Notes: generated from the letters alone by a model not told the origin. Positions 1 to 64,000 are shown, counted from the first letter of the stretch. The stretch: DNA of 64,000 bases from an uncultured Nitrospiraceae bacterium (GCA_964587655.1 CAZPMT010000007.1:12737-76736); one strand, 5' to 3'. Program-made: numbers and translations.

Positions 1-42
1 GAGACCGCACATGAATCCCGGCCTTGATGGAGATGCGTAGTC

Positions 43-675
43 ATGGCCCTCGCGTCCCAGACGAATTATCAGACGGCCGTCGCGCAAGGCGCCAAACGAC
101 TGCAAGCGAGTCCGCCGGAAGTCTTGGCCGCGCTGGGCGCGCGCGTGACGGCGGATGGATATTGCACGCTGCCCGTTTTGGACGCGGTATTCGCCGTGGA
201 CCTGGCGTCGGGCCGCGTTACGCTGGCCACTCCGGAACATGAGCCGTTGGCGGACCGGGAAGTCGGCCTCAAGTGGCAGATCCTCGCGCTGCATTATCTG
301 GCCGGTCCCATCCCATTAGGCGAGCCCGCGCGTTGGGTATCGTTTGCCGATCTCCCCGACGGCCGCGGGTACGAACGTGTCTATCAGGCGCGCGTTGTGA
401 GCCGGTTGTGCAAGACGGCCGCCCGCGAGCGAGCTGCGTTTGTGCGGGCAAGTGAGGGGCTGGGCGGACAACGCGCGGTTTGGGGCGATGAAGGATTCCG
501 CTTCCAGGCGTTCCCGTGCCTGTCGGTGATTATCGCGTGGTACCAGGGCGACGAAGAGTTGCCCGCGAACGCGTCGTTCGTCTATCCGGACGATATTCTG
601 TCTCTCCTTCCCGTGGAAGACGTGATCGTGCTTTCGGAAGGCGTGGTCAGCCGTCTCCAGGGCAAGGACTGGTAA
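43..675 (+). CDS. DUF3786-like uncharacterised protein
   Basis: 210-aa ORF. The N-terminal NYQTAV...PPEVLAALGA and C-terminal WYQGDEELPANASFVYPDD...LPVEDVIVLSE patterns match my recollection of the DUF3786 family, which usually sits beside C1/Wood-Ljungdahl genes. Lies directly upstream of fhs. Confidence 0.5.
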   Translation: MALASQTNYQTAVAQGAKRLQASPPEVLAALGARVTADGYCTLPVLDAVFAVDLASGRVTLATPEHEPLADREVGLKWQILALHYLAGPIPLGEPARWVSFADLPDGRGYERVYQARVVSRLCKTAARERAAFVRASEGLGGQRAVWGDEGFRFQAFPCLSVIIAWYQGDEELPANASFVYPDDILSLLPVEDVIVLSEGVVSRLQGKDW

Positions 676-808
676 AAGGTCTCGTGTTAGACCGCCGCTG
701 CTGAGGCCGGCACGCGCTCAGCCGTGAGGCGTTGAGGTTTGAAGTATGCTTGGCTAGGCTGTTGAAGGGCTCGGGGGGAAACCCTGTTCCCAGGAGAGGA
801 GAAATCGC

Positions 809-2599
809 ATGACTGCTTCAAAGAAGTCGCCGCCAGTGGTGCTTGACCCGACCAAGATGGCCGATTGGGAAATCGCCGAGGCCGCCCAAGAGAACATGAA
901 GACGGTATACGAACTGGGCGAGGAATTGGGCCTGGAGAAAATGGAGTTGCTTCCCTATGGCCACTACGTTGCCAAGTTGGACTTTGTGAGTATCCTCAAT
1001 CGGCTCAAGGGCCGGCCGAACGGCAAGTACGTCGAGGTAACCGCGATCACGCCGACGCCGCTGGGCGAAGGCAAGTCGACGACCGCGATGGGACTCGTGC
1101 AGGGTTTGGGGAAACTCGGGAAGAAGGTCATCGGCGCGATACGCCAACCGTCGGGCGGGCCGACCTTCAACATCAAAGGCTCGGCCGCGGGCGGCGGCCT
1201 CAGCCAGTGCATCCCGCTCGCGGATTTCAGCCTCGGCCTGACCGGCGACATTGACGCCATAACGAATTCGCATAATCTCGCGATGGTCGCGCTCACGAGC
1301 CGCATCCAGCACGAGTTCAATTACACCGACGAGCAACTTGCGAAGAAAGGCCTGCGGCGGCTGAACATCGACCCGCGGAATATCGCGATGGGTTGGGCGA
1401 TGGACTTTTGCGCCCAGGCGTTGCGGGAGATCACCATCGGCCTCGGCGGCGATATGGATGGCTTCATGATGAAGAGCGGATTCCAGATCACCGTGTCCTC
1501 CGAAGTCATGGCGATCCTGGCCGTGTCCACCGGTCTCGCCGACATGCGGAAGCGCATCGGCCGGATCGTGGTGGCCTACGACAAGGCCGGCAAGCCCGTC
1601 ACAGCGGGCGACCTCGAGGTCGACGGCGCGATGACGGCGATCATGAGCAAGGCGGTCAATCCGAACCTTATGCAGAGCATCGAAGGGCAGCCAGTGCTGG
1701 TCCACGCGGGTCCGTTCGCCAACATCGCGATAGGCCAATCGTCGATCGTCGCCGATCTGGTGGGCCTCAAGCTGGCCGATTATCTCATTACCGAGAGCGG
1801 ATTCGGCGCCGATATCGGGTTCGAGAAGTTCTGGAATCTGAAGTGCCGGTTCAGCGGGCTGGTTCCGAATTGTTCCGTGATCGTGGCGACGGTCCGCGCG
1901 CTGAAAATGCACGGCGGCGGTCCCAGAGTTGCGCCCGGCAAACCGCTCGACAAGGCGTATACGGAAAAGAATGTGCCTCTGGTCGAGAAGGGGTGCGAGA
2001 ACCTCCTCGCGCACATCGAGACCGTCCGGAAGAGCGGGATCTCACCGGTGGTGTGCATCAACCATTTCTACACCGACGCGGACGAAGAAGTGGCGGCAGT
2101 CCGCAAGATCGCGGAAGCGGCGGGCGCCCGCGTGGCCCTGTCCAAGCATTGGGAGAAAGGCGGAGAAGGCGCTATCGAACTGGCCGAGGCCGTGATCGAG
2201 GCGTGCAATCAGAAACCCAATTTCAAGTTCCTCTATGAGGACAGCTTGCCGCTGAAAGATAAGATCCACCGGATTGCGACGGAGGTCTACGGCGCGGACG
2301 GCGTCAGTTACTCGACGGAAGCCGAGGCCAAGATCGCGATGATCATGGCGGACGATGAACTCAAGAAACTCGGCACGTGCATGGTGAAGACGCATCTGAG
2401 CCTTTCGCATGATCCGGGTATGAAGAACCGTCCGAAGGGCTGGACGCTGCCGGTCCGCGACGTGCTTGTGTATCGCGGGGCCGGCTTCGTGGTGCCCGTC
2501 GCGGGCGCGATCAAACTGATGCCCGGAACGGCGTCCGACGCAGCCTTCCGCCGTATCGATATTGATGTCGAAACGGGCAAAGTGAAAGGACTATTCTAG
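809..2599 (+). CDS. fhs: formate--tetrahydrofolate ligase
   Basis: 596 aa, full length. Hallmark [11 protein letters not shown] loop and end-to-end family resemblance. AGGAGAGGAG RBS precedes ATG 809. Confidence 0.97.
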
Positions 2600-2649
2600 C
2601 CTCGCTGGCTGTTTCATCAATAGAGAAGTTTTGTCGTGAATTCGCGTCA

Positions 2650-3198
2650 ATGGCCTTTCTGTCGGGCAATGGAGATTCCCTGCAAAACGGAATGGACGTC
2701 ATGCCGGTTGAAATGAAAGAAAATCCGTCGCTGTGCTATCAGTGCGCTAAGTGCTCAACGGGATGTCCTGTGTCGGACGAGATGGACATGCTGCCGCATC
2801 AGATCATCCATCTCCTGTCGTTGGGCATGGAAGACCGGGCGCTGCGTAGCAAGACGATCTGGATGTGCGCGGGGTGCTACGCGTGCGCCGTGCGGTGCCC
2901 GAACGACATCGACATCACTTCGGTGATGGATGACTTGCGCGGCGCGGCCATGAGGACGGGCGTGCCGTGTCCCGTACCCGAGGCGCTGGCATTTCACAAG
3001 ACGTTCTTGACGGACGTTGCGCGGCGCGGGCGGGTGCACGAACTTCGAATGATGGGCGAGTACAACCTGCGCACAAAGCGCCCGTTCCACAACGCGGCGC
3101 TGGGTCCCAAGATGTGGCTGAAAGGCCGGCTCCATCTGTTCCCGCCGCGTGCGATCAGAGGTTTCAGAAAGTGGATGAAAAAACTATGGCATCGGTAA
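2650..3198 (+). CDS. hdrC: heterodisulfide reductase subunit C-like 4Fe-4S protein
   Basis: Two ferredoxin-type cluster motifs (CYQCAKCSTGCPV, CAGCYACAVRCPN), HdrC size and position upstream of hdrB. The start is uncertain; ATG 2701 is an alternative. Confidence 0.8.
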   Translation: MAFLSGNGDSLQNGMDVMPVEMKENPSLCYQCAKCSTGCPVSDEMDMLPHQIIHLLSLGMEDRALRSKTIWMCAGCYACAVRCPNDIDITSVMDDLRGAAMRTGVPCPVPEALAFHKTFLTDVARRGRVHELRMMGEYNLRTKRPFHNAALGPKMWLKGRLHLFPPRAIRGFRKWMKKLWHR

Positions 3199-4058
3199 CG
3201 CCGCGCGTAGCGTTCTATCCGGGATGCAGCCTCGAGGGCTCGTCAGGCAGTTTCGAGGCGAGCGTGTCCGAGGTGTTTCGCGTGCTGGGCATCGAACGGA
3301 ACACGTTGAAGGACTGGACGTGTTGCGGGGCGACTTCCGCGCATGCGGTGGACCGGCGTCTTCACCTGTGTCTCAACCTGCGCAATCTCGCGCAGGCGGA
3401 GTCGCAAGGATACCAGGAGGTGCTTGCGCCTTGCGCGGCCTGTTACCACAGGCTCGCGGGCGCAAACCACGCGCTGCAGGAAGACAAGGCGCTGCTGGCT
3501 TCGCTCAACTCCGAGACCGGGTTCGATTATAAGGGCGGCGTGAAGGTGCGCAACGTGCTCGATTATCTTGCGAACGTGATCGGTGTCGAGCGGATCGCAG
3601 CCAAGGTCACGCATCCCCTGTCTGGATTGCGGACGGTCTGTTACTACGGCTGCTTGAACACGCGCATCCCGCGGATGGCTTCGTTTGACACGGTCGAATA
3701 CCCGATGTCGATGGATCGGATCGTGCGCGGGCTTGGCGCGGAAACGCTGGATTGGTCGTACAAGACCGAGTGCTGCGGTGCGAGCCTGTTCCTGACGGCG
3801 GAATCGGTTTCGGCCAAACTCGTGGCGAAGATCCTGAAGGACGCGATTGCGCACGGTGCGGAATGCATCGTCGTGGCGTGTCCGATGTGCCAGAACAACC
3901 TGGACACGAAACAGGAGGTAATCCGGGAGGCGTTCCAGATTCCCCGGCCCATTCCCATTTTGTTTGTGACGCAACTGATCGGGCTCGCGCTCGGGTTGGA
4001 CGCGAAAGCGCTGAAGCTGAGTCAGAGCTTCGTTCCGTTTGAGAAGGTATTGGTGTAA
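3186..4058 (+). CDS. hdrB: heterodisulfide reductase subunit B-like (CCG-domain) protein
   Basis: Internal ATG 3186 of ORF 2967..4058 gives MASVTPRVAFYPGCSLEG. Two CCG-type motifs (WTCCGATSAH, ECCGASLF) plus CPMCQ. Overlaps the hdrC stop by 13 nt. Confidence 0.85.
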   Translation: MASVTPRVAFYPGCSLEGSSGSFEASVSEVFRVLGIERNTLKDWTCCGATSAHAVDRRLHLCLNLRNLAQAESQGYQEVLAPCAACYHRLAGANHALQEDKALLASLNSETGFDYKGGVKVRNVLDYLANVIGVERIAAKVTHPLSGLRTVCYYGCLNTRIPRMASFDTVEYPMSMDRIVRGLGAETLDWSYKTECCGASLFLTAESVSAKLVAKILKDAIAHGAECIVVACPMCQNNLDTKQEVIREAFQIPRPIPILFVTQLIGLALGLDAKALKLSQSFVPFEKVLV

Positions 4059-7000
4059 TGGGCGATAACGGCAAGAGAGTCGGTTCGGTGCTCGTGGTCG
4101 GCGCGGGCATTGCCGGCATGCAGGCGGCGTTGGACTGCGCGAATTCCGGGTTCAAGGTCTACTTGCTCGAACAGCAGCCGGCTATCGGCGGCAACATGGC
4201 GCGCCTGGACAAGACGTTTCCGACGAACGACTGCGCGATGTGCATGATTTCCCCGAAGCTCGTCGAGGTGGGACGCCACCTCAATATCGAGATCATCTCG
4301 TACGCCGATCTGAAGAACATGGAAGGCGAACCGGGCAACTTCACGATCACGGTCAACAAACGGACGCGGTACGTTGACGAGATTAAGTGCAATGGATGCG
4401 GCGAATGCGAGCAGGTCTGCCCGGTGACCTTTCCGGATACGTTCAACGGCGAACTGGCCGGGCGCAAGGCGATCTACCGCCTCTACCCGCAGGCGATTCC
4501 GAACGTTTTCACGATCGACAAGCGCGCGATGAATCCGCCGTGCCGCGGCACGTGTCCGGCGGGAGTCAATGCGCAGGGATACGTTGCGCTCATCGCGCAG
4601 AACAGATTCCTCGAGGCGCTCGACGTGGTGCGCGAGCGTATGCCGTTCGCGGGCGTCTGCGGGCGCATCTGCCACCACCCGTGCGAGCAGAAGTGCAATC
4701 GTCTGCAGATCGACGAAGCGGTCTCGGTGCGGAACCTGAAAAGGTTCGTCGCGGATTATGAACGCGACCTCATCCGGAAGGGCGAATCCATCGAGCGTCC
4801 GCCCAGTGAAATACCCGTGGATGCCAAGCAGCCTTACACGGAGCGCGTGGCGGTAGTTGGCGGCGGGCCGGCGGGCCTCACCTGCGCGTACGACCTCGCG
4901 AAACGGGGATATCCCGTGACCGTGTTCGACGCCAACAAGGAACTGGGCGGCATGATGCGGACGGGCATTCCCGCGTACCGCCTGCCGCGCGAGTACCTTG
5001 ATCTCGAGATCAATCAGCTACTGAGCGAAGGCATCGAGATCAAGACCGGAACTGCGCTCGGCAAGGATTTCTCGCTCGATGACCTGAAGACGCGCGGATA
5101 CAATGCCGTGTTTGTAGCGACGGGCGCGCAGCGCGCCAAGAAGATCCCGCTCGACGGCAGCGACACGCAAGGCGTTCTCTACGGTATTCCGTTTCTGCGC
5201 GAAGTCAACGAGGGCGGCAGGCCAGCGATCGGGAAGAAGATCGTCGTCATCGGCGGCGGGAACGTTGCGATGGACGTCGCGCGCTCGGCGCTGCGCGCCG
5301 AGCCTGGCGCGTCCGTGACGGTGGCGTGTCTCGAATCGCGCGAAGAGATGCCCGCGCATGATTGGGAAATCACCGAGGCCGAGGAAGAGGGCGTCTTCAT
5401 GAAGCCATCGTGGGGACCCAAGGTCGTCCTCGCGAGGAACGGGAAGGTCGCGGGCATCCGGCTTGTAAAATGCACCGCGGTATTCGACAAGGACCGCCGG
5501 TTCAACCCGGCGTTTGATGAGAACCAGACCGAGACCCTTGACGCCGACACGGTGATCCTGGCCATCGGCCAGACCTGTGACCTCACGGGCGTCGAAGAGC
5601 ACTTGAAGGTTAACCGCGGGCTCGTATCGAGCGACCCTCTGACACTCGAGACGTCGCAGCCCGGCGTGTTTGCGGGTGGCGATGTGGTGTTGGGGCCGGC
5701 CTCGCTTGTGCAAGCCGTGGCCCAAGGGCATCGGGCCGCGGACTCGATTCATCGTCATCTGCGCGGAGAGGATTTGCGCGCCGATCGCGAACCGGCCGAA
5801 CGCCCCGCGGATTTGGCCGCCTTCCCCGAATGGGCGGAGAGAAAATACGTGCCCAGGCAGTCCATGCCGGTTGCCGGACTGGATGCGCGGAAGACGTCCT
5901 TCGCGGAAATCGATCAGGGGTTCACGGCTGAGCAGGCGGTGGCCGAGGCGCAACGGTGTCTGCAATGCGGCGGGTGTTCGCAGTGCAGAGCGTGCGTGCG
6001 GGTCTGCAAGGCGCACGCCGTGGACCATGATCTGCAAGACGAGGCGCGGCAGTTCAAAGTTGGCGCCGTTATCCTGACCGGCGGTTACGATCCGTTTGAC
6101 GCGAAGGTGAAAGCGGAATATGGGTTCGGGCGGTATCCGAACGTCGTGACGAGCATGCAATTCGAGCGCATCCTCAGCGCGTCCGGGCCGTACCAGGGCC
6201 ACTTGCAGCGTCCGTCCGACGGCAAAGCGCCGCGGAAAGTGGCGTGGATTCAGTGCGTGGGTTCGCGCGACGTGACGTGCGGCAACGACTACTGCTCGTC
6301 GGTGTGCTGCATGTACGCGACGAAAGAGGCCATCATCGCGAAGGAACACCAGAGCGACGTCGAGCCGACGATCTTCTACATCGACATGCGCGCGTTCGGA
6401 AAAGGTTTCGACGAGTTCTACAACCGCGCGAAAGACAATTACGGCGTCCGCTACGTTCGTAGCCAGGTATCTTCCTTGAAAGAGAACCCCGAGAACGGGA
6501 ACATGATTGTGCGCTTCGTGACCGGCACGGATACGCTCCGGACGACGGAGGAAGAGTTTGACATGGTGGTGCTCTCGGTGGGCTTGACGGCCAACCGTTC
6601 CACGAAAGAGGCCGCCAGGCTGCTCGGTATCGAATGCAACCGGTATGGTTTCGCCAAGAGCCGTCCGTTACAGCCGCTGCTGTCGAGCCGCGAGGGCGTT
6701 TTCCTGTCCGGGGCGGTGAGCGGTCCGAAGGATATTCCGGAAACGGTGATGCAGAGCAGCGGAGCGGCCGCGTTGTGCGGCGAGATGCTCCAGACGGCGC
6801 GCGGGACGCAGGTGCTGATAAAGGAATACCCCGCGGAGCGGAGCACGGCGGGCGAGGAGCCGCGCATCGGCGTGTTTGTGTGCCACTGCGGCATCAACAT
6901 CGCCTCGGTGGTCGATGTGACCGCCGTTTCCGAGTACATCAAGACCATCCCCGGCGTGGTCTACACTGAACACACGATCTACACCTGCTCGCAGGACACG

Positions 7001-8533
7001 CAGAAGCGGATCAAGGAGGTCATTCAGGAGCAGAACCTGAATCGCGTGATCGTGGCGTCGTGCACGCCGCGCACCCATGAGCCGCTGTTCCAGGAGACGT
7101 TGCGAGAAGCCGGGCTGAACAAATATCTGTTCGAGATGGCCGATATCCGCGAGCAATGCTCGTGGGTGCACCAGAAAGATCCCGCCCGCGCTACGGAGAA
7201 GGCCAAGGCTTTGGTGCGAGGCAGCGTCGGGAAGGCGAAACTGCTCGAGCCTCTGGAATTCAAGAAAGTCGGCGTTACGCGCGCGGCGCTCGTGATCGGC
7301 GGCGGGCTTTCAGGCGTGACGGCGGCGCTCTCGCTGGCGCGCCAGGGATTCGAGGTCCACCTTGTCGAAAGAGAAGCGCAACTCGGCGGCAATATGCGCC
7401 GCGTGAAACGCAGCCTCGAAGGGCACGATTGGCAGGCGTATCTTCAGGACGCGATTCGCCTGGTGCAATCGACACGCGGCGTCCACGTCCATCTGGAATC
7501 GCAAGTGGACGAAGTGACCGGGTTCGTCGGCAACTTCACTACGCGGCTGAAAGGCAAGTCGCAGGCGGAGATCAAACACGGTGTGATCCTCGTGGCCACG
7601 GGCGCGACGGAAGATGCGCCGGAGGAGTTTCTCTTCGGCGTCGACAGCCGAGTGATGAGCCAGCGCGACCTCGATGCGAAACTCGAAGAAGGTTTCGCGC
7701 CCAAGACCGTGGTCATGATCCAGTGCGTCGGGAGCCGGAACGAAAAGCGGCCGTATTGCTCGCGCGTTTGTTGCGGCGCCGCCGTGAAGAACGCCTTGAC
7801 AATCAAGACCAAGAATCCGCAGGCCGAGGTGTACGTCCTGTATCGCGAGATGCGGACCTACGAGTACCGCGAGGAGTATTACCGGAAAGCGCGCGAACTG
7901 GGCGTGCGGTTCATTCACTTCCCCGATGAGGAGTATCCGCGGGTCGCGGCCGCGAACGGCACGCTCAAGGTCGCCGTTCACAACACTGTTCTTGGCGAGA
8001 CCCTCGAACTCAAGGCCGATGCCTTGGTGTTGAGCACGGCGATGACGCCTGTCAAGGCTGACAACCAGCGTCTGTCGGAGATGTTGAAGATCTCTCTGAA
8101 CGAACACGGGTTCTTCATGGAAGCCCACATCAAGCTGCGTCCGGTGGACTTCGCGAACGAAGGGATCTTCGTCTGCGGGCTGGCCCATTCGCCGAAGTAT
8201 ACGGAGGAGAACGTGACGCAGGCGTTGGCCGCGGCGGGCCGCGCCGCGTGCATCCTTGCGAAGGATTTCCTCGAGGTGGGCGGCGTTGTCTCGCACATCA
8301 ATCCGGACAAGTGCGCGACCTGCCTTACGTGCGTGCGCGAATGCGTGTACAACGCGCCGTTCGTGAATGACGAGGGCAAGGCTGAGATAGAAGAGGCCAA
8401 ATGCCAGGGCTGCGGCAACTGCGCGTCGGCGTGTCCTGCGAAGGCGATCGAGTTGCGCACGTTCAGCGACGCGCAGGAGATGGCGTTGTTCCGCAGCATA
8501 CTGCATGAAGCGGAGGCCGCGAACGTAAAGTGA
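4058..8533 (+). CDS. hdrA: giant HdrA-family flavoprotein (HdrA N-terminus + GltD/NfnB-like NAD(P)H module + HdrA core + second HdrA-like module)
   Basis: 1491-aa uninterrupted ORF whose start shares TAATG with the hdrB stop. It has an HdrA N-terminus (VLVVGAGIAGMQAAL...FPTNDCAMCMISPK) followed by a GltD-type Fe-S domain (CRGTCPAG...CGRICHHPCEQKC). Two Rossmann folds follow (VAVVGGGPAGL, IVVIGGGNVAMD), then an HdrA core (CVGSRD...YCSSVCCMY). The last part is a second HdrA-like unit (LVIGGGLSGV...CVGSRNEKRPYCSRVCC) with C-terminal 2x4Fe-4S motifs. Confidence 0.85.
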   Translation: MGDNGKRVGSVLVVGAGIAGMQAALDCANSGFKVYLLEQQPAIGGNMARLDKTFPTNDCAMCMISPKLVEVGRHLNIEIISYADLKNMEGEPGNFTITVNKRTRYVDEIKCNGCGECEQVCPVTFPDTFNGELAGRKAIYRLYPQAIPNVFTIDKRAMNPPCRGTCPAGVNAQGYVALIAQNRFLEALDVVRERMPFAGVCGRICHHPCEQKCNRLQIDEAVSVRNLKRFVADYERDLIRKGESIERPPSEIPVDAKQPYTERVAVVGGGPAGLTCAYDLAKRGYPVTVFDANKELGGMMRTGIPAYRLPREYLDLEINQLLSEGIEIKTGTALGKDFSLDDLKTRGYNAVFVATGAQRAKKIPLDGSDTQGVLYGIPFLREVNEGGRPAIGKKIVVIGGGNVAMDVARSALRAEPGASVTVACLESREEMPAHDWEITEAEEEGVFMKPSWGPKVVLARNGKVAGIRLVKCTAVFDKDRRFNPAFDENQTETLDADTVILAIGQTCDLTGVEEHLKVNRGLVSSDPLTLETSQPGVFAGGDVVLGPASLVQAVAQGHRAADSIHRHLRGEDLRADREPAERPADLAAFPEWAERKYVPRQSMPVAGLDARKTSFAEIDQGFTAEQAVAEAQRCLQCGGCSQCRACVRVCKAHAVDHDLQDEARQFKVGAVILTGGYDPFDAKVKAEYGFGRYPNVVTSMQFERILSASGPYQGHLQRPSDGKAPRKVAWIQCVGSRDVTCGNDYCSSVCCMYATKEAIIAKEHQSDVEPTIFYIDMRAFGKGFDEFYNRAKDNYGVRYVRSQVSSLKENPENGNMIVRFVTGTDTLRTTEEEFDMVVLSVGLTANRSTKEAARLLGIECNRYGFAKSRPLQPLLSSREGVFLSGAVSGPKDIPETVMQSSGAAALCGEMLQTARGTQVLIKEYPAERSTAGEEPRIGVFVCHCGINIASVVDVTAVSEYIKTIPGVVYTEHTIYTCSQDTQKRIKEVIQEQNLNRVIVASCTPRTHEPLFQETLREAGLNKYLFEMADIREQCSWVHQKDPARATEKAKALVRGSVGKAKLLEPLEFKKVGVTRAALVIGGGLSGVTAALSLARQGFEVHLVEREAQLGGNMRRVKRSLEGHDWQAYLQDAIRLVQSTRGVHVHLESQVDEVTGFVGNFTTRLKGKSQAEIKHGVILVATGATEDAPEEFLFGVDSRVMSQRDLDAKLEEGFAPKTVVMIQCVGSRNEKRPYCSRVCCGAAVKNALTIKTKNPQAEVYVLYREMRTYEYREEYYRKARELGVRFIHFPDEEYPRVAAANGTLKVAVHNTVLGETLELKADALVLSTAMTPVKADNQRLSEMLKISLNEHGFFMEAHIKLRPVDFANEGIFVCGLAHSPKYTEENVTQALAAAGRAACILAKDFLEVGGVVSHINPDKCATCLTCVRECVYNAPFVNDEGKAEIEEAKCQGCGNCASACPAKAIELRTFSDAQEMALFRSILHEAEAANVK

Positions 8534-8961
8534 GCCAGGTATCCGAAATGACGGACGAACCCAATATAATCGCGTTTTGCTGCCATTACTGCGCATTCAC
8601 CGCGGCGGACCTGGCGGGCACGATGCGGCAGCAGTACGCCCCTAATATCCGCATTGTGCGGCTGCCTTGCACGGGCAAAGTGGACGTGAACCTCATCCTG
8701 CGGGCGTTTGTCGAAGGCGCCGAGGGCGTCATGGTGGCGGGATGCGAGATCGGCAGTTGCCATTTTATCGAGGGCAACGTGCGCGCGCGCAAACGCGTCG
8801 CATACGCGAAAGTTATGATCCAGGAAGCGGGGCTCGATCCGGAACGCCTCGAGATGTTCCATATCGCGGCTTCGCAAGGGCCGCTGTTTGCGCGAACCGC
8901 AAACGAATTCACCGAACGCATCAAAGGGATCAACGCGAAAGAAAAGGCCTCCGCCGTCTGA
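8530..8961 (+). CDS. mvhD: methyl-viologen-reducing hydrogenase delta subunit-like protein
   Basis: 143 aa with the MvhD/FlpD pattern IIAFCCHYCAF...RLPCTGKVD...AGCEIGSCHF. The GTG start overlaps the hdrA stop. Confidence 0.85.
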   Translation: MSQVSEMTDEPNIIAFCCHYCAFTAADLAGTMRQQYAPNIRIVRLPCTGKVDVNLILRAFVEGAEGVMVAGCEIGSCHFIEGNVRARKRVAYAKVMIQEAGLDPERLEMFHIAASQGPLFARTANEFTERIKGINAKEKASAV

Positions 8962-8986
8962 AGCCGGGTTTGCCAGGAGAGTTTAT

Positions 8987-9661
8987 ATGATTGTTGCAGA
9001 ACGAAAGCCGCTCGAAGAGCTTTACGCCCATGCCAAGAAGCACAAGAAGGTGCTGCTCTTGGGATGCGGCACTTGCGTGACCGTGTGTATGGCCGGCGGC
9101 GAGAAAGAGGTCGGCATCCTTGCCAGTCAGATGGAGATCGCGGCGCGCGAGCGTGGCGACGACATCGCGGTGACGGAGCACACGATAACTCGGCAGTGTG
9201 ATAGCGAGTTCTTCGACGAGGCCACCGCGCGAAAGGTTGAAGAAGCCGACGCGATTATATCCCTGGGCTGCGGCGTGGGAGTGCAGTTCTGCGCGGAACG
9301 GTTCCCCGACAAGCCCGTCTATCCCGGTCTGAACACGAAGTTCTACGGGGCAACGCTCGAGCAGGGCGTATGGGCGGAGCGGTGCGCGGGATGCGGCGAG
9401 TGCGTATTGGACAAGTTCGGCGGCGTGTGCCCGGTGGCGCGCTGTTCGAAGAGCCTGTTGAACGGACCGTGCGGGGGATCGTCGGAAGGGCGGTGCGAAG
9501 TCGACCCTGATAACGTCGAGTGCGCATGGCAACTGATCCATGACCGCATGGAAAAGCTCGGGCGCTTGGACGAATTGGAAGAGAATCAGCCGATGAAGGA
9601 CTGGTCCACGAACCGCGACGGCGGACCGCGTAAAGTGACAAGGGAAGATATGCGACTATGA
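8987..9661 (+). CDS. metV: methylene-THF reductase small Cys-rich subunit (MetV / MTHFR C-terminal-domain protein)
   Basis: ATG 8987 is preceded by AGGAGA. Cys-rich motifs GCGTCVTVCMAGG and CAGCGECV...GVCPVARCSKSLLNGPCGG. The stop overlaps the metF start (ATGA). Confidence 0.8.
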   Translation: MIVAERKPLEELYAHAKKHKKVLLLGCGTCVTVCMAGGEKEVGILASQMEIAARERGDDIAVTEHTITRQCDSEFFDEATARKVEEADAIISLGCGVGVQFCAERFPDKPVYPGLNTKFYGATLEQGVWAERCAGCGECVLDKFGGVCPVARCSKSLLNGPCGGSSEGRCEVDPDNVECAWQLIHDRMEKLGRLDELEENQPMKDWSTNRDGGPRKVTREDMRL

Positions 9662-10629
9662 GTGAAACAGCAGCCGTTATCGAACCGAAAGAGAAGTCCG
9701 GGAGCCGCCTCGAACGTATTCTGAACTCGGGCCAGTTCGCGGTGACCGGCGAGTTGGGTCCCCCGAAGAGCGCCGACGTCGAGATAATCAAGACGAAGGC
9801 GGGATACCTGAAGGGCATCGTGGATGCCGTCAATATCACGGACAACCAGACGGCCATCGTGCGCATGTCGTCGATTGCGGCGGGGCTGCTCGCGATGCAG
9901 CACGGGCTTGAACCGGTCATCCAGATTACCTGCCGGGATCGAAACCGGCTTGCCATGCAGAGCGACCTGCTCGGCGCGTACGCGCTGGGCCTCCGGAACG
10001 TGCTCTGCCTGAGCGGCGATCACCAACGGTTCGGCAATCATCCCACGGCGAAGAACGTGTACGACATCGATTCGATCCAGTTGTTGAGCATGGTCCGGAA
10101 GATGCGGGACGAGAAACAGTTCGCATGCGGCGATGAAATCCGCAACACGAAGAAATCGCCCATCGTGGAGCCGCGGATGTTCATCGGAGCGGCGGCGAAT
10201 CCCTTCGGCGATCCGTTTGCCTTCCGGGTCGTGCGGCTTGCCAAGAAGGTGAAAGCCGGGGCTGATTTCATTCAGACCCAGTGCATATACGACATGGATC
10301 GGTTCAAGAGATGGATGGAAGGCGTGCGGAATCGCGGCCTTCATGAACAGGTCTACATTCTTGCCGGCATCACGCCGTTGAAGTCGGTGAAGATGGCCGA
10401 GTACATGCGCGATGCGGTGGCGGGGCTTATCGTTCCCGACGACCTCATCAAGCGTCTACAGGACGCCAAGGACGCCAAGGAAGAAGGCGAGAAGATCGCC
10501 GTCGAGCAGATAAACGAAATCCGGGAGATGCCGGGGGTCAGCGGCGTTCACATCATGGCCATCGAGGCGGAACAAAGCGTTCCCGGACTGCTTGAAAAAG
10601 CCGGTCTGCTGCCGCGTCCCACTCTGTGA
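9658..10629 (+). CDS. metF: methylenetetrahydrofolate reductase
   Basis: 323 aa with MTHFR-family resemblance over the full length (VTGELGPPK..., ITDNQ..., CLSGD...). Translationally coupled to metV. Confidence 0.9.
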   Translation: MSETAAVIEPKEKSGSRLERILNSGQFAVTGELGPPKSADVEIIKTKAGYLKGIVDAVNITDNQTAIVRMSSIAAGLLAMQHGLEPVIQITCRDRNRLAMQSDLLGAYALGLRNVLCLSGDHQRFGNHPTAKNVYDIDSIQLLSMVRKMRDEKQFACGDEIRNTKKSPIVEPRMFIGAAANPFGDPFAFRVVRLAKKVKAGADFIQTQCIYDMDRFKRWMEGVRNRGLHEQVYILAGITPLKSVKMAEYMRDAVAGLIVPDDLIKRLQDAKDAKEEGEKIAVEQINEIREMPGVSGVHIMAIEAEQSVPGLLEKAGLLPRPTL

Positions 10630-10684
10630 GGGGCTGGATTTTCCGGCGCGGACTACTACGCTCATGGCGCCGGACCAAACCAAA

Positions 10685-10713
10685 TTGACTTTGCCCGTCC
10701 GAGGTGTTAACAT
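10685..10713 (+). promoter_or_regulatory. possible sigma70-type promoter upstream of hpf
   Basis: TTGACT, a 17-nt spacer, then TAACAT, about 45 nt upstream of the hpf ATG. Motif match only. Confidence 0.3.
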
Positions 10714-10758
10714 TCAAAGAAGGGTTCCCATATTCGAGCGACGGAGGTTCGGCAACGA

Positions 10759-11316
10759 ATGAATATCACAGTAACGGGTCGTCACATGGAGATGACCGAT
10801 GCGCTTAAGTTCTATGTTGAAGCCGGGTTGCAGAAGCTCCGCGTCCACTTCGACAAGGCGACGACTGCGGACGTGGTGCTCACGGTTGAGAAGCATCGGC
10901 ACATAGCGGAGATGAGTCTGCATGCGAACGGCATCCGGATACATGGAAGAGAAACATCTTCCGACATGTACGCGTCGGTAGATGCGGTTTTGGAAAAAAT
11001 CGATAAACAGGTGCGAAAACACAGGGAACGCATCAACAGCCATCAGCCCCGGACGGGCAAGGAAGCGCGGGATTTCCATCATCAAGTTATCGAGTATATT
11101 CCGGAACACGAAGAACAGCCCGCCTCGGAACCGACGCACCGTGTTGTCAGGCGTGAAAAGCTTACGATGAAGCCCATGTCCGTCGATGAGGCCCTTATGC
11201 AGTTCGATCTCATTGACGACAATTTCCTCGTCTTCTTCAATGCAGACACGCAGGAAGTGAACGTCATCTACGCCTTGGACGACGGGACGTACGGTCTCAT
11301 CGAACCGCAGTTCTAG
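10759..11316 (+). CDS. hpf: ribosome hibernation promoting factor (long form)
   Basis: 185 aa. N-terminal MNITVTGRHMEMTDALKFYV is typical of HPF/RaiA, and the C-terminal dimerisation extension is present. GGAGG RBS. Confidence 0.9.
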   Translation: MNITVTGRHMEMTDALKFYVEAGLQKLRVHFDKATTADVVLTVEKHRHIAEMSLHANGIRIHGRETSSDMYASVDAVLEKIDKQVRKHRERINSHQPRTGKEARDFHHQVIEYIPEHEEQPASEPTHRVVRREKLTMKPMSVDEALMQFDLIDDNFLVFFNADTQEVNVIYALDDGTYGLIEPQF

Positions 11317-11341
11317 CGTCGCGTCGCGCGCCGTTTGAACT

Positions 11342-11366
11342 CGTTCCCAAGTTGTACTTGGGAACG
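11342..11366 (+). other. perfect 10-bp stem / 5-nt loop hairpin between hpf and hprK
   Basis: CGTTCCCAAG-TTGTA-CTTGGGAACG lies 26 nt after the hpf stop. No U-tract follows. Confidence 0.5.
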
Positions 11367-11411
11367 AGGCGGCGGGGTGTTATACACCGCAAGAGGCGTA
11401 CGGAGGGCGAA

Positions 11412-12377
11412 GTGGATACCGCGAGTCTTCCGATTAACCGCAAGCGGAGCATTGCGGTGGCCCGGTTGTATGAGGCCTTGGCCGGCGCGTTGGATCTGGA
11501 AGTGTTGGCCGGTTTCCAGGGCTTGGGCCGTCCCGTGCCTATCTCCGACATCAATCGCCCCGGGCTCGCGTTGAGCGGCTACCTCGAGTATTTCGCGAAC
11601 GATCGGGTCCAGATCCTGGGCAATACGGAAATCCATTATCTCGAGACGCTGCCCGCATCGATGATTCAAACGCGGATGGAAGGCATGTTCTCGTTTGAGG
11701 TGCCCGTCTTTGTGCTTTCGCGGCGCCTGCAACCGCGCGATCTTCTGCTGGACATGTGCAACCGCCGCGGAATCCCGGTCCTCCGTTCGAGCAAGAGCAC
11801 CGACGAAGTGATCACGCGGATCATCCTTTTCCTCGCCGACGAGTTCTCTCCCGAGACGCAATTGCACGGGACCGCGCTTGACTGTTACGGCGTGGGTTGC
11901 GTGCTGGTCGGAGCGCCCGGCGTGGGCAAGAGCGAGACGGCCCTCGAACTGGTGGAACGCGGGCACCGGATCGTCGCGGACGATCTTGTCTCCCTACGGC
12001 GTAGCCGGGACGCGTACCTCTACGCCGAGACCAATCCGGTCACCGAACACCATATGGAGATCCGCGGCGTCGGCATCATCGACATCAAGAGCATCTTCGG
12101 CGTGGGGCGCGTGCGGAACTCGAAGCGGATCGGACTGATAATCGAGCTCGATGAATGGAAACAGCAGTCCGATTACGATCGCACCGGCCTCAAGGAGGAG
12201 TTCGTTGAGATACTTGGCGTGCCCGTGCCCTATCTTCTCATTCCCGTGCGTCCCGGACGGAACATCGCGATCATCGTCGAAGTCGCCGCGCTGAATTTCC
12301 GGCTCAAGGAACTCGGAGTGCATCCAGCGATCGAATTCAACAAGCGTCTCATGTCCCTCATGGATCATAATAGGTAG
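11412..12377 (+). CDS. hprK: HPr kinase/phosphorylase
   Basis: Walker A GAPGVGKSETALELVERGHRIVADD and an HprK C-terminal domain. GTG 11412 is preceded by GGAGG at 5-nt spacing and gives a family-typical 321 aa. The track ORF begins at TTG 11352. Confidence 0.9.
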   Translation: MDTASLPINRKRSIAVARLYEALAGALDLEVLAGFQGLGRPVPISDINRPGLALSGYLEYFANDRVQILGNTEIHYLETLPASMIQTRMEGMFSFEVPVFVLSRRLQPRDLLLDMCNRRGIPVLRSSKSTDEVITRIILFLADEFSPETQLHGTALDCYGVGCVLVGAPGVGKSETALELVERGHRIVADDLVSLRRSRDAYLYAETNPVTEHHMEIRGVGIIDIKSIFGVGRVRNSKRIGLIIELDEWKQQSDYDRTGLKEEFVEILGVPVPYLLIPVRPGRNIAIIVEVAALNFRLKELGVHPAIEFNKRLMSLMDHNR

Positions 12378-12490
12378 TCGAGCACGCTTGAAATCTTCAG
12401 CGCGCCGCCGGGACCGAAAAAACAACAGACCGCACAGGAAGTGCTTCTGGGCATGGAGAGAGCAGGAAGGATAAGCAGGAAGCACAAGAA

Positions 12491-13381
12491 ATGAAGATCA
12501 GACCCGAAGACATCGAATTCGTGGACAAGGCGCAATCCTTCACCTCACGCGTTGGAACGGATGCGGTACTTCTGCTTGTTGGTAGCCGTGCCGCCGGGTT
12601 TGACGATTCGTGGTCGGACTTGGATATGTGGGTGGTCGGGGACAAGACGCGACTCTCCTCTGATGAGCTTGACACATACGAAAAGAACAAGGAACTTTTC
12701 ATTGACCGAGGAGACTACGAAGCACATTGGTCGTTCTTTGATGAGGACGACCTGCTGTCCATCCTGCGGGATTACCCAGATGAAAAGATGTGGGTACTGC
12801 TTACAGCCAAGGTGCTATTCGGAAATCAAGATACGGCAACGAGGCTGCAGCGACAGTTCCGGCAGTATCCCAACGAGATAGTTGAGCAAAAGCTGAAGTG
12901 GCACTTCGGCCACTATTGGCGTTACCTTGGACCATTGAACGCCGCCGCCCGAGGAATGCCTGAGACGGGGTTCCTCATGGTGGGAATGGTGATAGAGCAT
13001 CTCAGCAAACTCTGCTGTCTTGCGGAATCGAAGCCATTTCCGTATGCCAAGTGGCTTTTCCCGGCTGCGCAAGACACGACGCTCGGGCGCAGAGTCGGCC
13101 CCTTCATGTCGCGAGCGGTATTCGGAATTGACGAATTCCTGCACCCACCTCAGGGCAAGCACTACAAGGAACTTCTACCATTGAAGGAATTGAGAGACAC
13201 GAAGGACATTGTCCTTGCCACCCTAAAGGAGTTGGGATGGTCCTGCTCGTGGCTCGTAAACACCGAGGAGGCGGTTGCGGAAACAATGAAAGAGCACAAC
13301 ACAAGGAAACGCCGAGTCGTCGTGGGATCGAATCACGGCCATTCGGGGACATCTCCGCAACCGCCAAAGGAAACGCCATGA
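12491..13381 (+). CDS. nucleotidyltransferase-domain protein (DUF4037-like)
   Basis: 296 aa with the pol-beta-type NTase motif GSRAAGFDDSWSDLDMWVV. Visibly lower G+C than its neighbours. The stop overlaps the next start (ATGA). Confidence 0.55.
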   Translation: MKIRPEDIEFVDKAQSFTSRVGTDAVLLLVGSRAAGFDDSWSDLDMWVVGDKTRLSSDELDTYEKNKELFIDRGDYEAHWSFFDEDDLLSILRDYPDEKMWVLLTAKVLFGNQDTATRLQRQFRQYPNEIVEQKLKWHFGHYWRYLGPLNAAARGMPETGFLMVGMVIEHLSKLCCLAESKPFPYAKWLFPAAQDTTLGRRVGPFMSRAVFGIDEFLHPPQGKHYKELLPLKELRDTKDIVLATLKELGWSCSWLVNTEEAVAETMKEHNTRKRRVVVGSNHGHSGTSPQPPKETP

Positions 13382-15507
13382 AAAGCATTAACCTTATCTT
13401 CGGGTGTCATTCACATCAGCCCGTGGGAAACTTCGAGGACGTGTTCGCAATGGCCTATGAACAGGCCTACCTCCCCTTCGTCGAGGTCCTGGAGAAGTTT
13501 CCCGCCGTCAAAGTGACCCATCACTTCACCGGGCCGTTGTTTGACTGGTTCGAGGCGAATCGGCCCGAGTTTATCGAGAGGCTTGCGGCGCTCGTGCGTG
13601 CGGGCCGCGTCGAGATAATGGGCGGCGGATATTATGAGCCGCTCTTGTGCGCCGTGCCGGAGCGTGACAGCATCGCGCAGATCCGGCGCATGGGCGCGTT
13701 CTGCGAAGAGCACTTCGGTTTCGCGCCGAAGGGGATGTGGCTGGCCGAGCGCGTCTGGGAGCCGCATATGCCGCGCATAATGAGGAAGGCCGGCATCGAA
13801 TACACAGCCGTCGACGATACGCACTTCCTGTGCGCAGGGCTGACGCCGGAACAACTCTTCGGGTATTACATCACGGAGGACGAAGGCCATGCCATCAAGG
13901 TGTTCCCGATTCTCGAGAGGCTGCGCTATCTGATCCCGTTCCACCAGGTCGTCGAATCGATCGATTTTCTGCGTGAACACGCTTCCGAAGACGGGCTGCG
14001 GTGTGCGGTGATTCATGATGACGGCGAGAAATTCGGCGTCTGGCCTGAGACGCACATGAGCGTGTACGGCGAAGGCTGGCTTGAGGAGTTCTTTCAGGCC
14101 CTGACGGACAACAAGGACTGGCTGCACTGCATGACGTATTCGGAATACATCGAGAAGACCTCCGCGCTGGGCCGCGCGTATCTGCCGACGGCTTCCTACG
14201 AGGAGATGATGGCTTGGGCGTTGCCGACGCCCATGCATCGCCGTTTGAAGCGCGTGCTGAAACAGATCGAGGAGAACCCGGAGCGCGCGGCGGAGCAGAA
14301 GCTGTTCGTGCGTGGCGGTTTTTGGCGCAGTTTTCTGGCGAAGTACGCCGAATCGAACAATGTTCAGAAACGGATGTTGCGCGTGAGTGAGCGCCTCGAG
14401 AAGCTTCAACGCAAGAAGGATCCCCGCCTGGCCGAGGCGGAACGGCTGCTTCATCAGGGGCAGTGCAATTGCGCGTACTGGCACGGCGTCTTCGGCGGGC
14501 TGTACCTGAACCATCTGCGCACGGCGCTGTATGAAAAACTGATCGAGGCGGACCGCATCCTGGACGCGGTGAGTCACAAGACCGACAACTGGGTGTCTTG
14601 CGAGCGTGTGGATTTCGATGCGGACGGGAACGACGAGGCCATACTCGAGAATTCGCGGCTGTTTCTTGCGTTCAGCCCGGCGGACGGGGGCACGTTGTTC
14701 GAGTGGGACTTCAAGGACAAGCCGTTCAATTTCGGCAACACGTTGACGCGACGTGAGGAGGTGTATCACGACCTGCTCCGTGAGCGGCAGGTCCAAGTGG
14801 GGGGATCCGGAAAGGGCGATCAGAGCATCCATGAGCTTGTTCGCGCGAAAGAGGCGGGCCTGGACTCGTACCTCGTGTACGACCCATACCGGCGCGTCTC
14901 GCTCCGCGATCATTTCCTGCCGGAGAACGTCACGCCGCAGCAACTCTGGGCTGGGGGCTATCAGGAGCTTGGGGATTTCACCAATGGGGGCTACGTCCTG
15001 GAAGCGTCAAAAGACCGGGTGTGTCTTACACGTGAAGGAACGGTGTGGACCGGGGACTTGTATCCGGTGCGTCTTTGCAAGACCATCCTGCTGCGTCCGC
15101 GTGCATCCTCATTCGAGATCCGGTATGATATCTCACAGCACGGTGTGCAGCCGCTCTGCTTGTTGTTCGGCGTCGAGTTCGCGGTGAACATGCTGAGCGG
15201 CTCATCGTTCGACCGGTATTACCGTTCCGACGACCGCGATCTGCACTACACGAAACTCGGCGAGATGGGGTGTGACGCGGATCTCACGCACATCGCGTTG
15301 CGCGACGACTGGCAACGGCTCGAATGCGGATTGCGCCTGGATGCGCCGGCCAGGATATTCCGGTTCGGGATCGAAACGGTGAGCCAGTCGGAGAACGGCC
15401 AGGAAAGAGTGTATCAGGGAAGTATCGTCATCCCTTGTTGGACAATAACCTGCGCTCCCGGCGAGACGGTCACGCGGACGCTCGTGGCTGAGGCGTCCGT
15501 CTTCTGA
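13378..15507 (+). CDS. GH57-family alpha-glucan enzyme (alpha-amylase/4-alpha-glucanotransferase type with C-terminal DUF1926-like region)
   Basis: Internal ATG 13378 gives MKSINLIFGCHSHQPVGNF..., the classic GH57 N-terminus, and later WLAERVWEP. 709 aa. Confidence 0.85.
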   Translation: MKSINLIFGCHSHQPVGNFEDVFAMAYEQAYLPFVEVLEKFPAVKVTHHFTGPLFDWFEANRPEFIERLAALVRAGRVEIMGGGYYEPLLCAVPERDSIAQIRRMGAFCEEHFGFAPKGMWLAERVWEPHMPRIMRKAGIEYTAVDDTHFLCAGLTPEQLFGYYITEDEGHAIKVFPILERLRYLIPFHQVVESIDFLREHASEDGLRCAVIHDDGEKFGVWPETHMSVYGEGWLEEFFQALTDNKDWLHCMTYSEYIEKTSALGRAYLPTASYEEMMAWALPTPMHRRLKRVLKQIEENPERAAEQKLFVRGGFWRSFLAKYAESNNVQKRMLRVSERLEKLQRKKDPRLAEAERLLHQGQCNCAYWHGVFGGLYLNHLRTALYEKLIEADRILDAVSHKTDNWVSCERVDFDADGNDEAILENSRLFLAFSPADGGTLFEWDFKDKPFNFGNTLTRREEVYHDLLRERQVQVGGSGKGDQSIHELVRAKEAGLDSYLVYDPYRRVSLRDHFLPENVTPQQLWAGGYQELGDFTNGGYVLEASKDRVCLTREGTVWTGDLYPVRLCKTILLRPRASSFEIRYDISQHGVQPLCLLFGVEFAVNMLSGSSFDRYYRSDDRDLHYTKLGEMGCDADLTHIALRDDWQRLECGLRLDAPARIFRFGIETVSQSENGQERVYQGSIVIPCWTITCAPGETVTRTLVAEASVF

Positions 15508-15531
15508 TCGCGGGAGCCGCCATGAGAGTTT

Positions 15532-15816
15532 ATGGAAGAATTATCGGAACAAATGGTCGTTGTAAATCCGATGGGGATGCATGCGCGCCCGGCGGCGAAG
15601 CTGGTTCAAACCGTATTGCAGTTCGCCAGCGAGGTCTACATCCAGCATAACAGTCATCGGGTGAACGCCAAGAGCATCATGGGATTGCTGACGCTTGCCG
15701 CGGCTCAAGGCAGCCGCTTGACCGTAACGTGCAAGGGACCCGATGCCCAGGCCGCGTTGGACGCTGTGCGCAAGTTGTTTGCATCGGGATTCGGCGATGA
15801 CTTTCAGTCGAACTGA
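15532..15816 (+). CDS. ptsH: phosphocarrier protein HPr
   Basis: 94 aa with the active-site context NPMGMHARPAAKLV and a Ser-region KSIMGLLTL. Confidence 0.9.
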   Translation: MEELSEQMVVVNPMGMHARPAAKLVQTVLQFASEVYIQHNSHRVNAKSIMGLLTLAAAQGSRLTVTCKGPDAQAALDAVRKLFASGFGDDFQSN

Positions 15817-15898
15817 TGGTTGACGCAGCCCGGGTGTGTCTCCTCGCGCGGCTGGCCGCGCGTTAGCTGGCCCTAGGCTCTGAATCGGAGAGAAGACA

Positions 15899-17689
15899 GT
15901 GGAGATTGCGTTGCGGGGAATCGGCGTATCGCCGGGCATCGGCATCGGCCCCGCACTTGCCTTCGACGTCCGTCCGTTGGATATTCCACGGCGCCTGGTG
16001 GAGGACAAGGCCGCTGAACTGGCCCGGTTCGACGCGGCCGTGGACGGCGTGCGGAAGGATCTGAAACGCCTGCATCATCAGACCGCCAAGGCGCTCGGGA
16101 ACCGGCATGCTGACATTTTCAAAGCGCACCTGCTGCTCCTGGACGACATCGCAATGCGCGAGGACATCGAGGGGCGGCTGATCAAAGAGGGGTACAACGT
16201 CGAATATCTGCTCGACGACCTTGTTGCACGCTACACGAAGCTCCTGAAGACCCTCCCGGACCCGCGATTCCGCGAGCGCACGATCGATCTTGTGGACGTG
16301 GGTACGCGGATCCTCAGCAAGCTTATGAATACCGAGCGCGTCGGCCTGGAACACATCGACACGCCGAGCATAGTGGTCGCTCACGATCTGTCCCCGTCCG
16401 ATACGGCCAATATCGACGTGGAAAACGCGCTCGGGATCGCCACGGACGTGGGAGGGCCCACCTCGCACACGGCGATTCTCGCGCGCGCCTTGCAGATTCC
16501 CGCGGTGGTGGGTCTGAAGTACGTGGGCACGCACGTGAAACCCGGCGACCAGCTCATCGTCGATGGGACGAAGGGCTACGTCTTTATCCGTCCGGACGCT
16601 CGCACGGTGGCGGAGTACGTCGCCGAGAGAGAGCGTATGGACCGCGAGCGCATGGCCCTCCTCGATTACGAAAAGGCCCGCGGCAGCAAGACGCTCGACG
16701 GACATGAGGTGCCGTTGCTCGCAAACATCGAGTTGCCCGTCGAGGTCGCGTCGAGTCTAAAGGCCCGCGCACGCGGCGTGGGCCTGTACAGAACCGAATA
16801 TCTGTTCCTGAATCGCGGGAGCCTGCCGAGTGAAGAGGAACAATACCAGGCGTACTCGCAGGTCGCGGCCGCGCTGAAGCCTTGGCCTGTTACGCTGCGC
16901 ACGTTGGACCTCGGCGGTGACAAGTTCGTCTCGCACCTCCAAATCGCGGAGGAGATCAACCCGCAGTTGGGCTGGCGTGCGATACGTTTCTGTCTGGAAC
17001 GCCCGGATATCTTCAAGGCGCAGCTTCGCGCGATGCTGCGCGCCAGCGTGCACGGACACATCCAGATCATGTTCCCGTTGATAAGCGGGCCGGAAGAACT
17101 GCGGCGCGTGCGCGCCGTCTTGGATGAAGTGTGCGTGGACCTCGAACGGCGCAGCGTCCCATTCAAGAAGAACATCAAGGTCGGGTCGATGATTGAAGTG
17201 CCGTCGGCTGTGGTCGTCGCGGATATTCTGGCGAAGGAATGCGACTTTTTCAGCATCGGGACGAACGACTTGATCCAGTATTCGCTGGCGGTGGATCGCG
17301 TGAATGAGAAAATTGCGCACATGTACGAGCCCGCGCATCCGGCCATTCTGCGGATGATACGCCACACGATCCGCGCGGCCAAAGCGGCGAACATCCCTTG
17401 CGGCATCTGCGGCGAGATGGCGGGCGATCCGTTGTTCACGGAACTGTTGATAGGACTCGGGATCGACTCGCTGAGCATGTCGTCGGTGGCGATTCCCACG
17501 GTGCACGCGGAGATCGTTAGGGCGCGGCTCTCGACGGCCAAACGGTTCGCGGGCCGCGTGCTTTCCGCCACCATGGTGGCGGAAGTGCGGGCGTTGCTGG
17601 AACAGCGATACAAGCGCAAGAGCGCGCTCCAGCGCTATCTTTCACAGTTCAAGCCGGGCCGCGCGGAATCGCCCGATCCCAAGGAGTGA
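15899..17689 (+). CDS. ptsI: phosphoenolpyruvate--protein phosphotransferase (Enzyme I)
   Basis: 596 aa with a GTG start. Contains GGPTSHTAILARAL (active-site His region), FFSIGTNDLIQY and CGEMAGDP motifs. Confidence 0.95.
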   Translation: MEIALRGIGVSPGIGIGPALAFDVRPLDIPRRLVEDKAAELARFDAAVDGVRKDLKRLHHQTAKALGNRHADIFKAHLLLLDDIAMREDIEGRLIKEGYNVEYLLDDLVARYTKLLKTLPDPRFRERTIDLVDVGTRILSKLMNTERVGLEHIDTPSIVVAHDLSPSDTANIDVENALGIATDVGGPTSHTAILARALQIPAVVGLKYVGTHVKPGDQLIVDGTKGYVFIRPDARTVAEYVAERERMDRERMALLDYEKARGSKTLDGHEVPLLANIELPVEVASSLKARARGVGLYRTEYLFLNRGSLPSEEEQYQAYSQVAAALKPWPVTLRTLDLGGDKFVSHLQIAEEINPQLGWRAIRFCLERPDIFKAQLRAMLRASVHGHIQIMFPLISGPEELRRVRAVLDEVCVDLERRSVPFKKNIKVGSMIEVPSAVVVADILAKECDFFSIGTNDLIQYSLAVDRVNEKIAHMYEPAHPAILRMIRHTIRAAKAANIPCGICGEMAGDPLFTELLIGLGIDSLSMSSVAIPTVHAEIVRARLSTAKRFAGRVLSATMVAEVRALLEQRYKRKSALQRYLSQFKPGRAESPDPKE

Positions 17690-17693
17690 ATGG

Positions 17694-18851
17694 GTGGCGC
17701 CGAGACGAATCTGCATTCTGGGCTCCACGGGATCGATTGGGCGCAGCGCACTCGATGTGGTGCGTCACTACCGGGATCTCTTTGAAGTCGTCGGACTCGG
17801 CGCCCATTCGAACGTCGATCTTCTTGCCGCGCAGATTGCGGAATTCCATCCCACTTACGTTGCCGTGGCCGATGAGGCCGCCGGGGCGCGCCTGGGCGCC
17901 GTGGGGCCGGGCGTGAGGTTGTGGACCGGCGGCGGCGCGCTCGACAGGCTTGCGGGGGTCCACGTGGACGTGACCTTGTGCGCGATGGTGGGGGCCGCGG
18001 GGTTGAGTCCGGTGCTGCGGGCCATCGATGCGGGGAACCGCATCGCCCTGGCTAACAAGGAGCCCATGGTGATGGCGGGGCCGCTTATCATGGAGCATGC
18101 CAAGGTCCGCGGCGTCGAGATCCTTCCCGTGGACAGCGAGCACAACGCGGTGTTTCAATGTCTGCACGGGCATCGCATCGGCGACGTGCGTTGCGTACAC
18201 CTCACCGCGTCGGGCGGCCCCTTCTACGGACGTTCCCGTGAGAGTCTGCGGGACGTGACGCCGGAAGAGGCCGTGCAGCACCCGACCTGGGACATGGGCG
18301 CCAAGATAAGCGTGGATTCGGCCACGCTGATGAACAAGGGACTCGAGGTGATCGAGGCCATGGCGCTGTTCGGGCTGCCCTTGTCGAAAATTGAAGTGGT
18401 GATTCATCCCCAGAGCATCGTCCACAGCCTCGTCGAGTTCAACGATGGAAGCATCCTCGGGCACCTGGGCGTGACGGACATGCGGTTTCCGATCTTATTC
18501 GCACTGACGTGGCCGGAACGTGTACAATACCCAATGAACCGGTTGAGCCTGACCGCCATGCGCGAGCTGACGTTTCGGGCGCCGGATTTCACCGAGTTCC
18601 CATGCTTGGCGCATGCCCTGCGCGCCGCGGAGACCGCCGGCACGGCCCCGGCGGCGCTGAGCGCCGCGAACGAAGTAGCCGTGAACGCGTTCTGCCAACA
18701 CCAAATCAGGTTTCTTGATATCGAGGAAGTGGTGCGAAGAACGCTGGACGCGGCGGATATTTGCAAGGACATGACGTTGGAGTCCGTGCTCGAGGCGGAT
18801 CGCGCCGCACGTGAGGCGGCACTTGAGATTGTCCGGCTGCTTGGAAGGTAA
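17694..18851 (+). CDS. dxr: 1-deoxy-D-xylulose 5-phosphate reductoisomerase
   Basis: 385 aa with ILGSTGSIGRSALDV, LANKE, VDSEHNA and HPTWDMG motifs. AAGGAG RBS lies 7 nt before GTG 17694. Confidence 0.95.
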   Translation: MAPRRICILGSTGSIGRSALDVVRHYRDLFEVVGLGAHSNVDLLAAQIAEFHPTYVAVADEAAGARLGAVGPGVRLWTGGGALDRLAGVHVDVTLCAMVGAAGLSPVLRAIDAGNRIALANKEPMVMAGPLIMEHAKVRGVEILPVDSEHNAVFQCLHGHRIGDVRCVHLTASGGPFYGRSRESLRDVTPEEAVQHPTWDMGAKISVDSATLMNKGLEVIEAMALFGLPLSKIEVVIHPQSIVHSLVEFNDGSILGHLGVTDMRFPILFALTWPERVQYPMNRLSLTAMRELTFRAPDFTEFPCLAHALRAAETAGTAPAALSAANEVAVNAFCQHQIRFLDIEEVVRRTLDAADICKDMTLESVLEADRAAREAALEIVRLLGR

Positions 18852-18869
18852 GAAACAAAGGCTGACTAA

Positions 18870-20573
18870 ATGGTCCTGTTTGACATTGTAGTGTTCATCC
18901 TCGTGCTGGGTTTGATGATTTTCTTTCACGAACTCGGCCATTTCCTCGCGGCAAAGGCTTGCGGCATATACGTCGATCGTTTCAGCCTCGGCATGCCTCC
19001 GCGCGCCTTCGGAATCCGCCTCGGCGAGACGGATTACTGCATCGGCGCGCTTCCGCTGGGCGGCTACGTCAAGATGGCCGGCCAGGAAGACGCGCCGTTG
19101 ACCGAAGAGGAACGCGAACAGACTTACGGTCACGTGCCAGAGGACCGGTGGTTCAACAAGAAACCCGTATGGCAGCGGGTCATTGTCATAATCGCTGGTC
19201 CCCTGATGAATATGGTGCTGGCCGTATTGCTGTACGGCATTGTGGCGGCCGTCGGCGCGGAAGTCCGCGAGTCCGACGTGGACAGTCGCATCGGGCAGAT
19301 TATGGCCGGCTCGCCTGCGTCCACGGCCCCCATGTACATGTTCCGTGCCGACGGTTTCGAGCCGGTTCCGGGCCGCGCGCCGGATGCGGTTGGCTGGCAG
19401 ACGGGCGACCGCATCCTCACCATCAATGGCGGCCGGATCCGCAACATCATGGACGTCGGCATCGACGCCGTGCTGGGCGGGGGTTCCGTGATGAACGTGG
19501 TCCTCGAGCGGGCCAACGCCGAGGGAACGAAAACAGAATACCTGTCGCCGGTGGAGCCCAAACCGCTTTCCAAAGACAAGCGCATGCGCTTCGGCGTGGC
19601 GCCCTTTGAAACGGCCCTCATCTCGGGCGTAAAGGACAACTCGCCCGCACAGGAAAGGGGCATTCTACCCGGCGACGAGATTCTGCGCGCCGACGGGAAG
19701 ATCGTGGACGGTCCCACCTTCGTTGAAACGATCGAGAAGATACCTGAAGGCGGAAGCGTGTCGCTCGAGGTCCAGCGCGGTTCAGAGACCATCCCAATCA
19801 CGGTTCAACCCGAAACGGTGGGGCGTTTTTTGGGGCTCGAAATCTGGTCCTCATGGGACCTGAACGGAGACCTGGACGCGAACGCCGAACCCGTTGTGAC
19901 GCACGTTCTGCCCGAAATCGAGAAAGAAACCGGGCTCAAGCCTAAGGACATCATCAAGGTCTTCAACGGGAAACCGGCGACCATCGCGTCGATGAACGAA
20001 TTCGAGCGGACCCATCCCGGAGAAACGGCCGAAATCGAGGTCGAGCGCCCCGCCATCCTTTTCGGCCTGCTGCGGAAGCAAGAGCAGTTGACGCTTAAGT
20101 TGCCCATCGCATCGGTCAGAGCGATCGGCGTGAATCTCGGCGCGAAGATGGTGTTCCACCGTGTGTCGCCGTCGCAGGTCGTTCCCGAGGCTTTCAATCT
20201 CACGTATCAAGCGCTAGCCCGCACCATGCGCACCATCGCCATGCTGGTCACGGGCGGCATCAGCCCGAAGGAACTCGGCGGCCCCGTCTTGATTTACCAA
20301 ATCACGACCGCGGCGGCGCGCGTCGGCTACTCGTGGCTGTTGAACATCACCGCGTTCATCAGCGTGAACCTCTGTGTGTTCAACCTGCTGCCGTTGCCGA
20401 TGCTCGACGGGAGTCTGCTAGTGTATTTCGCGATCGAGGGCATTCGACGCAAGCCGCTGGACATCAAGTTCCTCGAACGCATTCAGCAGGTGGGATTGGT
20501 GCTCATAGTCGGCCTGCTGTTGTATGTAACGTTTAACGATGTGTCTCGGTGGGCGACCAACTTGGTTCCATAA
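18870..20573 (+). CDS. rseP: RIP site-2 metalloprotease RseP
   Basis: HELGHFLAAK zinc motif in TM1, PDZ-like central region, C-terminal NLLPLPMLDGS motif. The conserved dxr-rseP adjacency is present. Confidence 0.9.
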   Translation: MVLFDIVVFILVLGLMIFFHELGHFLAAKACGIYVDRFSLGMPPRAFGIRLGETDYCIGALPLGGYVKMAGQEDAPLTEEEREQTYGHVPEDRWFNKKPVWQRVIVIIAGPLMNMVLAVLLYGIVAAVGAEVRESDVDSRIGQIMAGSPASTAPMYMFRADGFEPVPGRAPDAVGWQTGDRILTINGGRIRNIMDVGIDAVLGGGSVMNVVLERANAEGTKTEYLSPVEPKPLSKDKRMRFGVAPFETALISGVKDNSPAQERGILPGDEILRADGKIVDGPTFVETIEKIPEGGSVSLEVQRGSETIPITVQPETVGRFLGLEIWSSWDLNGDLDANAEPVVTHVLPEIEKETGLKPKDIIKVFNGKPATIASMNEFERTHPGETAEIEVERPAILFGLLRKQEQLTLKLPIASVRAIGVNLGAKMVFHRVSPSQVVPEAFNLTYQALARTMRTIAMLVTGGISPKELGGPVLIYQITTAAARVGYSWLLNITAFISVNLCVFNLLPLPMLDGSLLVYFAIEGIRRKPLDIKFLERIQQVGLVLIVGLLLYVTFNDVSRWATNLVP

Positions 20574-20580
20574 GGAAAGG

Positions 20581-21906
20581 ATGCGCGGAATCGCCATGAG
20601 CGGAATCACATGCAAATTCGGCGGTACGTCATTGGCGGATGTGGCTTGCATGCGCGCCGCAAGAGACATCATCCTGGCGAATCCCGAGCGCCGGTTCATC
20701 GTTCCTTCTGCGCCCGGAAAGCGGACGCCAGATGACAAGAAGATCACCGACCTGCTGCTTGCGTGGCACAGCCTCGTGAGGCAGGGATTGGATGCTTTTC
20801 AGCCGGCGGGCATTATTCGGGAGCGATACGCGGACCTCGCGCTGGAGCTTGGTCTCAAGTTCGACGTGAGGGCGCATCTCGATGAGATCGAGAAACAAGC
20901 GGGCGCGTATGCCGAGCCGGATTTCATGGCTTCACGCGGGGAATATCTCTGCGGGCGGCTGATGGCGGAATACCTCGGGGCCGCGTTCGTGGATCCCGCC
21001 GAGTGCATCAAGTTCGACGACGAAGGACTGCTGGACCCGATATCGTACGAGATGCTGGGGAAACGCCTTGCCGGACCCGGCCTGTTCGTCGTTCCGGGTT
21101 TCTACGGGTCAACTCCCGACGGGCGCGTCAAGACCTTCTCGAGGGGCGGGAGCGACGTCACGGGCTCCATCGTGGCGCGCGCGTCCAACTCGACGCTATA
21201 TGAGAACTGGACGGACGTCTCCGGATTCCGCATGACTGACCCGCGGATCGTGCCGAACGCGAAGCATATCTCGGAGATCACCTACGCCGAGCTGCGTGAG
21301 CTGTCTTACATGGGCGCGTCGGTCCTGCACGACGAAGCCATCTTCCCCGTGTGCGAACCGGGCATTCCCATCAATATCCGCAACACGAAAGCGCCCGAAG
21401 ATCCCGGTACTATGATCGTGCGGAGCCGCGAGGCCTCATTTCCGGTGGCCGGCATCGCGGGCCGGGGAGGCTTCACGATGATCAATATCGAGAAGGCCCT
21501 GATGAACAAGGAGATCGGATTCGGCCGGCGCGTTCTTTCCGTGCTCGAGGAGCATGGCGTGAGCTTCGAACATATGCCCACGGGCATCGACACCATTTCC
21601 TTGATCGTCCGGGACGAGGAACTCGCCCATCACGGCGCTGCTGTCATCAAAGGTATCGAGCGGGCCTGCCAACCGGACCGCGTGACGCTCGCGCCGGGTC
21701 TGGCCCTGATAGCAACCGTGGGGCAGGGCATGAATCATCACGTGGGCATCGCCGGACGTCTTTGCACGGCGCTCGCGGAAGCCGGCGTCAACCTGCGAGT
21801 GATCAATCAGGGATCGTCCGAGATGAACATCATCGTGGGTGTCGAGGAAACCGATCTCGCGAAAGCGGTCCGCGCGCTGTACGACGCGTTCGATACCTGG
21901 AAATAG
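20581..21906 (+). CDS. lysC: aspartate kinase
   Basis: KFGGTSLAD N-terminal motif, PSAPGKRT, and C-terminal ACT-like repeats. The start is either 20581 or 20596. Confidence 0.88.
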   Translation: MRGIAMSGITCKFGGTSLADVACMRAARDIILANPERRFIVPSAPGKRTPDDKKITDLLLAWHSLVRQGLDAFQPAGIIRERYADLALELGLKFDVRAHLDEIEKQAGAYAEPDFMASRGEYLCGRLMAEYLGAAFVDPAECIKFDDEGLLDPISYEMLGKRLAGPGLFVVPGFYGSTPDGRVKTFSRGGSDVTGSIVARASNSTLYENWTDVSGFRMTDPRIVPNAKHISEITYAELRELSYMGASVLHDEAIFPVCEPGIPINIRNTKAPEDPGTMIVRSREASFPVAGIAGRGGFTMINIEKALMNKEIGFGRRVLSVLEEHGVSFEHMPTGIDTISLIVRDEELAHHGAAVIKGIERACQPDRVTLAPGLALIATVGQGMNHHVGIAGRLCTALAEAGVNLRVINQGSSEMNIIVGVEETDLAKAVRALYDAFDTWK

Positions 21907-21948
21907 GCCGCCGCTCCGACGCCGCGTATCAACGGGGAGGGACTGTGC

Positions 21949-23409
21949 ATGCGCCGCACCAAGATGATCTGCACGATAGGGCCCAGCTCCAATACGCCGG
22001 ACGTCCTCCGCAAACTCATCGCGGCCGGCATGGACGTTGCCCGGCTCAATTTCTCGCATGGGACTCACGATGTCCATCGTGCGGCGTGCCAGGCGATCCG
22101 TTCCTTGGCCGCCGAAGCGGGGCGGAACGTGGCCGTCATGGCGGACCTCCAGGGACCGAAGATGCGCACCGGCCCGTTGAAGGGAGGTGGACCGGTTGCC
22201 TTGAACGAAGGGGCGATGTTGTGCGTCACAACTCGTAATGTCCCCGGCGACGCTGCATGCGTTTCGACGACCTACGCGAACCTTCCCAATGACGTCAAAG
22301 CCGGGCGCCACATCCTCGTTGCGGACGGCGCGATGGAACTCCGGGTCGAACGGGTTGACGGGCCGGACGTGCATTGCCGCGTCATGCGAGGCGGCGAGCT
22401 TGGCGAGCACAAGGGCATCAACCTTCCCGGCGTCAACGTAAGCGCGCCGTCGCTGACTGAGAAGGACGTCGAGGACCTGGCCTTTGCGCTTAACCTCGGT
22501 GTGGACTATGTCGCTTTGTCATTTGTACGATACCCTGACGATCTCCGGTTGCTCCGGGAGAGGATCGACGGCTTGTGCGCCGGCAAATCTGAGAACGGCG
22601 GATGCCCTGGCATCGTCGCGAAGATCGAACGGCCGGAAGCCCTCGAAAACATCGAAGAGATCCTGTCACTCTCGGATGCCGTCATGGTGGCCCGCGGGGA
22701 CTTGGGCATCGAGGTATGCCTCGACGACATCCCGCAGATACAGAAGGGCCTCATTCGGAAGTGCAACGCGCACGGCCTGCCCGTGATCACCGCCACGCAG
22801 ATGCTCGAATCGATGATGACAAACCCGCGGCCCACGCGCGCCGAAGTGAGCGACGTGGCCAACGCGATCTACGACGGCGCCGACGCCGTGATGCTTTCCG
22901 GCGAGACGGCGGCGGGCCGGTTTCCGCTCGAAGCCGCGCGCACGATGGCGGATATCGCGGAGCGGGCCGACAACGCCATCGCGGCGGCGCCCGTCGATTC
23001 GTCGCAATACCCCGTGGACTCCCCGGTGTGGCGCGGCTCGCATAGCGGCGCGATCGCCGAGGCCGTGGCGCGGATAACCGCCCAACTCGAAATCGCGCGC
23101 GTCGTTTGTTTCACCAAGAGCGGACACACGGCGCGCGCCATCGCCAGATGCCGTCCACATACGCCCATAACGGCCATTACGCTGTCCGAGAACACGCTGC
23201 GTCGATGCGCAATGGTATGGGGCGTTGACGCTCTCCGCTCCACGGAGGTGAAGAACGTCGACCAGATGCTCGGCATGGTGGACGCCTTGGTCCTGGAACA
23301 CCGCCTCGCCAAACCCGGCGATTCGATCATCGTTGTGGGCGGCACCCCGCTAGCCGTGGGCAGCGTGACAAACTTCCTCAAACTCCACACCGTCGGACGT
23401 CATCAGTGA
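21949..23409 (+). CDS. pyk: pyruvate kinase
   Basis: 486 aa with RRTKMICTIGPSS, MVARGDLGIE and ATQMLESM motifs. Confidence 0.95.
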   Translation: MRRTKMICTIGPSSNTPDVLRKLIAAGMDVARLNFSHGTHDVHRAACQAIRSLAAEAGRNVAVMADLQGPKMRTGPLKGGGPVALNEGAMLCVTTRNVPGDAACVSTTYANLPNDVKAGRHILVADGAMELRVERVDGPDVHCRVMRGGELGEHKGINLPGVNVSAPSLTEKDVEDLAFALNLGVDYVALSFVRYPDDLRLLRERIDGLCAGKSENGGCPGIVAKIERPEALENIEEILSLSDAVMVARGDLGIEVCLDDIPQIQKGLIRKCNAHGLPVITATQMLESMMTNPRPTRAEVSDVANAIYDGADAVMLSGETAAGRFPLEAARTMADIAERADNAIAAAPVDSSQYPVDSPVWRGSHSGAIAEAVARITAQLEIARVVCFTKSGHTARAIARCRPHTPITAITLSENTLRRCAMVWGVDALRSTEVKNVDQMLGMVDALVLEHRLAKPGDSIIVVGGTPLAVGSVTNFLKLHTVGRHQ

Positions 23410-23459
23410 CCGTCGCTACGGGACCAGAGGGCCCGTAGTGTGGTTTCAGAGGCAAACAG

Positions 23460-23903
23460 TCAAGTGGTTCGAGTGCGAGGCGCCCGGCGGGAGAGGGTCG
23501 AACGCAAGTAGCGCAAGCGCCGCAAGAGAAGGCGGATTCCCTCTTCAATTTCACACTCCCATATGATGACAACGGACCATGCGCTTTTCCCGAGAAGCCT
23601 ATATGCTTCACCGTCGCGTTTTCGGTTTCCTCCGATTTTCGCAACCCAGTATGCTCTGTTGGTTCTCGGCACCCTCGCTCCTCTCTTGCATCGGTGACCA
23701 TGCCAGAAGCAACCGTTCACGAAGACCACTACACGATACCTCGGAAACGTCAGATCCGGCTTCCCAGGGAGGGTGGAATCATGAATCCGGTAACGAAAAC
23801 CTGCGGCGTGAGCCCGTCGTCTTACGTACAACTCCGGGCAAGTATCTTTCGATCTTACTTGCCGCATGATGTAGCTTCGCCGCTCTTCGGAAACGGTAGC
23901 CAC
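23460..23903 (-). CDS. vsr: very short patch repair endonuclease
   Basis: 147 aa with SKDTCPE...FRYR...LPGKPDLTFPRYRVVVFVNGCFWHGH, typical of Vsr. Last gene of the methyltransferase-endonuclease-vsr string. Confidence 0.9.
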   Translation of the reverse strand: MATVSEERRSYIMRQVRSKDTCPELYVRRRAHAAGFRYRIHDSTLPGKPDLTFPRYRVVVFVNGCFWHGHRCKRGARVPRTNRAYWVAKIGGNRKRDGEAYRLLGKSAWSVVIIWECEIEEGIRLLLRRLRYLRSTLSRRAPRTRTT

Positions 23904-23911
23904 GCGACACC

Positions 23912-24417
23912 TTACGGGTTTGCGCGTTTGATCGCGTTCCAGGAGGATTCGCAGACAACCGCGCCATCTCTCATGAGTGTGGTCTTGCGCTGCAAGTCGG
24001 CCGCCTCTCTACGAGCTTCAATCTTCACGTAGGTTATGTCGTGCGAATTGCAGCGAAAGGCCTTGGACAGCGCATTGAGGAACGTTACTTCCTCAAGTTT
24101 CCAGCAAATGGGAGACGGGTTGTTGCGGGGATCAGGACGCGTTCTCGGGAAAACATAGATGCACGGCGGCGGGACTTTCCGTTTGGGCAAGGACGTTTCG
24201 CGAGAACTGGTCTTCTTTGTTTTGGGACAGGGCCTGCCAGCGGTTCCGCAAAGCATGTCCCAGATCACAAGGCCGTCCACTCTGTCTGGTCGGTGAATGA
24301 TTTCGGTACCCAAACGCGTGTGTATTCCGGACCACGCATTGTGCTTGGGATCCGCGCCAGGGTTTTGGCACAAGGACCATATGACGAACTCGTCTGCGTT
24401 TTGAGGTCTAAGGCTGC
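23912..24417 (-). pseudogene. C-terminal part (167 codons) of an IS-disrupted type II restriction endonuclease gene
   Basis: Open frame running from the left IS boundary to stop 23912. It is in the same frame as the N-terminal part once the IS is removed. The stop lies 8 nt before the vsr start. Confidence 0.7.
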
Positions 24418-25701
24418 GTAAATAAATAAAGGTTGCAAAGTGGACTTGGAGCGTGTACGATAGTGGGGCATGAAGACATCCTCCGAGCTTCAGGCGAAGC
24501 TGGCTTGCGTATGGCCGCTCCTCGACGAGCGGACGCGACGGCTCATGGCCGCCAACGAAGCGCGTGCCTTGGGCCGTGGTGGAATATCGCAAGTGAACCG
24601 TGCATGCGGGCTGTCGCGAAAGGCCATCGCCAACGGCATAAAGGAAATCGAGACCGGAACGGCGCCTCCGGAAGGTCGTGTGCGGCAGCCGGGGGCGGGA
24701 CGCAAGCAGATCACCGCCCACGATCCGAGTTTGGCGGGCGCGCTGGAAGGCCTGATCGAGCCGGAAACGCGCGGCGACCCGGAATCGCCGTTGCGCTGGA
24801 CTTGCAGGAGCACGCGGACCTTGGCCGCGCAGTTGACCCGGCACAAGCATCCGATCAGCCATATGAAGGTCGCTCAACTTCTTCATGCGCAAGGCTACAG
24901 TCTGCAAAGCAACCGCAAGACGGAAGAGGGCGGCCACCACCCCGACCGGGACGCGCAATTCCGCCATATCAACACCCAGGTCAAGCGGGCCTTGGCGAAA
25001 GGAACGCCCGTTATTTCCGTGGACACGAAAAAGAAAGAACTGGTGGGCAACTACGAGAACGGGGGCCAACAATGGTTGCCCGCGAAGAAGCCAGTCAAGG
25101 TCCAGGGGCACGACTTTCCCCAGCCCGACGTTCCCCGTGCATACCCCTACGGCGTGTACGACATCGAGCGCAACATGGGCTTCGTGAATGTGGGAACGGA
25201 CCACGACACGGGGGCGTTCGCCGTGGCGTCCATTCGAGGGTGGTGGCGCCGCGAAGGGCGGCGCCTGTATCCCGAAGCGAAAGATGTGTTGATCACGGCG
25301 GACGGCGGCGGCAGCAATGGGTCGCGGTTGCGGCTCTGGAAACTGGAACTGCAGAAGCTGGCGGACAAGACGGGCCTTTCCATTGCCGTGTGCCATTTTC
25401 CACCGGGCACGAGCAAATGGAACAAGATCGAACACCGGTTGTTCTCCTTCATCTCCTCGAATTGGCGGGGCGAACCGTTGCGGGACTACGAGACGATCGT
25501 GAAGCTGATTTCCCGCACGGCCACGGCGCAAGGTCTCAAAGTAACCTGTCGCCTGGACCGGCGCAAGTACCCGACAGGACGCAAGGTGACGGACGAGGAA
25601 ATGAAGCGCGTGAATCTGAAGCGAAACAAGTTCCACGGCGACTGGAACTATACAATCCGGCCTCGATAGCTCCAAATTATTTGATACCTTTATTTATTTA
25701 C
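24418..25701 (+). mobile_element. ISAzo13-family insertion sequence (1284 bp)
   Basis: Terminal inverted repeats GTAAATAAATAAAGGT (24418-24433) and ACCTTTATTTATTTAC (25686-25701) are a perfect 16/16 match. They bracket a single transposase ORF. No obvious target duplication. Confidence 0.85.
24470..25669 (+). CDS. ISAzo13-family (Rhodopirellula-type DDE) transposase
   Basis: 399 aa, uninterrupted. The N-terminus LDERTRRLMAANEARALGRGGISQV...SRKAI and C-terminus FPPGTSKWNKIEHRLFSFIS are characteristic of this family. Confidence 0.88.
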   Translation: MKTSSELQAKLACVWPLLDERTRRLMAANEARALGRGGISQVNRACGLSRKAIANGIKEIETGTAPPEGRVRQPGAGRKQITAHDPSLAGALEGLIEPETRGDPESPLRWTCRSTRTLAAQLTRHKHPISHMKVAQLLHAQGYSLQSNRKTEEGGHHPDRDAQFRHINTQVKRALAKGTPVISVDTKKKELVGNYENGGQQWLPAKKPVKVQGHDFPQPDVPRAYPYGVYDIERNMGFVNVGTDHDTGAFAVASIRGWWRREGRRLYPEAKDVLITADGGGSNGSRLRLWKLELQKLADKTGLSIAVCHFPPGTSKWNKIEHRLFSFISSNWRGEPLRDYETIVKLISRTATAQGLKVTCRLDRRKYPTGRKVTDEEMKRVNLKRNKFHGDWNYTIRPR

Positions 25702-26107
25702 AGATCCTAACATAGATATTCGTATTGTTTCCGTCCAAACAACCTTTGGCTTCCACTATGACGAGGCGGCCCTTGGGCATCTCTATGCAGTAATCGTGTC
25801 TCTCGCCTCCACCTGAGAAAGTCCAGTTCTTGATGAAACCCTTTGATTTCAGAAAGGACAAGATTTCTTCCACAAAACTACGTTTCTGATCGGTTGACGC
25901 CGCCTGTGTTCCGCGCAATTTTTCAATGGCCCCGTGGAATAGACCCGCATCCCAAAACTCGTCATCGTTCAAGCCATGGCTTCCAATGCATGGAGCGGCT
26001 TCCCTGAGCTCACGTGCATAAGCCTCGATTGAAGCTCTGACTTCCGGCAAGAGGCCACAGGCTATCACTTGCTCCTTAGACGTGCGGCTAGGCGACCCTT
26101 CTGCCAC
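25702..26107 (-). pseudogene. N-terminal part (135 codons) of the IS-disrupted PD-(D/E)XK restriction endonuclease gene
   Basis: Contains a nuclease-like D...(V)EAK motif (ERHDYCIEMPKGRLVIVEAKG). The track ORF 25694..26107 takes its last residues and its stop from inside the IS inverted repeat. The start overlaps the methyltransferase stop by 20 nt. Confidence 0.7.
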
Positions 26108-27257
26108 TGTCTTGTGCTTTCTCGCGCGATGCGGCTTGTGCTAATGGAACCAAGACATGCTTGCTCAGCCAGGAGACCACCGGCACAACCAGGCCGTCGC
26201 CCATCAACTTGTAAGCTTCGTTGTAGTTGGTGGGAAGTGGGTAATCGTCCGGCGCCCCCATAAGACGGGCTGCTTCACGAGGACTCAGCAGCCTGCTTCT
26301 GATCCTGTCGCCCTCGACGACCACAATCGTTTGGCGGCTGGATCCTCCAGCAGGGGTTCTCAGACAACCGCTGATCTGATCAAACCTGACTTCCGCGCGC
26401 TGGTTCCTGTTGCCGTGCTCGTCCGTCCGGGTTCTCCTGTAGAGAGTACCCACCGTCCGCCTCATCATGGCCTGCGCCTGAAACAGCTTCTGCAAATTAG
26501 CGTGGGACATCATCTTTACGAAAGCTTCCGTTTCCGAGGGGTAGTGCCATCTGACGCCGAGGGGGTTTTCCTCAAGAACGTCACGCAATTGGGGCGCGGG
26601 ACCTTCCGGCAAAGGGACCCGCCACCATAGCGCGTCCTTACGTATGGCTTCCGGCAGTGCGTGATATGCCCGAATCAGGGAAGGGCTATGCCAAGACCCA
26701 AAGGGATCTTCCTGAACAAGTTTCCTTGGAATCTGAACCTTGCTGGAAACCGCGACGATGAAAAGACGAGGACGCGATTGAGGGACGAACATCCTCGCGT
26801 CAATGACCAGCGCGCCATAACGGTACCCGCCCGCCTTCAGCGCGCCAAGAATTGCAGCGAAGTCCTTCCCGCCATCGGACGTGATGGTTCCCACCACGTT
26901 CTCTACGGCAATGATTGGGACCTCGCGATCAGCGTTCTTTGCCAGAATCAGGTCCAGGAAAGGCCAAAAAGTGCTGCTTCTTTCGCCTTCAAGCCCTCGG
27001 CCTTTTCCGGCGAGTGAAAGGTCCTGACACGGGAATGATGCCCATGCAAGAACAGCGCCGTCAGGCAATTGCTCGGACCGCAATTGGCGGATATCTTCTC
27101 TCAGCAGTTCCGGCGAAGGCCCGAAAGCTCTTCGGTAGGCCTCAACTTTCTTCGGGCAAAAATCATTGGCGAAGACACAGTCCCATTTCTTTCCAAGACC
27201 GAGCCTGGCCATACCTCCGCCGCAGAAGAACTCGTAGTACTTGTATCGGTTGTTCAT
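26088..27257 (-). CDS. dcm: DNA (cytosine-5)-methyltransferase
   Basis: 389 aa with motif I FFCGGGMA, motif IV SFPCQDLSLAG, motif VI AVENV, motif VIII QSRPRLFIV and motif X GDGLVVPV. Confidence 0.93.
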   Translation of the reverse strand: MNNRYKYYEFFCGGGMARLGLGKKWDCVFANDFCPKKVEAYRRAFGPSPELLREDIRQLRSEQLPDGAVLAWASFPCQDLSLAGKGRGLEGERSSTFWPFLDLILAKNADREVPIIAVENVVGTITSDGGKDFAAILGALKAGGYRYGALVIDARMFVPQSRPRLFIVAVSSKVQIPRKLVQEDPFGSWHSPSLIRAYHALPEAIRKDALWWRVPLPEGPAPQLRDVLEENPLGVRWHYPSETEAFVKMMSHANLQKLFQAQAMMRRTVGTLYRRTRTDEHGNRNQRAEVRFDQISGCLRTPAGGSSRQTIVVVEGDRIRSRLLSPREAARLMGAPDDYPLPTNYNEAYKLMGDGLVVPVVSWLSKHVLVPLAQAASREKAQDSGRRVA

Positions 27258-27292
27258 GACAATCCCAACCTGCTGATACGAAACACACTCAG

Positions 27293-27321
27293 ATTATATC
27301 AGCACGGCAATCAAACGCAAA
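27293..27321 (-). promoter_or_regulatory. extended -10 promoter (TGATATAAT) upstream of the methyltransferase gene
   Basis: The minus strand reads GCTGATATAAT, with the -10 hexamer at 27298-27293 about 36 nt upstream of ATG 27257. The -35 (TTTGCG) is weak. Overlapped by a 7-bp inverted repeat. Confidence 0.4.
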
Positions 27322-27352
27322 GCCTGCGAAAAGCACGTGACTCTGGAACTCG

Positions 27353-28591
27353 TTAGATCCCTTGGCTCCTATTAGAGACGGAACCGCTACCCGATTTACG
27401 ATCGCAAGACATTTGCTTGAGCGGTGCGTCCGGGGAATGGTTCTGTGATTCCTCTTCGGGCGGCGGCGTGGGAGTCGAGGGGGCGAGCCAGCCTTTCCGG
27501 TAGAAGTAGAACAGCAGGCCGCCTGCCACGGAAAGCATTACAGACAGCGCGAACGGATAGCCCAGATACCATGTTAACTCGGGCATGTTAAGTGGCGAGA
27601 CTTCCGTATTGAAGTTCATCCCGTACAGCCCGGCGATGAAACCTAGCGGTATGAAGATGGTGGCGATGATCGTCAGGACTTTCATGACCTCGTTCATGTG
27701 GTTGCTGACGCTCGAAAGGTAGACGTCGGTCAGGCTCATCGCCAGTTCCCGGTAGATCTCGCTTAACTCGACCACCTGGACCACGTGGTCGTAGCAGTCC
27801 CGCAAATGAAGCTGCGTTTCGGGGGTGAACAGCGAGTCGGCGTCGCGAAGCATTACCTGCAGGGCGTCGCGCATCGGCCATACGATGCGGCGCAGGTCAA
27901 GCAAGTGGCGCTTTGTAGCGTGGAGACGGTGGATCGTGTCGCGCGTTGGCTGCGCGATCACCTCAGTCTCTAGTTTCTCGAGTTGTTCCCCGTACTCTTC
28001 GAGGACGGGGAAGTAGTAATCGACAATCGCGTCTATCAGGCAGTACAAGAGGTAATCCGCGCCGAGTTGGCGGAGGCGGCCCACCTTGTCGCGGACATGT
28101 TGGCGGATGATCTCGAAGCAATCTCCCGGCAGACCCTCCTGGAACGTTATCACGAAGCCCCGCCCCAGGAACATGCTGACCTGTTCCGTTTCCAGCTCGT
28201 CCGTGAACCGCGTCATCCGGCTAACGACGAAGATCTGGTCCTCGTATTCCTCGACCTTGGGCCGCTGATGGACGTTGAGGACGTCCTCGAGAGCGAGGCG
28301 ATGGAGGCCGAAGATCTCGCCGAGGATCTCAACGGTCTTTGCGTCTCCGAGTCCGTCCACGTTAATCCATGTGACCGGCCATTTTTCGAGGTAGGATCGT
28401 AAGGAGCGGAGGTCCGTGACTTCGGCCTCGACGAACTCGCCGGGACCGTACGCAAGAACGCGGACCTTGGGATGGGGCGCTTCCGGTTCGGCCCGCAGGG
28501 TCCCGGGCGGCGTCCCCGGCGGCGCGGAATGCCGCACAAATATGCGCCGGTGCTTGTGTCGAGCGTGATGTCTAGCCATGCCTCTTTCCAT
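27353..28591 (-). CDS. corA: magnesium/cobalt transporter CorA
   Basis: YGMNF (GMN) signature before the last TM helix and a typical CorA cytoplasmic domain. The start is chosen at ATG 28591 (or 28579) because the longer ORF overlaps an upstream terminator and gene. Confidence 0.88.
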   Translation of the reverse strand: MERGMARHHARHKHRRIFVRHSAPPGTPPGTLRAEPEAPHPKVRVLAYGPGEFVEAEVTDLRSLRSYLEKWPVTWINVDGLGDAKTVEILGEIFGLHRLALEDVLNVHQRPKVEEYEDQIFVVSRMTRFTDELETEQVSMFLGRGFVITFQEGLPGDCFEIIRQHVRDKVGRLRQLGADYLLYCLIDAIVDYYFPVLEEYGEQLEKLETEVIAQPTRDTIHRLHATKRHLLDLRRIVWPMRDALQVMLRDADSLFTPETQLHLRDCYDHVVQVVELSEIYRELAMSLTDVYLSSVSNHMNEVMKVLTIIATIFIPLGFIAGLYGMNFNTEVSPLNMPELTWYLGYPFALSVMLSVAGGLLFYFYRKGWLAPSTPTPPPEEESQNHSPDAPLKQMSCDRKSGSGSVSNRSQGI

Positions 28592-28628
28592 CCTGAACTT
28601 CCGGAGGTAGCACCTGCAATCGGCAAAT

Positions 28629-28652
28629 GTGGAAGCGGCGTCCTCGCCGCTT
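28629..28652 (-). repeat. copy 1 of a conserved 24-nt hairpin (AAGCGGCG-AGGA-CGCCGCTT-CCAC)
   Basis: Matches 36756-36779 on the + strand at 23 of 24 positions. The only difference is in the loop. Confidence 0.75.
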
Positions 28653-28660
28653 TTCGGCAG

Positions 28661-28688
28661 CACAATAAGCGCGACGAGGACGTCGCGC
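28661..28688 (-). terminator. probable intrinsic terminator after the FAH-family gene
   Basis: The minus strand reads GCGCGACG-TCCT-CGTCGCGC (8-bp stem) followed by TTATTGTG, 10 nt after the stop at 28698. Confidence 0.5.
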
Positions 28689-28697
28689 CTACGATTG

Positions 28698-29507
28698 CTA
28701 CTTGCCGGCGCTTCCAACGACGGGATTCGACAGGCAGCCGATTCCCTCAATCTCAATGGTCACCACGTCGCCGGGACGCAACGTGAGTTTCGGGGTGCGC
28801 GCCCACCCGATGCCTTCCGGCGTACCGGTCATGATCACGGTGCGCGGCAACAGCGTCGTGTCTTGCGAGAGGAAACTGATCAGCGTCGCGACGTCGAAGA
28901 TCATGTTCGAGGTCTTTCCGTGCTGCACTTCCATCCCGTTGCGTTTGGTGATGAGCGTCAGGCGCGACGGATCGCGTATTTCGTCCGGCGTCACGAGCAC
29001 GGGCCCCATCGGCGCAAACGTGTCGAAGCTCTTCCCGCGACACCACTGCGAGCCGCCCTTCTTTTCCTGCCAGATACGCGCCGACACGTCGTGCCCAATC
29101 GTGCAGCCGAGCACGCAATCGAGGGCCTTCTCTTTGGGCACGTCTCGCGCGGGCTTTCCGAGCACGACGACAAGTTCGCCCTCGAAATCCACTTCGTCCT
29201 CACAGACCTTCGGCAGCCGTATCGGCTCCTCGTGGCCGATGGCGGCATTCGGGTTCTTCATGAACAGGATCGGGTAGTCCGGCGGCGGGGCGCCGCCCTC
29301 GGCGGCATGCGCGGCGTAGTTCCGTCCAATGCAGAGAATCGCCACCGGCGGGACCGGCGGCAGCCATCGTTTGGGCTTTACGATCTCATCCGTCGCGACG
29401 AGATTGCCTGCGATGGGATCGCCATCGGCGCGAAGCAGTCGTCCGTCCGGTTGCGCAACGGCCCACGTTACGACCCCGTCGTTCATCTCGATGCGGGCAA
29501 TCTTCAT
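28698..29507 (-). CDS. fumarylacetoacetate hydrolase (FAH) family protein
   Basis: Starts MKIARIEM.... Family-typical IGRNYAAHAAE, FEGELVVVLGK and GTPEGIG motifs. Confidence 0.85.
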   Translation of the reverse strand: MKIARIEMNDGVVTWAVAQPDGRLLRADGDPIAGNLVATDEIVKPKRWLPPVPPVAILCIGRNYAAHAAEGGAPPPDYPILFMKNPNAAIGHEEPIRLPKVCEDEVDFEGELVVVLGKPARDVPKEKALDCVLGCTIGHDVSARIWQEKKGGSQWCRGKSFDTFAPMGPVLVTPDEIRDPSRLTLITKRNGMEVQHGKTSNMIFDVATLISFLSQDTTLLPRTVIMTGTPEGIGWARTPKLTLRPGDVVTIEIEGIGCLSNPVVGSAGK

Positions 29508-29647
29508 TTTCCTTACTCCCAACGCGGCACGGCCGCAATTCCATGGCCAGGGGTGCGTTTACTTCTCAGCCAATCGCCTCGGATATGGTACACGACGGGT
29601 GCGCCTTTCGCGAGTCTGACAACAACCAGCGACTTTGCAGCCAGCCA

Positions 29648-30595
29648 TTACTTTCGGTGAGCGGGGCGCTGGCGACGGATCTGATCGAGATGCTCGCAAA
29701 TCTGATCCCGTAGATCCGGTTCCAGGTCGTTCACGAGCAAGAGTGATTCCAATCGCAATTCGGCTTCCGAGTAACGCTGCACCGCGGAGAGAATCCGGGC
29801 TGCGGCGAGCTTCCCATAGTGAAACCGCGGGTTAACTCCGGCGCATCGTTCCAATGCCGCCAAGGCGTCGTCGATTCTCCGTTGCCTGAGCATCACGTCG
29901 GCCAGTTGCACGGCGATCGCCCCGTCTTCCGGCGCGAGCGCGCAGGCGTCCGCCAGATTCACGGCAGCCTCTTCGATCCCGCCGCGAGAGATAGCCAGCG
30001 TTGCGGCTTGGCAAAGTCCTTCGACGCGCTGTTCCTTGGGACAATCCTTGGGACAGTAAAAGACACCGTACCGAGCGCCGGACAGCGCCCGGAACTCCTG
30101 GAAGCGGTTCGGATACGCAAGGAAATCCTCGCATTCCCATTGGCTGCGATGCAGTTCGCCTGGATTGCCGTGAACCACCCCATGCTCCCATCCATCCCCG
30201 AGAGGGATGTTCACGAGAAGCGCTTTCCGCGCCTTCTCATACAGGATCCGCAACACGGTTCTTCCGTCATCCTTGTCGAGGTGCTCGATCACGTCACCGG
30301 CTATGATGAGGTCATAGCAGTCAAGGGCGGGCGCGGCCTCACGAATGTCCGCTATCGAGATCCTGTCGTAAAGCGCCCGCTGATGTGCCTGAATGTACGG
30401 CTCAAACAGTTCGAGGCCATCGATGCGTATCCGCCAGTCCCGCGGCTGGACTCGCTCCGCCATCGCGTCAAGATACATGCGGCAGAGGAATCCCCAAAGC
30501 CCGAAGCCGCAACCCACATCCAGTACCGAACGCGGTGCGCAAGTCAGGATCAGCGCGACGCAATAGCTTATATGTCCTGATGTGCTTACCGGCAC
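29648..30595 (-). CDS. class I SAM-dependent methyltransferase with C-terminal TPR-like region
   Basis: Motif I VLDVGCGFGLWG, then DLIIAGDVIEHL. The C-terminal helical repeats are TPR-like. Confidence 0.7.
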   Translation of the reverse strand: MPVSTSGHISYCVALILTCAPRSVLDVGCGFGLWGFLCRMYLDAMAERVQPRDWRIRIDGLELFEPYIQAHQRALYDRISIADIREAAPALDCYDLIIAGDVIEHLDKDDGRTVLRILYEKARKALLVNIPLGDGWEHGVVHGNPGELHRSQWECEDFLAYPNRFQEFRALSGARYGVFYCPKDCPKEQRVEGLCQAATLAISRGGIEEAAVNLADACALAPEDGAIAVQLADVMLRQRRIDDALAALERCAGVNPRFHYGKLAAARILSAVQRYSEAELRLESLLLVNDLEPDLRDQICEHLDQIRRQRPAHRK

Positions 30596-30747
30596 TGGAC
30601 TCGCTTTCGATCAAGATGCCTCGCCCAACTCCAGCCAAGTATATGGCGCGGGGCGGTTGTTTCTCCAGACTCACCCGCGTGAATCGACATCCGGTGACAG
30701 CTTATAATAGGTGAAGTTTAGTCGCATTTCGACAGGCGGGAATTCGA

Positions 30748-31446
30748 TTGGAAGTCAAGGCATTTAGAAAAGCCTTTTGGGCACAATTCAAAGGCGCTGA
30801 CCGGAACAGGCCATGCTATGCCTATTGGGATCCATTCGTAATTCACGAGATGGATCCCTGTCCCGATGTCGAAGGCATGATCTCCATTAAGAATCAACAG
30901 CTTCTGAATCTGGCCTTCCGCTTTATCGGCAAGGGCGAGTGCTACCTCGAAGTCGGCACATACAAAGGCAAGAGCCTCATTTCGGCCATGATCAAGAACC
31001 CCCTTGTCCCGGTCTTCGCCTGCGACAATTTCTCGGAGTTCCCCGGCAACGAATTCGAGACTACCTTGGCCAATCTGCGCCGCTACGGCCTGGAAGACAA
31101 GGTCACGTTCTACTCGTGTGATTTTCTGGAAGTATACCGCCCCGAGAAACTGCCCATTCCCGTCGGCCTCTATTTCTACGATGCGGCCCATGAAGAGGAG
31201 CCCCAGTACCTCGCCATCAAGAAAGTAGAACCCTATCTGGCCGACGAGGCATTGGTCATCGTTGACGATTGGCTCTATACGCCCGATTGTCCCTCCTACG
31301 CCAAGGCCGGCACCTTGCGCGCCGTCAAGGAATCCCGCAACCAATGGGACCTCATGTATGAGCTCCCCGCCCGATTCAATGGCGACCGCGCCATGTGGTG
31401 GAACGGTCTCGGCGTTCTCTCCTTTCGAAGAGTGCGTGGCGAATAG
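30748..31446 (+). CDS. class I SAM-dependent methyltransferase (TylF/Methyltransf_24-like)
   Basis: YLEVGTYKGKSL, FYDAAHEEEP and ALVIVDDW motifs. TTG start is uncertain. Somewhat lower G+C than its neighbours. Confidence 0.65.
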   Translation: MEVKAFRKAFWAQFKGADRNRPCYAYWDPFVIHEMDPCPDVEGMISIKNQQLLNLAFRFIGKGECYLEVGTYKGKSLISAMIKNPLVPVFACDNFSEFPGNEFETTLANLRRYGLEDKVTFYSCDFLEVYRPEKLPIPVGLYFYDAAHEEEPQYLAIKKVEPYLADEALVIVDDWLYTPDCPSYAKAGTLRAVKESRNQWDLMYELPARFNGDRAMWWNGLGVLSFRRVRGE

Positions 31447-31559
31447 CCGGAGACTGACTGCCATCTAGAGGCCCGGCCAGAAAGACCGGTTTTGGGGCTT
31501 CGCGGGGATATTTCAAACTCCATGTCAAGGCCCTTCAGGGCTGGATGTACAAACTCCAT

Positions 31560-31584
31560 GGGGCGGTTTTTCCAAAACCGCCCC
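31560..31584. terminator. bidirectional hairpin terminator between convergent genes
   Basis: GGGGCGGTTTT-TCC-AAAACCGCCCC is a perfect 11-bp stem whose A/T runs form its inner (loop-proximal) base pairs. It lies between the stops at 31446 (+) and 31594 (-). Confidence 0.65.
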
Positions 31585-31593
31585 CCGTCGCGG

Positions 31594-33054
31594 CTATCTT
31601 GACAGAAACCCTTTCTCCGGGTTAGGCGCCGGCACATAGGTGTGTGGCGTCGTGTCGGGGACGACTCGGACCGGGGTCGTGAAGGTGAACGGAGCGCCGG
31701 CCGGACCGTTGAAGGTGAGCTCCACCATGAATGCCGTCCAACCGTTTGCCGGCGTCGAAACGTGTCCCACGTAAACACCGCCGCCCTGGTCGGCGAGGTC
31801 GGAGGATGTCCACGCCTCGCCTATCGTGTCCTTGCGGAAGTCTCGCGCGTCCGGGTTGGTGGCCTGCCACAGTTTGATCGCCGTGGGCTTGTCCGGCGTT
31901 TCCGCGCGGGTTGTTTCCGCGTCGGGGAAGGTCCATTTGTATTGCGGGATCGCGGTTCCCTGCGAGATCGCGCTGAAGAAGGACAAGACGCTCTCCACGG
32001 CGCTGAGATTAAGCCCGTGGTCGGTATTGGGAATCGAGCGCAGGTCCTTTGGACCTTTCAGATCGTCGAAATAGAACTTCCACGAATCCGGCAGGAAGAA
32101 CTGATCCCCGCACGAGGTGAGGACGAGTTTTGGCATGGTCAGGCGATCGACGTAGCTGTAGGGCTCGACGATCTTCATGAGCGCGGCATATTCGGGCGTC
32201 TCCATCCGCTCCATGATTCCCATCTTTACATAGTCGTAGACCGCCGGCGCCCAGAAGCCGTAGACCGCCCAGTGATGACGGAAGGACGGGATGATATTCA
32301 GCAGATCGATCACCATGGGTGCGATGCCGATAACGCGGTTGTCGACCGCCGCCGTGGTCCACGTTGTCCACCCGCGCTTCGACGCGCCGGTCACGACAAA
32401 GGACTCGACCTTGTGCGACCCGCCCTCGTTGGACGCGCAGAAGGTTTGCACCGTGTCCATGGCGCGGACAACGGCCTTCGTCATCGGGAGGCGGAGCGGC
32501 CATTCTTCGTCGCCAGTGCGCATGAACTTGTCCCACGTGTAGGCGATGATGCTGTCTTCCGAACGGCGGATCTTGTCATCGGAGAACGTCAATGGTTCAT
32601 TCGGGATGTTGCTGATCTCCGCCGTAACGGCGCTCGCCGCCGAGGCAATCAGACGCAGCCTTGCGTCATCTTTGGGGGGCTGATCCTTGTTGCTGCCACC
32701 GCCGATAATCATTAGCGCGGTCTTGGACGTCACGTTCTTGGGAACGACGATCGTGAGCCAGTGCTTCCACACGGGCCGGTCGACTTCCTCGGGCTTGCGC
32801 CACGTCTGGGAGGTCAGATCGATGACGTAGCACGTGGAATCGTGGCCGGGAATCGTGTTCACGAGTTGGTGCGCATAGGTTGGGTCCGGCTTCGCCACGT
32901 AACGGTCGAGAGCGGTGGTTTTCACCGTTTCGCGGGCCGTGGTCACGGCGGCGTCTCCGGCGGCCGCATGGGCGTATCCGGCCACGAACGCCAAACCCAG
33001 CAAGAGAGTCACAGCCAGAAGGTGGAAGCGGAGATTAGTGTTATTGCATTTCAT
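31594..33054 (-). CDS. PhoPQ-activated pathogenicity-related (PqaA-type) secreted hydrolase-like protein
   Basis: ATG 33054 with GGAGGAG RBS gives the signal peptide MKCNNTNLRFHLLAVTLLLGLAFVAGYAHA. The mature part (LDRYVAKPDPTYAHQLV...WKHWLTIVVP...) matches my recollection of this family. Confidence 0.7.
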   Translation of the reverse strand: MKCNNTNLRFHLLAVTLLLGLAFVAGYAHAAAGDAAVTTARETVKTTALDRYVAKPDPTYAHQLVNTIPGHDSTCYVIDLTSQTWRKPEEVDRPVWKHWLTIVVPKNVTSKTALMIIGGGSNKDQPPKDDARLRLIASAASAVTAEISNIPNEPLTFSDDKIRRSEDSIIAYTWDKFMRTGDEEWPLRLPMTKAVVRAMDTVQTFCASNEGGSHKVESFVVTGASKRGWTTWTTAAVDNRVIGIAPMVIDLLNIIPSFRHHWAVYGFWAPAVYDYVKMGIMERMETPEYAALMKIVEPYSYVDRLTMPKLVLTSCGDQFFLPDSWKFYFDDLKGPKDLRSIPNTDHGLNLSAVESVLSFFSAISQGTAIPQYKWTFPDAETTRAETPDKPTAIKLWQATNPDARDFRKDTIGEAWTSSDLADQGGGVYVGHVSTPANGWTAFMVELTFNGPAGAPFTFTTPVRVVPDTTPHTYVPAPNPEKGFLSR

Positions 33055-33151
33055 CGTCGTACTCCTCCGATACGCGCGCAAGGCTTCGGCGCGCGAGATA
33101 CAGGGCCTTTTCCCGGCCATCTTGGCCGTTCTTTGACCGTCTTCGTGCTGA

Positions 33152-33229
33152 ATCAGTTTCACGCGCGCGGGCCGTTGGACGAGCACGGACGAACACGGAC
33201 GGGCACTGACGATCAGTTTCACGCGCGCG
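33152..33229. repeat. two 18-nt identical direct repeats (ATCAGTTTCACGCGCGCG) 60 bp apart
   Basis: Copies at 33152-33169 and 33212-33229, with similar downstream GG(C/T)CGTTG. They lie in the divergent intergenic region between the PqaA-like and enoyl-CoA hydratase genes. Confidence 0.8.
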
Positions 33230-33369
33230 CGGGTCGTTGCCTCTCTGGAAGGTTGCCGATTGCGCTCTGGCGGGGGGGTGTGAAACAATCGCCGTTGTGC
33301 GCACCCAAAGACCGGACCCCGGGCAGAGTCTGCCCCAAACATGGGCGTGTATCGACGGAGGATCGCAAG

Positions 33370-34167
33370 ATGGCGGAAACGTTTGCAGTGGCGATAGAGA
33401 ATCATGTTGCGCAGGTGACGCTGAACCGTCCCGAGACGTACAACGCGCTGGGCCCCGACGAGCTTTGCGGCCTGGCGCGGAATTTCACCGCTATGGCGGT
33501 GGACACATCCGTGCGCGGAGTCGTGATCACCGGCGCGGGCAAGGCGTTCTGCTCCGGCGCGGACCTCAAGGGCTTGATCAAGGATCCCACCAAGGCATCC
33601 GAGAATCTATACACATTCGCCGCCGTGCTGCATCAGTCCGTCCTCGAGATCCGGCGGATGCGGAAACCGGTCATCGCCGCCATCAACGGCGTGGCGGCGG
33701 GCGCGGGCATGTCGCTGGCGCTTGCGTGCGACTTCCGCGTCATGGCCAAGTCGGCAGTACTGCGGCAGGCGTACACCTCCTGGGGGTTGTGCATCGACGG
33801 CGGCGGCACGTTTGCGCTGCCACGCCTCGTCGGGTTGGCGCGCGCACTCGAAATCGCGGCGTTTGATCCCCCAATAACATCCGAAATGGCGCTCCAATGG
33901 GGCCTGGTGACAAAGGTCGTCGAAGACGGTCAAGCCCTCGATGCGGCCCTCGCCATGGCGCGCGACCTGGCCGAACGCTCGATGCACTCCTTCGGCCTGA
34001 GCAAGCAATTGCTGACCGATTCATTCACGACGCCGCTCGAGGTCCAGCTCGAACGCGAACGCATCGGCGTATCCACCTGCGGAGGCCACCCAGACGGCCT
34101 CGAAGGCATGATGGCCTTCGCCTTCAAACGCAAACCCTCATACAACAAAGACGGCGGCGGATCGTGA
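33370..34167 (+). CDS. enoyl-CoA hydratase/isomerase family protein
   Basis: Internal ATG 33370 gives MAETFAVAIENHVAQVTLNRPETYNAL. Crotonase motifs GAGKAFCSGADLK and AAINGVAAGAG are present. Confidence 0.9.
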   Translation: MAETFAVAIENHVAQVTLNRPETYNALGPDELCGLARNFTAMAVDTSVRGVVITGAGKAFCSGADLKGLIKDPTKASENLYTFAAVLHQSVLEIRRMRKPVIAAINGVAAGAGMSLALACDFRVMAKSAVLRQAYTSWGLCIDGGGTFALPRLVGLARALEIAAFDPPITSEMALQWGLVTKVVEDGQALDAALAMARDLAERSMHSFGLSKQLLTDSFTTPLEVQLERERIGVSTCGGHPDGLEGMMAFAFKRKPSYNKDGGGS

Positions 34168-34253
34168 TCGTAGACGAGCGATGGCGTCGTCACGCACTTG
34201 CGATCCGGGCGGGTGAACACATATCCTGGAATAAACTGGAGGAGGGATGAGCC

Positions 34254-35513
34254 ATGTCCGCGGTATTGGGGATACTTGCCATTTCTTTAGCCGCTAGCCT
34301 GAATGACACACTCGACGCGTTTCCGATCGGGTTCTGGAACTACGCGCCGATCGAGGTCTTTGATGAGGCTAAGGTCCAGGAGTGGGCCGACGCGGGAATA
34401 ACGCTCACGATGGGGCCCGAGTATGCCGTCACGCCGGAGAACGTTGCGCATATGAAGAGGATCCTGGACTGGGCCCAGGCGCGGAAGATCAAGGTCATCA
34501 TCTGCGACCCGCGCACGCGCGCCGGGGGTGCGTTACCGAAGGACTATTCCGCCCTTGTCGCGCAGGCGGCCAAAGATTTCGGCTCGCACGCCGCGACGTT
34601 CGGTTTCCATATCCTCGACGAGCCGGGCAAGGAGGACTTCCCGGGCACGTGCGACGGGGTCCGTATTACGAAGAACGCCGCGCCGCAACTGCACCCGTTC
34701 GTGAACCTGCTGCCGTGGCACCCCGGGGGATACAAGCGCGTGGGCTATGACGATTGGCAAACGTATCTCGATGATTTTCTCAAGAAGTCCGGCGCGGATT
34801 TTCTCTGCTACGACTGCTACTATCAGATGCTCCCGGAGAAGTCGGGCTGGCCGATGTATTTCCGGAACCTGACCGAATACGGGAATGCGGCGAGGCGCAA
34901 CGGCGTGCCGTTCTGGAATACGATCCTCTCGGTGGCCCACTTCCACTACAAGTGTCCGAATGAGGACGACATCCGGTGGCAGTTCAACACGTCCATTGCG
35001 TACGGCGCCCAGGGCATCCTCTATTTCTTCTTCTACATGCGGCAGCAGGATAGCAACGCCCGCCTGGCGCCTATCGACGAGTTTTGGGATCGGACGCCGA
35101 CCTTCGATTCGCTGAAGCGGACGAACAAAGGGTTCATAAAACGGTACGGACGGTTGTTCCTCGACCTCAGTCTGCGTAAGGCGATGCAATATCCGGAGCC
35201 TATATTGGGCTGCGACCCGTTTGAGCCTGACGATCTCATCAAGGACGTGCAGGCCGACTCAAGACGACCGCTCATCGTTTCGCGCTTTACGGACAAGCAG
35301 GATCGCCCGTGGGTTGTCCTCGTCAACAACAGCACTACCGAAAGCGCGCTCGCAACGCTGACGTTCAACGGAGCGAACACGGCGTTGCATCAACTCGATT
35401 GGAAGAATCAGGAAGCCGCCGTGAAGGTCGAGACAGGCGAGGGCTGCGTAAAGATCTCGCCCTGGCTTGCGCCCGGCCAGATGGAGGTCTACCGGGTGGC
35501 GCAGGCGAAGTGA
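34254..35513 (+). CDS. hypothetical protein, possibly a TIM-barrel glycoside-hydrolase-like enzyme
   Basis: 419-aa ORF with a strong GGAGGAGGG RBS and coding-like composition. The only functional hint is a weak resemblance to GH42-like N-terminal barrels. Confidence 0.45.
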   Translation: MSAVLGILAISLAASLNDTLDAFPIGFWNYAPIEVFDEAKVQEWADAGITLTMGPEYAVTPENVAHMKRILDWAQARKIKVIICDPRTRAGGALPKDYSALVAQAAKDFGSHAATFGFHILDEPGKEDFPGTCDGVRITKNAAPQLHPFVNLLPWHPGGYKRVGYDDWQTYLDDFLKKSGADFLCYDCYYQMLPEKSGWPMYFRNLTEYGNAARRNGVPFWNTILSVAHFHYKCPNEDDIRWQFNTSIAYGAQGILYFFFYMRQQDSNARLAPIDEFWDRTPTFDSLKRTNKGFIKRYGRLFLDLSLRKAMQYPEPILGCDPFEPDDLIKDVQADSRRPLIVSRFTDKQDRPWVVLVNNSTTESALATLTFNGANTALHQLDWKNQEAAVKVETGEGCVKISPWLAPGQMEVYRVAQAK

Positions 35514-35530
35514 GATGCCGCAACTACGCT

Positions 35531-36730
35531 ATGTCTGACCTCTGCCCACACTTCGGCGAGTGCGGCGGCTGCCGCTCGCAGGACGTGCCATACGACGAGC
35601 AACTCGCGCGGAAGAGCGCCGCGTTACAGGACCTGTTCTCGCCCTTCTGGCGGGACCCGATCCCCGTGGAACCGTCTCCGCTGATCTGGCGCTACCGCAA
35701 CAAGGTCGACTTCAGCTTCTCCCGCAAGTTCTACCCAGAGCCGCCCCCGAAGGATTTTGACCGCGAGTCCGTGTTGGGTTTCAAGACAAAGGGCCGATGG
35801 TTCCGCCCGCTCGAGATCCTCGAGTGCCGCATCGGGCCGGAAGGACTTGATCCCTTGCTGGCCTCCGTCCGCGAGTGGATGCTCTCTCAGCGGCTCGACG
35901 CATTCGACTCGCGCACGCGCAGAGGTTTCCTCCGCGCGTTACTGGTGCGTGAAGGCAAACGCACAGCGCAACGATTGGTCGCACTGATCACGACCGACGG
36001 CGAGTTGGACAAGGAAAGCTTTGTCGCGGCGGTCCTTGAATCGTATCCGGCCACGAGCATCCACCGCGGCGTCTTCCGGGGCCTTGCCGATGTCACGACG
36101 GCCGAGGAAACGGAACTTCTCTTCGGCACGCCAACCATCGACGAGTGTCTGCGCGTCCCCGGCGCCGCAGGGAATCGCGAACTCCGATTTCGGTTGTCTC
36201 CGTTCAGCTTCTTTCAGACCAACACCCTCGGCGCGGAGATTCTGTACGGCATGATCCGGGCGTGGGTGAAGGAAGTCGAGCCCAAGATCCTCTACGATTT
36301 GTATGGCGGCGCCGGAGGCATCGCCTTCAGTTGCAGCGATCTGGTCGAAGAAGTGTTCTCGGTGGAAAGCGTCGCCTCCGCCACGGAAGACGGCATCCAC
36401 AACGCGCGCGTCAACGAGATCGGCAACGTCCACTTCGCTGCCGCAAAGGTTGAAACGTACCTCAAGACGCTGCTTGAGTCCGGAGACCTTCCGGCCGACA
36501 GCGCGGCGGTTGTTGATCCTCCACGGGCGGGGATGCATCCCAAAGCCCTTCGCCGCCTAATCGAATTGCGTCCAACCAACGTCATGTATGTCTCATGCAA
36601 GCCCAGCTTGTTGGCCGCGGAACTGCCCGCTTTTCTGGAAGCCTACCAGCTTAGCAGTCTTCATGCCGTGGATTTGTTCCCGCATACCGATCACGTCGAA
36701 TTGATGGCCTGTCTGTCTACGGCGAGGTAA
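35531..36730 (+). CDS. RumA/TrmA-family RNA (uracil-5-)-methyltransferase
   Basis: N-terminal Fe-S Cys cluster CPHFGECGGCRSQ, SAM motif LYDLYGGAGGIAF, and catalytic DPPRAGMH and YVSCKP motifs. Confidence 0.85.
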   Translation: MSDLCPHFGECGGCRSQDVPYDEQLARKSAALQDLFSPFWRDPIPVEPSPLIWRYRNKVDFSFSRKFYPEPPPKDFDRESVLGFKTKGRWFRPLEILECRIGPEGLDPLLASVREWMLSQRLDAFDSRTRRGFLRALLVREGKRTAQRLVALITTDGELDKESFVAAVLESYPATSIHRGVFRGLADVTTAEETELLFGTPTIDECLRVPGAAGNRELRFRLSPFSFFQTNTLGAEILYGMIRAWVKEVEPKILYDLYGGAGGIAFSCSDLVEEVFSVESVASATEDGIHNARVNEIGNVHFAAAKVETYLKTLLESGDLPADSAAVVDPPRAGMHPKALRRLIELRPTNVMYVSCKPSLLAAELPAFLEAYQLSSLHAVDLFPHTDHVELMACLSTAR

Positions 36731-36755
36731 TCCGCTGTCGCGCGAGGAAAGGACC

Positions 36756-36779
36756 AAGCGGCGAGGGCGCCGCTTCCAC
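36756..36779 (+). repeat. copy 2 of the conserved 24-nt hairpin (AAGCGGCG-AGGG-CGCCGCTT-CCAC)
   Basis: Lies 26 nt after the methyltransferase stop. Matches the minus-strand copy at 28629-28652 at 23 of 24 positions. Confidence 0.75.
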
Positions 36780-36900
36780 GGTTCCACGGGTGAGCGGAGA
36801 CCTTGATCCGACGGATCGGACAGATCGGACGGATGGGATTGCTTGCGCGGGCGATTATGAGCCCAATCCAAGAGGCGTTCCCTGTGCTATACTTTCGCGC

Positions 36901-38196
36901 ATGATTCGGTATGCCGTCTTGCTTCTTGTGACGCTCTTGGGGTGTGGAGGTGCCCCGGACAAGACCGTTCTCCGCGTTTGGGACTGGTGGAGCCCCGTTG
37001 AAGGCGAGAAGATGCGCGAGTACTTCCGCGTCGTCGAGGAAACCTTCGAGCGGGAGCAGTCGGGCGTGGATCTGCGGTTCCAGCACATTCCTTTCGGCCC
37101 ACAGTACATCCAGAAAATTATGGCCAGCATGGCCGCGAACCGGCCCCCGGACTGTCTTCACGCCTCCATCATCTGGGCGAATGACCTGTACGAGCGCGGC
37201 GTGCTGAGCGATCTCCGCCCCTTTGTGGAGCGCACCCCGGAAATGGCGGACGGCGTCTGGCTGCCCGCGGCGCTGCGTTACGGCCGCGACAAGGATTTCA
37301 TTTACGGGATTCCCATCGAACAGGACGCGTCGTGCATCGTTTACAACCTTGATCTGTTTCGCGAGGCGGGTTTCTCAACCGATCCCTTCGTCTTCGAGAC
37401 GTGGGAGGACCTCCGCCAAGCCGCGATCAAGATGACCAAGCGCGACGCCGAAGGGCGTGTGGTCCGGTCCGGATTCATGGTGGCCGGGGGCGACCTGTCC
37501 GCATATCTCCCGTGGATGTACGCCGACGGCGGTTCCTTCTACACGCCTGATCTGCGCCACGGCGCCTTTAACGCGCCGCCCATGCAGTCGGCCATGCAGT
37601 TTCTCCAGGACCTCCAGTATCGGGATCGCGTCTCGTTTCCCGTCGCCACGGAGCGCCAGGACTTCCAATTCTTCCTCCAGGGCAAGGTGGCCATGTTCGT
37701 CGGCGGCACCTGGGTCGGCCACATGATCGAGGACCAGGTCCCCGGCTTTCCGTTCAGACTGATGTCGTTCCCGCGCGGCCCGCACGGTTCCGGGCGCAGC
37801 GGCATGACCTGGACGAATCTCATGTGCATCCCGAAAGGAGCGAAACACGCGGAACTCGCGTGGGAATTCATCAAGTTCTACTGCGGCATGGGCAACGCCT
37901 TGTGGAAACTCGAGTCCGTCGACCGCAATTCGCCTCTGGCCGCGTTCTATGAAACGCCCGAGTGGAAGAAGGCCATCCAGCGCGCGCCGTCGCTCGAAAT
38001 GATCCCGCACATCACCGGCGTGGGCGGCCTGTATCCCGTGGTCCGGTTCACCGAAATCGACGCCGTGTTCCAGCCGCTCTGCCAGGGCCTCATGCTCAAC
38101 AATCTCCGCCCCGAACAGGTATTGTCGCAAGCCCTGCCGAAGGTGGACGAGATCCTCGACCGGTACTACGCGCAACTCGAGGAGGCGTACCGATGA
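36901..38196 (+). CDS. sugar ABC transporter substrate-binding lipoprotein
   Basis: Lipoprotein signal MIRYAVLLLVTLLGCGG. Resembles extracellular solute-binding family 1 and is followed by two permease genes. Confidence 0.85.
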   Translation: MIRYAVLLLVTLLGCGGAPDKTVLRVWDWWSPVEGEKMREYFRVVEETFEREQSGVDLRFQHIPFGPQYIQKIMASMAANRPPDCLHASIIWANDLYERGVLSDLRPFVERTPEMADGVWLPAALRYGRDKDFIYGIPIEQDASCIVYNLDLFREAGFSTDPFVFETWEDLRQAAIKMTKRDAEGRVVRSGFMVAGGDLSAYLPWMYADGGSFYTPDLRHGAFNAPPMQSAMQFLQDLQYRDRVSFPVATERQDFQFFLQGKVAMFVGGTWVGHMIEDQVPGFPFRLMSFPRGPHGSGRSGMTWTNLMCIPKGAKHAELAWEFIKFYCGMGNALWKLESVDRNSPLAAFYETPEWKKAIQRAPSLEMIPHITGVGGLYPVVRFTEIDAVFQPLCQGLMLNNLRPEQVLSQALPKVDEILDRYYAQLEEAYR

Positions 38197-39071
38197 AAGG
38201 GCGCGCGTCATCGGGTGTCACGGGTTACCTGTTCATGGGACCCGCCGTTCTTCTCATCGGCACGTTCTCGATCATCGGCATCGCCTATTCTTTCTGGATC
38301 AGCCTCCACAACTACGACGTCCTGGCCACGCGAAATGCCTTTGTCGGTCTCGAAAACTATCGCGCCGCCCTTTCGGACGACCTTTTCCGTCTCTCGCTCC
38401 TCAACACGTCGTATTACGTCCTGCTTGCGGTCCCGTCCATCATGTGCGGCGCGCTCGTGCTTGCGTTGCTTGCGGACAAGGCGGGGCGCGGCAGCCCCAT
38501 CGTGAAGGTCATCTACTTCATCCCATCGATCACGCCCGGCGTGGTCGTATCGCTGCTGTGGCTGTGGATCTTGCGCGACGACGGCGCTCTCAACCAAGTC
38601 CTCGGCCTTGTGGGCATCACCGGCCCAAACTGGCTTCAAGATACTCGCTCGGCCATGCCGGCCATCGTGATCGTCGCGACTTGGCAGGCCGTCGGCTACT
38701 ACATGGTCATCTTCATGGCGGGCCTGAGCGACATCCCGAAGATGTACTACGAGGCCGCGAAGATAGACGGCGCGGGGGCCCTGGGCCGCTTCCGGCACAT
38801 TACCGTGCCCCTGCTGCGAAACACGTTCGTGTTCGTCACCGCGATGCTCATCATCGGCTCATACCAGGTATTCACGCAGGTCTACATCATGACGAACGGC
38901 GGACCGCAAAACGCGACCGAGGTAGTCCAGTCCCAGGTCTTCCGCAATGCGTTCCAGTACGTCGGCAAGACCGGCTACGCCGCCGCGATGGCGTGGGTCT
39001 TGTTCGCGATCATCGCGCTCTTCATTGCCGTCCAGATGAGATTCATGCGGTCGAGGAAACTCTATGACTGA
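38193..39071 (+). CDS. carbohydrate ABC transporter permease
   Basis: ATGA overlap with the binding-protein stop. Six TM-like segments and the EAA loop YEAAKIDGAGALGRFRHITVPLL. Confidence 0.9.
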   Translation: MKGRASSGVTGYLFMGPAVLLIGTFSIIGIAYSFWISLHNYDVLATRNAFVGLENYRAALSDDLFRLSLLNTSYYVLLAVPSIMCGALVLALLADKAGRGSPIVKVIYFIPSITPGVVVSLLWLWILRDDGALNQVLGLVGITGPNWLQDTRSAMPAIVIVATWQAVGYYMVIFMAGLSDIPKMYYEAAKIDGAGALGRFRHITVPLLRNTFVFVTAMLIIGSYQVFTQVYIMTNGGPQNATEVVQSQVFRNAFQYVGKTGYAAAMAWVLFAIIALFIAVQMRFMRSRKLYD

Positions 39072-39933
39072 AGGAATTTCACGCTCAGCGCCGGCGACGG
39101 CGCGTCTGCGATTCGGCGTCCAAATCGTGCCGGCGCTGTTGTCGCTCGTAATCGCCGCAGGTGCGGCCGCCATGATCGCGCCCTACGTGTGGCTCGTCGT
39201 CAACTCGCTCAAGACCGTCGAGGACTTCAGCCGCCACCCGTACACCCTCTGGCCGGATCCGATCGACCTGACGGCCTACGCCCGCGCCTTCACGCTGGGC
39301 CGCGTCGGCATCTACCTCGGCAACAGCTTCTTCTACGCCCTTGTGACGACCGCCGCGCAATTGTTCCTCGACTCGCTTGCCGCCTTCGCGTTCGCGCGGA
39401 TGCGGTTCCGCGGACAGACCGTTACGTTCAGCCTCCTGCTGGCCACGATGATGCTGCCCGGCGCCGTGACGCTGATTCCCACCTACCTGATCGTGGTCCA
39501 CCTTGGCATCGCCGACACCCGCCTCGGCGTCATGCTGCCCGGGTTCGCCGGCGCATTCGGCATCTTCATGCTGCGGCAATTCTTCCTGAACATCCCCGCC
39601 GATCTCGAGGATGCCGCGCGTATAGACGGATGTTCGAGCTTCGGCATTTACTCCCGCATCATTTTGCCCTTGGCGAAACCCGCGCTCATCACGCTCGGAC
39701 TCTTCATCTTCATCGGCGCCTGGAGCGACTTCCTCTGGCCGCTGGTCGTCCTCACCGATTGGGACCTCTATCCCATTACCGTCGGCATCGCGAGTTTCCG
39801 AAGCGAAGCTTGGATATTCTGGAACAGCGTCTTCGCAGGCTCGGTCATCGCCAGCTTCCCACTCATCTGTCTCACCATTCTCGCCCAAAGACATATCATC
39901 GGCGGCATCGCGCTTTCCGGCATGAAAGGGTGA
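39064..39933 (+). CDS. carbohydrate ABC transporter permease
   Basis: Overlaps the previous gene by 8 nt. EAA loop LEDAARIDGCSSFGIYSRIILPLAKP. Confidence 0.9.
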   Translation: MTEGISRSAPATARLRFGVQIVPALLSLVIAAGAAAMIAPYVWLVVNSLKTVEDFSRHPYTLWPDPIDLTAYARAFTLGRVGIYLGNSFFYALVTTAAQLFLDSLAAFAFARMRFRGQTVTFSLLLATMMLPGAVTLIPTYLIVVHLGIADTRLGVMLPGFAGAFGIFMLRQFFLNIPADLEDAARIDGCSSFGIYSRIILPLAKPALITLGLFIFIGAWSDFLWPLVVLTDWDLYPITVGIASFRSEAWIFWNSVFAGSVIASFPLICLTILAQRHIIGGIALSGMKG

Positions 39934-39989
39934 GACTCCCGCTCGGACCGGCCGTGTGCTATGATTGCACACGTTGGAGGCGGCAGTGC

Positions 39990-40268
39990 ATGGATTCAGA
40001 CGACTTCGACCTGTACGACAAACCGGATATGGCGGCGCGGGCGCGCGCCCTCGCGTATGCGCGCAACACGCGCCTCAAGTTCGAGCGCGTGTATCAGTCC
40101 GCGCGAAAGGCTTTTCTGGCGGGCGACACGAAGACGGCCCTGTTCAAGTGCAAAGCCGCGCTGGTTCTTCTCGATTCCGAAGACATCTACGGCGATGAGC
40201 AAGGGCGCATCCGCGAATCCCTTCTGGAACAGATGGACAAACTCCGCGAGGTCGAAAAACCACGGTAG
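39990..40268 (+). CDS. small hypothetical protein (92 aa, helical/charged)
   Basis: ATG 39990 is preceded by GGAGG. It is the in-frame tail of track ORF 39189..40268, the rest of which overlaps the permease gene. No family recognised. Confidence 0.4.
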   Translation: MDSDDFDLYDKPDMAARARALAYARNTRLKFERVYQSARKAFLAGDTKTALFKCKAALVLLDSEDIYGDEQGRIRESLLEQMDKLREVEKPR

Positions 40269-40352
40269 GGACTGGATCTCACCCCGTCCAAGTGTGTACT
40301 CTCCGCACACGCGGACGTCGCTCAACTCAAAGCTTGTGAAGAATGCCCGAAT

Positions 40353-40441
40353 GGCGTCATTCCCGCGAAAGCGGGAATCCAGAACACACGCGCCGCCTCG
40401 CTACATGCGCACTGGATTCCCGCTTTCGCGGGAATGACGCC
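40353..40441. repeat. palindromic repeat element: perfect 30-nt inverted arms with a 29-nt spacer
   Basis: GGCGTCATTCCCGCGAAAGCGGGAATCCAG (40353-40382) is the exact reverse complement of 40412-40441. Each arm contains its own mini-hairpin TCCCGC-GAAA-GCGGGA. Confidence 0.9.
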
Positions 40442-40472
40442 GTTGCAGGCTCCACCGAGAACTCGATCTAGA

Positions 40473-41666
40473 ATGTCGATTCGAAGACAGCTTTTTCTAT
40501 TTTTCGCGGCCATTTCGTGCATGGCCTGCGCCACTGGCATTCACGATTCCATCTTTAACAACTTTCTGTCTGACGTCTTCAACCTCTCGGCGGGTGGGCG
40601 CGGGTTCCTCGAGTTTCCTCGCGAGATGCCGGGATTCCTCGTGTTCGTAACGGCGGGCATCCTCGCAACGCTGCCCCTGACGCGCGTCGGTGTCGTGGCC
40701 GCGCTCGTGTTCGCGACGGGCATGCTGGGGCTTGGGCTTCTCGGAGGCTCTTTCTGGCTGATGATTATTATGATGTGCGTGGGCAGCACCGGCATGCATC
40801 TCCTGCAACCGGTCGGCGCCACCCTGGCCATCGGTCTCAGCGACGAATCGAACCGCGGACGCCGGATGGGCCAAATGGGCGCCGTGGATACCACTGCGGC
40901 GGTCGTGGGCACCGGGCTTGTCTGGCTCCTGTTCGACAAAGCCGCCCCGCAATACCGCACCGGTTTTGTTTGCGCGGCCGTCCTGGGCTGCGCGGCGGCG
41001 TTTATGTACAGTCTCATGCACGTGCCGCACCTGCACGAGGCGCGTCCGCGGATGGTCTTCCGCATGCGGTACCGCCTGTACTACCTGCTCGAACTCTTCG
41101 CCGGCGCCCGCAAACAGATCTTCATCACGTTCGGCCCGTGGGTGTTGATCAAGGTCTACGACGAACCGGCAACGTCAATCGCGGGACTCCTCATGATCGC
41201 GGCCCTCATCGGCATCTTCTTCAAACCCCTGGCCGGCGTCATGGTCGACCGATTCGGCGAGCGCGCCGTCATGATCGCCGACGGCCTCGTCCTGATAATC
41301 GTGTGCGTCGGCTACGGGTACGCCATCCCGCTGACCGGCAGTCCGGAAGCAGCACGCATCCTCGCCTGCGGATGCTACGTCGCCGACAACCTCCTCTTCG
41401 CGCTCGGCTCGGCCCGCGCGGTGTACCTCTCTCGCGTCACGCCCAACTCGCGAGAGCTCACCTCGACCCTGTCCATGGGCGTCTCGATCAACCACATCGC
41501 CTCCATGACCATCCCCATCGGCGCCGGCGCTCTTTGGAGCGTATTCGGCTATGAGCGCGTCTTCCTGGTAGGCGCCGTCCTTGCACTCCTCACCGCCGCC
41601 CTGGCCCTCTTCGTCCCCGCGAAATCCCGGGCGACTCGGGCCGCACAGGAGGACTCGCTGCACTAG
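40473..41666 (+). CDS. MFS-type transporter
   Basis: ATG 40473 gives 397 aa with about 12 hydrophobic segments and a loop 2-3 motif SNRGRRMGQMG. The track ORF start at 40434 lies inside the repeat arm. Confidence 0.75.
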   Translation: MSIRRQLFLFFAAISCMACATGIHDSIFNNFLSDVFNLSAGGRGFLEFPREMPGFLVFVTAGILATLPLTRVGVVAALVFATGMLGLGLLGGSFWLMIIMMCVGSTGMHLLQPVGATLAIGLSDESNRGRRMGQMGAVDTTAAVVGTGLVWLLFDKAAPQYRTGFVCAAVLGCAAAFMYSLMHVPHLHEARPRMVFRMRYRLYYLLELFAGARKQIFITFGPWVLIKVYDEPATSIAGLLMIAALIGIFFKPLAGVMVDRFGERAVMIADGLVLIIVCVGYGYAIPLTGSPEAARILACGCYVADNLLFALGSARAVYLSRVTPNSRELTSTLSMGVSINHIASMTIPIGAGALWSVFGYERVFLVGAVLALLTAALALFVPAKSRATRAAQEDSLH

Positions 41667-43489
41667 AAACTGTCCGTGGCGTCGATGTCCACGGGATGAG
41701 GCGGCGCCGCCGCGCGCGCAGAGATGTGCGGGCCGGTCACCATGTCCTTAAAACCTTGTCCGGGTCCGACCATCGGAAACACGTCAGCCGACTGGTCGGT
41801 GATGACCTCAAGGAAAGCCGGCCCATCATACTCGATGAACTTCGCAAGGGCCTTCTTGATCTCGGATTTCTCCCTGACGCGCTTTGCGAACTCGAATCCT
41901 TCGGCCTCGGCGGCTTTGACGAAATCCTTCTTCCGCAAAGTCTTGTCGGTTCCGCAGAAACGTTTTCCGTAGTAGAGCCGTTGCCATTGCAGCACCATGC
42001 CGTCGCCGCGATTGTTCAGCAGCAGCACCTTGACCGGAACGCCGTAGGTCGTTGCCGTTTCGAGTTCGCCCACGTTCATCCGCAGGCTGCCGTCGCCGTC
42101 AACATCGATGACGAGTTTGTCCGGGCGCCCGATCTGCGCGCCGATGGATGCGGGCAAGCCGAATCCCATCGTACCCATGCTGCCCGATGTGATGAAAGAG
42201 CGCGGCTGATGAACTTCGCAGTACTGCGCGGACCACATCTGATGCTGTCCGACCCCCGTACAGATTATCGCGTCGCCTTTCGTTACCTCGTTGAGCAACT
42301 CGAGGACGTGTGGAGGCTGAATCAGATCGGATGATCGGTCGTAGTCGAGCGGATGCGTCTCCTTCATTGCGTGGAGATGCTTGCGCCACGGCGCGAAATC
42401 CCGCTTGAAACTCTTTCCGCCGTGAAGCAAGTTGCGCAGGGCCATACCCGCGTCGCCGACGTGGCTCCAATGAACCTGCTTCACCTTGCCTATCTCGGCC
42501 GCGTCAATGTCGACGTGTGCGATCTTCGCGTGCGGTGCGAACTCGGCCACGTTACCCGCGACGCGGTCGTCGAACCGCGCGCCCACCGTGAAAAGGAAAT
42601 CGCAGTCCTCGACGGCATAGTTGGCGTAAGCAGTACCGTGCATGCCGAGCATGTGCATACAGAGGTCGTCGCGCGTATCGATGCTTCCGATCCCCATCAG
42701 GGTCGTAACGACAGGGATCTTGAACCGCTCGACGAATGCCCTCAGTTCCGGCGCGGCGTTGCCGTTGACGACGCCTCCGCCGGCATAGATGAGCGGACGA
42801 TGGCAACGTCCGAACAGCTTGAAGAAGGACGCTGCATCTTCCGGCGTCAGACGCGCCGCCTTGAGCTCCGCGGCGCGACGGTCAAAGCCCTTGCGGACCA
42901 GATGCCCTTCCCCTCGATACTCGCCGACGAAGTTCTGAACGTCCTTTGGGATATCGATAACCACCGGGCCCGGACGTCCGCTGCGGGCGATCTCGAACGC
43001 GGTGCGGATCGTCGCCTCGAGTTCCCGCTCGTCGGAAACGAGGAACACGTGCTTGGCGCACGCGCTCATGATGCTGTGAACAGGCGCTTCCTGGAACGCG
43101 TCGGTCCCGATGTAGTGCCGCGACACCTGCCCAGAAATCAGGACCACAGGGATGGAATCCGCCATGCAGTCGCGCACGGGCGTCGTGCAGTTCGTCGCAC
43201 CCGGACCGGACGTCGCCATGAAGACGCCCACCTTGCCTGTGGCGCGCGCGTACCCCGAGGCCATGAAGCCGGCGCCCTGCTCATTGGCCGGCACCACAAG
43301 CCTCATTTGATCACGGCCGGACCGTTCCTCGTTATACCTGAAGATCGCGTCGTAAGTGGGGAGTATCGCCCCGCCGTTATAGCCGAAAAGCGTGTCAACG
43401 CCCTCATCGGCAAGGACTTGTATGATCATATCCGCCCCGCTCATCAGCGTTCCCGCGCGCGGGTGTTTCTTCCGTCTTGTCGTATTCAT
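41663..43489 (-). CDS. acetolactate synthase large subunit-like thiamine-diphosphate enzyme
   Basis: N-terminal GADMIIQVLADEGVDTLFGYNGGAILP and TPP motif GSMGTMGFGLPASIGAQ...DGDGSLRMN...LLNN. ATG 43489 follows AGGAAAG. Confidence 0.85.
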   Translation of the reverse strand: MNTTRRKKHPRAGTLMSGADMIIQVLADEGVDTLFGYNGGAILPTYDAIFRYNEERSGRDQMRLVVPANEQGAGFMASGYARATGKVGVFMATSGPGATNCTTPVRDCMADSIPVVLISGQVSRHYIGTDAFQEAPVHSIMSACAKHVFLVSDERELEATIRTAFEIARSGRPGPVVIDIPKDVQNFVGEYRGEGHLVRKGFDRRAAELKAARLTPEDAASFFKLFGRCHRPLIYAGGGVVNGNAAPELRAFVERFKIPVVTTLMGIGSIDTRDDLCMHMLGMHGTAYANYAVEDCDFLFTVGARFDDRVAGNVAEFAPHAKIAHVDIDAAEIGKVKQVHWSHVGDAGMALRNLLHGGKSFKRDFAPWRKHLHAMKETHPLDYDRSSDLIQPPHVLELLNEVTKGDAIICTGVGQHQMWSAQYCEVHQPRSFITSGSMGTMGFGLPASIGAQIGRPDKLVIDVDGDGSLRMNVGELETATTYGVPVKVLLLNNRGDGMVLQWQRLYYGKRFCGTDKTLRKKDFVKAAEAEGFEFAKRVREKSEIKKALAKFIEYDGPAFLEVITDQSADVFPMVGPGQGFKDMVTGPHISARAAAPPHPVDIDATDSF

Positions 43490-43764
43490 CAGCACTTTCC
43501 TGACTGCTTGTTAGGTCTTAGCCCAAACGTCGTGGTTGTCTATTTCACGTCCATGCGCACTAGCACGTTTCCCGGAGACCATATCGCCCATCGGAGCCAA
43601 TGCCTTCCGGCGAAAATCTCAAAGAATATCGGTAAGGTATACTCTGGCGCTGATACGTGTCAACTCCGGAATTCCATTTGACGCCTGGAATGTTATATCC
43701 TTACCGTCGGCCATGCGGTCTTTGGTTTCAGTATGTTCCGACAAGAAAAGGAGATATCGCGCCC

Positions 43765-45054
43765 ATGAAGTCTGTTCTCGCTGGCAAATCCGCATCTGTC
43801 TTGATGGTTGTTGCCGTCGTGTTGCTCGCGTCGTCCGCTTCGGCGGACTGGCCCCAACTCCAGGGGCCCAATCGCGATGGCAGTTCGCCGGAAAAGGGCC
43901 TGGCCCGCGCATGGCCGGAGACGGGCCCCAAAGTCCTGTGGTCGTTTTCGCTCGGGGTGGGGTACGGCTCCGCCGCGGTGCGTGACGGAGAAGTCTACAT
44001 CTTCGATCGCGTCGACGATAAGCAGGACGTCCTGCGGTGTCTCGATCTTCAAACCGGAAAAGAACTCTGGAACTACGCGTACGACGCGCCGGGAACCATC
44101 AGCCATAACGGTTCACGGGCGGCGCCCGCCGTGGACGACAAATACGTTTTCGCGGTAGGCATGATGGGCCATTTCTCCTGCGTTGACCGCAAGACCCATC
44201 AGCTCGTTTGGCAGAAGAACCTGCTTGCCGATTTCAATGTCGAGGCCGCCCGTTGGGGCGTCGTGCAGTCACCCTCGCTTTACAAAGACCTGGTTATCGT
44301 GGCGCCGCAAGCGCCGGACGCGTACGTCGTCGCTTACAAGCGCGATACGGGGGATCTGGTGTGGAAATCCCCAACGCTGGGCCTCTTCGGCTATTCGACG
44401 CCGGTGGTCACCAAGCTTGGCGGCGTTGACCAGGCCGTTATGATCGGCGCCTGCAAGAAGGGCGGCGGCGAACCCGGAAAGGTGGCAGGCATCTCCCTCG
44501 ACAACGGCGCCGTCCTCTGGACGTACGATGGTTTCCAGTGCTACATCCCCATTCCTTACCCGGCCACGCTGCCGGACGACCGCTTGTTCATAACGGGTGG
44601 ATACGCCGCCGGTTCGGCGATGATCCAGGTCAAGCAAGAAGGCGGCAAGTTCGCGGTCAAGGAGCTTTTCAAGACAGACGCGTGCGGCAGCCAGATCCAC
44701 CAGCCGCTCTTCCATAACGACCATCTCTACATGAACAGCAACACGAATGAGCGCAAGGACGGCATGCTCTGCCTGGCCCTGGACGGCCAAGTCAAGTGGA
44801 AGACCGCGGGCGCCGGGTCTTCGCCCATGTTCGGGCTCGGCAATCTCATCATCGCCGACAACCTTATCCTGAATCTCGACGGCGATAAGGGGATCCTGCA
44901 CCTCATCGAGCCCTCGCCCGATGGTTACAAGGAACTGGCCCGGGCCGCTATCTTCGGCGGCAAGGAAATATGGGCCCCCATGGCATTGTCCGACGGAAAA
45001 CTCCTTCTCCGCAATCAACAGGAGATGAAGTGCCTGGACATAAAGAACCCGTGA
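43765..45054 (+). CDS. secreted PQQ-like (BamB-family) beta-propeller repeat protein
   Basis: AAAGGAG RBS. Sec signal MKSVLAGKSASVLMVVAVVLLASSASA. Repeated ...G.VY..D..G.L.CLD..TGK.LW-type blades. Confidence 0.8.
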   Translation: MKSVLAGKSASVLMVVAVVLLASSASADWPQLQGPNRDGSSPEKGLARAWPETGPKVLWSFSLGVGYGSAAVRDGEVYIFDRVDDKQDVLRCLDLQTGKELWNYAYDAPGTISHNGSRAAPAVDDKYVFAVGMMGHFSCVDRKTHQLVWQKNLLADFNVEAARWGVVQSPSLYKDLVIVAPQAPDAYVVAYKRDTGDLVWKSPTLGLFGYSTPVVTKLGGVDQAVMIGACKKGGGEPGKVAGISLDNGAVLWTYDGFQCYIPIPYPATLPDDRLFITGGYAAGSAMIQVKQEGGKFAVKELFKTDACGSQIHQPLFHNDHLYMNSNTNERKDGMLCLALDGQVKWKTAGAGSSPMFGLGNLIIADNLILNLDGDKGILHLIEPSPDGYKELARAAIFGGKEIWAPMALSDGKLLLRNQQEMKCLDIKNP

Positions 45055-45094
45055 GACCGCGAAACCTTTGCCCGGCGGCCTTTCGTCAAGCGTA

Positions 45095-46534
45095 ATGAAA
45101 CTTTCACGACGTGATTATCTGGTCTTTGGGATCGCGCTGCCGGTCAGCGTGGCAGTCGCGGGAGCATGTCTGGCGTTCTGGTTTACGCATGATCCGGACG
45201 CGGACATTCAAGCGCGTCTGCCGGGCGCGGACGGGACCCCCGAGAAGGCCCGCGAACAGGACGCCGTAAAGGACCTGTCAGGCACGTTCCAGCAGTTCGA
45301 CGGCACGCCCGCGGACTTGCCGGGAGCGTGGCCCAGGTTCCGCGGAGCGGACTTCGACAACATCCGAAAAGAAGGCCCGCCACTCGCGGAGTCCTGGGGC
45401 GAAAACGGGCCGCCGATATTGTGGAAGGTCGAACTCGGCGAAGGCTACGCAGCGCCCGTCGTACTCGCGGGCCGCGTCTACCTCATTGATTACGACGAAA
45501 AGGCCAAGGCCGACGCCATCCGCTGTTTCTCGCTCGCCGATGGACGCGAGATCTGGCGGCGGTCTTATCGTCTCACGGTCAAAAGAAACCACGGAATGTC
45601 CCGGACGGTTCCGGTTGTTACAGAGAAGCACCTCGTCACTATAGGGCCTCGATGCCATGTGGTTTGTCTGGATTCCGCCACGGGCGCATTCCGATGGGGC
45701 ATCGACCTTCAGCGAGAGTATGGAACGAAAGAGCCTTTGTGGTACACGGGACAATGCCCGCTAATCGACGAGGGCCGCGTGATCCTGGCCCCCGGCGGGA
45801 CGGATGTTCTCATGATGGCCGTCGATTGCGAGACCGGGACGCCGATCTGGAAAACGCCGAACACGCAACACTGGGATATGTCCCATTCGTCCGTCATGCC
45901 CATGAAGATCGCCGGAAAGAAAATGTACGTTTACTGGGCCGTCGGCGGCGTCACCGGCGTGTCGGCTGAAGCCGACGACGCAGGCAAGATTCTCTGGCAG
46001 TTGCGCTGGAACGCAAAGGTCATCGCCCCGTCGCCCATCCCGTTGGAGGACGGCAGGATATTCCTCACGGCGGGCTACGGCGAAGGCGGCATGATGATCC
46101 AGGTCCATGAAAATAGCGGGGCCTTCACCGCGGAAGTGCTGTTCAAGCACGGCCCCAAGGACGGCCTGGCCTGCGAACAGCAGACGCCGATTTACCATGA
46201 CGGCCTGTTATACGGCATAATGCCCAAGGACGCGGGCGCGTTGCGCGGCCAATTCGTCTGCTATCGGCCCGACGGTTCACTCGCGTGGTCGAGCGGCCAG
46301 TCCAACAGGTTTGGACTCGGACCGTTCCTTCTGGCCGATGGCAAGTTCTACATACTGGATGACGACGGCATGCTGACGATGGTCCGCGCGAGCCGCGACG
46401 CGTATGCGCCGCTGGCGAAGGCGCAGGTGCTACACGGCCAGGACGCATGGGGCCCAATCTGCCCCGTGGGAGACCGGATGTTGCTGCGCGACTCGAGGCA
46501 AATGGTATGCATTTCAGTGGGCGCGAAGAACTAG
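45095..46534 (+). CDS. PQQ-like beta-propeller repeat protein with Tat-like/anchor N-terminus
   Basis: N-terminus MKLSRRDYLVFGIALPVSVAVAGACLAFW (an SRRDYL twin-arginine-like motif plus a hydrophobic helix), followed by propeller blades paralogous to the previous gene. Confidence 0.8.
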   Translation: MKLSRRDYLVFGIALPVSVAVAGACLAFWFTHDPDADIQARLPGADGTPEKAREQDAVKDLSGTFQQFDGTPADLPGAWPRFRGADFDNIRKEGPPLAESWGENGPPILWKVELGEGYAAPVVLAGRVYLIDYDEKAKADAIRCFSLADGREIWRRSYRLTVKRNHGMSRTVPVVTEKHLVTIGPRCHVVCLDSATGAFRWGIDLQREYGTKEPLWYTGQCPLIDEGRVILAPGGTDVLMMAVDCETGTPIWKTPNTQHWDMSHSSVMPMKIAGKKMYVYWAVGGVTGVSAEADDAGKILWQLRWNAKVIAPSPIPLEDGRIFLTAGYGEGGMMIQVHENSGAFTAEVLFKHGPKDGLACEQQTPIYHDGLLYGIMPKDAGALRGQFVCYRPDGSLAWSSGQSNRFGLGPFLLADGKFYILDDDGMLTMVRASRDAYAPLAKAQVLHGQDAWGPICPVGDRMLLRDSRQMVCISVGAKN

Positions 46535-46619
46535 CGTATCGAGTCAGAATTGAGGCATCTTAAGTGAACGGTTTGACTGAAACTGCGAGGACAAACAAAG
46601 AAGAGGCTGCGGATGCAAG

Positions 46620-46715
46620 TTCCCCCTTTGAAGGGGGTTAGGGGGATGTCAAGCCTGCGGTATAGACATCTGCCGCGCCAGAAGAACATCCCCCTAACCC
46701 CCTTCAAAGGGGGAA
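46620..46715. repeat. palindromic repeat element: perfect 30-nt inverted arms with a 36-nt spacer
   Basis: TTCCCCCTTTGAAGGGGGTTAGGGGGATGT (46620-46649) is the exact reverse complement of 46686-46715. Each arm contains the mini-palindrome CCCCCTTTGAAGGGGG. Confidence 0.9.
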
Positions 46716-46795
46716 TAGGCGTGTTTGACGCCAGAAACATAAGTCACAAACAGGATAACTCACTACACTAGCCGTGGTGCGAAAAGGAAAGGCCG

Positions 46796-47761
46796 ATGAC
46801 CATGAATAAGAACAGCGGCATTGGACGGCGCGATTTCTTGCGTTTTGCCGGTACGGCTGCCAGCGGTGCGGCAATGGCAACCACCGCATCAGCCCAGGCC
46901 GGTCCCTCAAGAGTGACGTTCAGGGAGTCAAAGCGCATTCCCTTGGACATACCCAATCCGAGCGCGCTGGCTGTCGGACCGGGCGGCAAACTTTATATCG
47001 GCGGCGAGAACGCCGTCATAGTTCTGGATGCCGAAGGAAAACAGGCCGCGCGCTTCGCTGTCGAGGGCCGGCCCGGCTGCCTCGCGGCATTGCCTGACGA
47101 AAAACTGCTTGTAGGATTGCGAAATCGTTTGGAGGTACTCGACTCGAAGGGCGTTCGGGTCGCGTTGTGGCAGGACTTGGGCGAGCGCGGCTACCTGACT
47201 TCAATTGCCGCCGACGAAGAGGACGTCTTCGCCGCCGATGCCGGCAACCGAATCGTGTTGCGCCTGGGCCTCGACGGGAAACTCCGCAACCGGATCGGCG
47301 AACGCGACAAGGAACACGGCGTGACCGGATTCGTTATTCCCAGCCCGTACTTTGACGTCGCACTCGATCCAATGGGGTCGCTGTGGGCCGTGAATTGCGG
47401 GAAGCACGGCATCGAAAATTACCGGCCCAATGGGGAACTGATCAGCTCATGGTATCGTTCCGGAATGGAAATGGAAGCCTTCTGCGGCTGCTGCAACCCG
47501 ATCCATATCGCATTCCGAAGCGACAGCACCCTCGTCACGGTCGAGAAAGGGATCAACAGGGTCAAGGTCTATTCGCCGGACACCAAACTGCTCGGCGTAG
47601 TCGTGGACGCGGAGGCCCCGCCGATAGCAGACAACAAAGCGCTCTTCTGCAACGTCGAGCCGCCAATAATGGACCTGGCTGTCGACCAACAAGACCGGAT
47701 TCTGCTGCTCAACAAGCCCGAAAGTACGGTCCTTGTTTACGAGGAAGATAAGAAGAAATAG
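46796..47761 (+). CDS. Tat-signal NHL-repeat six-bladed beta-propeller protein
   Basis: Twin-arginine signal GIGRRDFLRFAGTAASGAAMATTASAQA. NHL-like blades (for example VFAADAGNRIVLRLGLDGKL). Unusual Cys motif FCGCCNPIH. Confidence 0.65.
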   Translation: MTMNKNSGIGRRDFLRFAGTAASGAAMATTASAQAGPSRVTFRESKRIPLDIPNPSALAVGPGGKLYIGGENAVIVLDAEGKQAARFAVEGRPGCLAALPDEKLLVGLRNRLEVLDSKGVRVALWQDLGERGYLTSIAADEEDVFAADAGNRIVLRLGLDGKLRNRIGERDKEHGVTGFVIPSPYFDVALDPMGSLWAVNCGKHGIENYRPNGELISSWYRSGMEMEAFCGCCNPIHIAFRSDSTLVTVEKGINRVKVYSPDTKLLGVVVDAEAPPIADNKALFCNVEPPIMDLAVDQQDRILLLNKPESTVLVYEEDKKK

Positions 47762-47856
47762 CCCGGCAATCGAAACCCAGCGCGATCCTGATTTCAGTGC
47801 GATGGATGTGGTATTCTTCAAGAGGTAAAACACGTCGAGTTCAAGGAGATGCTTCG

Positions 47857-48108
47857 ATGAGACAGATGACCATAGACTATCCTGAAGCCCTCCCGGATGT
47901 CTTACAGGAAACGCCTGAACAGTTCGAGCGTGAAGCGCGGATAGCGATGGCGGTGAAATTGTTCGAAATGAAACGGATTTCGTCCGGCAGCGCCGCTGAG
48001 CTTGCCGGCATGAAGCGCGTGCCCTTTCTCCTCTTGCTCCATCAGTATGGCGTTCCCATGATCGACATAAGCGAGGAGGAACTCCTGTCTGACATCGAGA
48101 ATGCATGA
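47857..48108 (+). CDS. UPF0175-family antitoxin-like protein
   Basis: 83 aa; AAGGAG RBS 8 nt upstream. The MRQMTIDYPEALPDVLQETPEQFEREARIAMAVKLFEMKRISSGSAAELAGM pattern is typical of UPF0175. Confidence 0.7.
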   Translation: MRQMTIDYPEALPDVLQETPEQFEREARIAMAVKLFEMKRISSGSAAELAGMKRVPFLLLLHQYGVPMIDISEEELLSDIENA

Positions 48109-48175
48109 TCTGAAGGAAATCGTCATCAACACGGGTCCCTTGCTGGGGCTTGGCGTTTCTCTGAAGAGTGCCTGA
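48101..48175 (+). pseudogene. truncated remnant of a DUF3368/PIN-like toxin gene
   Basis: A 24-codon ORF overlaps the antitoxin stop (ATGCATGA). MHDLKEIVINTGPLLGLGV resembles the N-terminus of DUF3368 partners of UPF0175, then stops prematurely. Confidence 0.35.
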
Positions 48176-48199
48176 ATCGAAAACTGCGAGGAATACCCC

Positions 48200-48763
48200 G
48201 TGAAGAAGGAATCGAAAATCCACCGCCGTGATTTCATCCGCGTGGCCGCGGCGGCCGCCGCTGGCGGGGCTGCGTGGGTCGCCGCACATCCCCGGACGGA
48301 CGCCACCGTCTGGCAACTCGACCCGGTCAAGTGCGTGCAATGCGGGCGGTGCGCAACGAATTGCGTGCTGAATCCCTCGGCGGTCAAATGCGTACACTCG
48401 TTCGAGATCTGCGGGTATTGCGACCTCTGTGGCGCCTACCTGCAGCCGGGAGCGAAGGCCCGCGACAGCGGCGCCGAGAACGAGCTTTGCCCGGTCGGCG
48501 CGCTCAAACGCAGATTCGTCGAGGATCCATTCTACGAATACACGATCGATGAGGACCTGTGCGTCGGCTGCGGCAAGTGCGTCAAGGGCTGTAATACGTT
48601 CGGGAACGGCTCGCTCCAACTCCAGGTGAAGCACGACCTATGTGTAAACTGCAACGAGTGCTCGATCGCGCGCAATTGCCCATCAAAGGCGTACGAGCGC
48701 GTTCCGGCGCGGTCCGCATATCTCTTGAAGATGCGCGACGGCGGCCCCAAGGGACTGACATGA
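48200..48763 (+). CDS. Tat-exported multi-cluster 4Fe-4S ferredoxin (NapG-like)
   Basis: Twin-arginine signal KIHRRDFIRVAAAAAAGGAAWVAA. Four Cys-cluster motifs (CVQCGRCATNC, CGYCDLCG...CPVGA, CVGCGKCVKGC, CVNCNECSIARNCP). Confidence 0.75.
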   Translation: MKKESKIHRRDFIRVAAAAAAGGAAWVAAHPRTDATVWQLDPVKCVQCGRCATNCVLNPSAVKCVHSFEICGYCDLCGAYLQPGAKARDSGAENELCPVGALKRRFVEDPFYEYTIDEDLCVGCGKCVKGCNTFGNGSLQLQVKHDLCVNCNECSIARNCPSKAYERVPARSAYLLKMRDGGPKGLT

Positions 48764-50031
48764 AGTTGCCTTCTCTTGTAGCCGCCGTAATCCTCTCCGT
48801 CGTGTGGGCGCATGAAGCCGCGGCGCAGTTCCGGTTTCCCATGCCGGAGTTCGATTCGGGATACCAGCACCCGCAGACGAGTGTCCCGCCGGTGAAGAAG
48901 ATTCCGGTTGCCGTGGACATTTCAGTCCTCGCCGCCGCACTGGCCCTCACTGCGTGGGCGGTACTCAAGCGCCGTTCCCGGAATGAAGTCCTCATGATAA
49001 CGATATTCTCGATTGCATACTTCGGATTCTATCGAAAGGGTTGCATATGCCCCGTTGGCAGCCTGCAGAACGTTTTGGTCCCGTTCATTGATCGCAGCAT
49101 CGGCGTTCCGCTCGTGGTGCTGGCGTTCTTCTTCCTTCCATTGCTGTTCGCACTGTACTTCGGCCGGGTTTTCTGCGCGGCGGTCTGCCCACTCGGCGCC
49201 GTCCAGGAAGCCGCGGCCGTTTTTCCCGTGCAGCTTTCGCGTCCCGTCGAAGCCGTGCTCGGCCTCCTGCCCTATGCGTATCTTGGATTGACCGTCCTCT
49301 CCATGGCGATGGGGTGCGGGTATATCATCTGCCGTTACGATCCCTTCGTGGGTTTCTTCCGGCAAGGCGCAACCTTCAACATGTTCATTTTCGGCGGCGT
49401 CATGCTCCTGTGCGGGGTGTTCGTTGCCCGGCCGTATTGCCGGTTCTTATGTCCTTACGGTGTCCTGCTCAGGTGGGTGTCGCGGTTCTCGAAATGGCAC
49501 GCGACCATCACACCCGCCGAGTGCATCCAATGCCGCCTCTGCGAATCCTCATGTCCGTACGGCGCGATCGTAGTCCCAGTACCGAACCAACCGCCCGTGG
49601 ATCGCCGAACCGGGACCAAACGTCTCGCCCTGCTGCTACTGGCCGCGCCCGCGATCATCGCCGTCGCGGCTTGGACCGGAGCGATGTCGCACCAATTCAT
49701 CGCCCGTCTACATCCGACCGTGCTCCTGGCGGAACGCGTGGCCGCCGAAGAACAGGGCCGCTTCGCCGAGCGCTCCATCGAGAGCGACGCGTTCCGCGCC
49801 GGAAAGCAATCAACGTCCGAACTCTACGCCGAGGCAAGCGATCTGAGAGTCCGGTTCAAGTATGCTTCGGCCTGGTTCGGCGCCTTCATGGGATTGGTCA
49901 TCTGCGCCAAGCTCATCCGTCTTTCGGTCATTCGCAGGAGCGACGACTACGTGCCCGACCGCGGCGCATGCCTCAGTTGCGCACGTTGTTTCGCCTACTG
50001 TCCAGTCGAGGGCAACAATGCTAACGCGTGA
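48760..50031 (+). CDS. integral-membrane polyferredoxin (NapH/MauN/NosR-like)
   Basis: ATGA coupling to the previous gene. Signal/TM segments, membrane-proximal CICP, CAAVCP and CRFLCP motifs, and two C-terminal CxxCxxCxxxCP motifs (CIQCRLCESSCP, CLSCARCFAYCP). Confidence 0.75.
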   Translation: MKLPSLVAAVILSVVWAHEAAAQFRFPMPEFDSGYQHPQTSVPPVKKIPVAVDISVLAAALALTAWAVLKRRSRNEVLMITIFSIAYFGFYRKGCICPVGSLQNVLVPFIDRSIGVPLVVLAFFFLPLLFALYFGRVFCAAVCPLGAVQEAAAVFPVQLSRPVEAVLGLLPYAYLGLTVLSMAMGCGYIICRYDPFVGFFRQGATFNMFIFGGVMLLCGVFVARPYCRFLCPYGVLLRWVSRFSKWHATITPAECIQCRLCESSCPYGAIVVPVPNQPPVDRRTGTKRLALLLLAAPAIIAVAAWTGAMSHQFIARLHPTVLLAERVAAEEQGRFAERSIESDAFRAGKQSTSELYAEASDLRVRFKYASAWFGAFMGLVICAKLIRLSVIRRSDDYVPDRGACLSCARCFAYCPVEGNNANA

Positions 50032-51808
50032 TCAAAAGAAACGCCGGTTCACGGCGAACGAAATGGCGTGGCTGGCGTCCGTCACCGTGGCCGTCGTATC
50101 CGGCCTGTTCTCGTTCGTAGTATCAATCCTGCTTGTGGCAAACTATTTCCAGGTGCAGGCCATCACTCCGCTCGATAACCCGGAACTCCTGGCACTCCGC
50201 CAACAACTCGCCGCGTCACCGCAGCCCGATGAGAACCTCGTCCTCCGGATCCGATCTTTGGACCTGCTTACGCGCAAGGCCTTCTTTACCAGCCAGGCTC
50301 ACTTGAAGATGGGAGGTTATCTGCTGTTGGGCGGCGCGATCGTTCTGCTGATCGCGCTTCGCGCCGCCGCAAGATTCAGCCCGCGTCCTCCCATGCCACA
50401 GGGCGAGCCGCCAGCCACGGCGCATTGGATACATCAGGCGCGAGCCAAGGAATACGTTGCACTCGCGGGCGTGGTCTGGGTGGCGGCGGCATTGCTCGCC
50501 GCGTACTTCACCCAACTCGAAGCGCCCGTCCCGGCGCACGCGATTGGCACTTCAGACAATGGGTTGCAACCCATTGTCGTGCCCGGGCAACCAAAAGACG
50601 CGTCCGCCGCCACGTACCCGGATTGGGAAACCATGCAGCGGAACTGGCCGTCGTTTCGCGGTCCCGGCGGATACGGCGTCGCGCACTACACGACCGCCCC
50701 GACGGAATGGGATGTTGCGACGGGCAAGAACATAAAGTGGAAGATCGAGGTGCCGCTGCCGGGCGCCAATTCGCCCGTCGTGTGGGACAAGCGTGTGTTC
50801 CTCAGCGGCGCAACGGAGAGCGCGCGCGAAGTCTTCTGCTTCGACACGGAGACTGGCCAACTGCTTTGGCGGCGCGCGCTCGAAAAGTTGCCGGGCACGC
50901 CCGACGCGCCTCCGAAGGTCGGCGAAGACACCGGATATGCCGCGCCGTCAATGGCCGCGCACGGAGATCGCGTCTTCGCGATCTTCGCGAACGGCGACTT
51001 GGCCTGCTATGACTTCGATGGGAATCTCAAGTGGGGCAAGAACCTTGGACTCCCCGACAACCATTACGGATATTCATCTTCGCTCTTGGCGTACCAGAAC
51101 CTGCTGTATATTCAATACGACCAGAACAAGAACGGGAAGTTGATCGCGCTCGACGCCGCTGATGGCCGCGAGGCCTGGACCGTCAATCGCCAGAAGATCT
51201 CCTGGGCATCGCCAGTCTGCGTGCAAACCGCGTTCGGCTTCGAACTCGTGCTCTGTTCCGAGCAGAACGTTGATGCGTATGATCCGCTGACGGGCGCACT
51301 GGCCTGGCAGATCAAATGCCTCGGCGGCGAGGTCGCACCCAGCCCTGCCTACGGCGGCGGAATGTTCTTCGTGGCTAATGACAACGCCACCGCCACGGCC
51401 ATTCGTTTCGATGCGAACGACAAGATCCCGAAGCCTGCAATCGCCTGGCAATGGGACGAACTACTCCCGGACGTCGCAAGTCCTCTGGGCACGGACCGGC
51501 ACTTCTACGTCGCCACGTCCCGCGCCCAGATCGCCTGCCTCGACATCAACACCGGGACCGTGGCATGGGACAAGGAATTCGACGAAGGCTTCTACGCGTC
51601 GCCCATTCTCGTCGGCGACCGCATCTATGCCGTCGACATGAAAGGGACAACGTACGTGTTTAAGACGGGGCCGGTGTTCGAACAAATCGCCGCGCCGAAA
51701 CTCAACGAACCCGTCCAGGCAACGCCGGCTTTCATGGACGGTTGCATCTACTTCCGCACCGAAAAGAACCTGATCTGCGTCGCGAGGCAAGATGAACCCC
51801 CAGCTTGA
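50018..51808 (+). CDS. membrane-anchored PQQ-like beta-propeller protein
   Basis: ATG 50018 overlaps the upstream gene by 14 nt. Three N-terminal hydrophobic helices, a Pro/Ala-rich linker, then propeller blades (NWPSFRGPGG...VFCFDTETGQLLW...). Confidence 0.8.
   Translation: MLTRDQKKRRFTANEMAWLASVTVAVVSGLFSFVVSILLVANYFQVQAITPLDNPELLALRQQLAASPQPDENLVLRIRSLDLLTRKAFFTSQAHLKMGGYLLLGGAIVLLIALRAAARFSPRPPMPQGEPPATAHWIHQARAKEYVALAGVVWVAAALLAAYFTQLEAPVPAHAIGTSDNGLQPIVVPGQPKDASAATYPDWETMQRNWPSFRGPGGYGVAHYTTAPTEWDVATGKNIKWKIEVPLPGANSPVVWDKRVFLSGATESAREVFCFDTETGQLLWRRALEKLPGTPDAPPKVGEDTGYAAPSMAAHGDRVFAIFANGDLACYDFDGNLKWGKNLGLPDNHYGYSSSLLAYQNLLYIQYDQNKNGKLIALDAADGREAWTVNRQKISWASPVCVQTAFGFELVLCSEQNVDAYDPLTGALAWQIKCLGGEVAPSPAYGGGMFFVANDNATATAIRFDANDKIPKPAIAWQWDELLPDVASPLGTDRHFYVATSRAQIACLDINTGTVAWDKEFDEGFYASPILVGDRIYAVDMKGTTYVFKTGPVFEQIAAPKLNEPVQATPAFMDGCIYFRTEKNLICVARQDEPPA
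50551..50587. repeat. copy 1 of a ~37-nt palindromic element (core GACAATGGGTTGCAACCCATTGTC), inside a coding sequence
   Basis: 28 nt (50551-50578) are identical to 56911-56938, and the right flanks are similar (RTRCCCGSG). Translated in-frame as SDNGLQPIVVPG in the linker of the propeller protein. Confidence 0.85.
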
Positions 51809-54158
51809 TCTCACGGATGTCGATCAAATCGTCGCGCGGATCGGACGCGGCCAGGATTTTGTCATCCCAATCCTTCAGGCCCTTCAGAAGCGCTTTCGGT
51901 ATCTCCCTGAAGACGCGTTGCGGCGCGTCTGCGAGATTTCCGAGATCTCCCCCGCGATTATTCAGAGCGTAGCGACTTTCTTCCCGCAGTTTCGTGCAAA
52001 GCCCGCCGGAGAACACACAATCTGCGTATGCGACGGCACGGCTTGCCACCTCAAGGGTGCGCCGTCCGTCTACGACGCGATAGCCCGTGAGTTGCACCTC
52101 GGCCCGGACGAAGACACGGACAAGGACGGAACGTTCACGGTTGAGAAGATCCGCTGTCTGGGCTGTTGCACGTTGGCGCCGGCCGTTCAGATCGACGGCG
52201 TGACGTATGGCCACGTCAGCGCGGAAATCGTTCCGCAAATGCTCGACGACTTCCTCACCCACGCCGCCCAGACGCAACAGCCCGTTCAAATCAAAGATCG
52301 CCCGGAGGAGATCGACGGCGCGGAGATCCGCATCGGCCTGGGCTCCTGTTGCGTTGCGGGAGGCAGCGAAAAGATCCGCGCGGCCCTCGATGAAACCCTT
52401 GTGGCCTTCAACGTCAGCGTCCGCGTCAAACGAGTGAGTTGCGTCGGCATGTGCCACCAAACCCCGCTGCTGGAAATCCTGATTCCCGGACAGATCCCGC
52501 GGCTCTTTGCGAAAGTGCAGCCGGACGACGTTCCATCGATTGTGCTCGCGCATTTTCCGCCGCGCGGGGCCGTTTCGCGCGTTCGCGTGGCAACGGTTCG
52601 GTGGCTCGACCGTTTCTATGCCCATGAAGCGGACAATCTAATCGAGCAACGTGAGATCGATCCCCGTGAAGCGCCCGTCTCAACCTTTCTAGCCGCGCAA
52701 CGCCGCATCGCCACAGAGTGCTGCGGCGAGATCGACCCCACCGATCTCGATGAGTATTCCCGCCGCGATGGTTTTCGCGCACTGAGGCGCTGTCTGGCCA
52801 AGTCCGAGGAATCGACACTCGACCCGGAGACGATTATCGAAGAGATCGCGCGCAGCGGACTGCGGGGCCGCGGCGGCGCGGGCTTTCCCACCGCCCGGAA
52901 ATGGCAAGAAGTCCGCAATGCCGCGGGCGATCCCAAGTTCGTGATCTGCAACGGCGACGAAGGCGACCCTGGCGCGTTCATGGATCGCATGATCCTCGAG
53001 TCGTATCCATATCGCATTATCGAAGGCATGCTCATTGCCTCGATTGCGGCCGGTGCGCACCAAGGTATTGTCTACATCCGCGCCGAGTATCCCCTTGCGG
53101 TCTCGCGCGTGCGCACGGCCATCGAGAAATGCCGCGACGCCGGCATTCTCGGCGAGCGGGTCATGGGAAGTCCTCACGCGTTCCACGTCGAAGTTCGCGA
53201 AGGCGCCGGAGCCTTCGTATGCGGCGAGGAGACCTCCCTGATCGCATCACTCGAGGGACGCCGCCCCACGCCGCGCTATCGGCCGCCCTATCCGGCCCAT
53301 CACGGCCTTCACGATTGTCCCACGCTGGTCAACAACGTCGAGACGCTCGCATTAGTCCCCTGGATTATCCGAAACGGCACCGAGGCCTTCGCGAAGCTCG
53401 GCACATCCGGCAGCAAGGGCACAAAGGTGTTCGCACTCGCGGGAAAGATTCAGCGCGGCGGACTCATCGAAGTCCCGATGGGAATGACACTCCGTCAAAT
53501 CGTCGACGATATCGGCGGCGGCGTGGGTCCGGACCGGACGCTCAAAGCCGTGCAGGTCGGAGGCCCGTCGGGCGGATGCATTCCGGGAACGCTCGCCCAC
53601 TTGCCCGTCGACTACGAAGCACTCACCGAAGTGGGTTCAATGATGGGCTCCGGCGGCTTCGTCGTACTGGACGACACCGATTGCATGGTCGAGATGAGCC
53701 GCTATTTCCTCTCGTTCACGCAGCTCGAGTCCTGCGGGAAATGCACGCCGTGCCGCGTCGGAACGAAGCAGATGCTCGAGATCCTGACGCGCCTCTGCGA
53801 ACGCGCCGGCACGAAAGACGATCTCGATCATCTGCAACGTCTCGCCCGCGTCGTGAAACAGCAAAGCCTCTGCGGACTCGGCCGCACCGCCCCCAATCCC
53901 GTGCTGACCGCGATGACCTACTTCCGCGAAGAGTTCGAGGCGCACGTCGAGGGGCGCTGCCCGGCCCGGACGTGCAAAGCCTTCATCACCTATTCGATCA
54001 CGCAGGACTGCATCGGCTGCACGAAATGCGCGCAACGCTGTCCCGTCGACGCCATACGAATGGCGCCCTACGAGGTTCACGAGATCGACGCGGTGAAATG
54101 CGTTCGATGCGGCGCGTGTTACGAGATATGTCCGGCTAACGCCGTCAAGGTGGAGTGA
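51792..54158 (+). CDS. NuoE-NuoF fusion flavoprotein (HydB/HndC/HoxF-like NAD(P)H-binding Fe-S subunit)
   Basis: 788 aa. It starts with a NuoE-like 2Fe-2S region (CVCDGTACHLKGA...CLGCC) and a thioredoxin-like 2Fe-2S region (GLGSCCVAGG...CVGMCH). The NuoF part has the FMN site GLRGRGGAGFPTARKW, the NADH site CNGDEGDPGAF and the N3 cluster ESCGKCTPCR. Two C-terminal ferredoxin motifs close it. Confidence 0.85.
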   Translation: MNPQLDLTDVDQIVARIGRGQDFVIPILQALQKRFRYLPEDALRRVCEISEISPAIIQSVATFFPQFRAKPAGEHTICVCDGTACHLKGAPSVYDAIARELHLGPDEDTDKDGTFTVEKIRCLGCCTLAPAVQIDGVTYGHVSAEIVPQMLDDFLTHAAQTQQPVQIKDRPEEIDGAEIRIGLGSCCVAGGSEKIRAALDETLVAFNVSVRVKRVSCVGMCHQTPLLEILIPGQIPRLFAKVQPDDVPSIVLAHFPPRGAVSRVRVATVRWLDRFYAHEADNLIEQREIDPREAPVSTFLAAQRRIATECCGEIDPTDLDEYSRRDGFRALRRCLAKSEESTLDPETIIEEIARSGLRGRGGAGFPTARKWQEVRNAAGDPKFVICNGDEGDPGAFMDRMILESYPYRIIEGMLIASIAAGAHQGIVYIRAEYPLAVSRVRTAIEKCRDAGILGERVMGSPHAFHVEVREGAGAFVCGEETSLIASLEGRRPTPRYRPPYPAHHGLHDCPTLVNNVETLALVPWIIRNGTEAFAKLGTSGSKGTKVFALAGKIQRGGLIEVPMGMTLRQIVDDIGGGVGPDRTLKAVQVGGPSGGCIPGTLAHLPVDYEALTEVGSMMGSGGFVVLDDTDCMVEMSRYFLSFTQLESCGKCTPCRVGTKQMLEILTRLCERAGTKDDLDHLQRLARVVKQQSLCGLGRTAPNPVLTAMTYFREEFEAHVEGRCPARTCKAFITYSITQDCIGCTKCAQRCPVDAIRMAPYEVHEIDAVKCVRCGACYEICPANAVKVE

Positions 54159-55615
54159 TGATACGGCTCAAGGTCAACGGAGCGCGGGTCGAAGTCGCCG
54201 CGGGCGCCTCCCTGCTCGAAGCCGCGCAACAGGCCGGGGCGGAAATACCCACGCTGTGCTACGAAAAGGAAACCGGCGCGCTCACGTCGTGCATGATCTG
54301 CGTCGTAAAGGACCTCGCAAGCGGACGCACGCTTCCCGCATGCTCCGCGAAAGCCCTCGACGGCATGGACATCGACACGGACGGCGAAGAGATCCGGGCA
54401 GCCCGCCGCGAAATCCTCACAATGCTTCTGAGCGAACACGTGGGCGATTGTGAAGCGCCGTGCTCCCGCATCTGCCCCGCTTCGCTGAACGTGCCGCGCA
54501 TGCTCCGATACATCGCCGCGGGCGACATGGATTCCGCCGCGAGGATCGCGCAGCGCGATCTGATCTTTCCAGCCACTCTGGGCCGCCTCTGCACCGCACC
54601 GTGCGAAAAGGGATGCCGCCGCTCATCCTTTGACAGTCCGATTTCGATACGCAAACTACATGGCGGGGCCGCGGAGCAATTCCTCAAGGGCGTCGTCGCG
54701 CGTAACGAGCGCGCCCCGGCGACGGGCAAGACCGTCGCGATTACAGGCGCGGGACTCGCGGGCCTGTCAGCGGCGTGGACTTGCCTTCAGAGCGGCCATG
54801 CGTGCCGTGTTTACGAAAAGCGCGCCACCGCGTGTTTCGCGCTTCGGTCTCTGCCCCCGGAACAGCTTCCGCCGGAGATCCTGGACGCCGAGATTGAACG
54901 CGTCCGTGACCTCGGCGCCGAGTTCGCGTTTGAATGCGAAATCGGCTCGGACGTAACTATCGAATCGCTCCTCTCGGAATTCGACGCCGTGATCGCGGCT
55001 TGTGACATCTCCCATCCACCTCACAAGAAGATGTTCAGCGCTCAGGAAGATGCCATGTTTGTCAGATCCGTTGCCAATGGCAAAGCCGCGGCGCGACGGG
55101 CCGGCGCTTCTCTCCGTGGGCTTCCCGGCGACGGAACCGCCGTGCGCTTTAACTCCCAGATCGGAAGATTGGGCCCGGAGGAAATGCCGTCATACGCCAA
55201 AGAGCGATTGCACTCGGCGGAATCACTGCCCGATGATACGGGCGAAGCAGCACGCTGTCTGCATTGCGACTGTCTCAAACCGGTTTCGTGCAAACTCAGA
55301 CGATACGCCGAGGAATACGAAGTCGGCCCGCACGTCAAGCGGCACATGAAACGCCCGCCGGTCGACCCGATCCAGCGATTCGACAACGTCATGCTCGAAC
55401 CCGGGAAGTGCATCAAGTGCGGGATCTGCGTCGAGATCACGCGCGCCGCGGGCGTGGTTCCGGGGCTGACATTCGTGGGGCGCGGCCTGACCTCGCGCGT
55501 GCAGGCGCCCTTCGGCAAGCCGCTGGAGTTCGGGCTTGGCGAAGTCGCGCTGCAATGTGTACGGGCATGTCCGACGGGCGCGTTGGCGCTTCAAGACGAG
55601 GAGGAAACGGCATGA
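54155..55615 (+). CDS. 2Fe-2S / GltD-like Fe-S flavoprotein with C-terminal Fe-S motifs
   Basis: N-terminal plant-type 2Fe-2S motif as in NuoG/HydA (CYEKETGALTSCMICV...PAC). GltD-type Fe-S domain (HVGDCEAPCSRICPA...LCTAPCEKGC). A single Rossmann motif VAITGAGLAGL. C-terminal CIKCGICVE...CVRACPTGA. Start and stop overlap on both sides. Confidence 0.7.
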   Translation: MMIRLKVNGARVEVAAGASLLEAAQQAGAEIPTLCYEKETGALTSCMICVVKDLASGRTLPACSAKALDGMDIDTDGEEIRAARREILTMLLSEHVGDCEAPCSRICPASLNVPRMLRYIAAGDMDSAARIAQRDLIFPATLGRLCTAPCEKGCRRSSFDSPISIRKLHGGAAEQFLKGVVARNERAPATGKTVAITGAGLAGLSAAWTCLQSGHACRVYEKRATACFALRSLPPEQLPPEILDAEIERVRDLGAEFAFECEIGSDVTIESLLSEFDAVIAACDISHPPHKKMFSAQEDAMFVRSVANGKAAARRAGASLRGLPGDGTAVRFNSQIGRLGPEEMPSYAKERLHSAESLPDDTGEAARCLHCDCLKPVSCKLRRYAEEYEVGPHVKRHMKRPPVDPIQRFDNVMLEPGKCIKCGICVEITRAAGVVPGLTFVGRGLTSRVQAPFGKPLEFGLGEVALQCVRACPTGALALQDEEETA

Positions 55616-56910
55616 GAATCTGCCACCTCGTTCCGGGCAGCGGCGGAACATTCTACTGCCAGAACTGTCTTCGCGACTACGCGCTTGTTCGCGCGCTTCG
55701 GCGGCAAGGCCACGATGTCGTCATGTTGCCCCTGTACCTCCCGCCGTTCGGCGACGACGTCGACGTGGACCACGAAGTGCCGGTCTTCTTCGGCGGCGTC
55801 AACGTCTACCTTCGGGAACGTTTCCCGCTCTTCCGAAGGACGCCGCGCTGGCTGGACCGTCTGTTCGACGCGCCGTGGATGCTCAAACTGGCCGCCGCAA
55901 AGGAAGGCTCGACGAATGCTAGAGAACTTGGTCCCATGACGTTGTCGATGCTCGAGGGCCGGAGCGGGCATCAGAAGAAGGGGTTCAACCGGCTCCTCGA
56001 GTGGATCCAAAGCCAGGGGAAGCCGGACGTGTTCCACATCTCCAATGCGCTCCTGCTCGGGTTGGCTCCCGAACTCAAGCGTGTCCTCGATGTGCCGATC
56101 GTGTGCAGCTTGCAGGATGAAGAGCCTTGGGTCGACGCAATGGCCGCGCCCTATGACCGATTGTGTTGGGAAGCCATCGCCGGCCACGCGGCCCACGTTG
56201 ACGCCTTCGTCGCGACAAGCGCGTGGTACGCGGATCGCATGCGCGGCCGCACGGACATCGCACGCGATCGCATCTCCGTCGTGCACCTCGGCGTTGAGAT
56301 CGCGGATGACGTTCCACCGGACTTACGGCTCGATCCCCCCACGATAGGCTTCCTCGCGCGCCTCAACGAAGCGCAAGGATTCACGATCCTTGTCGATGCG
56401 TTCATGCAACTCAAAGAGGAATCCGAGTTCGGCGATCTTCGCCTTCGTGCGACGGGCGGTTGCACGCCGGCGGATCGCCCTTACGTTGAAGCCATACGCG
56501 CGAAACTCCGAAAGCGCGGGTTCGAAAACTCCGTGGATTTCCTTTCAGGTTTCCAGAGGACCGAACGAACGGAGTTCCTGCGGTCACTCTCCGTTCTATC
56601 GGTTCCGGTGCCGCAAGGGGAAGCCTTCGGCGTTCAACTCATCGAAGCGATGGCGTGCGGCGTGCCCGTCGTCCAGCCAAGCGTCGGCGCGTACCCGGAG
56701 ATAATCGAGGCGACCGGCGGCGGCATTCTTTACGACCCGGACAAGCCCGGCGGCTTGGTCGAGGCGCTCGGATCGTTGCTGCGCGATCCCGGCAATGCGC
56801 GGACGCTGGGACAGCGTGGTCGCGCGGCGGTCCTCGAGCGGTTCAGCATCAACCGCGTGGCGCAGGACATGGTCAAGGTATACACTTCACTCACCAATGC
56901 GGCAAGGTAA
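55612..56910 (+). CDS. GT4-family glycosyltransferase
   Basis: ATGA coupling to the previous gene. N-terminus MRICHLVPGSGGTFYCQNCLRD. C-terminal GT-B motifs (LSVPVPQGEAFGVQLIEAMACGVPVV). Confidence 0.85.
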   Translation: MRICHLVPGSGGTFYCQNCLRDYALVRALRRQGHDVVMLPLYLPPFGDDVDVDHEVPVFFGGVNVYLRERFPLFRRTPRWLDRLFDAPWMLKLAAAKEGSTNARELGPMTLSMLEGRSGHQKKGFNRLLEWIQSQGKPDVFHISNALLLGLAPELKRVLDVPIVCSLQDEEPWVDAMAAPYDRLCWEAIAGHAAHVDAFVATSAWYADRMRGRTDIARDRISVVHLGVEIADDVPPDLRLDPPTIGFLARLNEAQGFTILVDAFMQLKEESEFGDLRLRATGGCTPADRPYVEAIRAKLRKRGFENSVDFLSGFQRTERTEFLRSLSVLSVPVPQGEAFGVQLIEAMACGVPVVQPSVGAYPEIIEATGGGILYDPDKPGGLVEALGSLLRDPGNARTLGQRGRAAVLERFSINRVAQDMVKVYTSLTNAAR

Positions 56911-56947
56911 TTCAGACAATGGGTTGCAACCCATTGTCATACCCGCG
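56911..56947. repeat. copy 2 of the ~37-nt palindromic element (intergenic)
   Basis: TTCAGACAATGGGTTGCAACCCATTGTCATACCCGCG starts immediately after the glycosyltransferase TAA. Flanked by an 11-nt direct duplication GGCAAGGTAAT (56901-56911 and 56950-56960). Confidence 0.85.
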
Positions 56948-56958
56948 ATGGCAAGGTA

Positions 56959-58242
56959 ATGATGAAACGCGCGCTGATATTCATTGTCCTCGTGTGTCTG
57001 GCCCTCTTGGCGGCCATCGCCACCGCCCTCGTTTTTCGTAGTGCGCGAGAAACGCTGCCGCCGCCCGTGTCGGAAAAGGCCGCGCCCGGCCGACAGAAAA
57101 ATGAAAGACAAGGGGTTGCAACCCCTTGTCTACCTGCGCCTCCGCAAGATCGCGCGGAATGGAATACCTACCATGGAGACAATGCGCTCAAAGGAGTCGC
57201 CGACGGCCCGTTGCCCGATCAACTTGCGATCCTCTGGCGTTTCAAGGCGGGTGCGCCGGTTCGCCAGACGCCGGTTGTCCATGACGGGCGCATCTTCTTC
57301 GTCACTGCGCGCGGCGAGGTCGTTGCCGCCGATTTCAACGGGCAGCGCCTCTGGACTCAGGAACTTGTCACCGGAGAACAGAAGGACGGCGCTCCCGTGC
57401 GCGAGCGCATCGATGCGCCCATCGCGTGTTTCGCGGGCCTTGTTTTGGTCGGCTCCTCAGGCGGCGTGCTCTACGCGCTTGATGCATCTCTAGGCAGCGA
57501 GAAATGGCGCGCGCAAGTCGAAGGACCCATCCTCGGCACGCCGAACCGTCTTCAGAACAACATCTACGTCATAGGCCGCGCAAATGGAGTGCTTTATTGT
57601 CTTGACTCCGATTCCGGGCGCGTGATGTGGCGCTCAGAGGAGATCGAACGTTGCGACGGCTCGCCGTCCGTGTCGAAAGACGCCGTTGTCTTTGGCAGTT
57701 GCGCCGCCGCGCTCCACGTGTTCTCGCCAGATACCGGCAAGCTGCTGCGCAACATCGAGATTGATCAAGACTCGCAGGTGGCCGGCGGCGTGGCCCTGGA
57801 CGGCGATCTCGTCGTTTCGGGTTCGCGAAGCGGGAAGGTCCTTCAGGCCGATGTCAAGACGGGCAAGATTCTCTGGACGAATACCGACAGCCAAGACGAG
57901 GTCTTCGCGACGCCCGCCGTCACGTCCGAATGGGTCGTTGCGTGTTCCAACGATGGAATCGTATTCGCGCTAGATCGCGCGACCGGAAAACTCCGTTGGC
58001 GGTTCGATACAAAAGGGATGCCGTCGTCGCCGGTGATCGCAGGTGATAAGATAGTCGTGGCGGCGGACGGCGAGCTTTACCTGCTGCGGCTGGCCGACGG
58101 CGCAAAGCTCTGGTCCCTTAAGATCAGCGACGACGTTACCTCGCCCAGCGTCACGCAAGGGATGGTCCTGCTCGGAAGCGAGGACGGAACCGTGGTCGCT
58201 CTCGGGCAGGCCCAAGGACAGGAAGGAACCGTGGTTCAATGA
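56959..58242 (+). CDS. membrane-anchored/secreted PQQ-like beta-propeller protein
   Basis: N-terminal hydrophobic helix MMKRALIFIVLVCLALLAAIATALVF, a Pro-rich linker, then propeller blades. The stop overlaps the ABC ATPase start (ATGA). Confidence 0.8.
   Translation: MMKRALIFIVLVCLALLAAIATALVFRSARETLPPPVSEKAAPGRQKNERQGVATPCLPAPPQDRAEWNTYHGDNALKGVADGPLPDQLAILWRFKAGAPVRQTPVVHDGRIFFVTARGEVVAADFNGQRLWTQELVTGEQKDGAPVRERIDAPIACFAGLVLVGSSGGVLYALDASLGSEKWRAQVEGPILGTPNRLQNNIYVIGRANGVLYCLDSDSGRVMWRSEEIERCDGSPSVSKDAVVFGSCAAALHVFSPDTGKLLRNIEIDQDSQVAGGVALDGDLVVSGSRSGKVLQADVKTGKILWTNTDSQDEVFATPAVTSEWVVACSNDGIVFALDRATGKLRWRFDTKGMPSSPVIAGDKIVVAADGELYLLRLADGAKLWSLKISDDVTSPSVTQGMVLLGSEDGTVVALGQAQGQEGTVVQ
57106..57138. 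repeat. copy 3 (variant) of the palindromic element, inside a coding sequence
   Basis: AGACAAGGGGTTGCAACCCCTTGTCT is a perfect 26-nt palindrome. It differs from copies 1 and 2 by a paired T>G / A>C change, and the right flank TACCTGCG resembles TACCCGCG. Translated as RQGVATPCLPA in the linker. Confidence 0.8.
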
Positions 58243-58925
58243 ACGGCGATACGCCCATCCTCGATTTGCAGGAAGTCTCCAAGGAGTATCCGTCTGTCCG
58301 TGAACCCGTGCGGGTATTGCGCGACATCGAGTTTCGACTCGATACCGGAGAATGCGTCGCAATCGTCGGCCCTTCCGGGTGCGGCAAGAGCACTCTTCTG
58401 AATCTCATGGGGACGCTGGATGCTCCGAGTTCCGGCCGCGTTCTTTTCAGGGACCGCGATATTGCCGGGCTTTCCCCGGTCGAACTTGCCCGGCTGCGCA
58501 ACCGCGAGATCGGGTTCGTGTTTCAACTGCACCATCTGCTGCCGCAATGCACCGTCATCGAGAACGTACTCGTGCCGACACTCGTGACGCCGGACGCACA
58601 AGACGCATACGAACGCGCGGAGAAACTTCTGGGCCGCGTCGGGCTTGGCGATCGTCTGCATCATCGTCCCGGCCAACTCTCCGGCGGCGAGCGCCAGCGT
58701 GCGGCGGTGGTCCGCGCCCTAATCAACCGCCCGAGTCTGCTGCTGGCCGATGAACCCACCGGCTCCTTGAATGAGGAAGGCGCCGAGCATCTCGCGGATC
58801 TGATTCTCGATCTCAGCCGCGAAGAAGGCATGGCCATGGCCGTCGTCACCCATTCGCTCGCTATCGCCGGACGAATCGGCAGGATACTCGAACTGCGCGA
58901 CGGCCGCCTGGCGCCGAGGAATTAG
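58239..58925 (+). CDS. ABC transporter ATP-binding protein (LolD/MacB/YbbA type)
   Basis: Walker A GPSGCGKST, signature LSGGERQR, Walker B LLLADEPT. Confidence 0.9.
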   Translation: MNGDTPILDLQEVSKEYPSVREPVRVLRDIEFRLDTGECVAIVGPSGCGKSTLLNLMGTLDAPSSGRVLFRDRDIAGLSPVELARLRNREIGFVFQLHHLLPQCTVIENVLVPTLVTPDAQDAYERAEKLLGRVGLGDRLHHRPGQLSGGERQRAAVVRALINRPSLLLADEPTGSLNEEGAEHLADLILDLSREEGMAMAVVTHSLAIAGRIGRILELRDGRLAPRN

Positions 58926-58929
58926 GGCC

Positions 58930-61900
58930 ATGACTCCATTCCGTCTCGTCGCGCGCGGCCTGATGTATCACCGCCGGATGCACGCAGGCCTGCTCATCGG
59001 AGTCGTTCTCGCCTGCGGGATCCTGACCGGCGCACTCCTCGTCGGAGATTCCGTTGCTTACTCCCTCCGCGAGATCGCCACGGCGCGTCTCGGGCGCATT
59101 GCGTACGCCATGGATTGGGGAAGCCGCTTCTTCGCGCAAGACCTCGCGAAACGTCTGCAAGAAAACGACAGCCGCATCCGCCCCGAAGCTGTGCTTTCCT
59201 TGCGCGGCATGGCTTCCGTGCCGCCGGGGAATGATCGTGCGGGAAACCAGATCAACCGCGTTCAGGTGATCGGCGTGGACTCAGGCTTCTGGCGGTTTGC
59301 CGAGGATGCGTCCATATCCGTTGCCTTGGGTCCTCAAGAAGCCGCCGTCAATGAGAAAACCGCCTCCGCGCTCGGCATTCGACCCGGCGACGATCTCCTG
59401 CTTCGCGTTGCCCGTTACGGAACCATGCCGCTCGACGCCCCGCTCTCTTCACGCGAGCACGAACTCACCGTGAGCAGTCTTGTCACGGTGAAAGCCGTAC
59501 TCTCCGACGCCCAACTCGGCCGGTTCGGCCTTGCCGCAAATCAGGCGACGCCCTACAACGTGTTCGTGGACCGCGCATGGTTGCAGGAGCAAACGCAACA
59601 GACAGGTCTCGCCAACCTCATGCTGGCCGGCGATGAAACCGCCTTGAACGATCTCGGCGCCGCATTGGATCGGTCATGGGACCTCGACGACGCCGGCCTG
59701 CGCCTCCGAACCCATCCTCCCGCAACCGTTCAACTCGAATCCGCGCGCATCTTCATCGACGAGGAAGCCGTGCGCGCCGCAATGGATATCCCCGGCGCGC
59801 AGCAGACGCTGACCTATCTTGTGAATTCCATTTCCAAGGGTGAACGGATGACGCCCTATTCGTTCGTCGAAGCCGGACCTGTTTCGCCGGACGTGCGGGA
59901 CGACGAAGTCGTCATCAGCCAGTGGCTGGCCGATCAGCTTCAAGCAGTCCCCGGCGACGCACTCGACATGGCGTACTTCCAGTTGCTCCCAACGAATGCG
60001 TTCGCCGAACGGCAAACGACATTCAAGGTTCGCAGCGTGATACCCATGGACGCACTGGCAATCGAGCGCGATCTCGCCCCGATGTTTCCAGGCCTCAGCG
60101 ACGTCGAGAATTGCCGCGACTGGAGCATCGGCATGCCGATGGATCAGAAGCGCCTCAGCGACCCTGCCAATGAAGCCTATTGGCGGCAATACGGCCAGAC
60201 GCCCAAACTACTCACCACGCTTAAAGTGGGCCAGGACATGTGGGCCAGCCGGTTCGGCGCGGTCACGGCGGTGAGATTCTCCGGTTACGGCGAACCCGAA
60301 TTGCGCAAAATCCTCCGCGATAAGATCTCCGCCGATAAACTCGGGCTGCGCTTCGTCCCCGTCAGGCAGATCGCGCTCGACGCCGTCGCACAGGCAACGG
60401 ACTTCGGCGGACTCTTCGTAGGGATGAGCATGTTCCTGATAGCGGCCGCCTTGATCTTGCTCGGACTCCTGTATGTCTTCGGACTCCAACAGCGCGCATC
60501 TGAAATCGGCGTTCTTCTTGCGCTCGGATTCTCCCGCCGGAGAGTCCGCAGCCTCTTCTTGCTCGAAGCCTGCCCGACTGCGTTTCTCGGGGCCGTCATC
60601 GGCGCGGGCGCGGGCGTTGCATACGCGCGCGTGCTGCTGGCCGGACTCACGCGCCTTTGGCCCGCGGCCGTCGCCGGCACGGACATCCGTTTTCACGTCG
60701 AGCCGGCAAGCGTCCTCATCGGGACATCCGCCGCGCTCGTCTGCGCCTTCCTCATTGTGTTGTGGACCCTCTGGCGCGGCATGCGCCATTCCGCGCGCGA
60801 ACTCATCACAACCGATTTCTCCTCGGACGCCGCGTTTCCAACCTCGGGCAAGCGCCTGTGGGTCCTGCTACTCCCTTCGATATCCCTCGCACTCGCGGCC
60901 GCGATAGCCGTAAACGTTTGGCTGACGAACCCGAGCACGTTCATCGAATCCTTCTTCACCGTCGGAACCCTCCTCATGCTCGCGGGACTCGGCTACTATG
61001 CATGGCTATTGACGTACCTGAGTCGAAGGTCCTCGTTCCGAAGGCCGCGCCTGTGGAAGGTGGCAATCACGAACCTTGCGCGCCGCCGCGGACGCAGCCT
61101 CAGCGTTGCAGGATTGACCGCCTGCGGATGTTTCCTTGTCTTCTCCGTGTCATCCATGCAGGAGAACCTCGCGCTCCACGCGGATGAACGCAGTTCGGGC
61201 ACGGGAGGGTTCGCACTCGTCGCCGACACCACCGTTCCCATCGTTGCCGCCGCCACGGACCTTCGGGAAACTCTCGGAATCGACGCCGTGCCACTCAGGG
61301 TTCGCGACGGCGACGACGCCGGTTGCCTCAATCTGAATCGCGCCACAACCCCGCGTCTATTCGGCGTCAACCCTCAAACGCTCGCCACGCTTGGCGCCTT
61401 TGTCCCCGCGCAGAGCGGAGACGGTTTGTGGGACCTGTTGGATCGCCCGCTTCGCGGCGGGTTCATCCCGGCGATCGTCGGCGACGCCAATACCGCGCTC
61501 TGGGGCTTGAAGAAAAAAACCGGCCTGACCAACGGCGACGTGCTGCCATATCGCGACGAAGCCGGCAGGGAATTCAAACTCAAGCTAGTGGGGCAACTCC
61601 CCATGCGACTGTCCGTGTTCCAGGGATCGATCCTGATTTCCGATGCCGCCTTCACGCGATTCTTTCCTTCAGAAGCCGGATTTCGCGCCTTCCTGATCGA
61701 CGCGCCCCCCGGCAAAGCGCCGGAGATCGCCGCGGTTCTGAACCGGACCTTCGAGCGGTTCGGAATGCAGGCCGTTCCCGCGCTCCAGCGCCTCCAGGAG
61801 TTCTACGCGGTCGAAGCCACCTACCTCGCCATGTTCCTTCTCCTCGGCGGACTAGGACTCATCCTCGGCGCGGGCGGCGTCGGGATTGTAGTCTTACGCA

Positions 61901-62199
61901 ACGTTCTCGAACGCCGCGCGGAAATGGGGCTGCTCCACGCCCTCGGCTACACGCGGTCAACCATGTTTCAAATCCTGTTCGCCGAAAACGGCTCGCTTGT
62001 CCTCGCCGGAATGTTCATCGGCATCCTTGCCGCAACCGCGGCGATCCTCCCCCTAGTCCTGTCCTCGCAAACAACCATTTCGCCAGGCCCTCAACTGACC
62101 CTTCTCCTGCTAATCATCACAACAAACGTCATCAGCGTCGGCCTAATGCTATTCGCCAGCCTCCGAAAAGATCCCACCACCGCCCTCCGCGAAGAATGA
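58930..62199 (+). CDS. large FtsX-family ABC permease with duplicated FtsX domains (YbbP/MacB-like)
   Basis: 1089 aa. Two blocks of four TM helices are each preceded by large extracytoplasmic regions. Starts 4 nt after the ATPase stop. Confidence 0.8.
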   Translation: MTPFRLVARGLMYHRRMHAGLLIGVVLACGILTGALLVGDSVAYSLREIATARLGRIAYAMDWGSRFFAQDLAKRLQENDSRIRPEAVLSLRGMASVPPGNDRAGNQINRVQVIGVDSGFWRFAEDASISVALGPQEAAVNEKTASALGIRPGDDLLLRVARYGTMPLDAPLSSREHELTVSSLVTVKAVLSDAQLGRFGLAANQATPYNVFVDRAWLQEQTQQTGLANLMLAGDETALNDLGAALDRSWDLDDAGLRLRTHPPATVQLESARIFIDEEAVRAAMDIPGAQQTLTYLVNSISKGERMTPYSFVEAGPVSPDVRDDEVVISQWLADQLQAVPGDALDMAYFQLLPTNAFAERQTTFKVRSVIPMDALAIERDLAPMFPGLSDVENCRDWSIGMPMDQKRLSDPANEAYWRQYGQTPKLLTTLKVGQDMWASRFGAVTAVRFSGYGEPELRKILRDKISADKLGLRFVPVRQIALDAVAQATDFGGLFVGMSMFLIAAALILLGLLYVFGLQQRASEIGVLLALGFSRRRVRSLFLLEACPTAFLGAVIGAGAGVAYARVLLAGLTRLWPAAVAGTDIRFHVEPASVLIGTSAALVCAFLIVLWTLWRGMRHSARELITTDFSSDAAFPTSGKRLWVLLLPSISLALAAAIAVNVWLTNPSTFIESFFTVGTLLMLAGLGYYAWLLTYLSRRSSFRRPRLWKVAITNLARRRGRSLSVAGLTACGCFLVFSVSSMQENLALHADERSSGTGGFALVADTTVPIVAAATDLRETLGIDAVPLRVRDGDDAGCLNLNRATTPRLFGVNPQTLATLGAFVPAQSGDGLWDLLDRPLRGGFIPAIVGDANTALWGLKKKTGLTNGDVLPYRDEAGREFKLKLVGQLPMRLSVFQGSILISDAAFTRFFPSEAGFRAFLIDAPPGKAPEIAAVLNRTFERFGMQAVPALQRLQEFYAVEATYLAMFLLLGGLGLILGAGGVGIVVLRNVLERRAEMGLLHALGYTRSTMFQILFAENGSLVLAGMFIGILAATAAILPLVLSSQTTISPGPQLTLLLLIITTNVISVGLMLFASLRKDPTTALREE

Positions 62200-62271
62200 C
62201 CGTCCAACAATACCAGAACCAGGAAAACGCCGACCCGGACGACAGAGCCCGACAAGGACGGACGCCGGCGA

Positions 62272-62300
62272 TTCACCCTCAAACTAATCCGTGCTATAAT
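62272..62300 (+). promoter_or_regulatory. near-consensus extended -10 promoter
   Basis: TTCACC, a 17-nt spacer, then TGCTATAAT (TGnTATAAT), in the non-coding stretch after the permease gene. Confidence 0.4.
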
Positions 62301-62305
62301 CCTAG

Positions 62306-62461
62306 ATGTGGCAGTCAAGAGTGAACGTGCTTCCCGAAATGGTGGACGGCGTGGACTTTGTGGACGACGTGGACGCCGAAAAGGATCACCTGCAGGGTTG
62401 CGTCCACTTTGTCCACTACTTGGACAAGCCCAACTGTCTCCAATTGCCAAATCTAGGATAA
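62306..62461 (+). CDS. possible leaderless small ORF (51 aa) overlapping the GTGGAC array
   Basis: ATG 62306 lies about 6 nt after the -10 hexamer. It encodes MWQSRVNVLPEMVDGVDFVDDVDAEKDHLQGCVHFVHYLDKPNCLQLPNLG. There is no SD, and it may simply be a translation of the DNA repeat. Confidence 0.2.
   Translation: MWQSRVNVLPEMVDGVDFVDDVDAEKDHLQGCVHFVHYLDKPNCLQLPNLG
62342..62425. repeat. 9-bp-periodic hexamer array: 4x GTGGAC, then 2x GTCCAC (inverted) and 1x TTGGAC
   Basis: GTGGAC at 62342, 62351, 62360 and 62369. GTCCAC at 62402 and 62411. TTGGAC at 62420. The whole module is bracketed by the 9-nt inverted repeat ATCCTAGAT (62299-62307) / ATCTAGGAT (62451-62459). Confidence 0.85.
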
Positions 62462-62687
62462 TCAGTCTGAAGTCTCTCTATAGACATGCCGCGACGCCGT
62501 GCAATTCGACGAAGACGCGCCCGAATACCGGGGACGCTGGGAGGGGAAACACGGGTGGCGTCCCCGTCCCCGGAGTGTTCCCCATGTCCGGTGCGTTAAC
62601 ACTAGGACAAGCGTTCAGTAACTGAGGACGGCAGCGCGAATGTACCGGTGGTGTTATGCAATACTGGGCGTTTATTCCAGTTAGCAG

Positions 62688-63095
62688 TCAAAGTGAGCTA
62701 ATGATCCAATCCCATCCTGTAAGAGACTTGAGCGCATCGTGCGAGTGCTGCATTCTGTGGATGCCGCGTCGTAACTGTTGTGTGGCGGCGGGTAGCGAAT
62801 CGAACACTCGGTTGGCAAACTCTTTTTCCCGCAAATCGTCCCACCGCAATTCGGCGGGATTGAGTTCCGGCGAATACGGCGGCAGCGGGAGAAGGTACAT
62901 GTTTTCGGGCACGACCAGTTATTTGCCGCGATGCGAAGGCGCTCCATCGAGAACCATGATGATGTATTCGCGAGCGTGGACTCTGGCGACACGGGCCAGG
63001 AAGCGGCTCATGGTCTAGGTGTCCATGCGGGAAGCGACCATCGTGTTGAGCTTTCCGTCTTGGGGAGATACGGCGGCGTATGCATAGACGAACTC
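62688..63095 (-). pseudogene. IS630-family transposase relic (C-terminal third only, two in-frame stops)
   Basis: DDE region ...IIMVLDGAPSHRGK*LVVPENMYLLPLPPYSPELNPAELRW.... TAA at 62919-62921 and TAG at 63015-63017 interrupt the frame. The N-terminal two-thirds are absent. Confidence 0.75.
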
Positions 63096-63099
63096 TCTC

Positions 63100-63314
63100 A
63101 CGAGGGCCAAGCCGATAACCGGACGCGCGCCGTGATAGTGGGTCGAATCCAGCCGCCGGTTGGACAGGTTACAGCGGCCGTTGCCTGTCGCCAACAGCTT
63201 CTTGCCGACGCGCTGCATGCGTTCCAACACGGTGACACAGGCGCCGTTGCGCGCCGCCATGATGGCCGCGACCAGTCCTGACGCGCCGCCGCCTATGATG
63301 ATAATGTGTTTCAT
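63100..63314 (-). pseudogene. N-terminal fragment of an HI0933-like FAD-dependent oxidoreductase
   Basis: MKHIIIIGGGASGLVAAIMAARNGACVTVLERMQRVGKKLLATGNGRCNLSN is the typical family N-terminus. The reading frame then runs directly into IS630-like sequence, whereas the family is normally about 400 aa. The junction position is approximate. Confidence 0.7.
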
Positions 63315-63390
63315 GAGTGCTCCGGGTGTCTCCCCAAACCTGATAATTCAAGAGCTGATTCCATGCGCGGAACCCGCGACCCACGTACCC

Positions 63391-63993
63391 TCAGTGAAGC
63401 ATTCGAAGATGTCTCAGCACGTCACCAATGGAATCCACGCCCGGCAGCATGACTTGCATAACTAGGCCCGCCACAATGAATGTCACGATCACAGTAAAGA
63501 ACGGTAACCACGTCTTGCGTATCACGCTCCGTACCCACGATGGCTGGCCAACCGCCTTCAGACGGCGATAGAGGCCGACACTCAGCGCCCCATCCAGCAA
63601 GACTTCCGCGAACAGGCTGGGCGCGATGAAGATCACGTACACGGAAGCTACAACTGCGGCCGCGGCGATGACCACCAACGCCACGACTAACAGGAGATCA
63701 TCCAAGTCAAGAGCGCCTGCTGCGTCCACTGCAGCCTCTCCGCTGCCACCTCCCGCGCCTCCGGGCAAATCAATTGATGCGAGGTCAAGGAGGTCGGTGG
63801 CGTCACAGAAGCCTTCAACCACATCTCTTGACTTTGCACGGCTACGGTGAAACAGGAGCCAAATCCACACGGAGAAAAGAAAGACGAGATAGGCTACGCC
63901 TACGGCAAGCCCATAACGCAACCACATCAATGAGAGGCCAAAATACAGGAGGAGACCAGAGGTGAGAATCCCTGCGATACCGGTCACGATCAC
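63391..63993 (-). CDS. hypothetical membrane protein (possibly 5'-partial at the window edge)
   Basis: At least 200 aa with about four hydrophobic helices and an acidic Gly/Asp-rich loop. The frame stays open to position 64000, so the true start may lie outside the window. Confidence 0.45.
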   Translation of the reverse strand: MIVTGIAGILTSGLLLYFGLSLMWLRYGLAVGVAYLVFLFSVWIWLLFHRSRAKSRDVVEGFCDATDLLDLASIDLPGGAGGGSGEAAVDAAGALDLDDLLLVVALVVIAAAAVVASVYVIFIAPSLFAEVLLDGALSVGLYRRLKAVGQPSWVRSVIRKTWLPFFTVIVTFIVAGLVMQVMLPGVDSIGDVLRHLRMLH

Positions 63994-64000
63994 GATGATG

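Follow-up and report, generated by a model that had tools for sequence, protein, structure and literature searches.

The run of nine plus-strand genes at positions 48200 to 62199 of a 64,000-nucleotide stretch of DNA from an uncultured Nitrospiraceae bacterium (GCA_964587655.1 CAZPMT010000007.1:12737-76736; hereafter the window) raises the question of why ferredoxins resembling NapGH, a NuoEF-type protein and membrane-anchored beta-propellers should be encoded together, and whether they constitute an undescribed transmembrane redox system. A preliminary description proposed an electron path from cytoplasmic NAD(P)H through the NapH-like and NapG-like proteins to a periplasmic propeller enzyme, or the reverse. 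Re-examination of the sequence confirmed the observation in full, since all nine genes, their domain contents and every start/stop junction are as originally described, whereas the interpretation placed on them is only partly supported. The cluster is real, conserved in order across at least eight bacterial phyla and apparently undescribed, as we found no account of it in the literature searched; it seems to connect a cytoplasmic NADH/ferredoxin-oxidising module, through a membrane iron-sulfur protein, to periplasmic beta-propeller proteins whose chemistry is unknown.

The genes are translationally coupled through an ATGA at 48760, a 14-nt overlap at 50018-50031, a 17-nt overlap at 51792-51808, a GTGA at 54155-54158, ATGA junctions at 55612 and 58239, and a 4-nt gap (GGCC) before 58930. 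The only real spacer, at 56911-56958, had been suspected of being a secondary insertion and does look like one: an 11-nt direct repeat, GGCAAGGTAAT (56901-56911 and 56950-56960), flanks a 24-nt perfect palindrome, and removal of the 49-bp insert restores an ancestral TAATG stop/start overlap between the GT4 and pC genes. Two further disturbances lie upstream, namely a perfect 30-nt inverted repeat with a 36-nt loop (46620-46715), which is probably a small inserted hairpin element, and a degraded UPF0175 toxin-antitoxin insertion between the NHL propeller gene described below and the gene at 48200. The conserved unit is in fact larger than first reported and begins at about 43765. The first additional gene, pA (43765-45054, + strand), encodes a PQQ_2 propeller (PF13360, 3e-18) with a Sec signal peptide, its start being placed at the ATG at 43765 after an AAGGAG motif and its N-terminus having a signal-like sequence; it is the weakly conserved member of the cluster and multi-copy in other phyla, with paralogues upstream of pB in most loci. 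The second, pB (45095-46534, +), encodes an 8-bladed PQQ_2 propeller with an N-terminal TM anchor and is the most conserved propeller, with 46-65% identity across the aligned phyla and the invariant motifs KRNHGMSRT, MSHSS, SEQQTP and LPKDAG. The third (46796-47761, +), separated from pB by the spacer holding the hairpin, encodes an NHL-type 6-bladed propeller with a Tat-like signal (GRRDFLRF), an invariant vicinal Cys pair in GFxGCCNP and an invariant EKGxxRxK motif, and is named in the sources only as "hypothetical" or "NHL repeat".

The reported genes start with G (48200-48763, +), a ferredoxin with Pfam Fer4_7 and TAT_signal matches, an invariant twin-arginine motif and 16 invariant Cys, enough for four [4Fe-4S] clusters. 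It is followed by H (48760-50031, +), a NapH-like integral-membrane polyferredoxin with two Fer4_5 domains (45.5 bits against a cut-off of 22), a GCxC motif, two CX3CP motifs and two CxxCxxCxxxCP motifs, whose Cys are invariant. P3TM (50018-51808, +), the signature protein of the system, is a PQQ_2 beta-propeller anchored by three TM helices, with a conserved juxtamembrane helix (LDLLxRKAxFT) and a PDNHYG(H/Y)SSSL motif. EF (51792-54158, +) and g5 (54155-55615, +) form the cytoplasmic module considered below. A GT4 glycosyltransferase (55612-56910, +) precedes pC (56959-58242, +), a membrane-anchored PQQ_2 propeller (PF13360, 7e-46), and the cluster closes with an ABC ATPase of the LolD/MacB type (58239-58925, +) and a 1089-aa permease (58930-62199, +) with two FtsX domains, about 10 TM helices and two large extracytoplasmic domains. 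The last two match PF00005 and PF02687 (twice), as expected for MacB/Lol-type transporters, but the ATPase does not reach the LolD equivalog cut-off (TIGR02211, 250 bits against 307.75) and no specific subfamily can be assigned.

That the homologues might never be syntenic in other genomes had been put forward beforehand as an observation that would overturn the proposal, and the neighborhoods examined contradict it decisively. Relatives of P3TM occur in 382 species genomes (1760 clusters at 50% identity with E <= 1e-30), and in the 80 best loci the order pA-pB-NHL-G-H-P3TM-EF-g5-pC/GT4-ABC-FtsX is kept; the whole order is also conserved in loci found through the NapH-like protein. The taxa represented include Hydrogenedentota, KSB1, Calditrichota, Latescibacterota, Aminicenantes, Spirochaetota (Spirochaetales), Victivallales and the Bacteroidota genera Labilibaculum and Marinifilum, both cultured, Ancylomarina, Sunxiuqinia and Gaoshiqia. 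Downstream of P3TM, EF is found in 63/66 species loci and g5 in 53/56, while upstream H is found in 63/65, G in 56/57, NHL in 54/55 and pB in 52/53. Conservation is weaker at the distal end, where, among the 49 loci with enough flank, pC is present in 42, the ABC ATPase in 35 and the GT4 gene, an accessory, in 26. A few loci (L005/L006, L016, L024 and L077 in our numbering) lack the EF and g5 genes next to P3TM, and the donor module is therefore separable, or encoded elsewhere in those genomes. A physical link between the iron-sulfur and propeller parts is suggested by two natural proteins, P0448 and P0508, in which a NapH-like protein is continuous with a 3TM propeller, and the fusion is topologically consistent, since the cytoplasmic C-terminus of H joins the cytoplasmic N-terminus of P3TM; this argues for a physical Fe-S/propeller complex.

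In order to identify the cytoplasmic module, described at first as a NuoEF-type fusion with a GltD-like flavoprotein, EF and g5 were compared with the Bfu family of electron-bifurcating enzymes, HydABC, StnABC and NfnABC (Schut et al. 2022, PMC9304861; PDB 8oh5, 9bov, 9n5u, 7p5h). EF is a BfuC-BfuB (HydC/HydB-type) fusion, with E-values to solved BfuB subunits reaching 1e-200 (9bov_B at 4e-200, followed by 9n5u_B NfnB, 8oh5_B and HydB), and it contains those cofactor sites of BfuC and BfuB that could be examined by motif, their cofactor Cys being invariant or at least 90% conserved across phyla. The NuoE-like [2Fe-2S] domain matches PF01257 at residues 11-153, with C80, C85, C122 and C126 invariant; the extra N-terminal thioredoxin-like [2Fe-2S] domain of BfuB corresponds to a second stretch matched by PF01257, with C187 and C217 invariant and C186 and C221 at least 90% conserved, and the match to 9n5u_B starts at residue 179. 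The NuoF-type FMN/NADH domain and N3-type [4Fe-4S] site are matched by PF01512 (2e-44) and PF10589 (9e-33), with GRGGAGFP and C648, C651, C654 and C694 invariant, a His/Cys site is present, and Fer4_21 covers residues 738-786 of the C-terminal 2x[4Fe-4S] domain, in which C740, C743, C746, C750, C770, C773, C776 and C780 are invariant. In contrast to the BfuA proteins, g5 is a stripped-down, BfuA/StnC-like Fe-S subunit consisting of a 2Fe-2S domain (Fer2_4), the NfnB/GltD-type Fe-S domain (Fer4_20, PF14691 at 2e-13), one remnant FAD Rossmann motif and a HydA-like ferredoxin domain, its closest solved relatives being the BfuA subunits StnC and NfnA. Its matches to 9bov_A (1e-142), 8oh5_C and 9n5u_A NfnA cover only their first ~300 residues, in addition to residues 99-206 of HydA, and the NADPH/FAD catalytic and pterin-like domains are absent, so that whether g5 acts as a BfuA subunit linking the core to a third substrate is left undecided by these matches. 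Nor does it conform to the GltD/NfnB small subunit beyond the N-terminal Fe-S domain, since only positions 4-338 of the 657-position model PRK12814 are matched, no second GxGxxG motif is found and the C-terminal GVFAxG FAD motif is deleted in the window's lineage, which makes the term "flavoprotein" doubtful here. The likely donors are therefore NADH plus reduced ferredoxin, not NAD(P)H via GltD, although bifurcation or confurcation is inferred from homology only and was not assayed. Also unlike the known Bfu enzymes, BfuC and BfuB are fused into one polypeptide, and the "third substrate" module is a NapH-like membrane protein with an exported ferredoxin and propellers; a term search of Schut 2022 found no mention of "PQQ", "propeller" or "periplasm", the membrane-bound members in the passages shown being Mbh-Bfu and Nuo-Bfu.

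The membrane part resembles the NapGH, NosGH and MauMN modules and the NapH-like extracytosolic electron-transfer systems catalogued by Meheust et al. 2021 (PMC8238504), in which a polyferredoxin with Fer4_5, CX3CP and two ferredoxin motifs is paired with a Tat-exported four-cluster ferredoxin and serves periplasmic enzymes. However, H scores far below the curated NapH/MauN cut-offs (TIGR02163, 43 bits against 213; NF007013, 36.5 against 234), no NapG or MauM model appears among the NCBIfam hits of G at E <= 0.001, and both proteins are NapGH-like in architecture only. In addition, the two ferredoxin motifs of H are split by an extra TM hairpin, no FMN-binding or ApbE component was found, the predicted donor is a cytoplasmic NADH/ferredoxin module rather than quinol, and the partners are PQQ_2 and NHL propellers of unknown function. 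The earlier claim that propellers are not known to be wired to an Fe-S chain is overstated, since NapH-like clusters with the PQQ alcohol dehydrogenase ExaA and with NirS were catalogued in PMC8238504. NosZ, itself a propeller enzyme, is served by NosGH/NosR, and the nos cluster follows a similar overall logic, with a periplasmic propeller protein, a NapGH-like electron supply and an ABC-type machine (NosDFY-L). Nevertheless, there are no NosZ, NosD, NosY or NosL homologues here, the propellers lack a His-rich copper site, with only one or two His invariant, and the ABC permease is of the MacB/FtsX type. On the other hand, the statement that no hydrogenase, molybdoenzyme or cytochrome is encoded in the cluster holds, no CxxCH motif being present, and the extra ORFs checked inside related clusters were not one either.

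Nothing shows that any of the propellers is catalytic, and no cofactor site or catalytic residue could be assigned to them. AF2 models of pB and of the NHL protein (pLDDT 88 in both cases) were compared by Foldseek, the former matching BamB and tetrathionate hydrolase at about 1e-16 and the latter NHL domains. Across the PQQ_2/PQQ superfamily the best Foldseek and HMM hits are BamB, tetrathionate hydrolase 6l8a and PQQ alcohol dehydrogenases, which share the 8-bladed fold and repeat motifs, yet the resemblance to BamB and tetrathionate hydrolase is in fold only. Scores are far below the curated cut-offs, at 36-72 bits against 480 for PQQ-dependent dehydrogenases (TIGR03075; P3TM, pC and pA) and at most 164 bits against 285 for BamB (TIGR03300), and the proteins sit in a redox operon, anchored in the inner membrane by one or three TM helices, with TM anchors or signals but no typical lipobox. 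They carry family-specific invariant motifs that we did not recognise from any characterised family, although no motif search was run, and in pB, P3TM and NHL these polar motifs go well beyond the structural repeats of a propeller; His349 of the P3TM motif, however, is replaced in the fusion proteins.

Based on these data, we hypothesize, with a probability of roughly 0.55, that the cluster at 43765-62199 encodes one multi-subunit transmembrane electron-transfer system. In this view EF would oxidise NADH and, by analogy with Bfu enzymes, reduced ferredoxin, and pass electrons to g5, which would hand them to the cytoplasmic 4Fe-4S domains of H; H would carry them across the membrane to G, and G would reduce a periplasmic acceptor bound by one or more of the membrane-anchored propellers, the candidates being P3TM, physically tied to the NapH-like protein, the highly conserved pB, and the NHL protein with its Cys-Cys pair. 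The system would be an electron sink for fermentative or anaerobic bacteria, with the MacB-type transporter and the GT4 enzyme as accessories that supply substrate or assemble the complex. The gene order, the cofactor motifs, the export signals, with signals or anchors on all the propellers, and the H-P3TM fusion rest on direct sequence evidence, whereas the direction of electron flow, ferredoxin as co-donor, a catalytic role for the propellers and the acceptor are inferred, electron transfer between any two of these proteins being untested; our best guess for the acceptor, at low confidence, is an inorganic sulfur species such as polysulfide or a polythionate. The context also speaks for it, as the window also encodes low-potential anaerobic metabolism, namely FTHFS, an HdrA-like giant flavoprotein and MetFV.

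The alternative that survives best, though unlikely, is that the propellers are non-catalytic scaffolds or assembly factors like BamB and that the Fe-S chain serves another acceptor, either menaquinone reduced by the NapH-like protein in a Bfu-driven NADH/ferredoxin:quinone oxidoreductase, or an enzyme encoded elsewhere in the genome and fed by the periplasmic ferredoxin. In its favor, the closest sequence and fold matches of pB, P3TM and pC are BamB, the NHL protein matches protein- and RNA-binding NHL domains, NapGH in Nap systems is a quinol-oxidising module, and a quinone-linked Nuo-Bfu was proposed by Schut 2022. Scaffolds, however, rarely keep more than 50% identity and long invariant polar motifs across phyla, as pB does, no other candidate enzyme lies in the cluster or among the extra ORFs checked in related clusters, and an exported four-cluster ferredoxin is unnecessary for quinone reduction. 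Still less likely is a reverse flow, in which a periplasmic low-potential donor is oxidised at the propellers and electrons travel inward through G and H to a Bfu core that bifurcates them to NAD+ and ferredoxin, giving a redox loop that generates proton-motive force. Bfu enzymes are reversible and typically handle a third substrate of potential between those of NAD and ferredoxin (Schut 2022), and inward flow with proton release outside would, by inference, conserve energy; but no known low-potential-donor catalyst (hydrogenase, formate dehydrogenase or CO dehydrogenase) is present, a cofactor-less propeller is an unlikely site for such chemistry, and the carriers, judging from the organisms named, are mostly fermenters, which need electron sinks. 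Equally doubtful is a mosaic of a Bfu-type oxidoreductase and an independent envelope module of propellers, GT4 and transporter, kept together by chance or co-regulation only, since, despite the absence of the Bfu genes next to G-H-P3TM in L005/L006 and L024, the less consistent ABC and GT4 genes and the unrelated genes inserted in some loci, the order is conserved in nearly every locus of the phyla sampled with overlapping start and stop codons, g5 has lost the NAD(P)H and catalytic domains of its relatives, so the Bfu module has no third substrate of its own, and the H-P3TM fusions tie the two parts together.

Bfu enzymes and NapH-like modules are each already described, and what appears to be new in this cluster is their combination, with unknown terminal chemistry. 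It is possible, although we regard it as unlikely on present evidence, that one or more of the membrane-anchored propellers (pB, P3TM or the Cys-Cys NHL protein) represents a new class of periplasmic reductase with no molybdenum, heme or flavin, driven by confurcated NADH plus ferredoxin electrons delivered through a NapH-like/NapG-like conduit. That would make this a fifth, transmembrane type of Bfu enzyme and a previously unrecognised anaerobic electron sink, possibly for polysulfide, polythionates or another sediment oxidant, which would be widespread in FCB-group bacteria, Hydrogenedentota and Spirochaetota.

The nine plus-strand ORFs of the preliminary description, and every junction between them, were confirmed exactly as described: an ATGA at 48760, a 14-nt overlap at 50018-50031, a 17-nt overlap at 51792-51808, a GTGA at 54155, an ATGA at 55612, a second ATGA at 58239 and a 4-nt gap (GGCC) before 58930. 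The single spacer (56911-56958), which had been suspected to be a secondary insertion, is indeed best read as one, since an 11-nt direct repeat, GGCAAGGTAAT (56901-56911 and 56950-56960), flanks a 24-nt perfect palindrome (56915-56938), and removal of this 49-bp insert, with its duplication resembling a target site, restores a TAATG stop/start overlap between the GT4 gene and the following propeller gene. Likewise, Pfam and NCBIfam searches confirmed every domain call. The first product (G) displays a Tat signal and four 4Fe-4S motifs, the second (H) is a Fer4_5 membrane polyferredoxin, the third (P3TM) combines three TM helices with a PQQ_2 propeller, the fourth (EF) comprises NuoE, a Trx-like 2Fe-2S domain, NuoF and 2x4Fe-4S, and the fifth (g5) contains Fer2_4, Fer4_20 and one Rossmann motif, followed by a GT4 glycosyltransferase, a second PQQ_2 propeller (pC), an ABC ATPase and a permease with two FtsX domains. 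Just downstream of the permease gene, at 62331-62425, GTGGAC/GTCCAC motifs are repeated at 9-nt spacing and in inverted orientation, and could be a protein-binding array or part of a small element. In an attempt to see what lies beyond the window, the FtsX and ABC proteins were used as queries, but no record, or only short contigs, were recovered.

The unit is, however, larger than initially described. Contigs carrying relatives of the NapH-like protein H show the same gene order and, in addition, three further conserved genes upstream, encoding two PQQ_2 propellers and an NHL-type propeller. In the window these correspond to pA (43765-45054), with a Sec signal peptide, pB (45095-46534), with a TM anchor, and NHL (46796-47761), with a Tat-like GRRDFLRF signal. 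In this genome twin-arginine-like motifs are found in pB (SRRDYLVF, within 45095-45140) and in NHL (within 46796-46900), as well as in the NapG-like protein G (HRRDFIRV), but the RR motif of pB is not kept in the other aligned loci and that of NHL recurs in only one of them (L003). Two small insertions interrupt this part of the window's copy. The first, at 46620-46715, is a perfect 30-nt inverted repeat (TTCCCCCTTTGAAGGGGGTTAGGGGGATGT) with a 36-nt loop in the unusually long (261-bp) pB-NHL spacer, and is probably a small mobile hairpin or REP-like element. The second, at 47797-48175 between NHL and G, consists of a UPF0175 antitoxin-like ORF (47797-48108, PF03683 at 2e-27) followed by a 24-codon remnant, MHDLKEIVINTGPLLGLGVSLKSA and a stop codon, that looks like the N-terminus of a truncated toxin. 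This pair has no counterpart in any of the 86 related loci, and is therefore a degraded toxin-antitoxin insertion inside the operon.

The preliminary description had named the absence of synteny among homologues as an outcome that would refute it, and gene order was accordingly examined across species. A scan of one genome per species (185,579 species) with the P3TM alignment found relatives in 382 genomes, of which the best 80 loci were retrieved and compared by tblastn with the 12 window proteins. Counting only loci with enough flank, EF was found downstream of P3TM in 63 of 66, g5 in 53 of 56, pC in 42 of 49, the ABC ATPase in 35 of 49 and GT4 in 26 of 49, whereas upstream H was found in 63 of 65, G in 56 of 57, NHL in 54 of 55 and pB in 52 of 53. 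Record titles place the carriers in Hydrogenedentota, KSB1, Calditrichota, Latescibacterota, Aminicenantes, Spirochaetales, Victivallales and Bacteroidota, the latter including the cultured Labilibaculum manganireducens, L. euxinus, L. filiforme, Marinifilum fragile, Ancylomarina salipaludis, Sunxiuqinia indica and Gaoshiqia hydrogeniformans, although some MAG labels, such as Bathyarchaeia and Nitrospirales, are probably binning errors. Amino-acid identities to the window proteins in the distant phyla are 26-70%. An exhaustive HMMER search with the 3TM propeller gave 1760 clusters at 50% identity with E <= 1e-30; all of the best 150 have E below 1e-110, and most match over nearly the whole query, including the TM region. 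The cluster is therefore an ancient, selectively maintained unit.

A physical link between the Fe-S part and the propeller part is suggested by two cluster representatives from the HMMER search, P0448 (1040 aa) and P0508 (1136 aa), which are continuous natural fusions of the NapH-like polyferredoxin with the 3TM propeller. In both, the last ferredoxin motif of H runs through a short linker into TM1 of P3TM, in accordance with the predicted topology, in which the C-terminus of H and the N-terminus of P3TM are both cytoplasmic. This constitutes Rosetta-stone evidence for a complex. Other relatives are multi-propeller fusions, or propeller-HEAT-propeller fusions, of 900-1200 aa.

Concerning the cytoplasmic module, the best solved relatives of EF in the PDB are the BfuB subunits of NfnABC, StnABC and HydABC (9bov_B at 4e-200, 9n5u_B from residue 179, 8oh5_B and 7p5h_B), while its NuoF-family score is below the complex I cut-off. 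Across phyla the ligands of the NuoE 2Fe-2S, the Trx-like 2Fe-2S, the FMN loop, the N3 cluster, a His718/Cys723/Cys728 site and the two C-terminal 4Fe-4S clusters are invariant or at least 90% conserved. EF displays the features that could be examined at the motif level for the BfuBC core defined by Schut et al. 2022 (PMC9304861), here as a BfuC-BfuB fusion. The profile of g5 hits the BfuA subunits StnC and NfnA at 1e-123 to 1e-142, but only over their first ~300 residues, and also hits the HydA ferredoxin domain. The alignment shows no NAD(P)H-binding Rossmann domain in any phylum and, in Hydrogenedentota, including the window, the GVFAxG FAD motif is also deleted. In contrast to the GltD-like flavoprotein initially proposed, g5 is therefore a wire of about five Fe-S clusters, and a classical Nfn/GltD transhydrogenase is ruled out by the missing NADPH domain. 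Consequently, the Bfu module has no third substrate of its own, and the likely donors are NADH plus reduced ferredoxin, the ferredoxin part being an inference from the family. The genomic context indicates that the organism runs low-potential ferredoxin metabolism, since a Wood-Ljungdahl methyl-branch-type cluster at 809-10629 encodes formate-THF ligase, an HdrB-like CCG protein, a 1491-aa HdrA/GltD-like multi-flavin giant protein and MetV/MetF.

Among the membrane and periplasmic Fe-S proteins, G has an invariant RR motif and 16 invariant Cys, and H has an invariant GCxC motif, two CX3CP motifs, Cys191 and two CxxCxxCxxxCP motifs split by a TM hairpin. Both are NapGH-like in architecture only; H scores 43 bits against the NapH/MauN cut-off of 213 and G hits no NapG model. 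Profile searches of the PDB with the two proteins matched only generic ferredoxin motifs, and no NapH-type membrane structure was found.

In order to understand whether a hidden catalytic subunit accompanies these proteins, extra genes inside related clusters were inspected, and only a TonB receptor, glycogen phosphorylase, an SGNH esterase, a group II intron reverse transcriptase, a PD-(D/E)XK nuclease and TPR proteins were found. In two Bacteroidota loci, from a Prolixibacteraceae MAG (L044, 14292-15374) and from Gaoshiqia hydrogeniformans (L083, 14240-15427), a GxDLY/SGNH esterase gene is inserted between the Bfu fusion gene and g5. In the Sunxiuqinia locus (L085) the ORF at the same place is a PD-(D/E)XK nuclease, similar-sized ORFs (about 126 aa) at that place in two further loci (L082 and L086) not having been scanned, and another locus (L068) carries the group II intron reverse transcriptase inside the cluster. 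Participation of c-type cytochromes was rejected, as none of the proteins has a CxxCH heme motif.

Among the propellers, pB is extremely conserved, with a mean column identity of 61-65% and the invariant motifs KRNHGMSRT, MSHSS, SEQQTP and LPKDAG. P3TM displays PDNHYG(H/Y)SSSL and a conserved periplasmic juxtamembrane helix, although His349 is not kept in the fusion proteins, and NHL has an invariant vicinal Cys pair (GFxGCCNP) and an EKGxxRxK motif. AF2 models of NHL and pB were confident (pLDDT 88), but Foldseek returned only generic NHL binding domains for NHL, and BamB, tetrathionate hydrolase and PQQ alcohol dehydrogenases for pB, with no functional assignment; the curated BamB and PQQ-dehydrogenase cut-offs are missed by a wide margin. 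A NosZ-like copper site was rejected because too few His are invariant. Catalysis is therefore plausible from the conservation pattern, but it is not shown, and a role of the propellers as scaffolds is the alternative. A vicinal dithiol, and a fold shared with a polythionate hydrolase, make a sulfur-compound acceptor an attractive guess, which nevertheless remains speculative.

Taken together, the initial observation holds and is extended by the upstream genes. The initial interpretation, an electron path between cytoplasmic NAD(P)H and a periplasmic propeller enzyme through the NapH-like and NapG-like proteins in either direction, is partly supported: the electron-conduit architecture is well supported by the synteny, the motifs, the export signals and the fusions, whereas the donor module is reassigned to the Bfu type, and neither the terminal chemistry nor the direction of electron flow was established by these data. 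What is new is the combination of two known kinds of system, a Bfu core and a NapH-like extracytosolic conduit. A term search of Schut et al. 2022 found no mention of 'PQQ', 'propeller' or 'periplasm', and the membrane-bound members encountered there are Mbh-Bfu and Nuo-Bfu. Meheust et al. 2021 (PMC8238504) catalogued flavinylated NapH-like clusters with ExaA and NirS partners and noted that most are of unknown function, and hence the idea of an Fe-S conduit serving a propeller enzyme is not new in itself. The present cluster has no FMN or ApbE part that we found, uses a NapG-like ferredoxin and carries a cytoplasmic NADH module. The nos cluster is an analogy only; no Nos proteins are present. 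Literature searches on the component proteins in combination, and on Hydrogenedentes, Labilibaculum and Marinifilum, which did not extend to all journals, found no description of this cluster; a study of Bfu enzymes in Hydrogenedentota (PMC11406978), searched by term, mentions no NapH, PQQ or propeller, and the Caldithrix genome paper discusses only a classical Nap cluster.

Bfu-type enzymes are central to the energy metabolism of anaerobes, and in the catalogue of Schut et al. 2022 we found none whose output goes to the periplasm, while NapH-like systems are known as modular conduits whose partners are mostly unknown (Meheust et al. 2021). The cluster joins these two kinds of system, is conserved across many phyla that dominate anoxic sediments and digesters, and occurs in cultured Bacteroidota, which makes it accessible to genetics and biochemistry. 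If the propellers are the terminal enzymes, a new redox enzyme class and a new fermentative electron sink would be defined, and if they are scaffolds, the cluster would still describe a new respiratory-type NADH/ferredoxin dehydrogenase.
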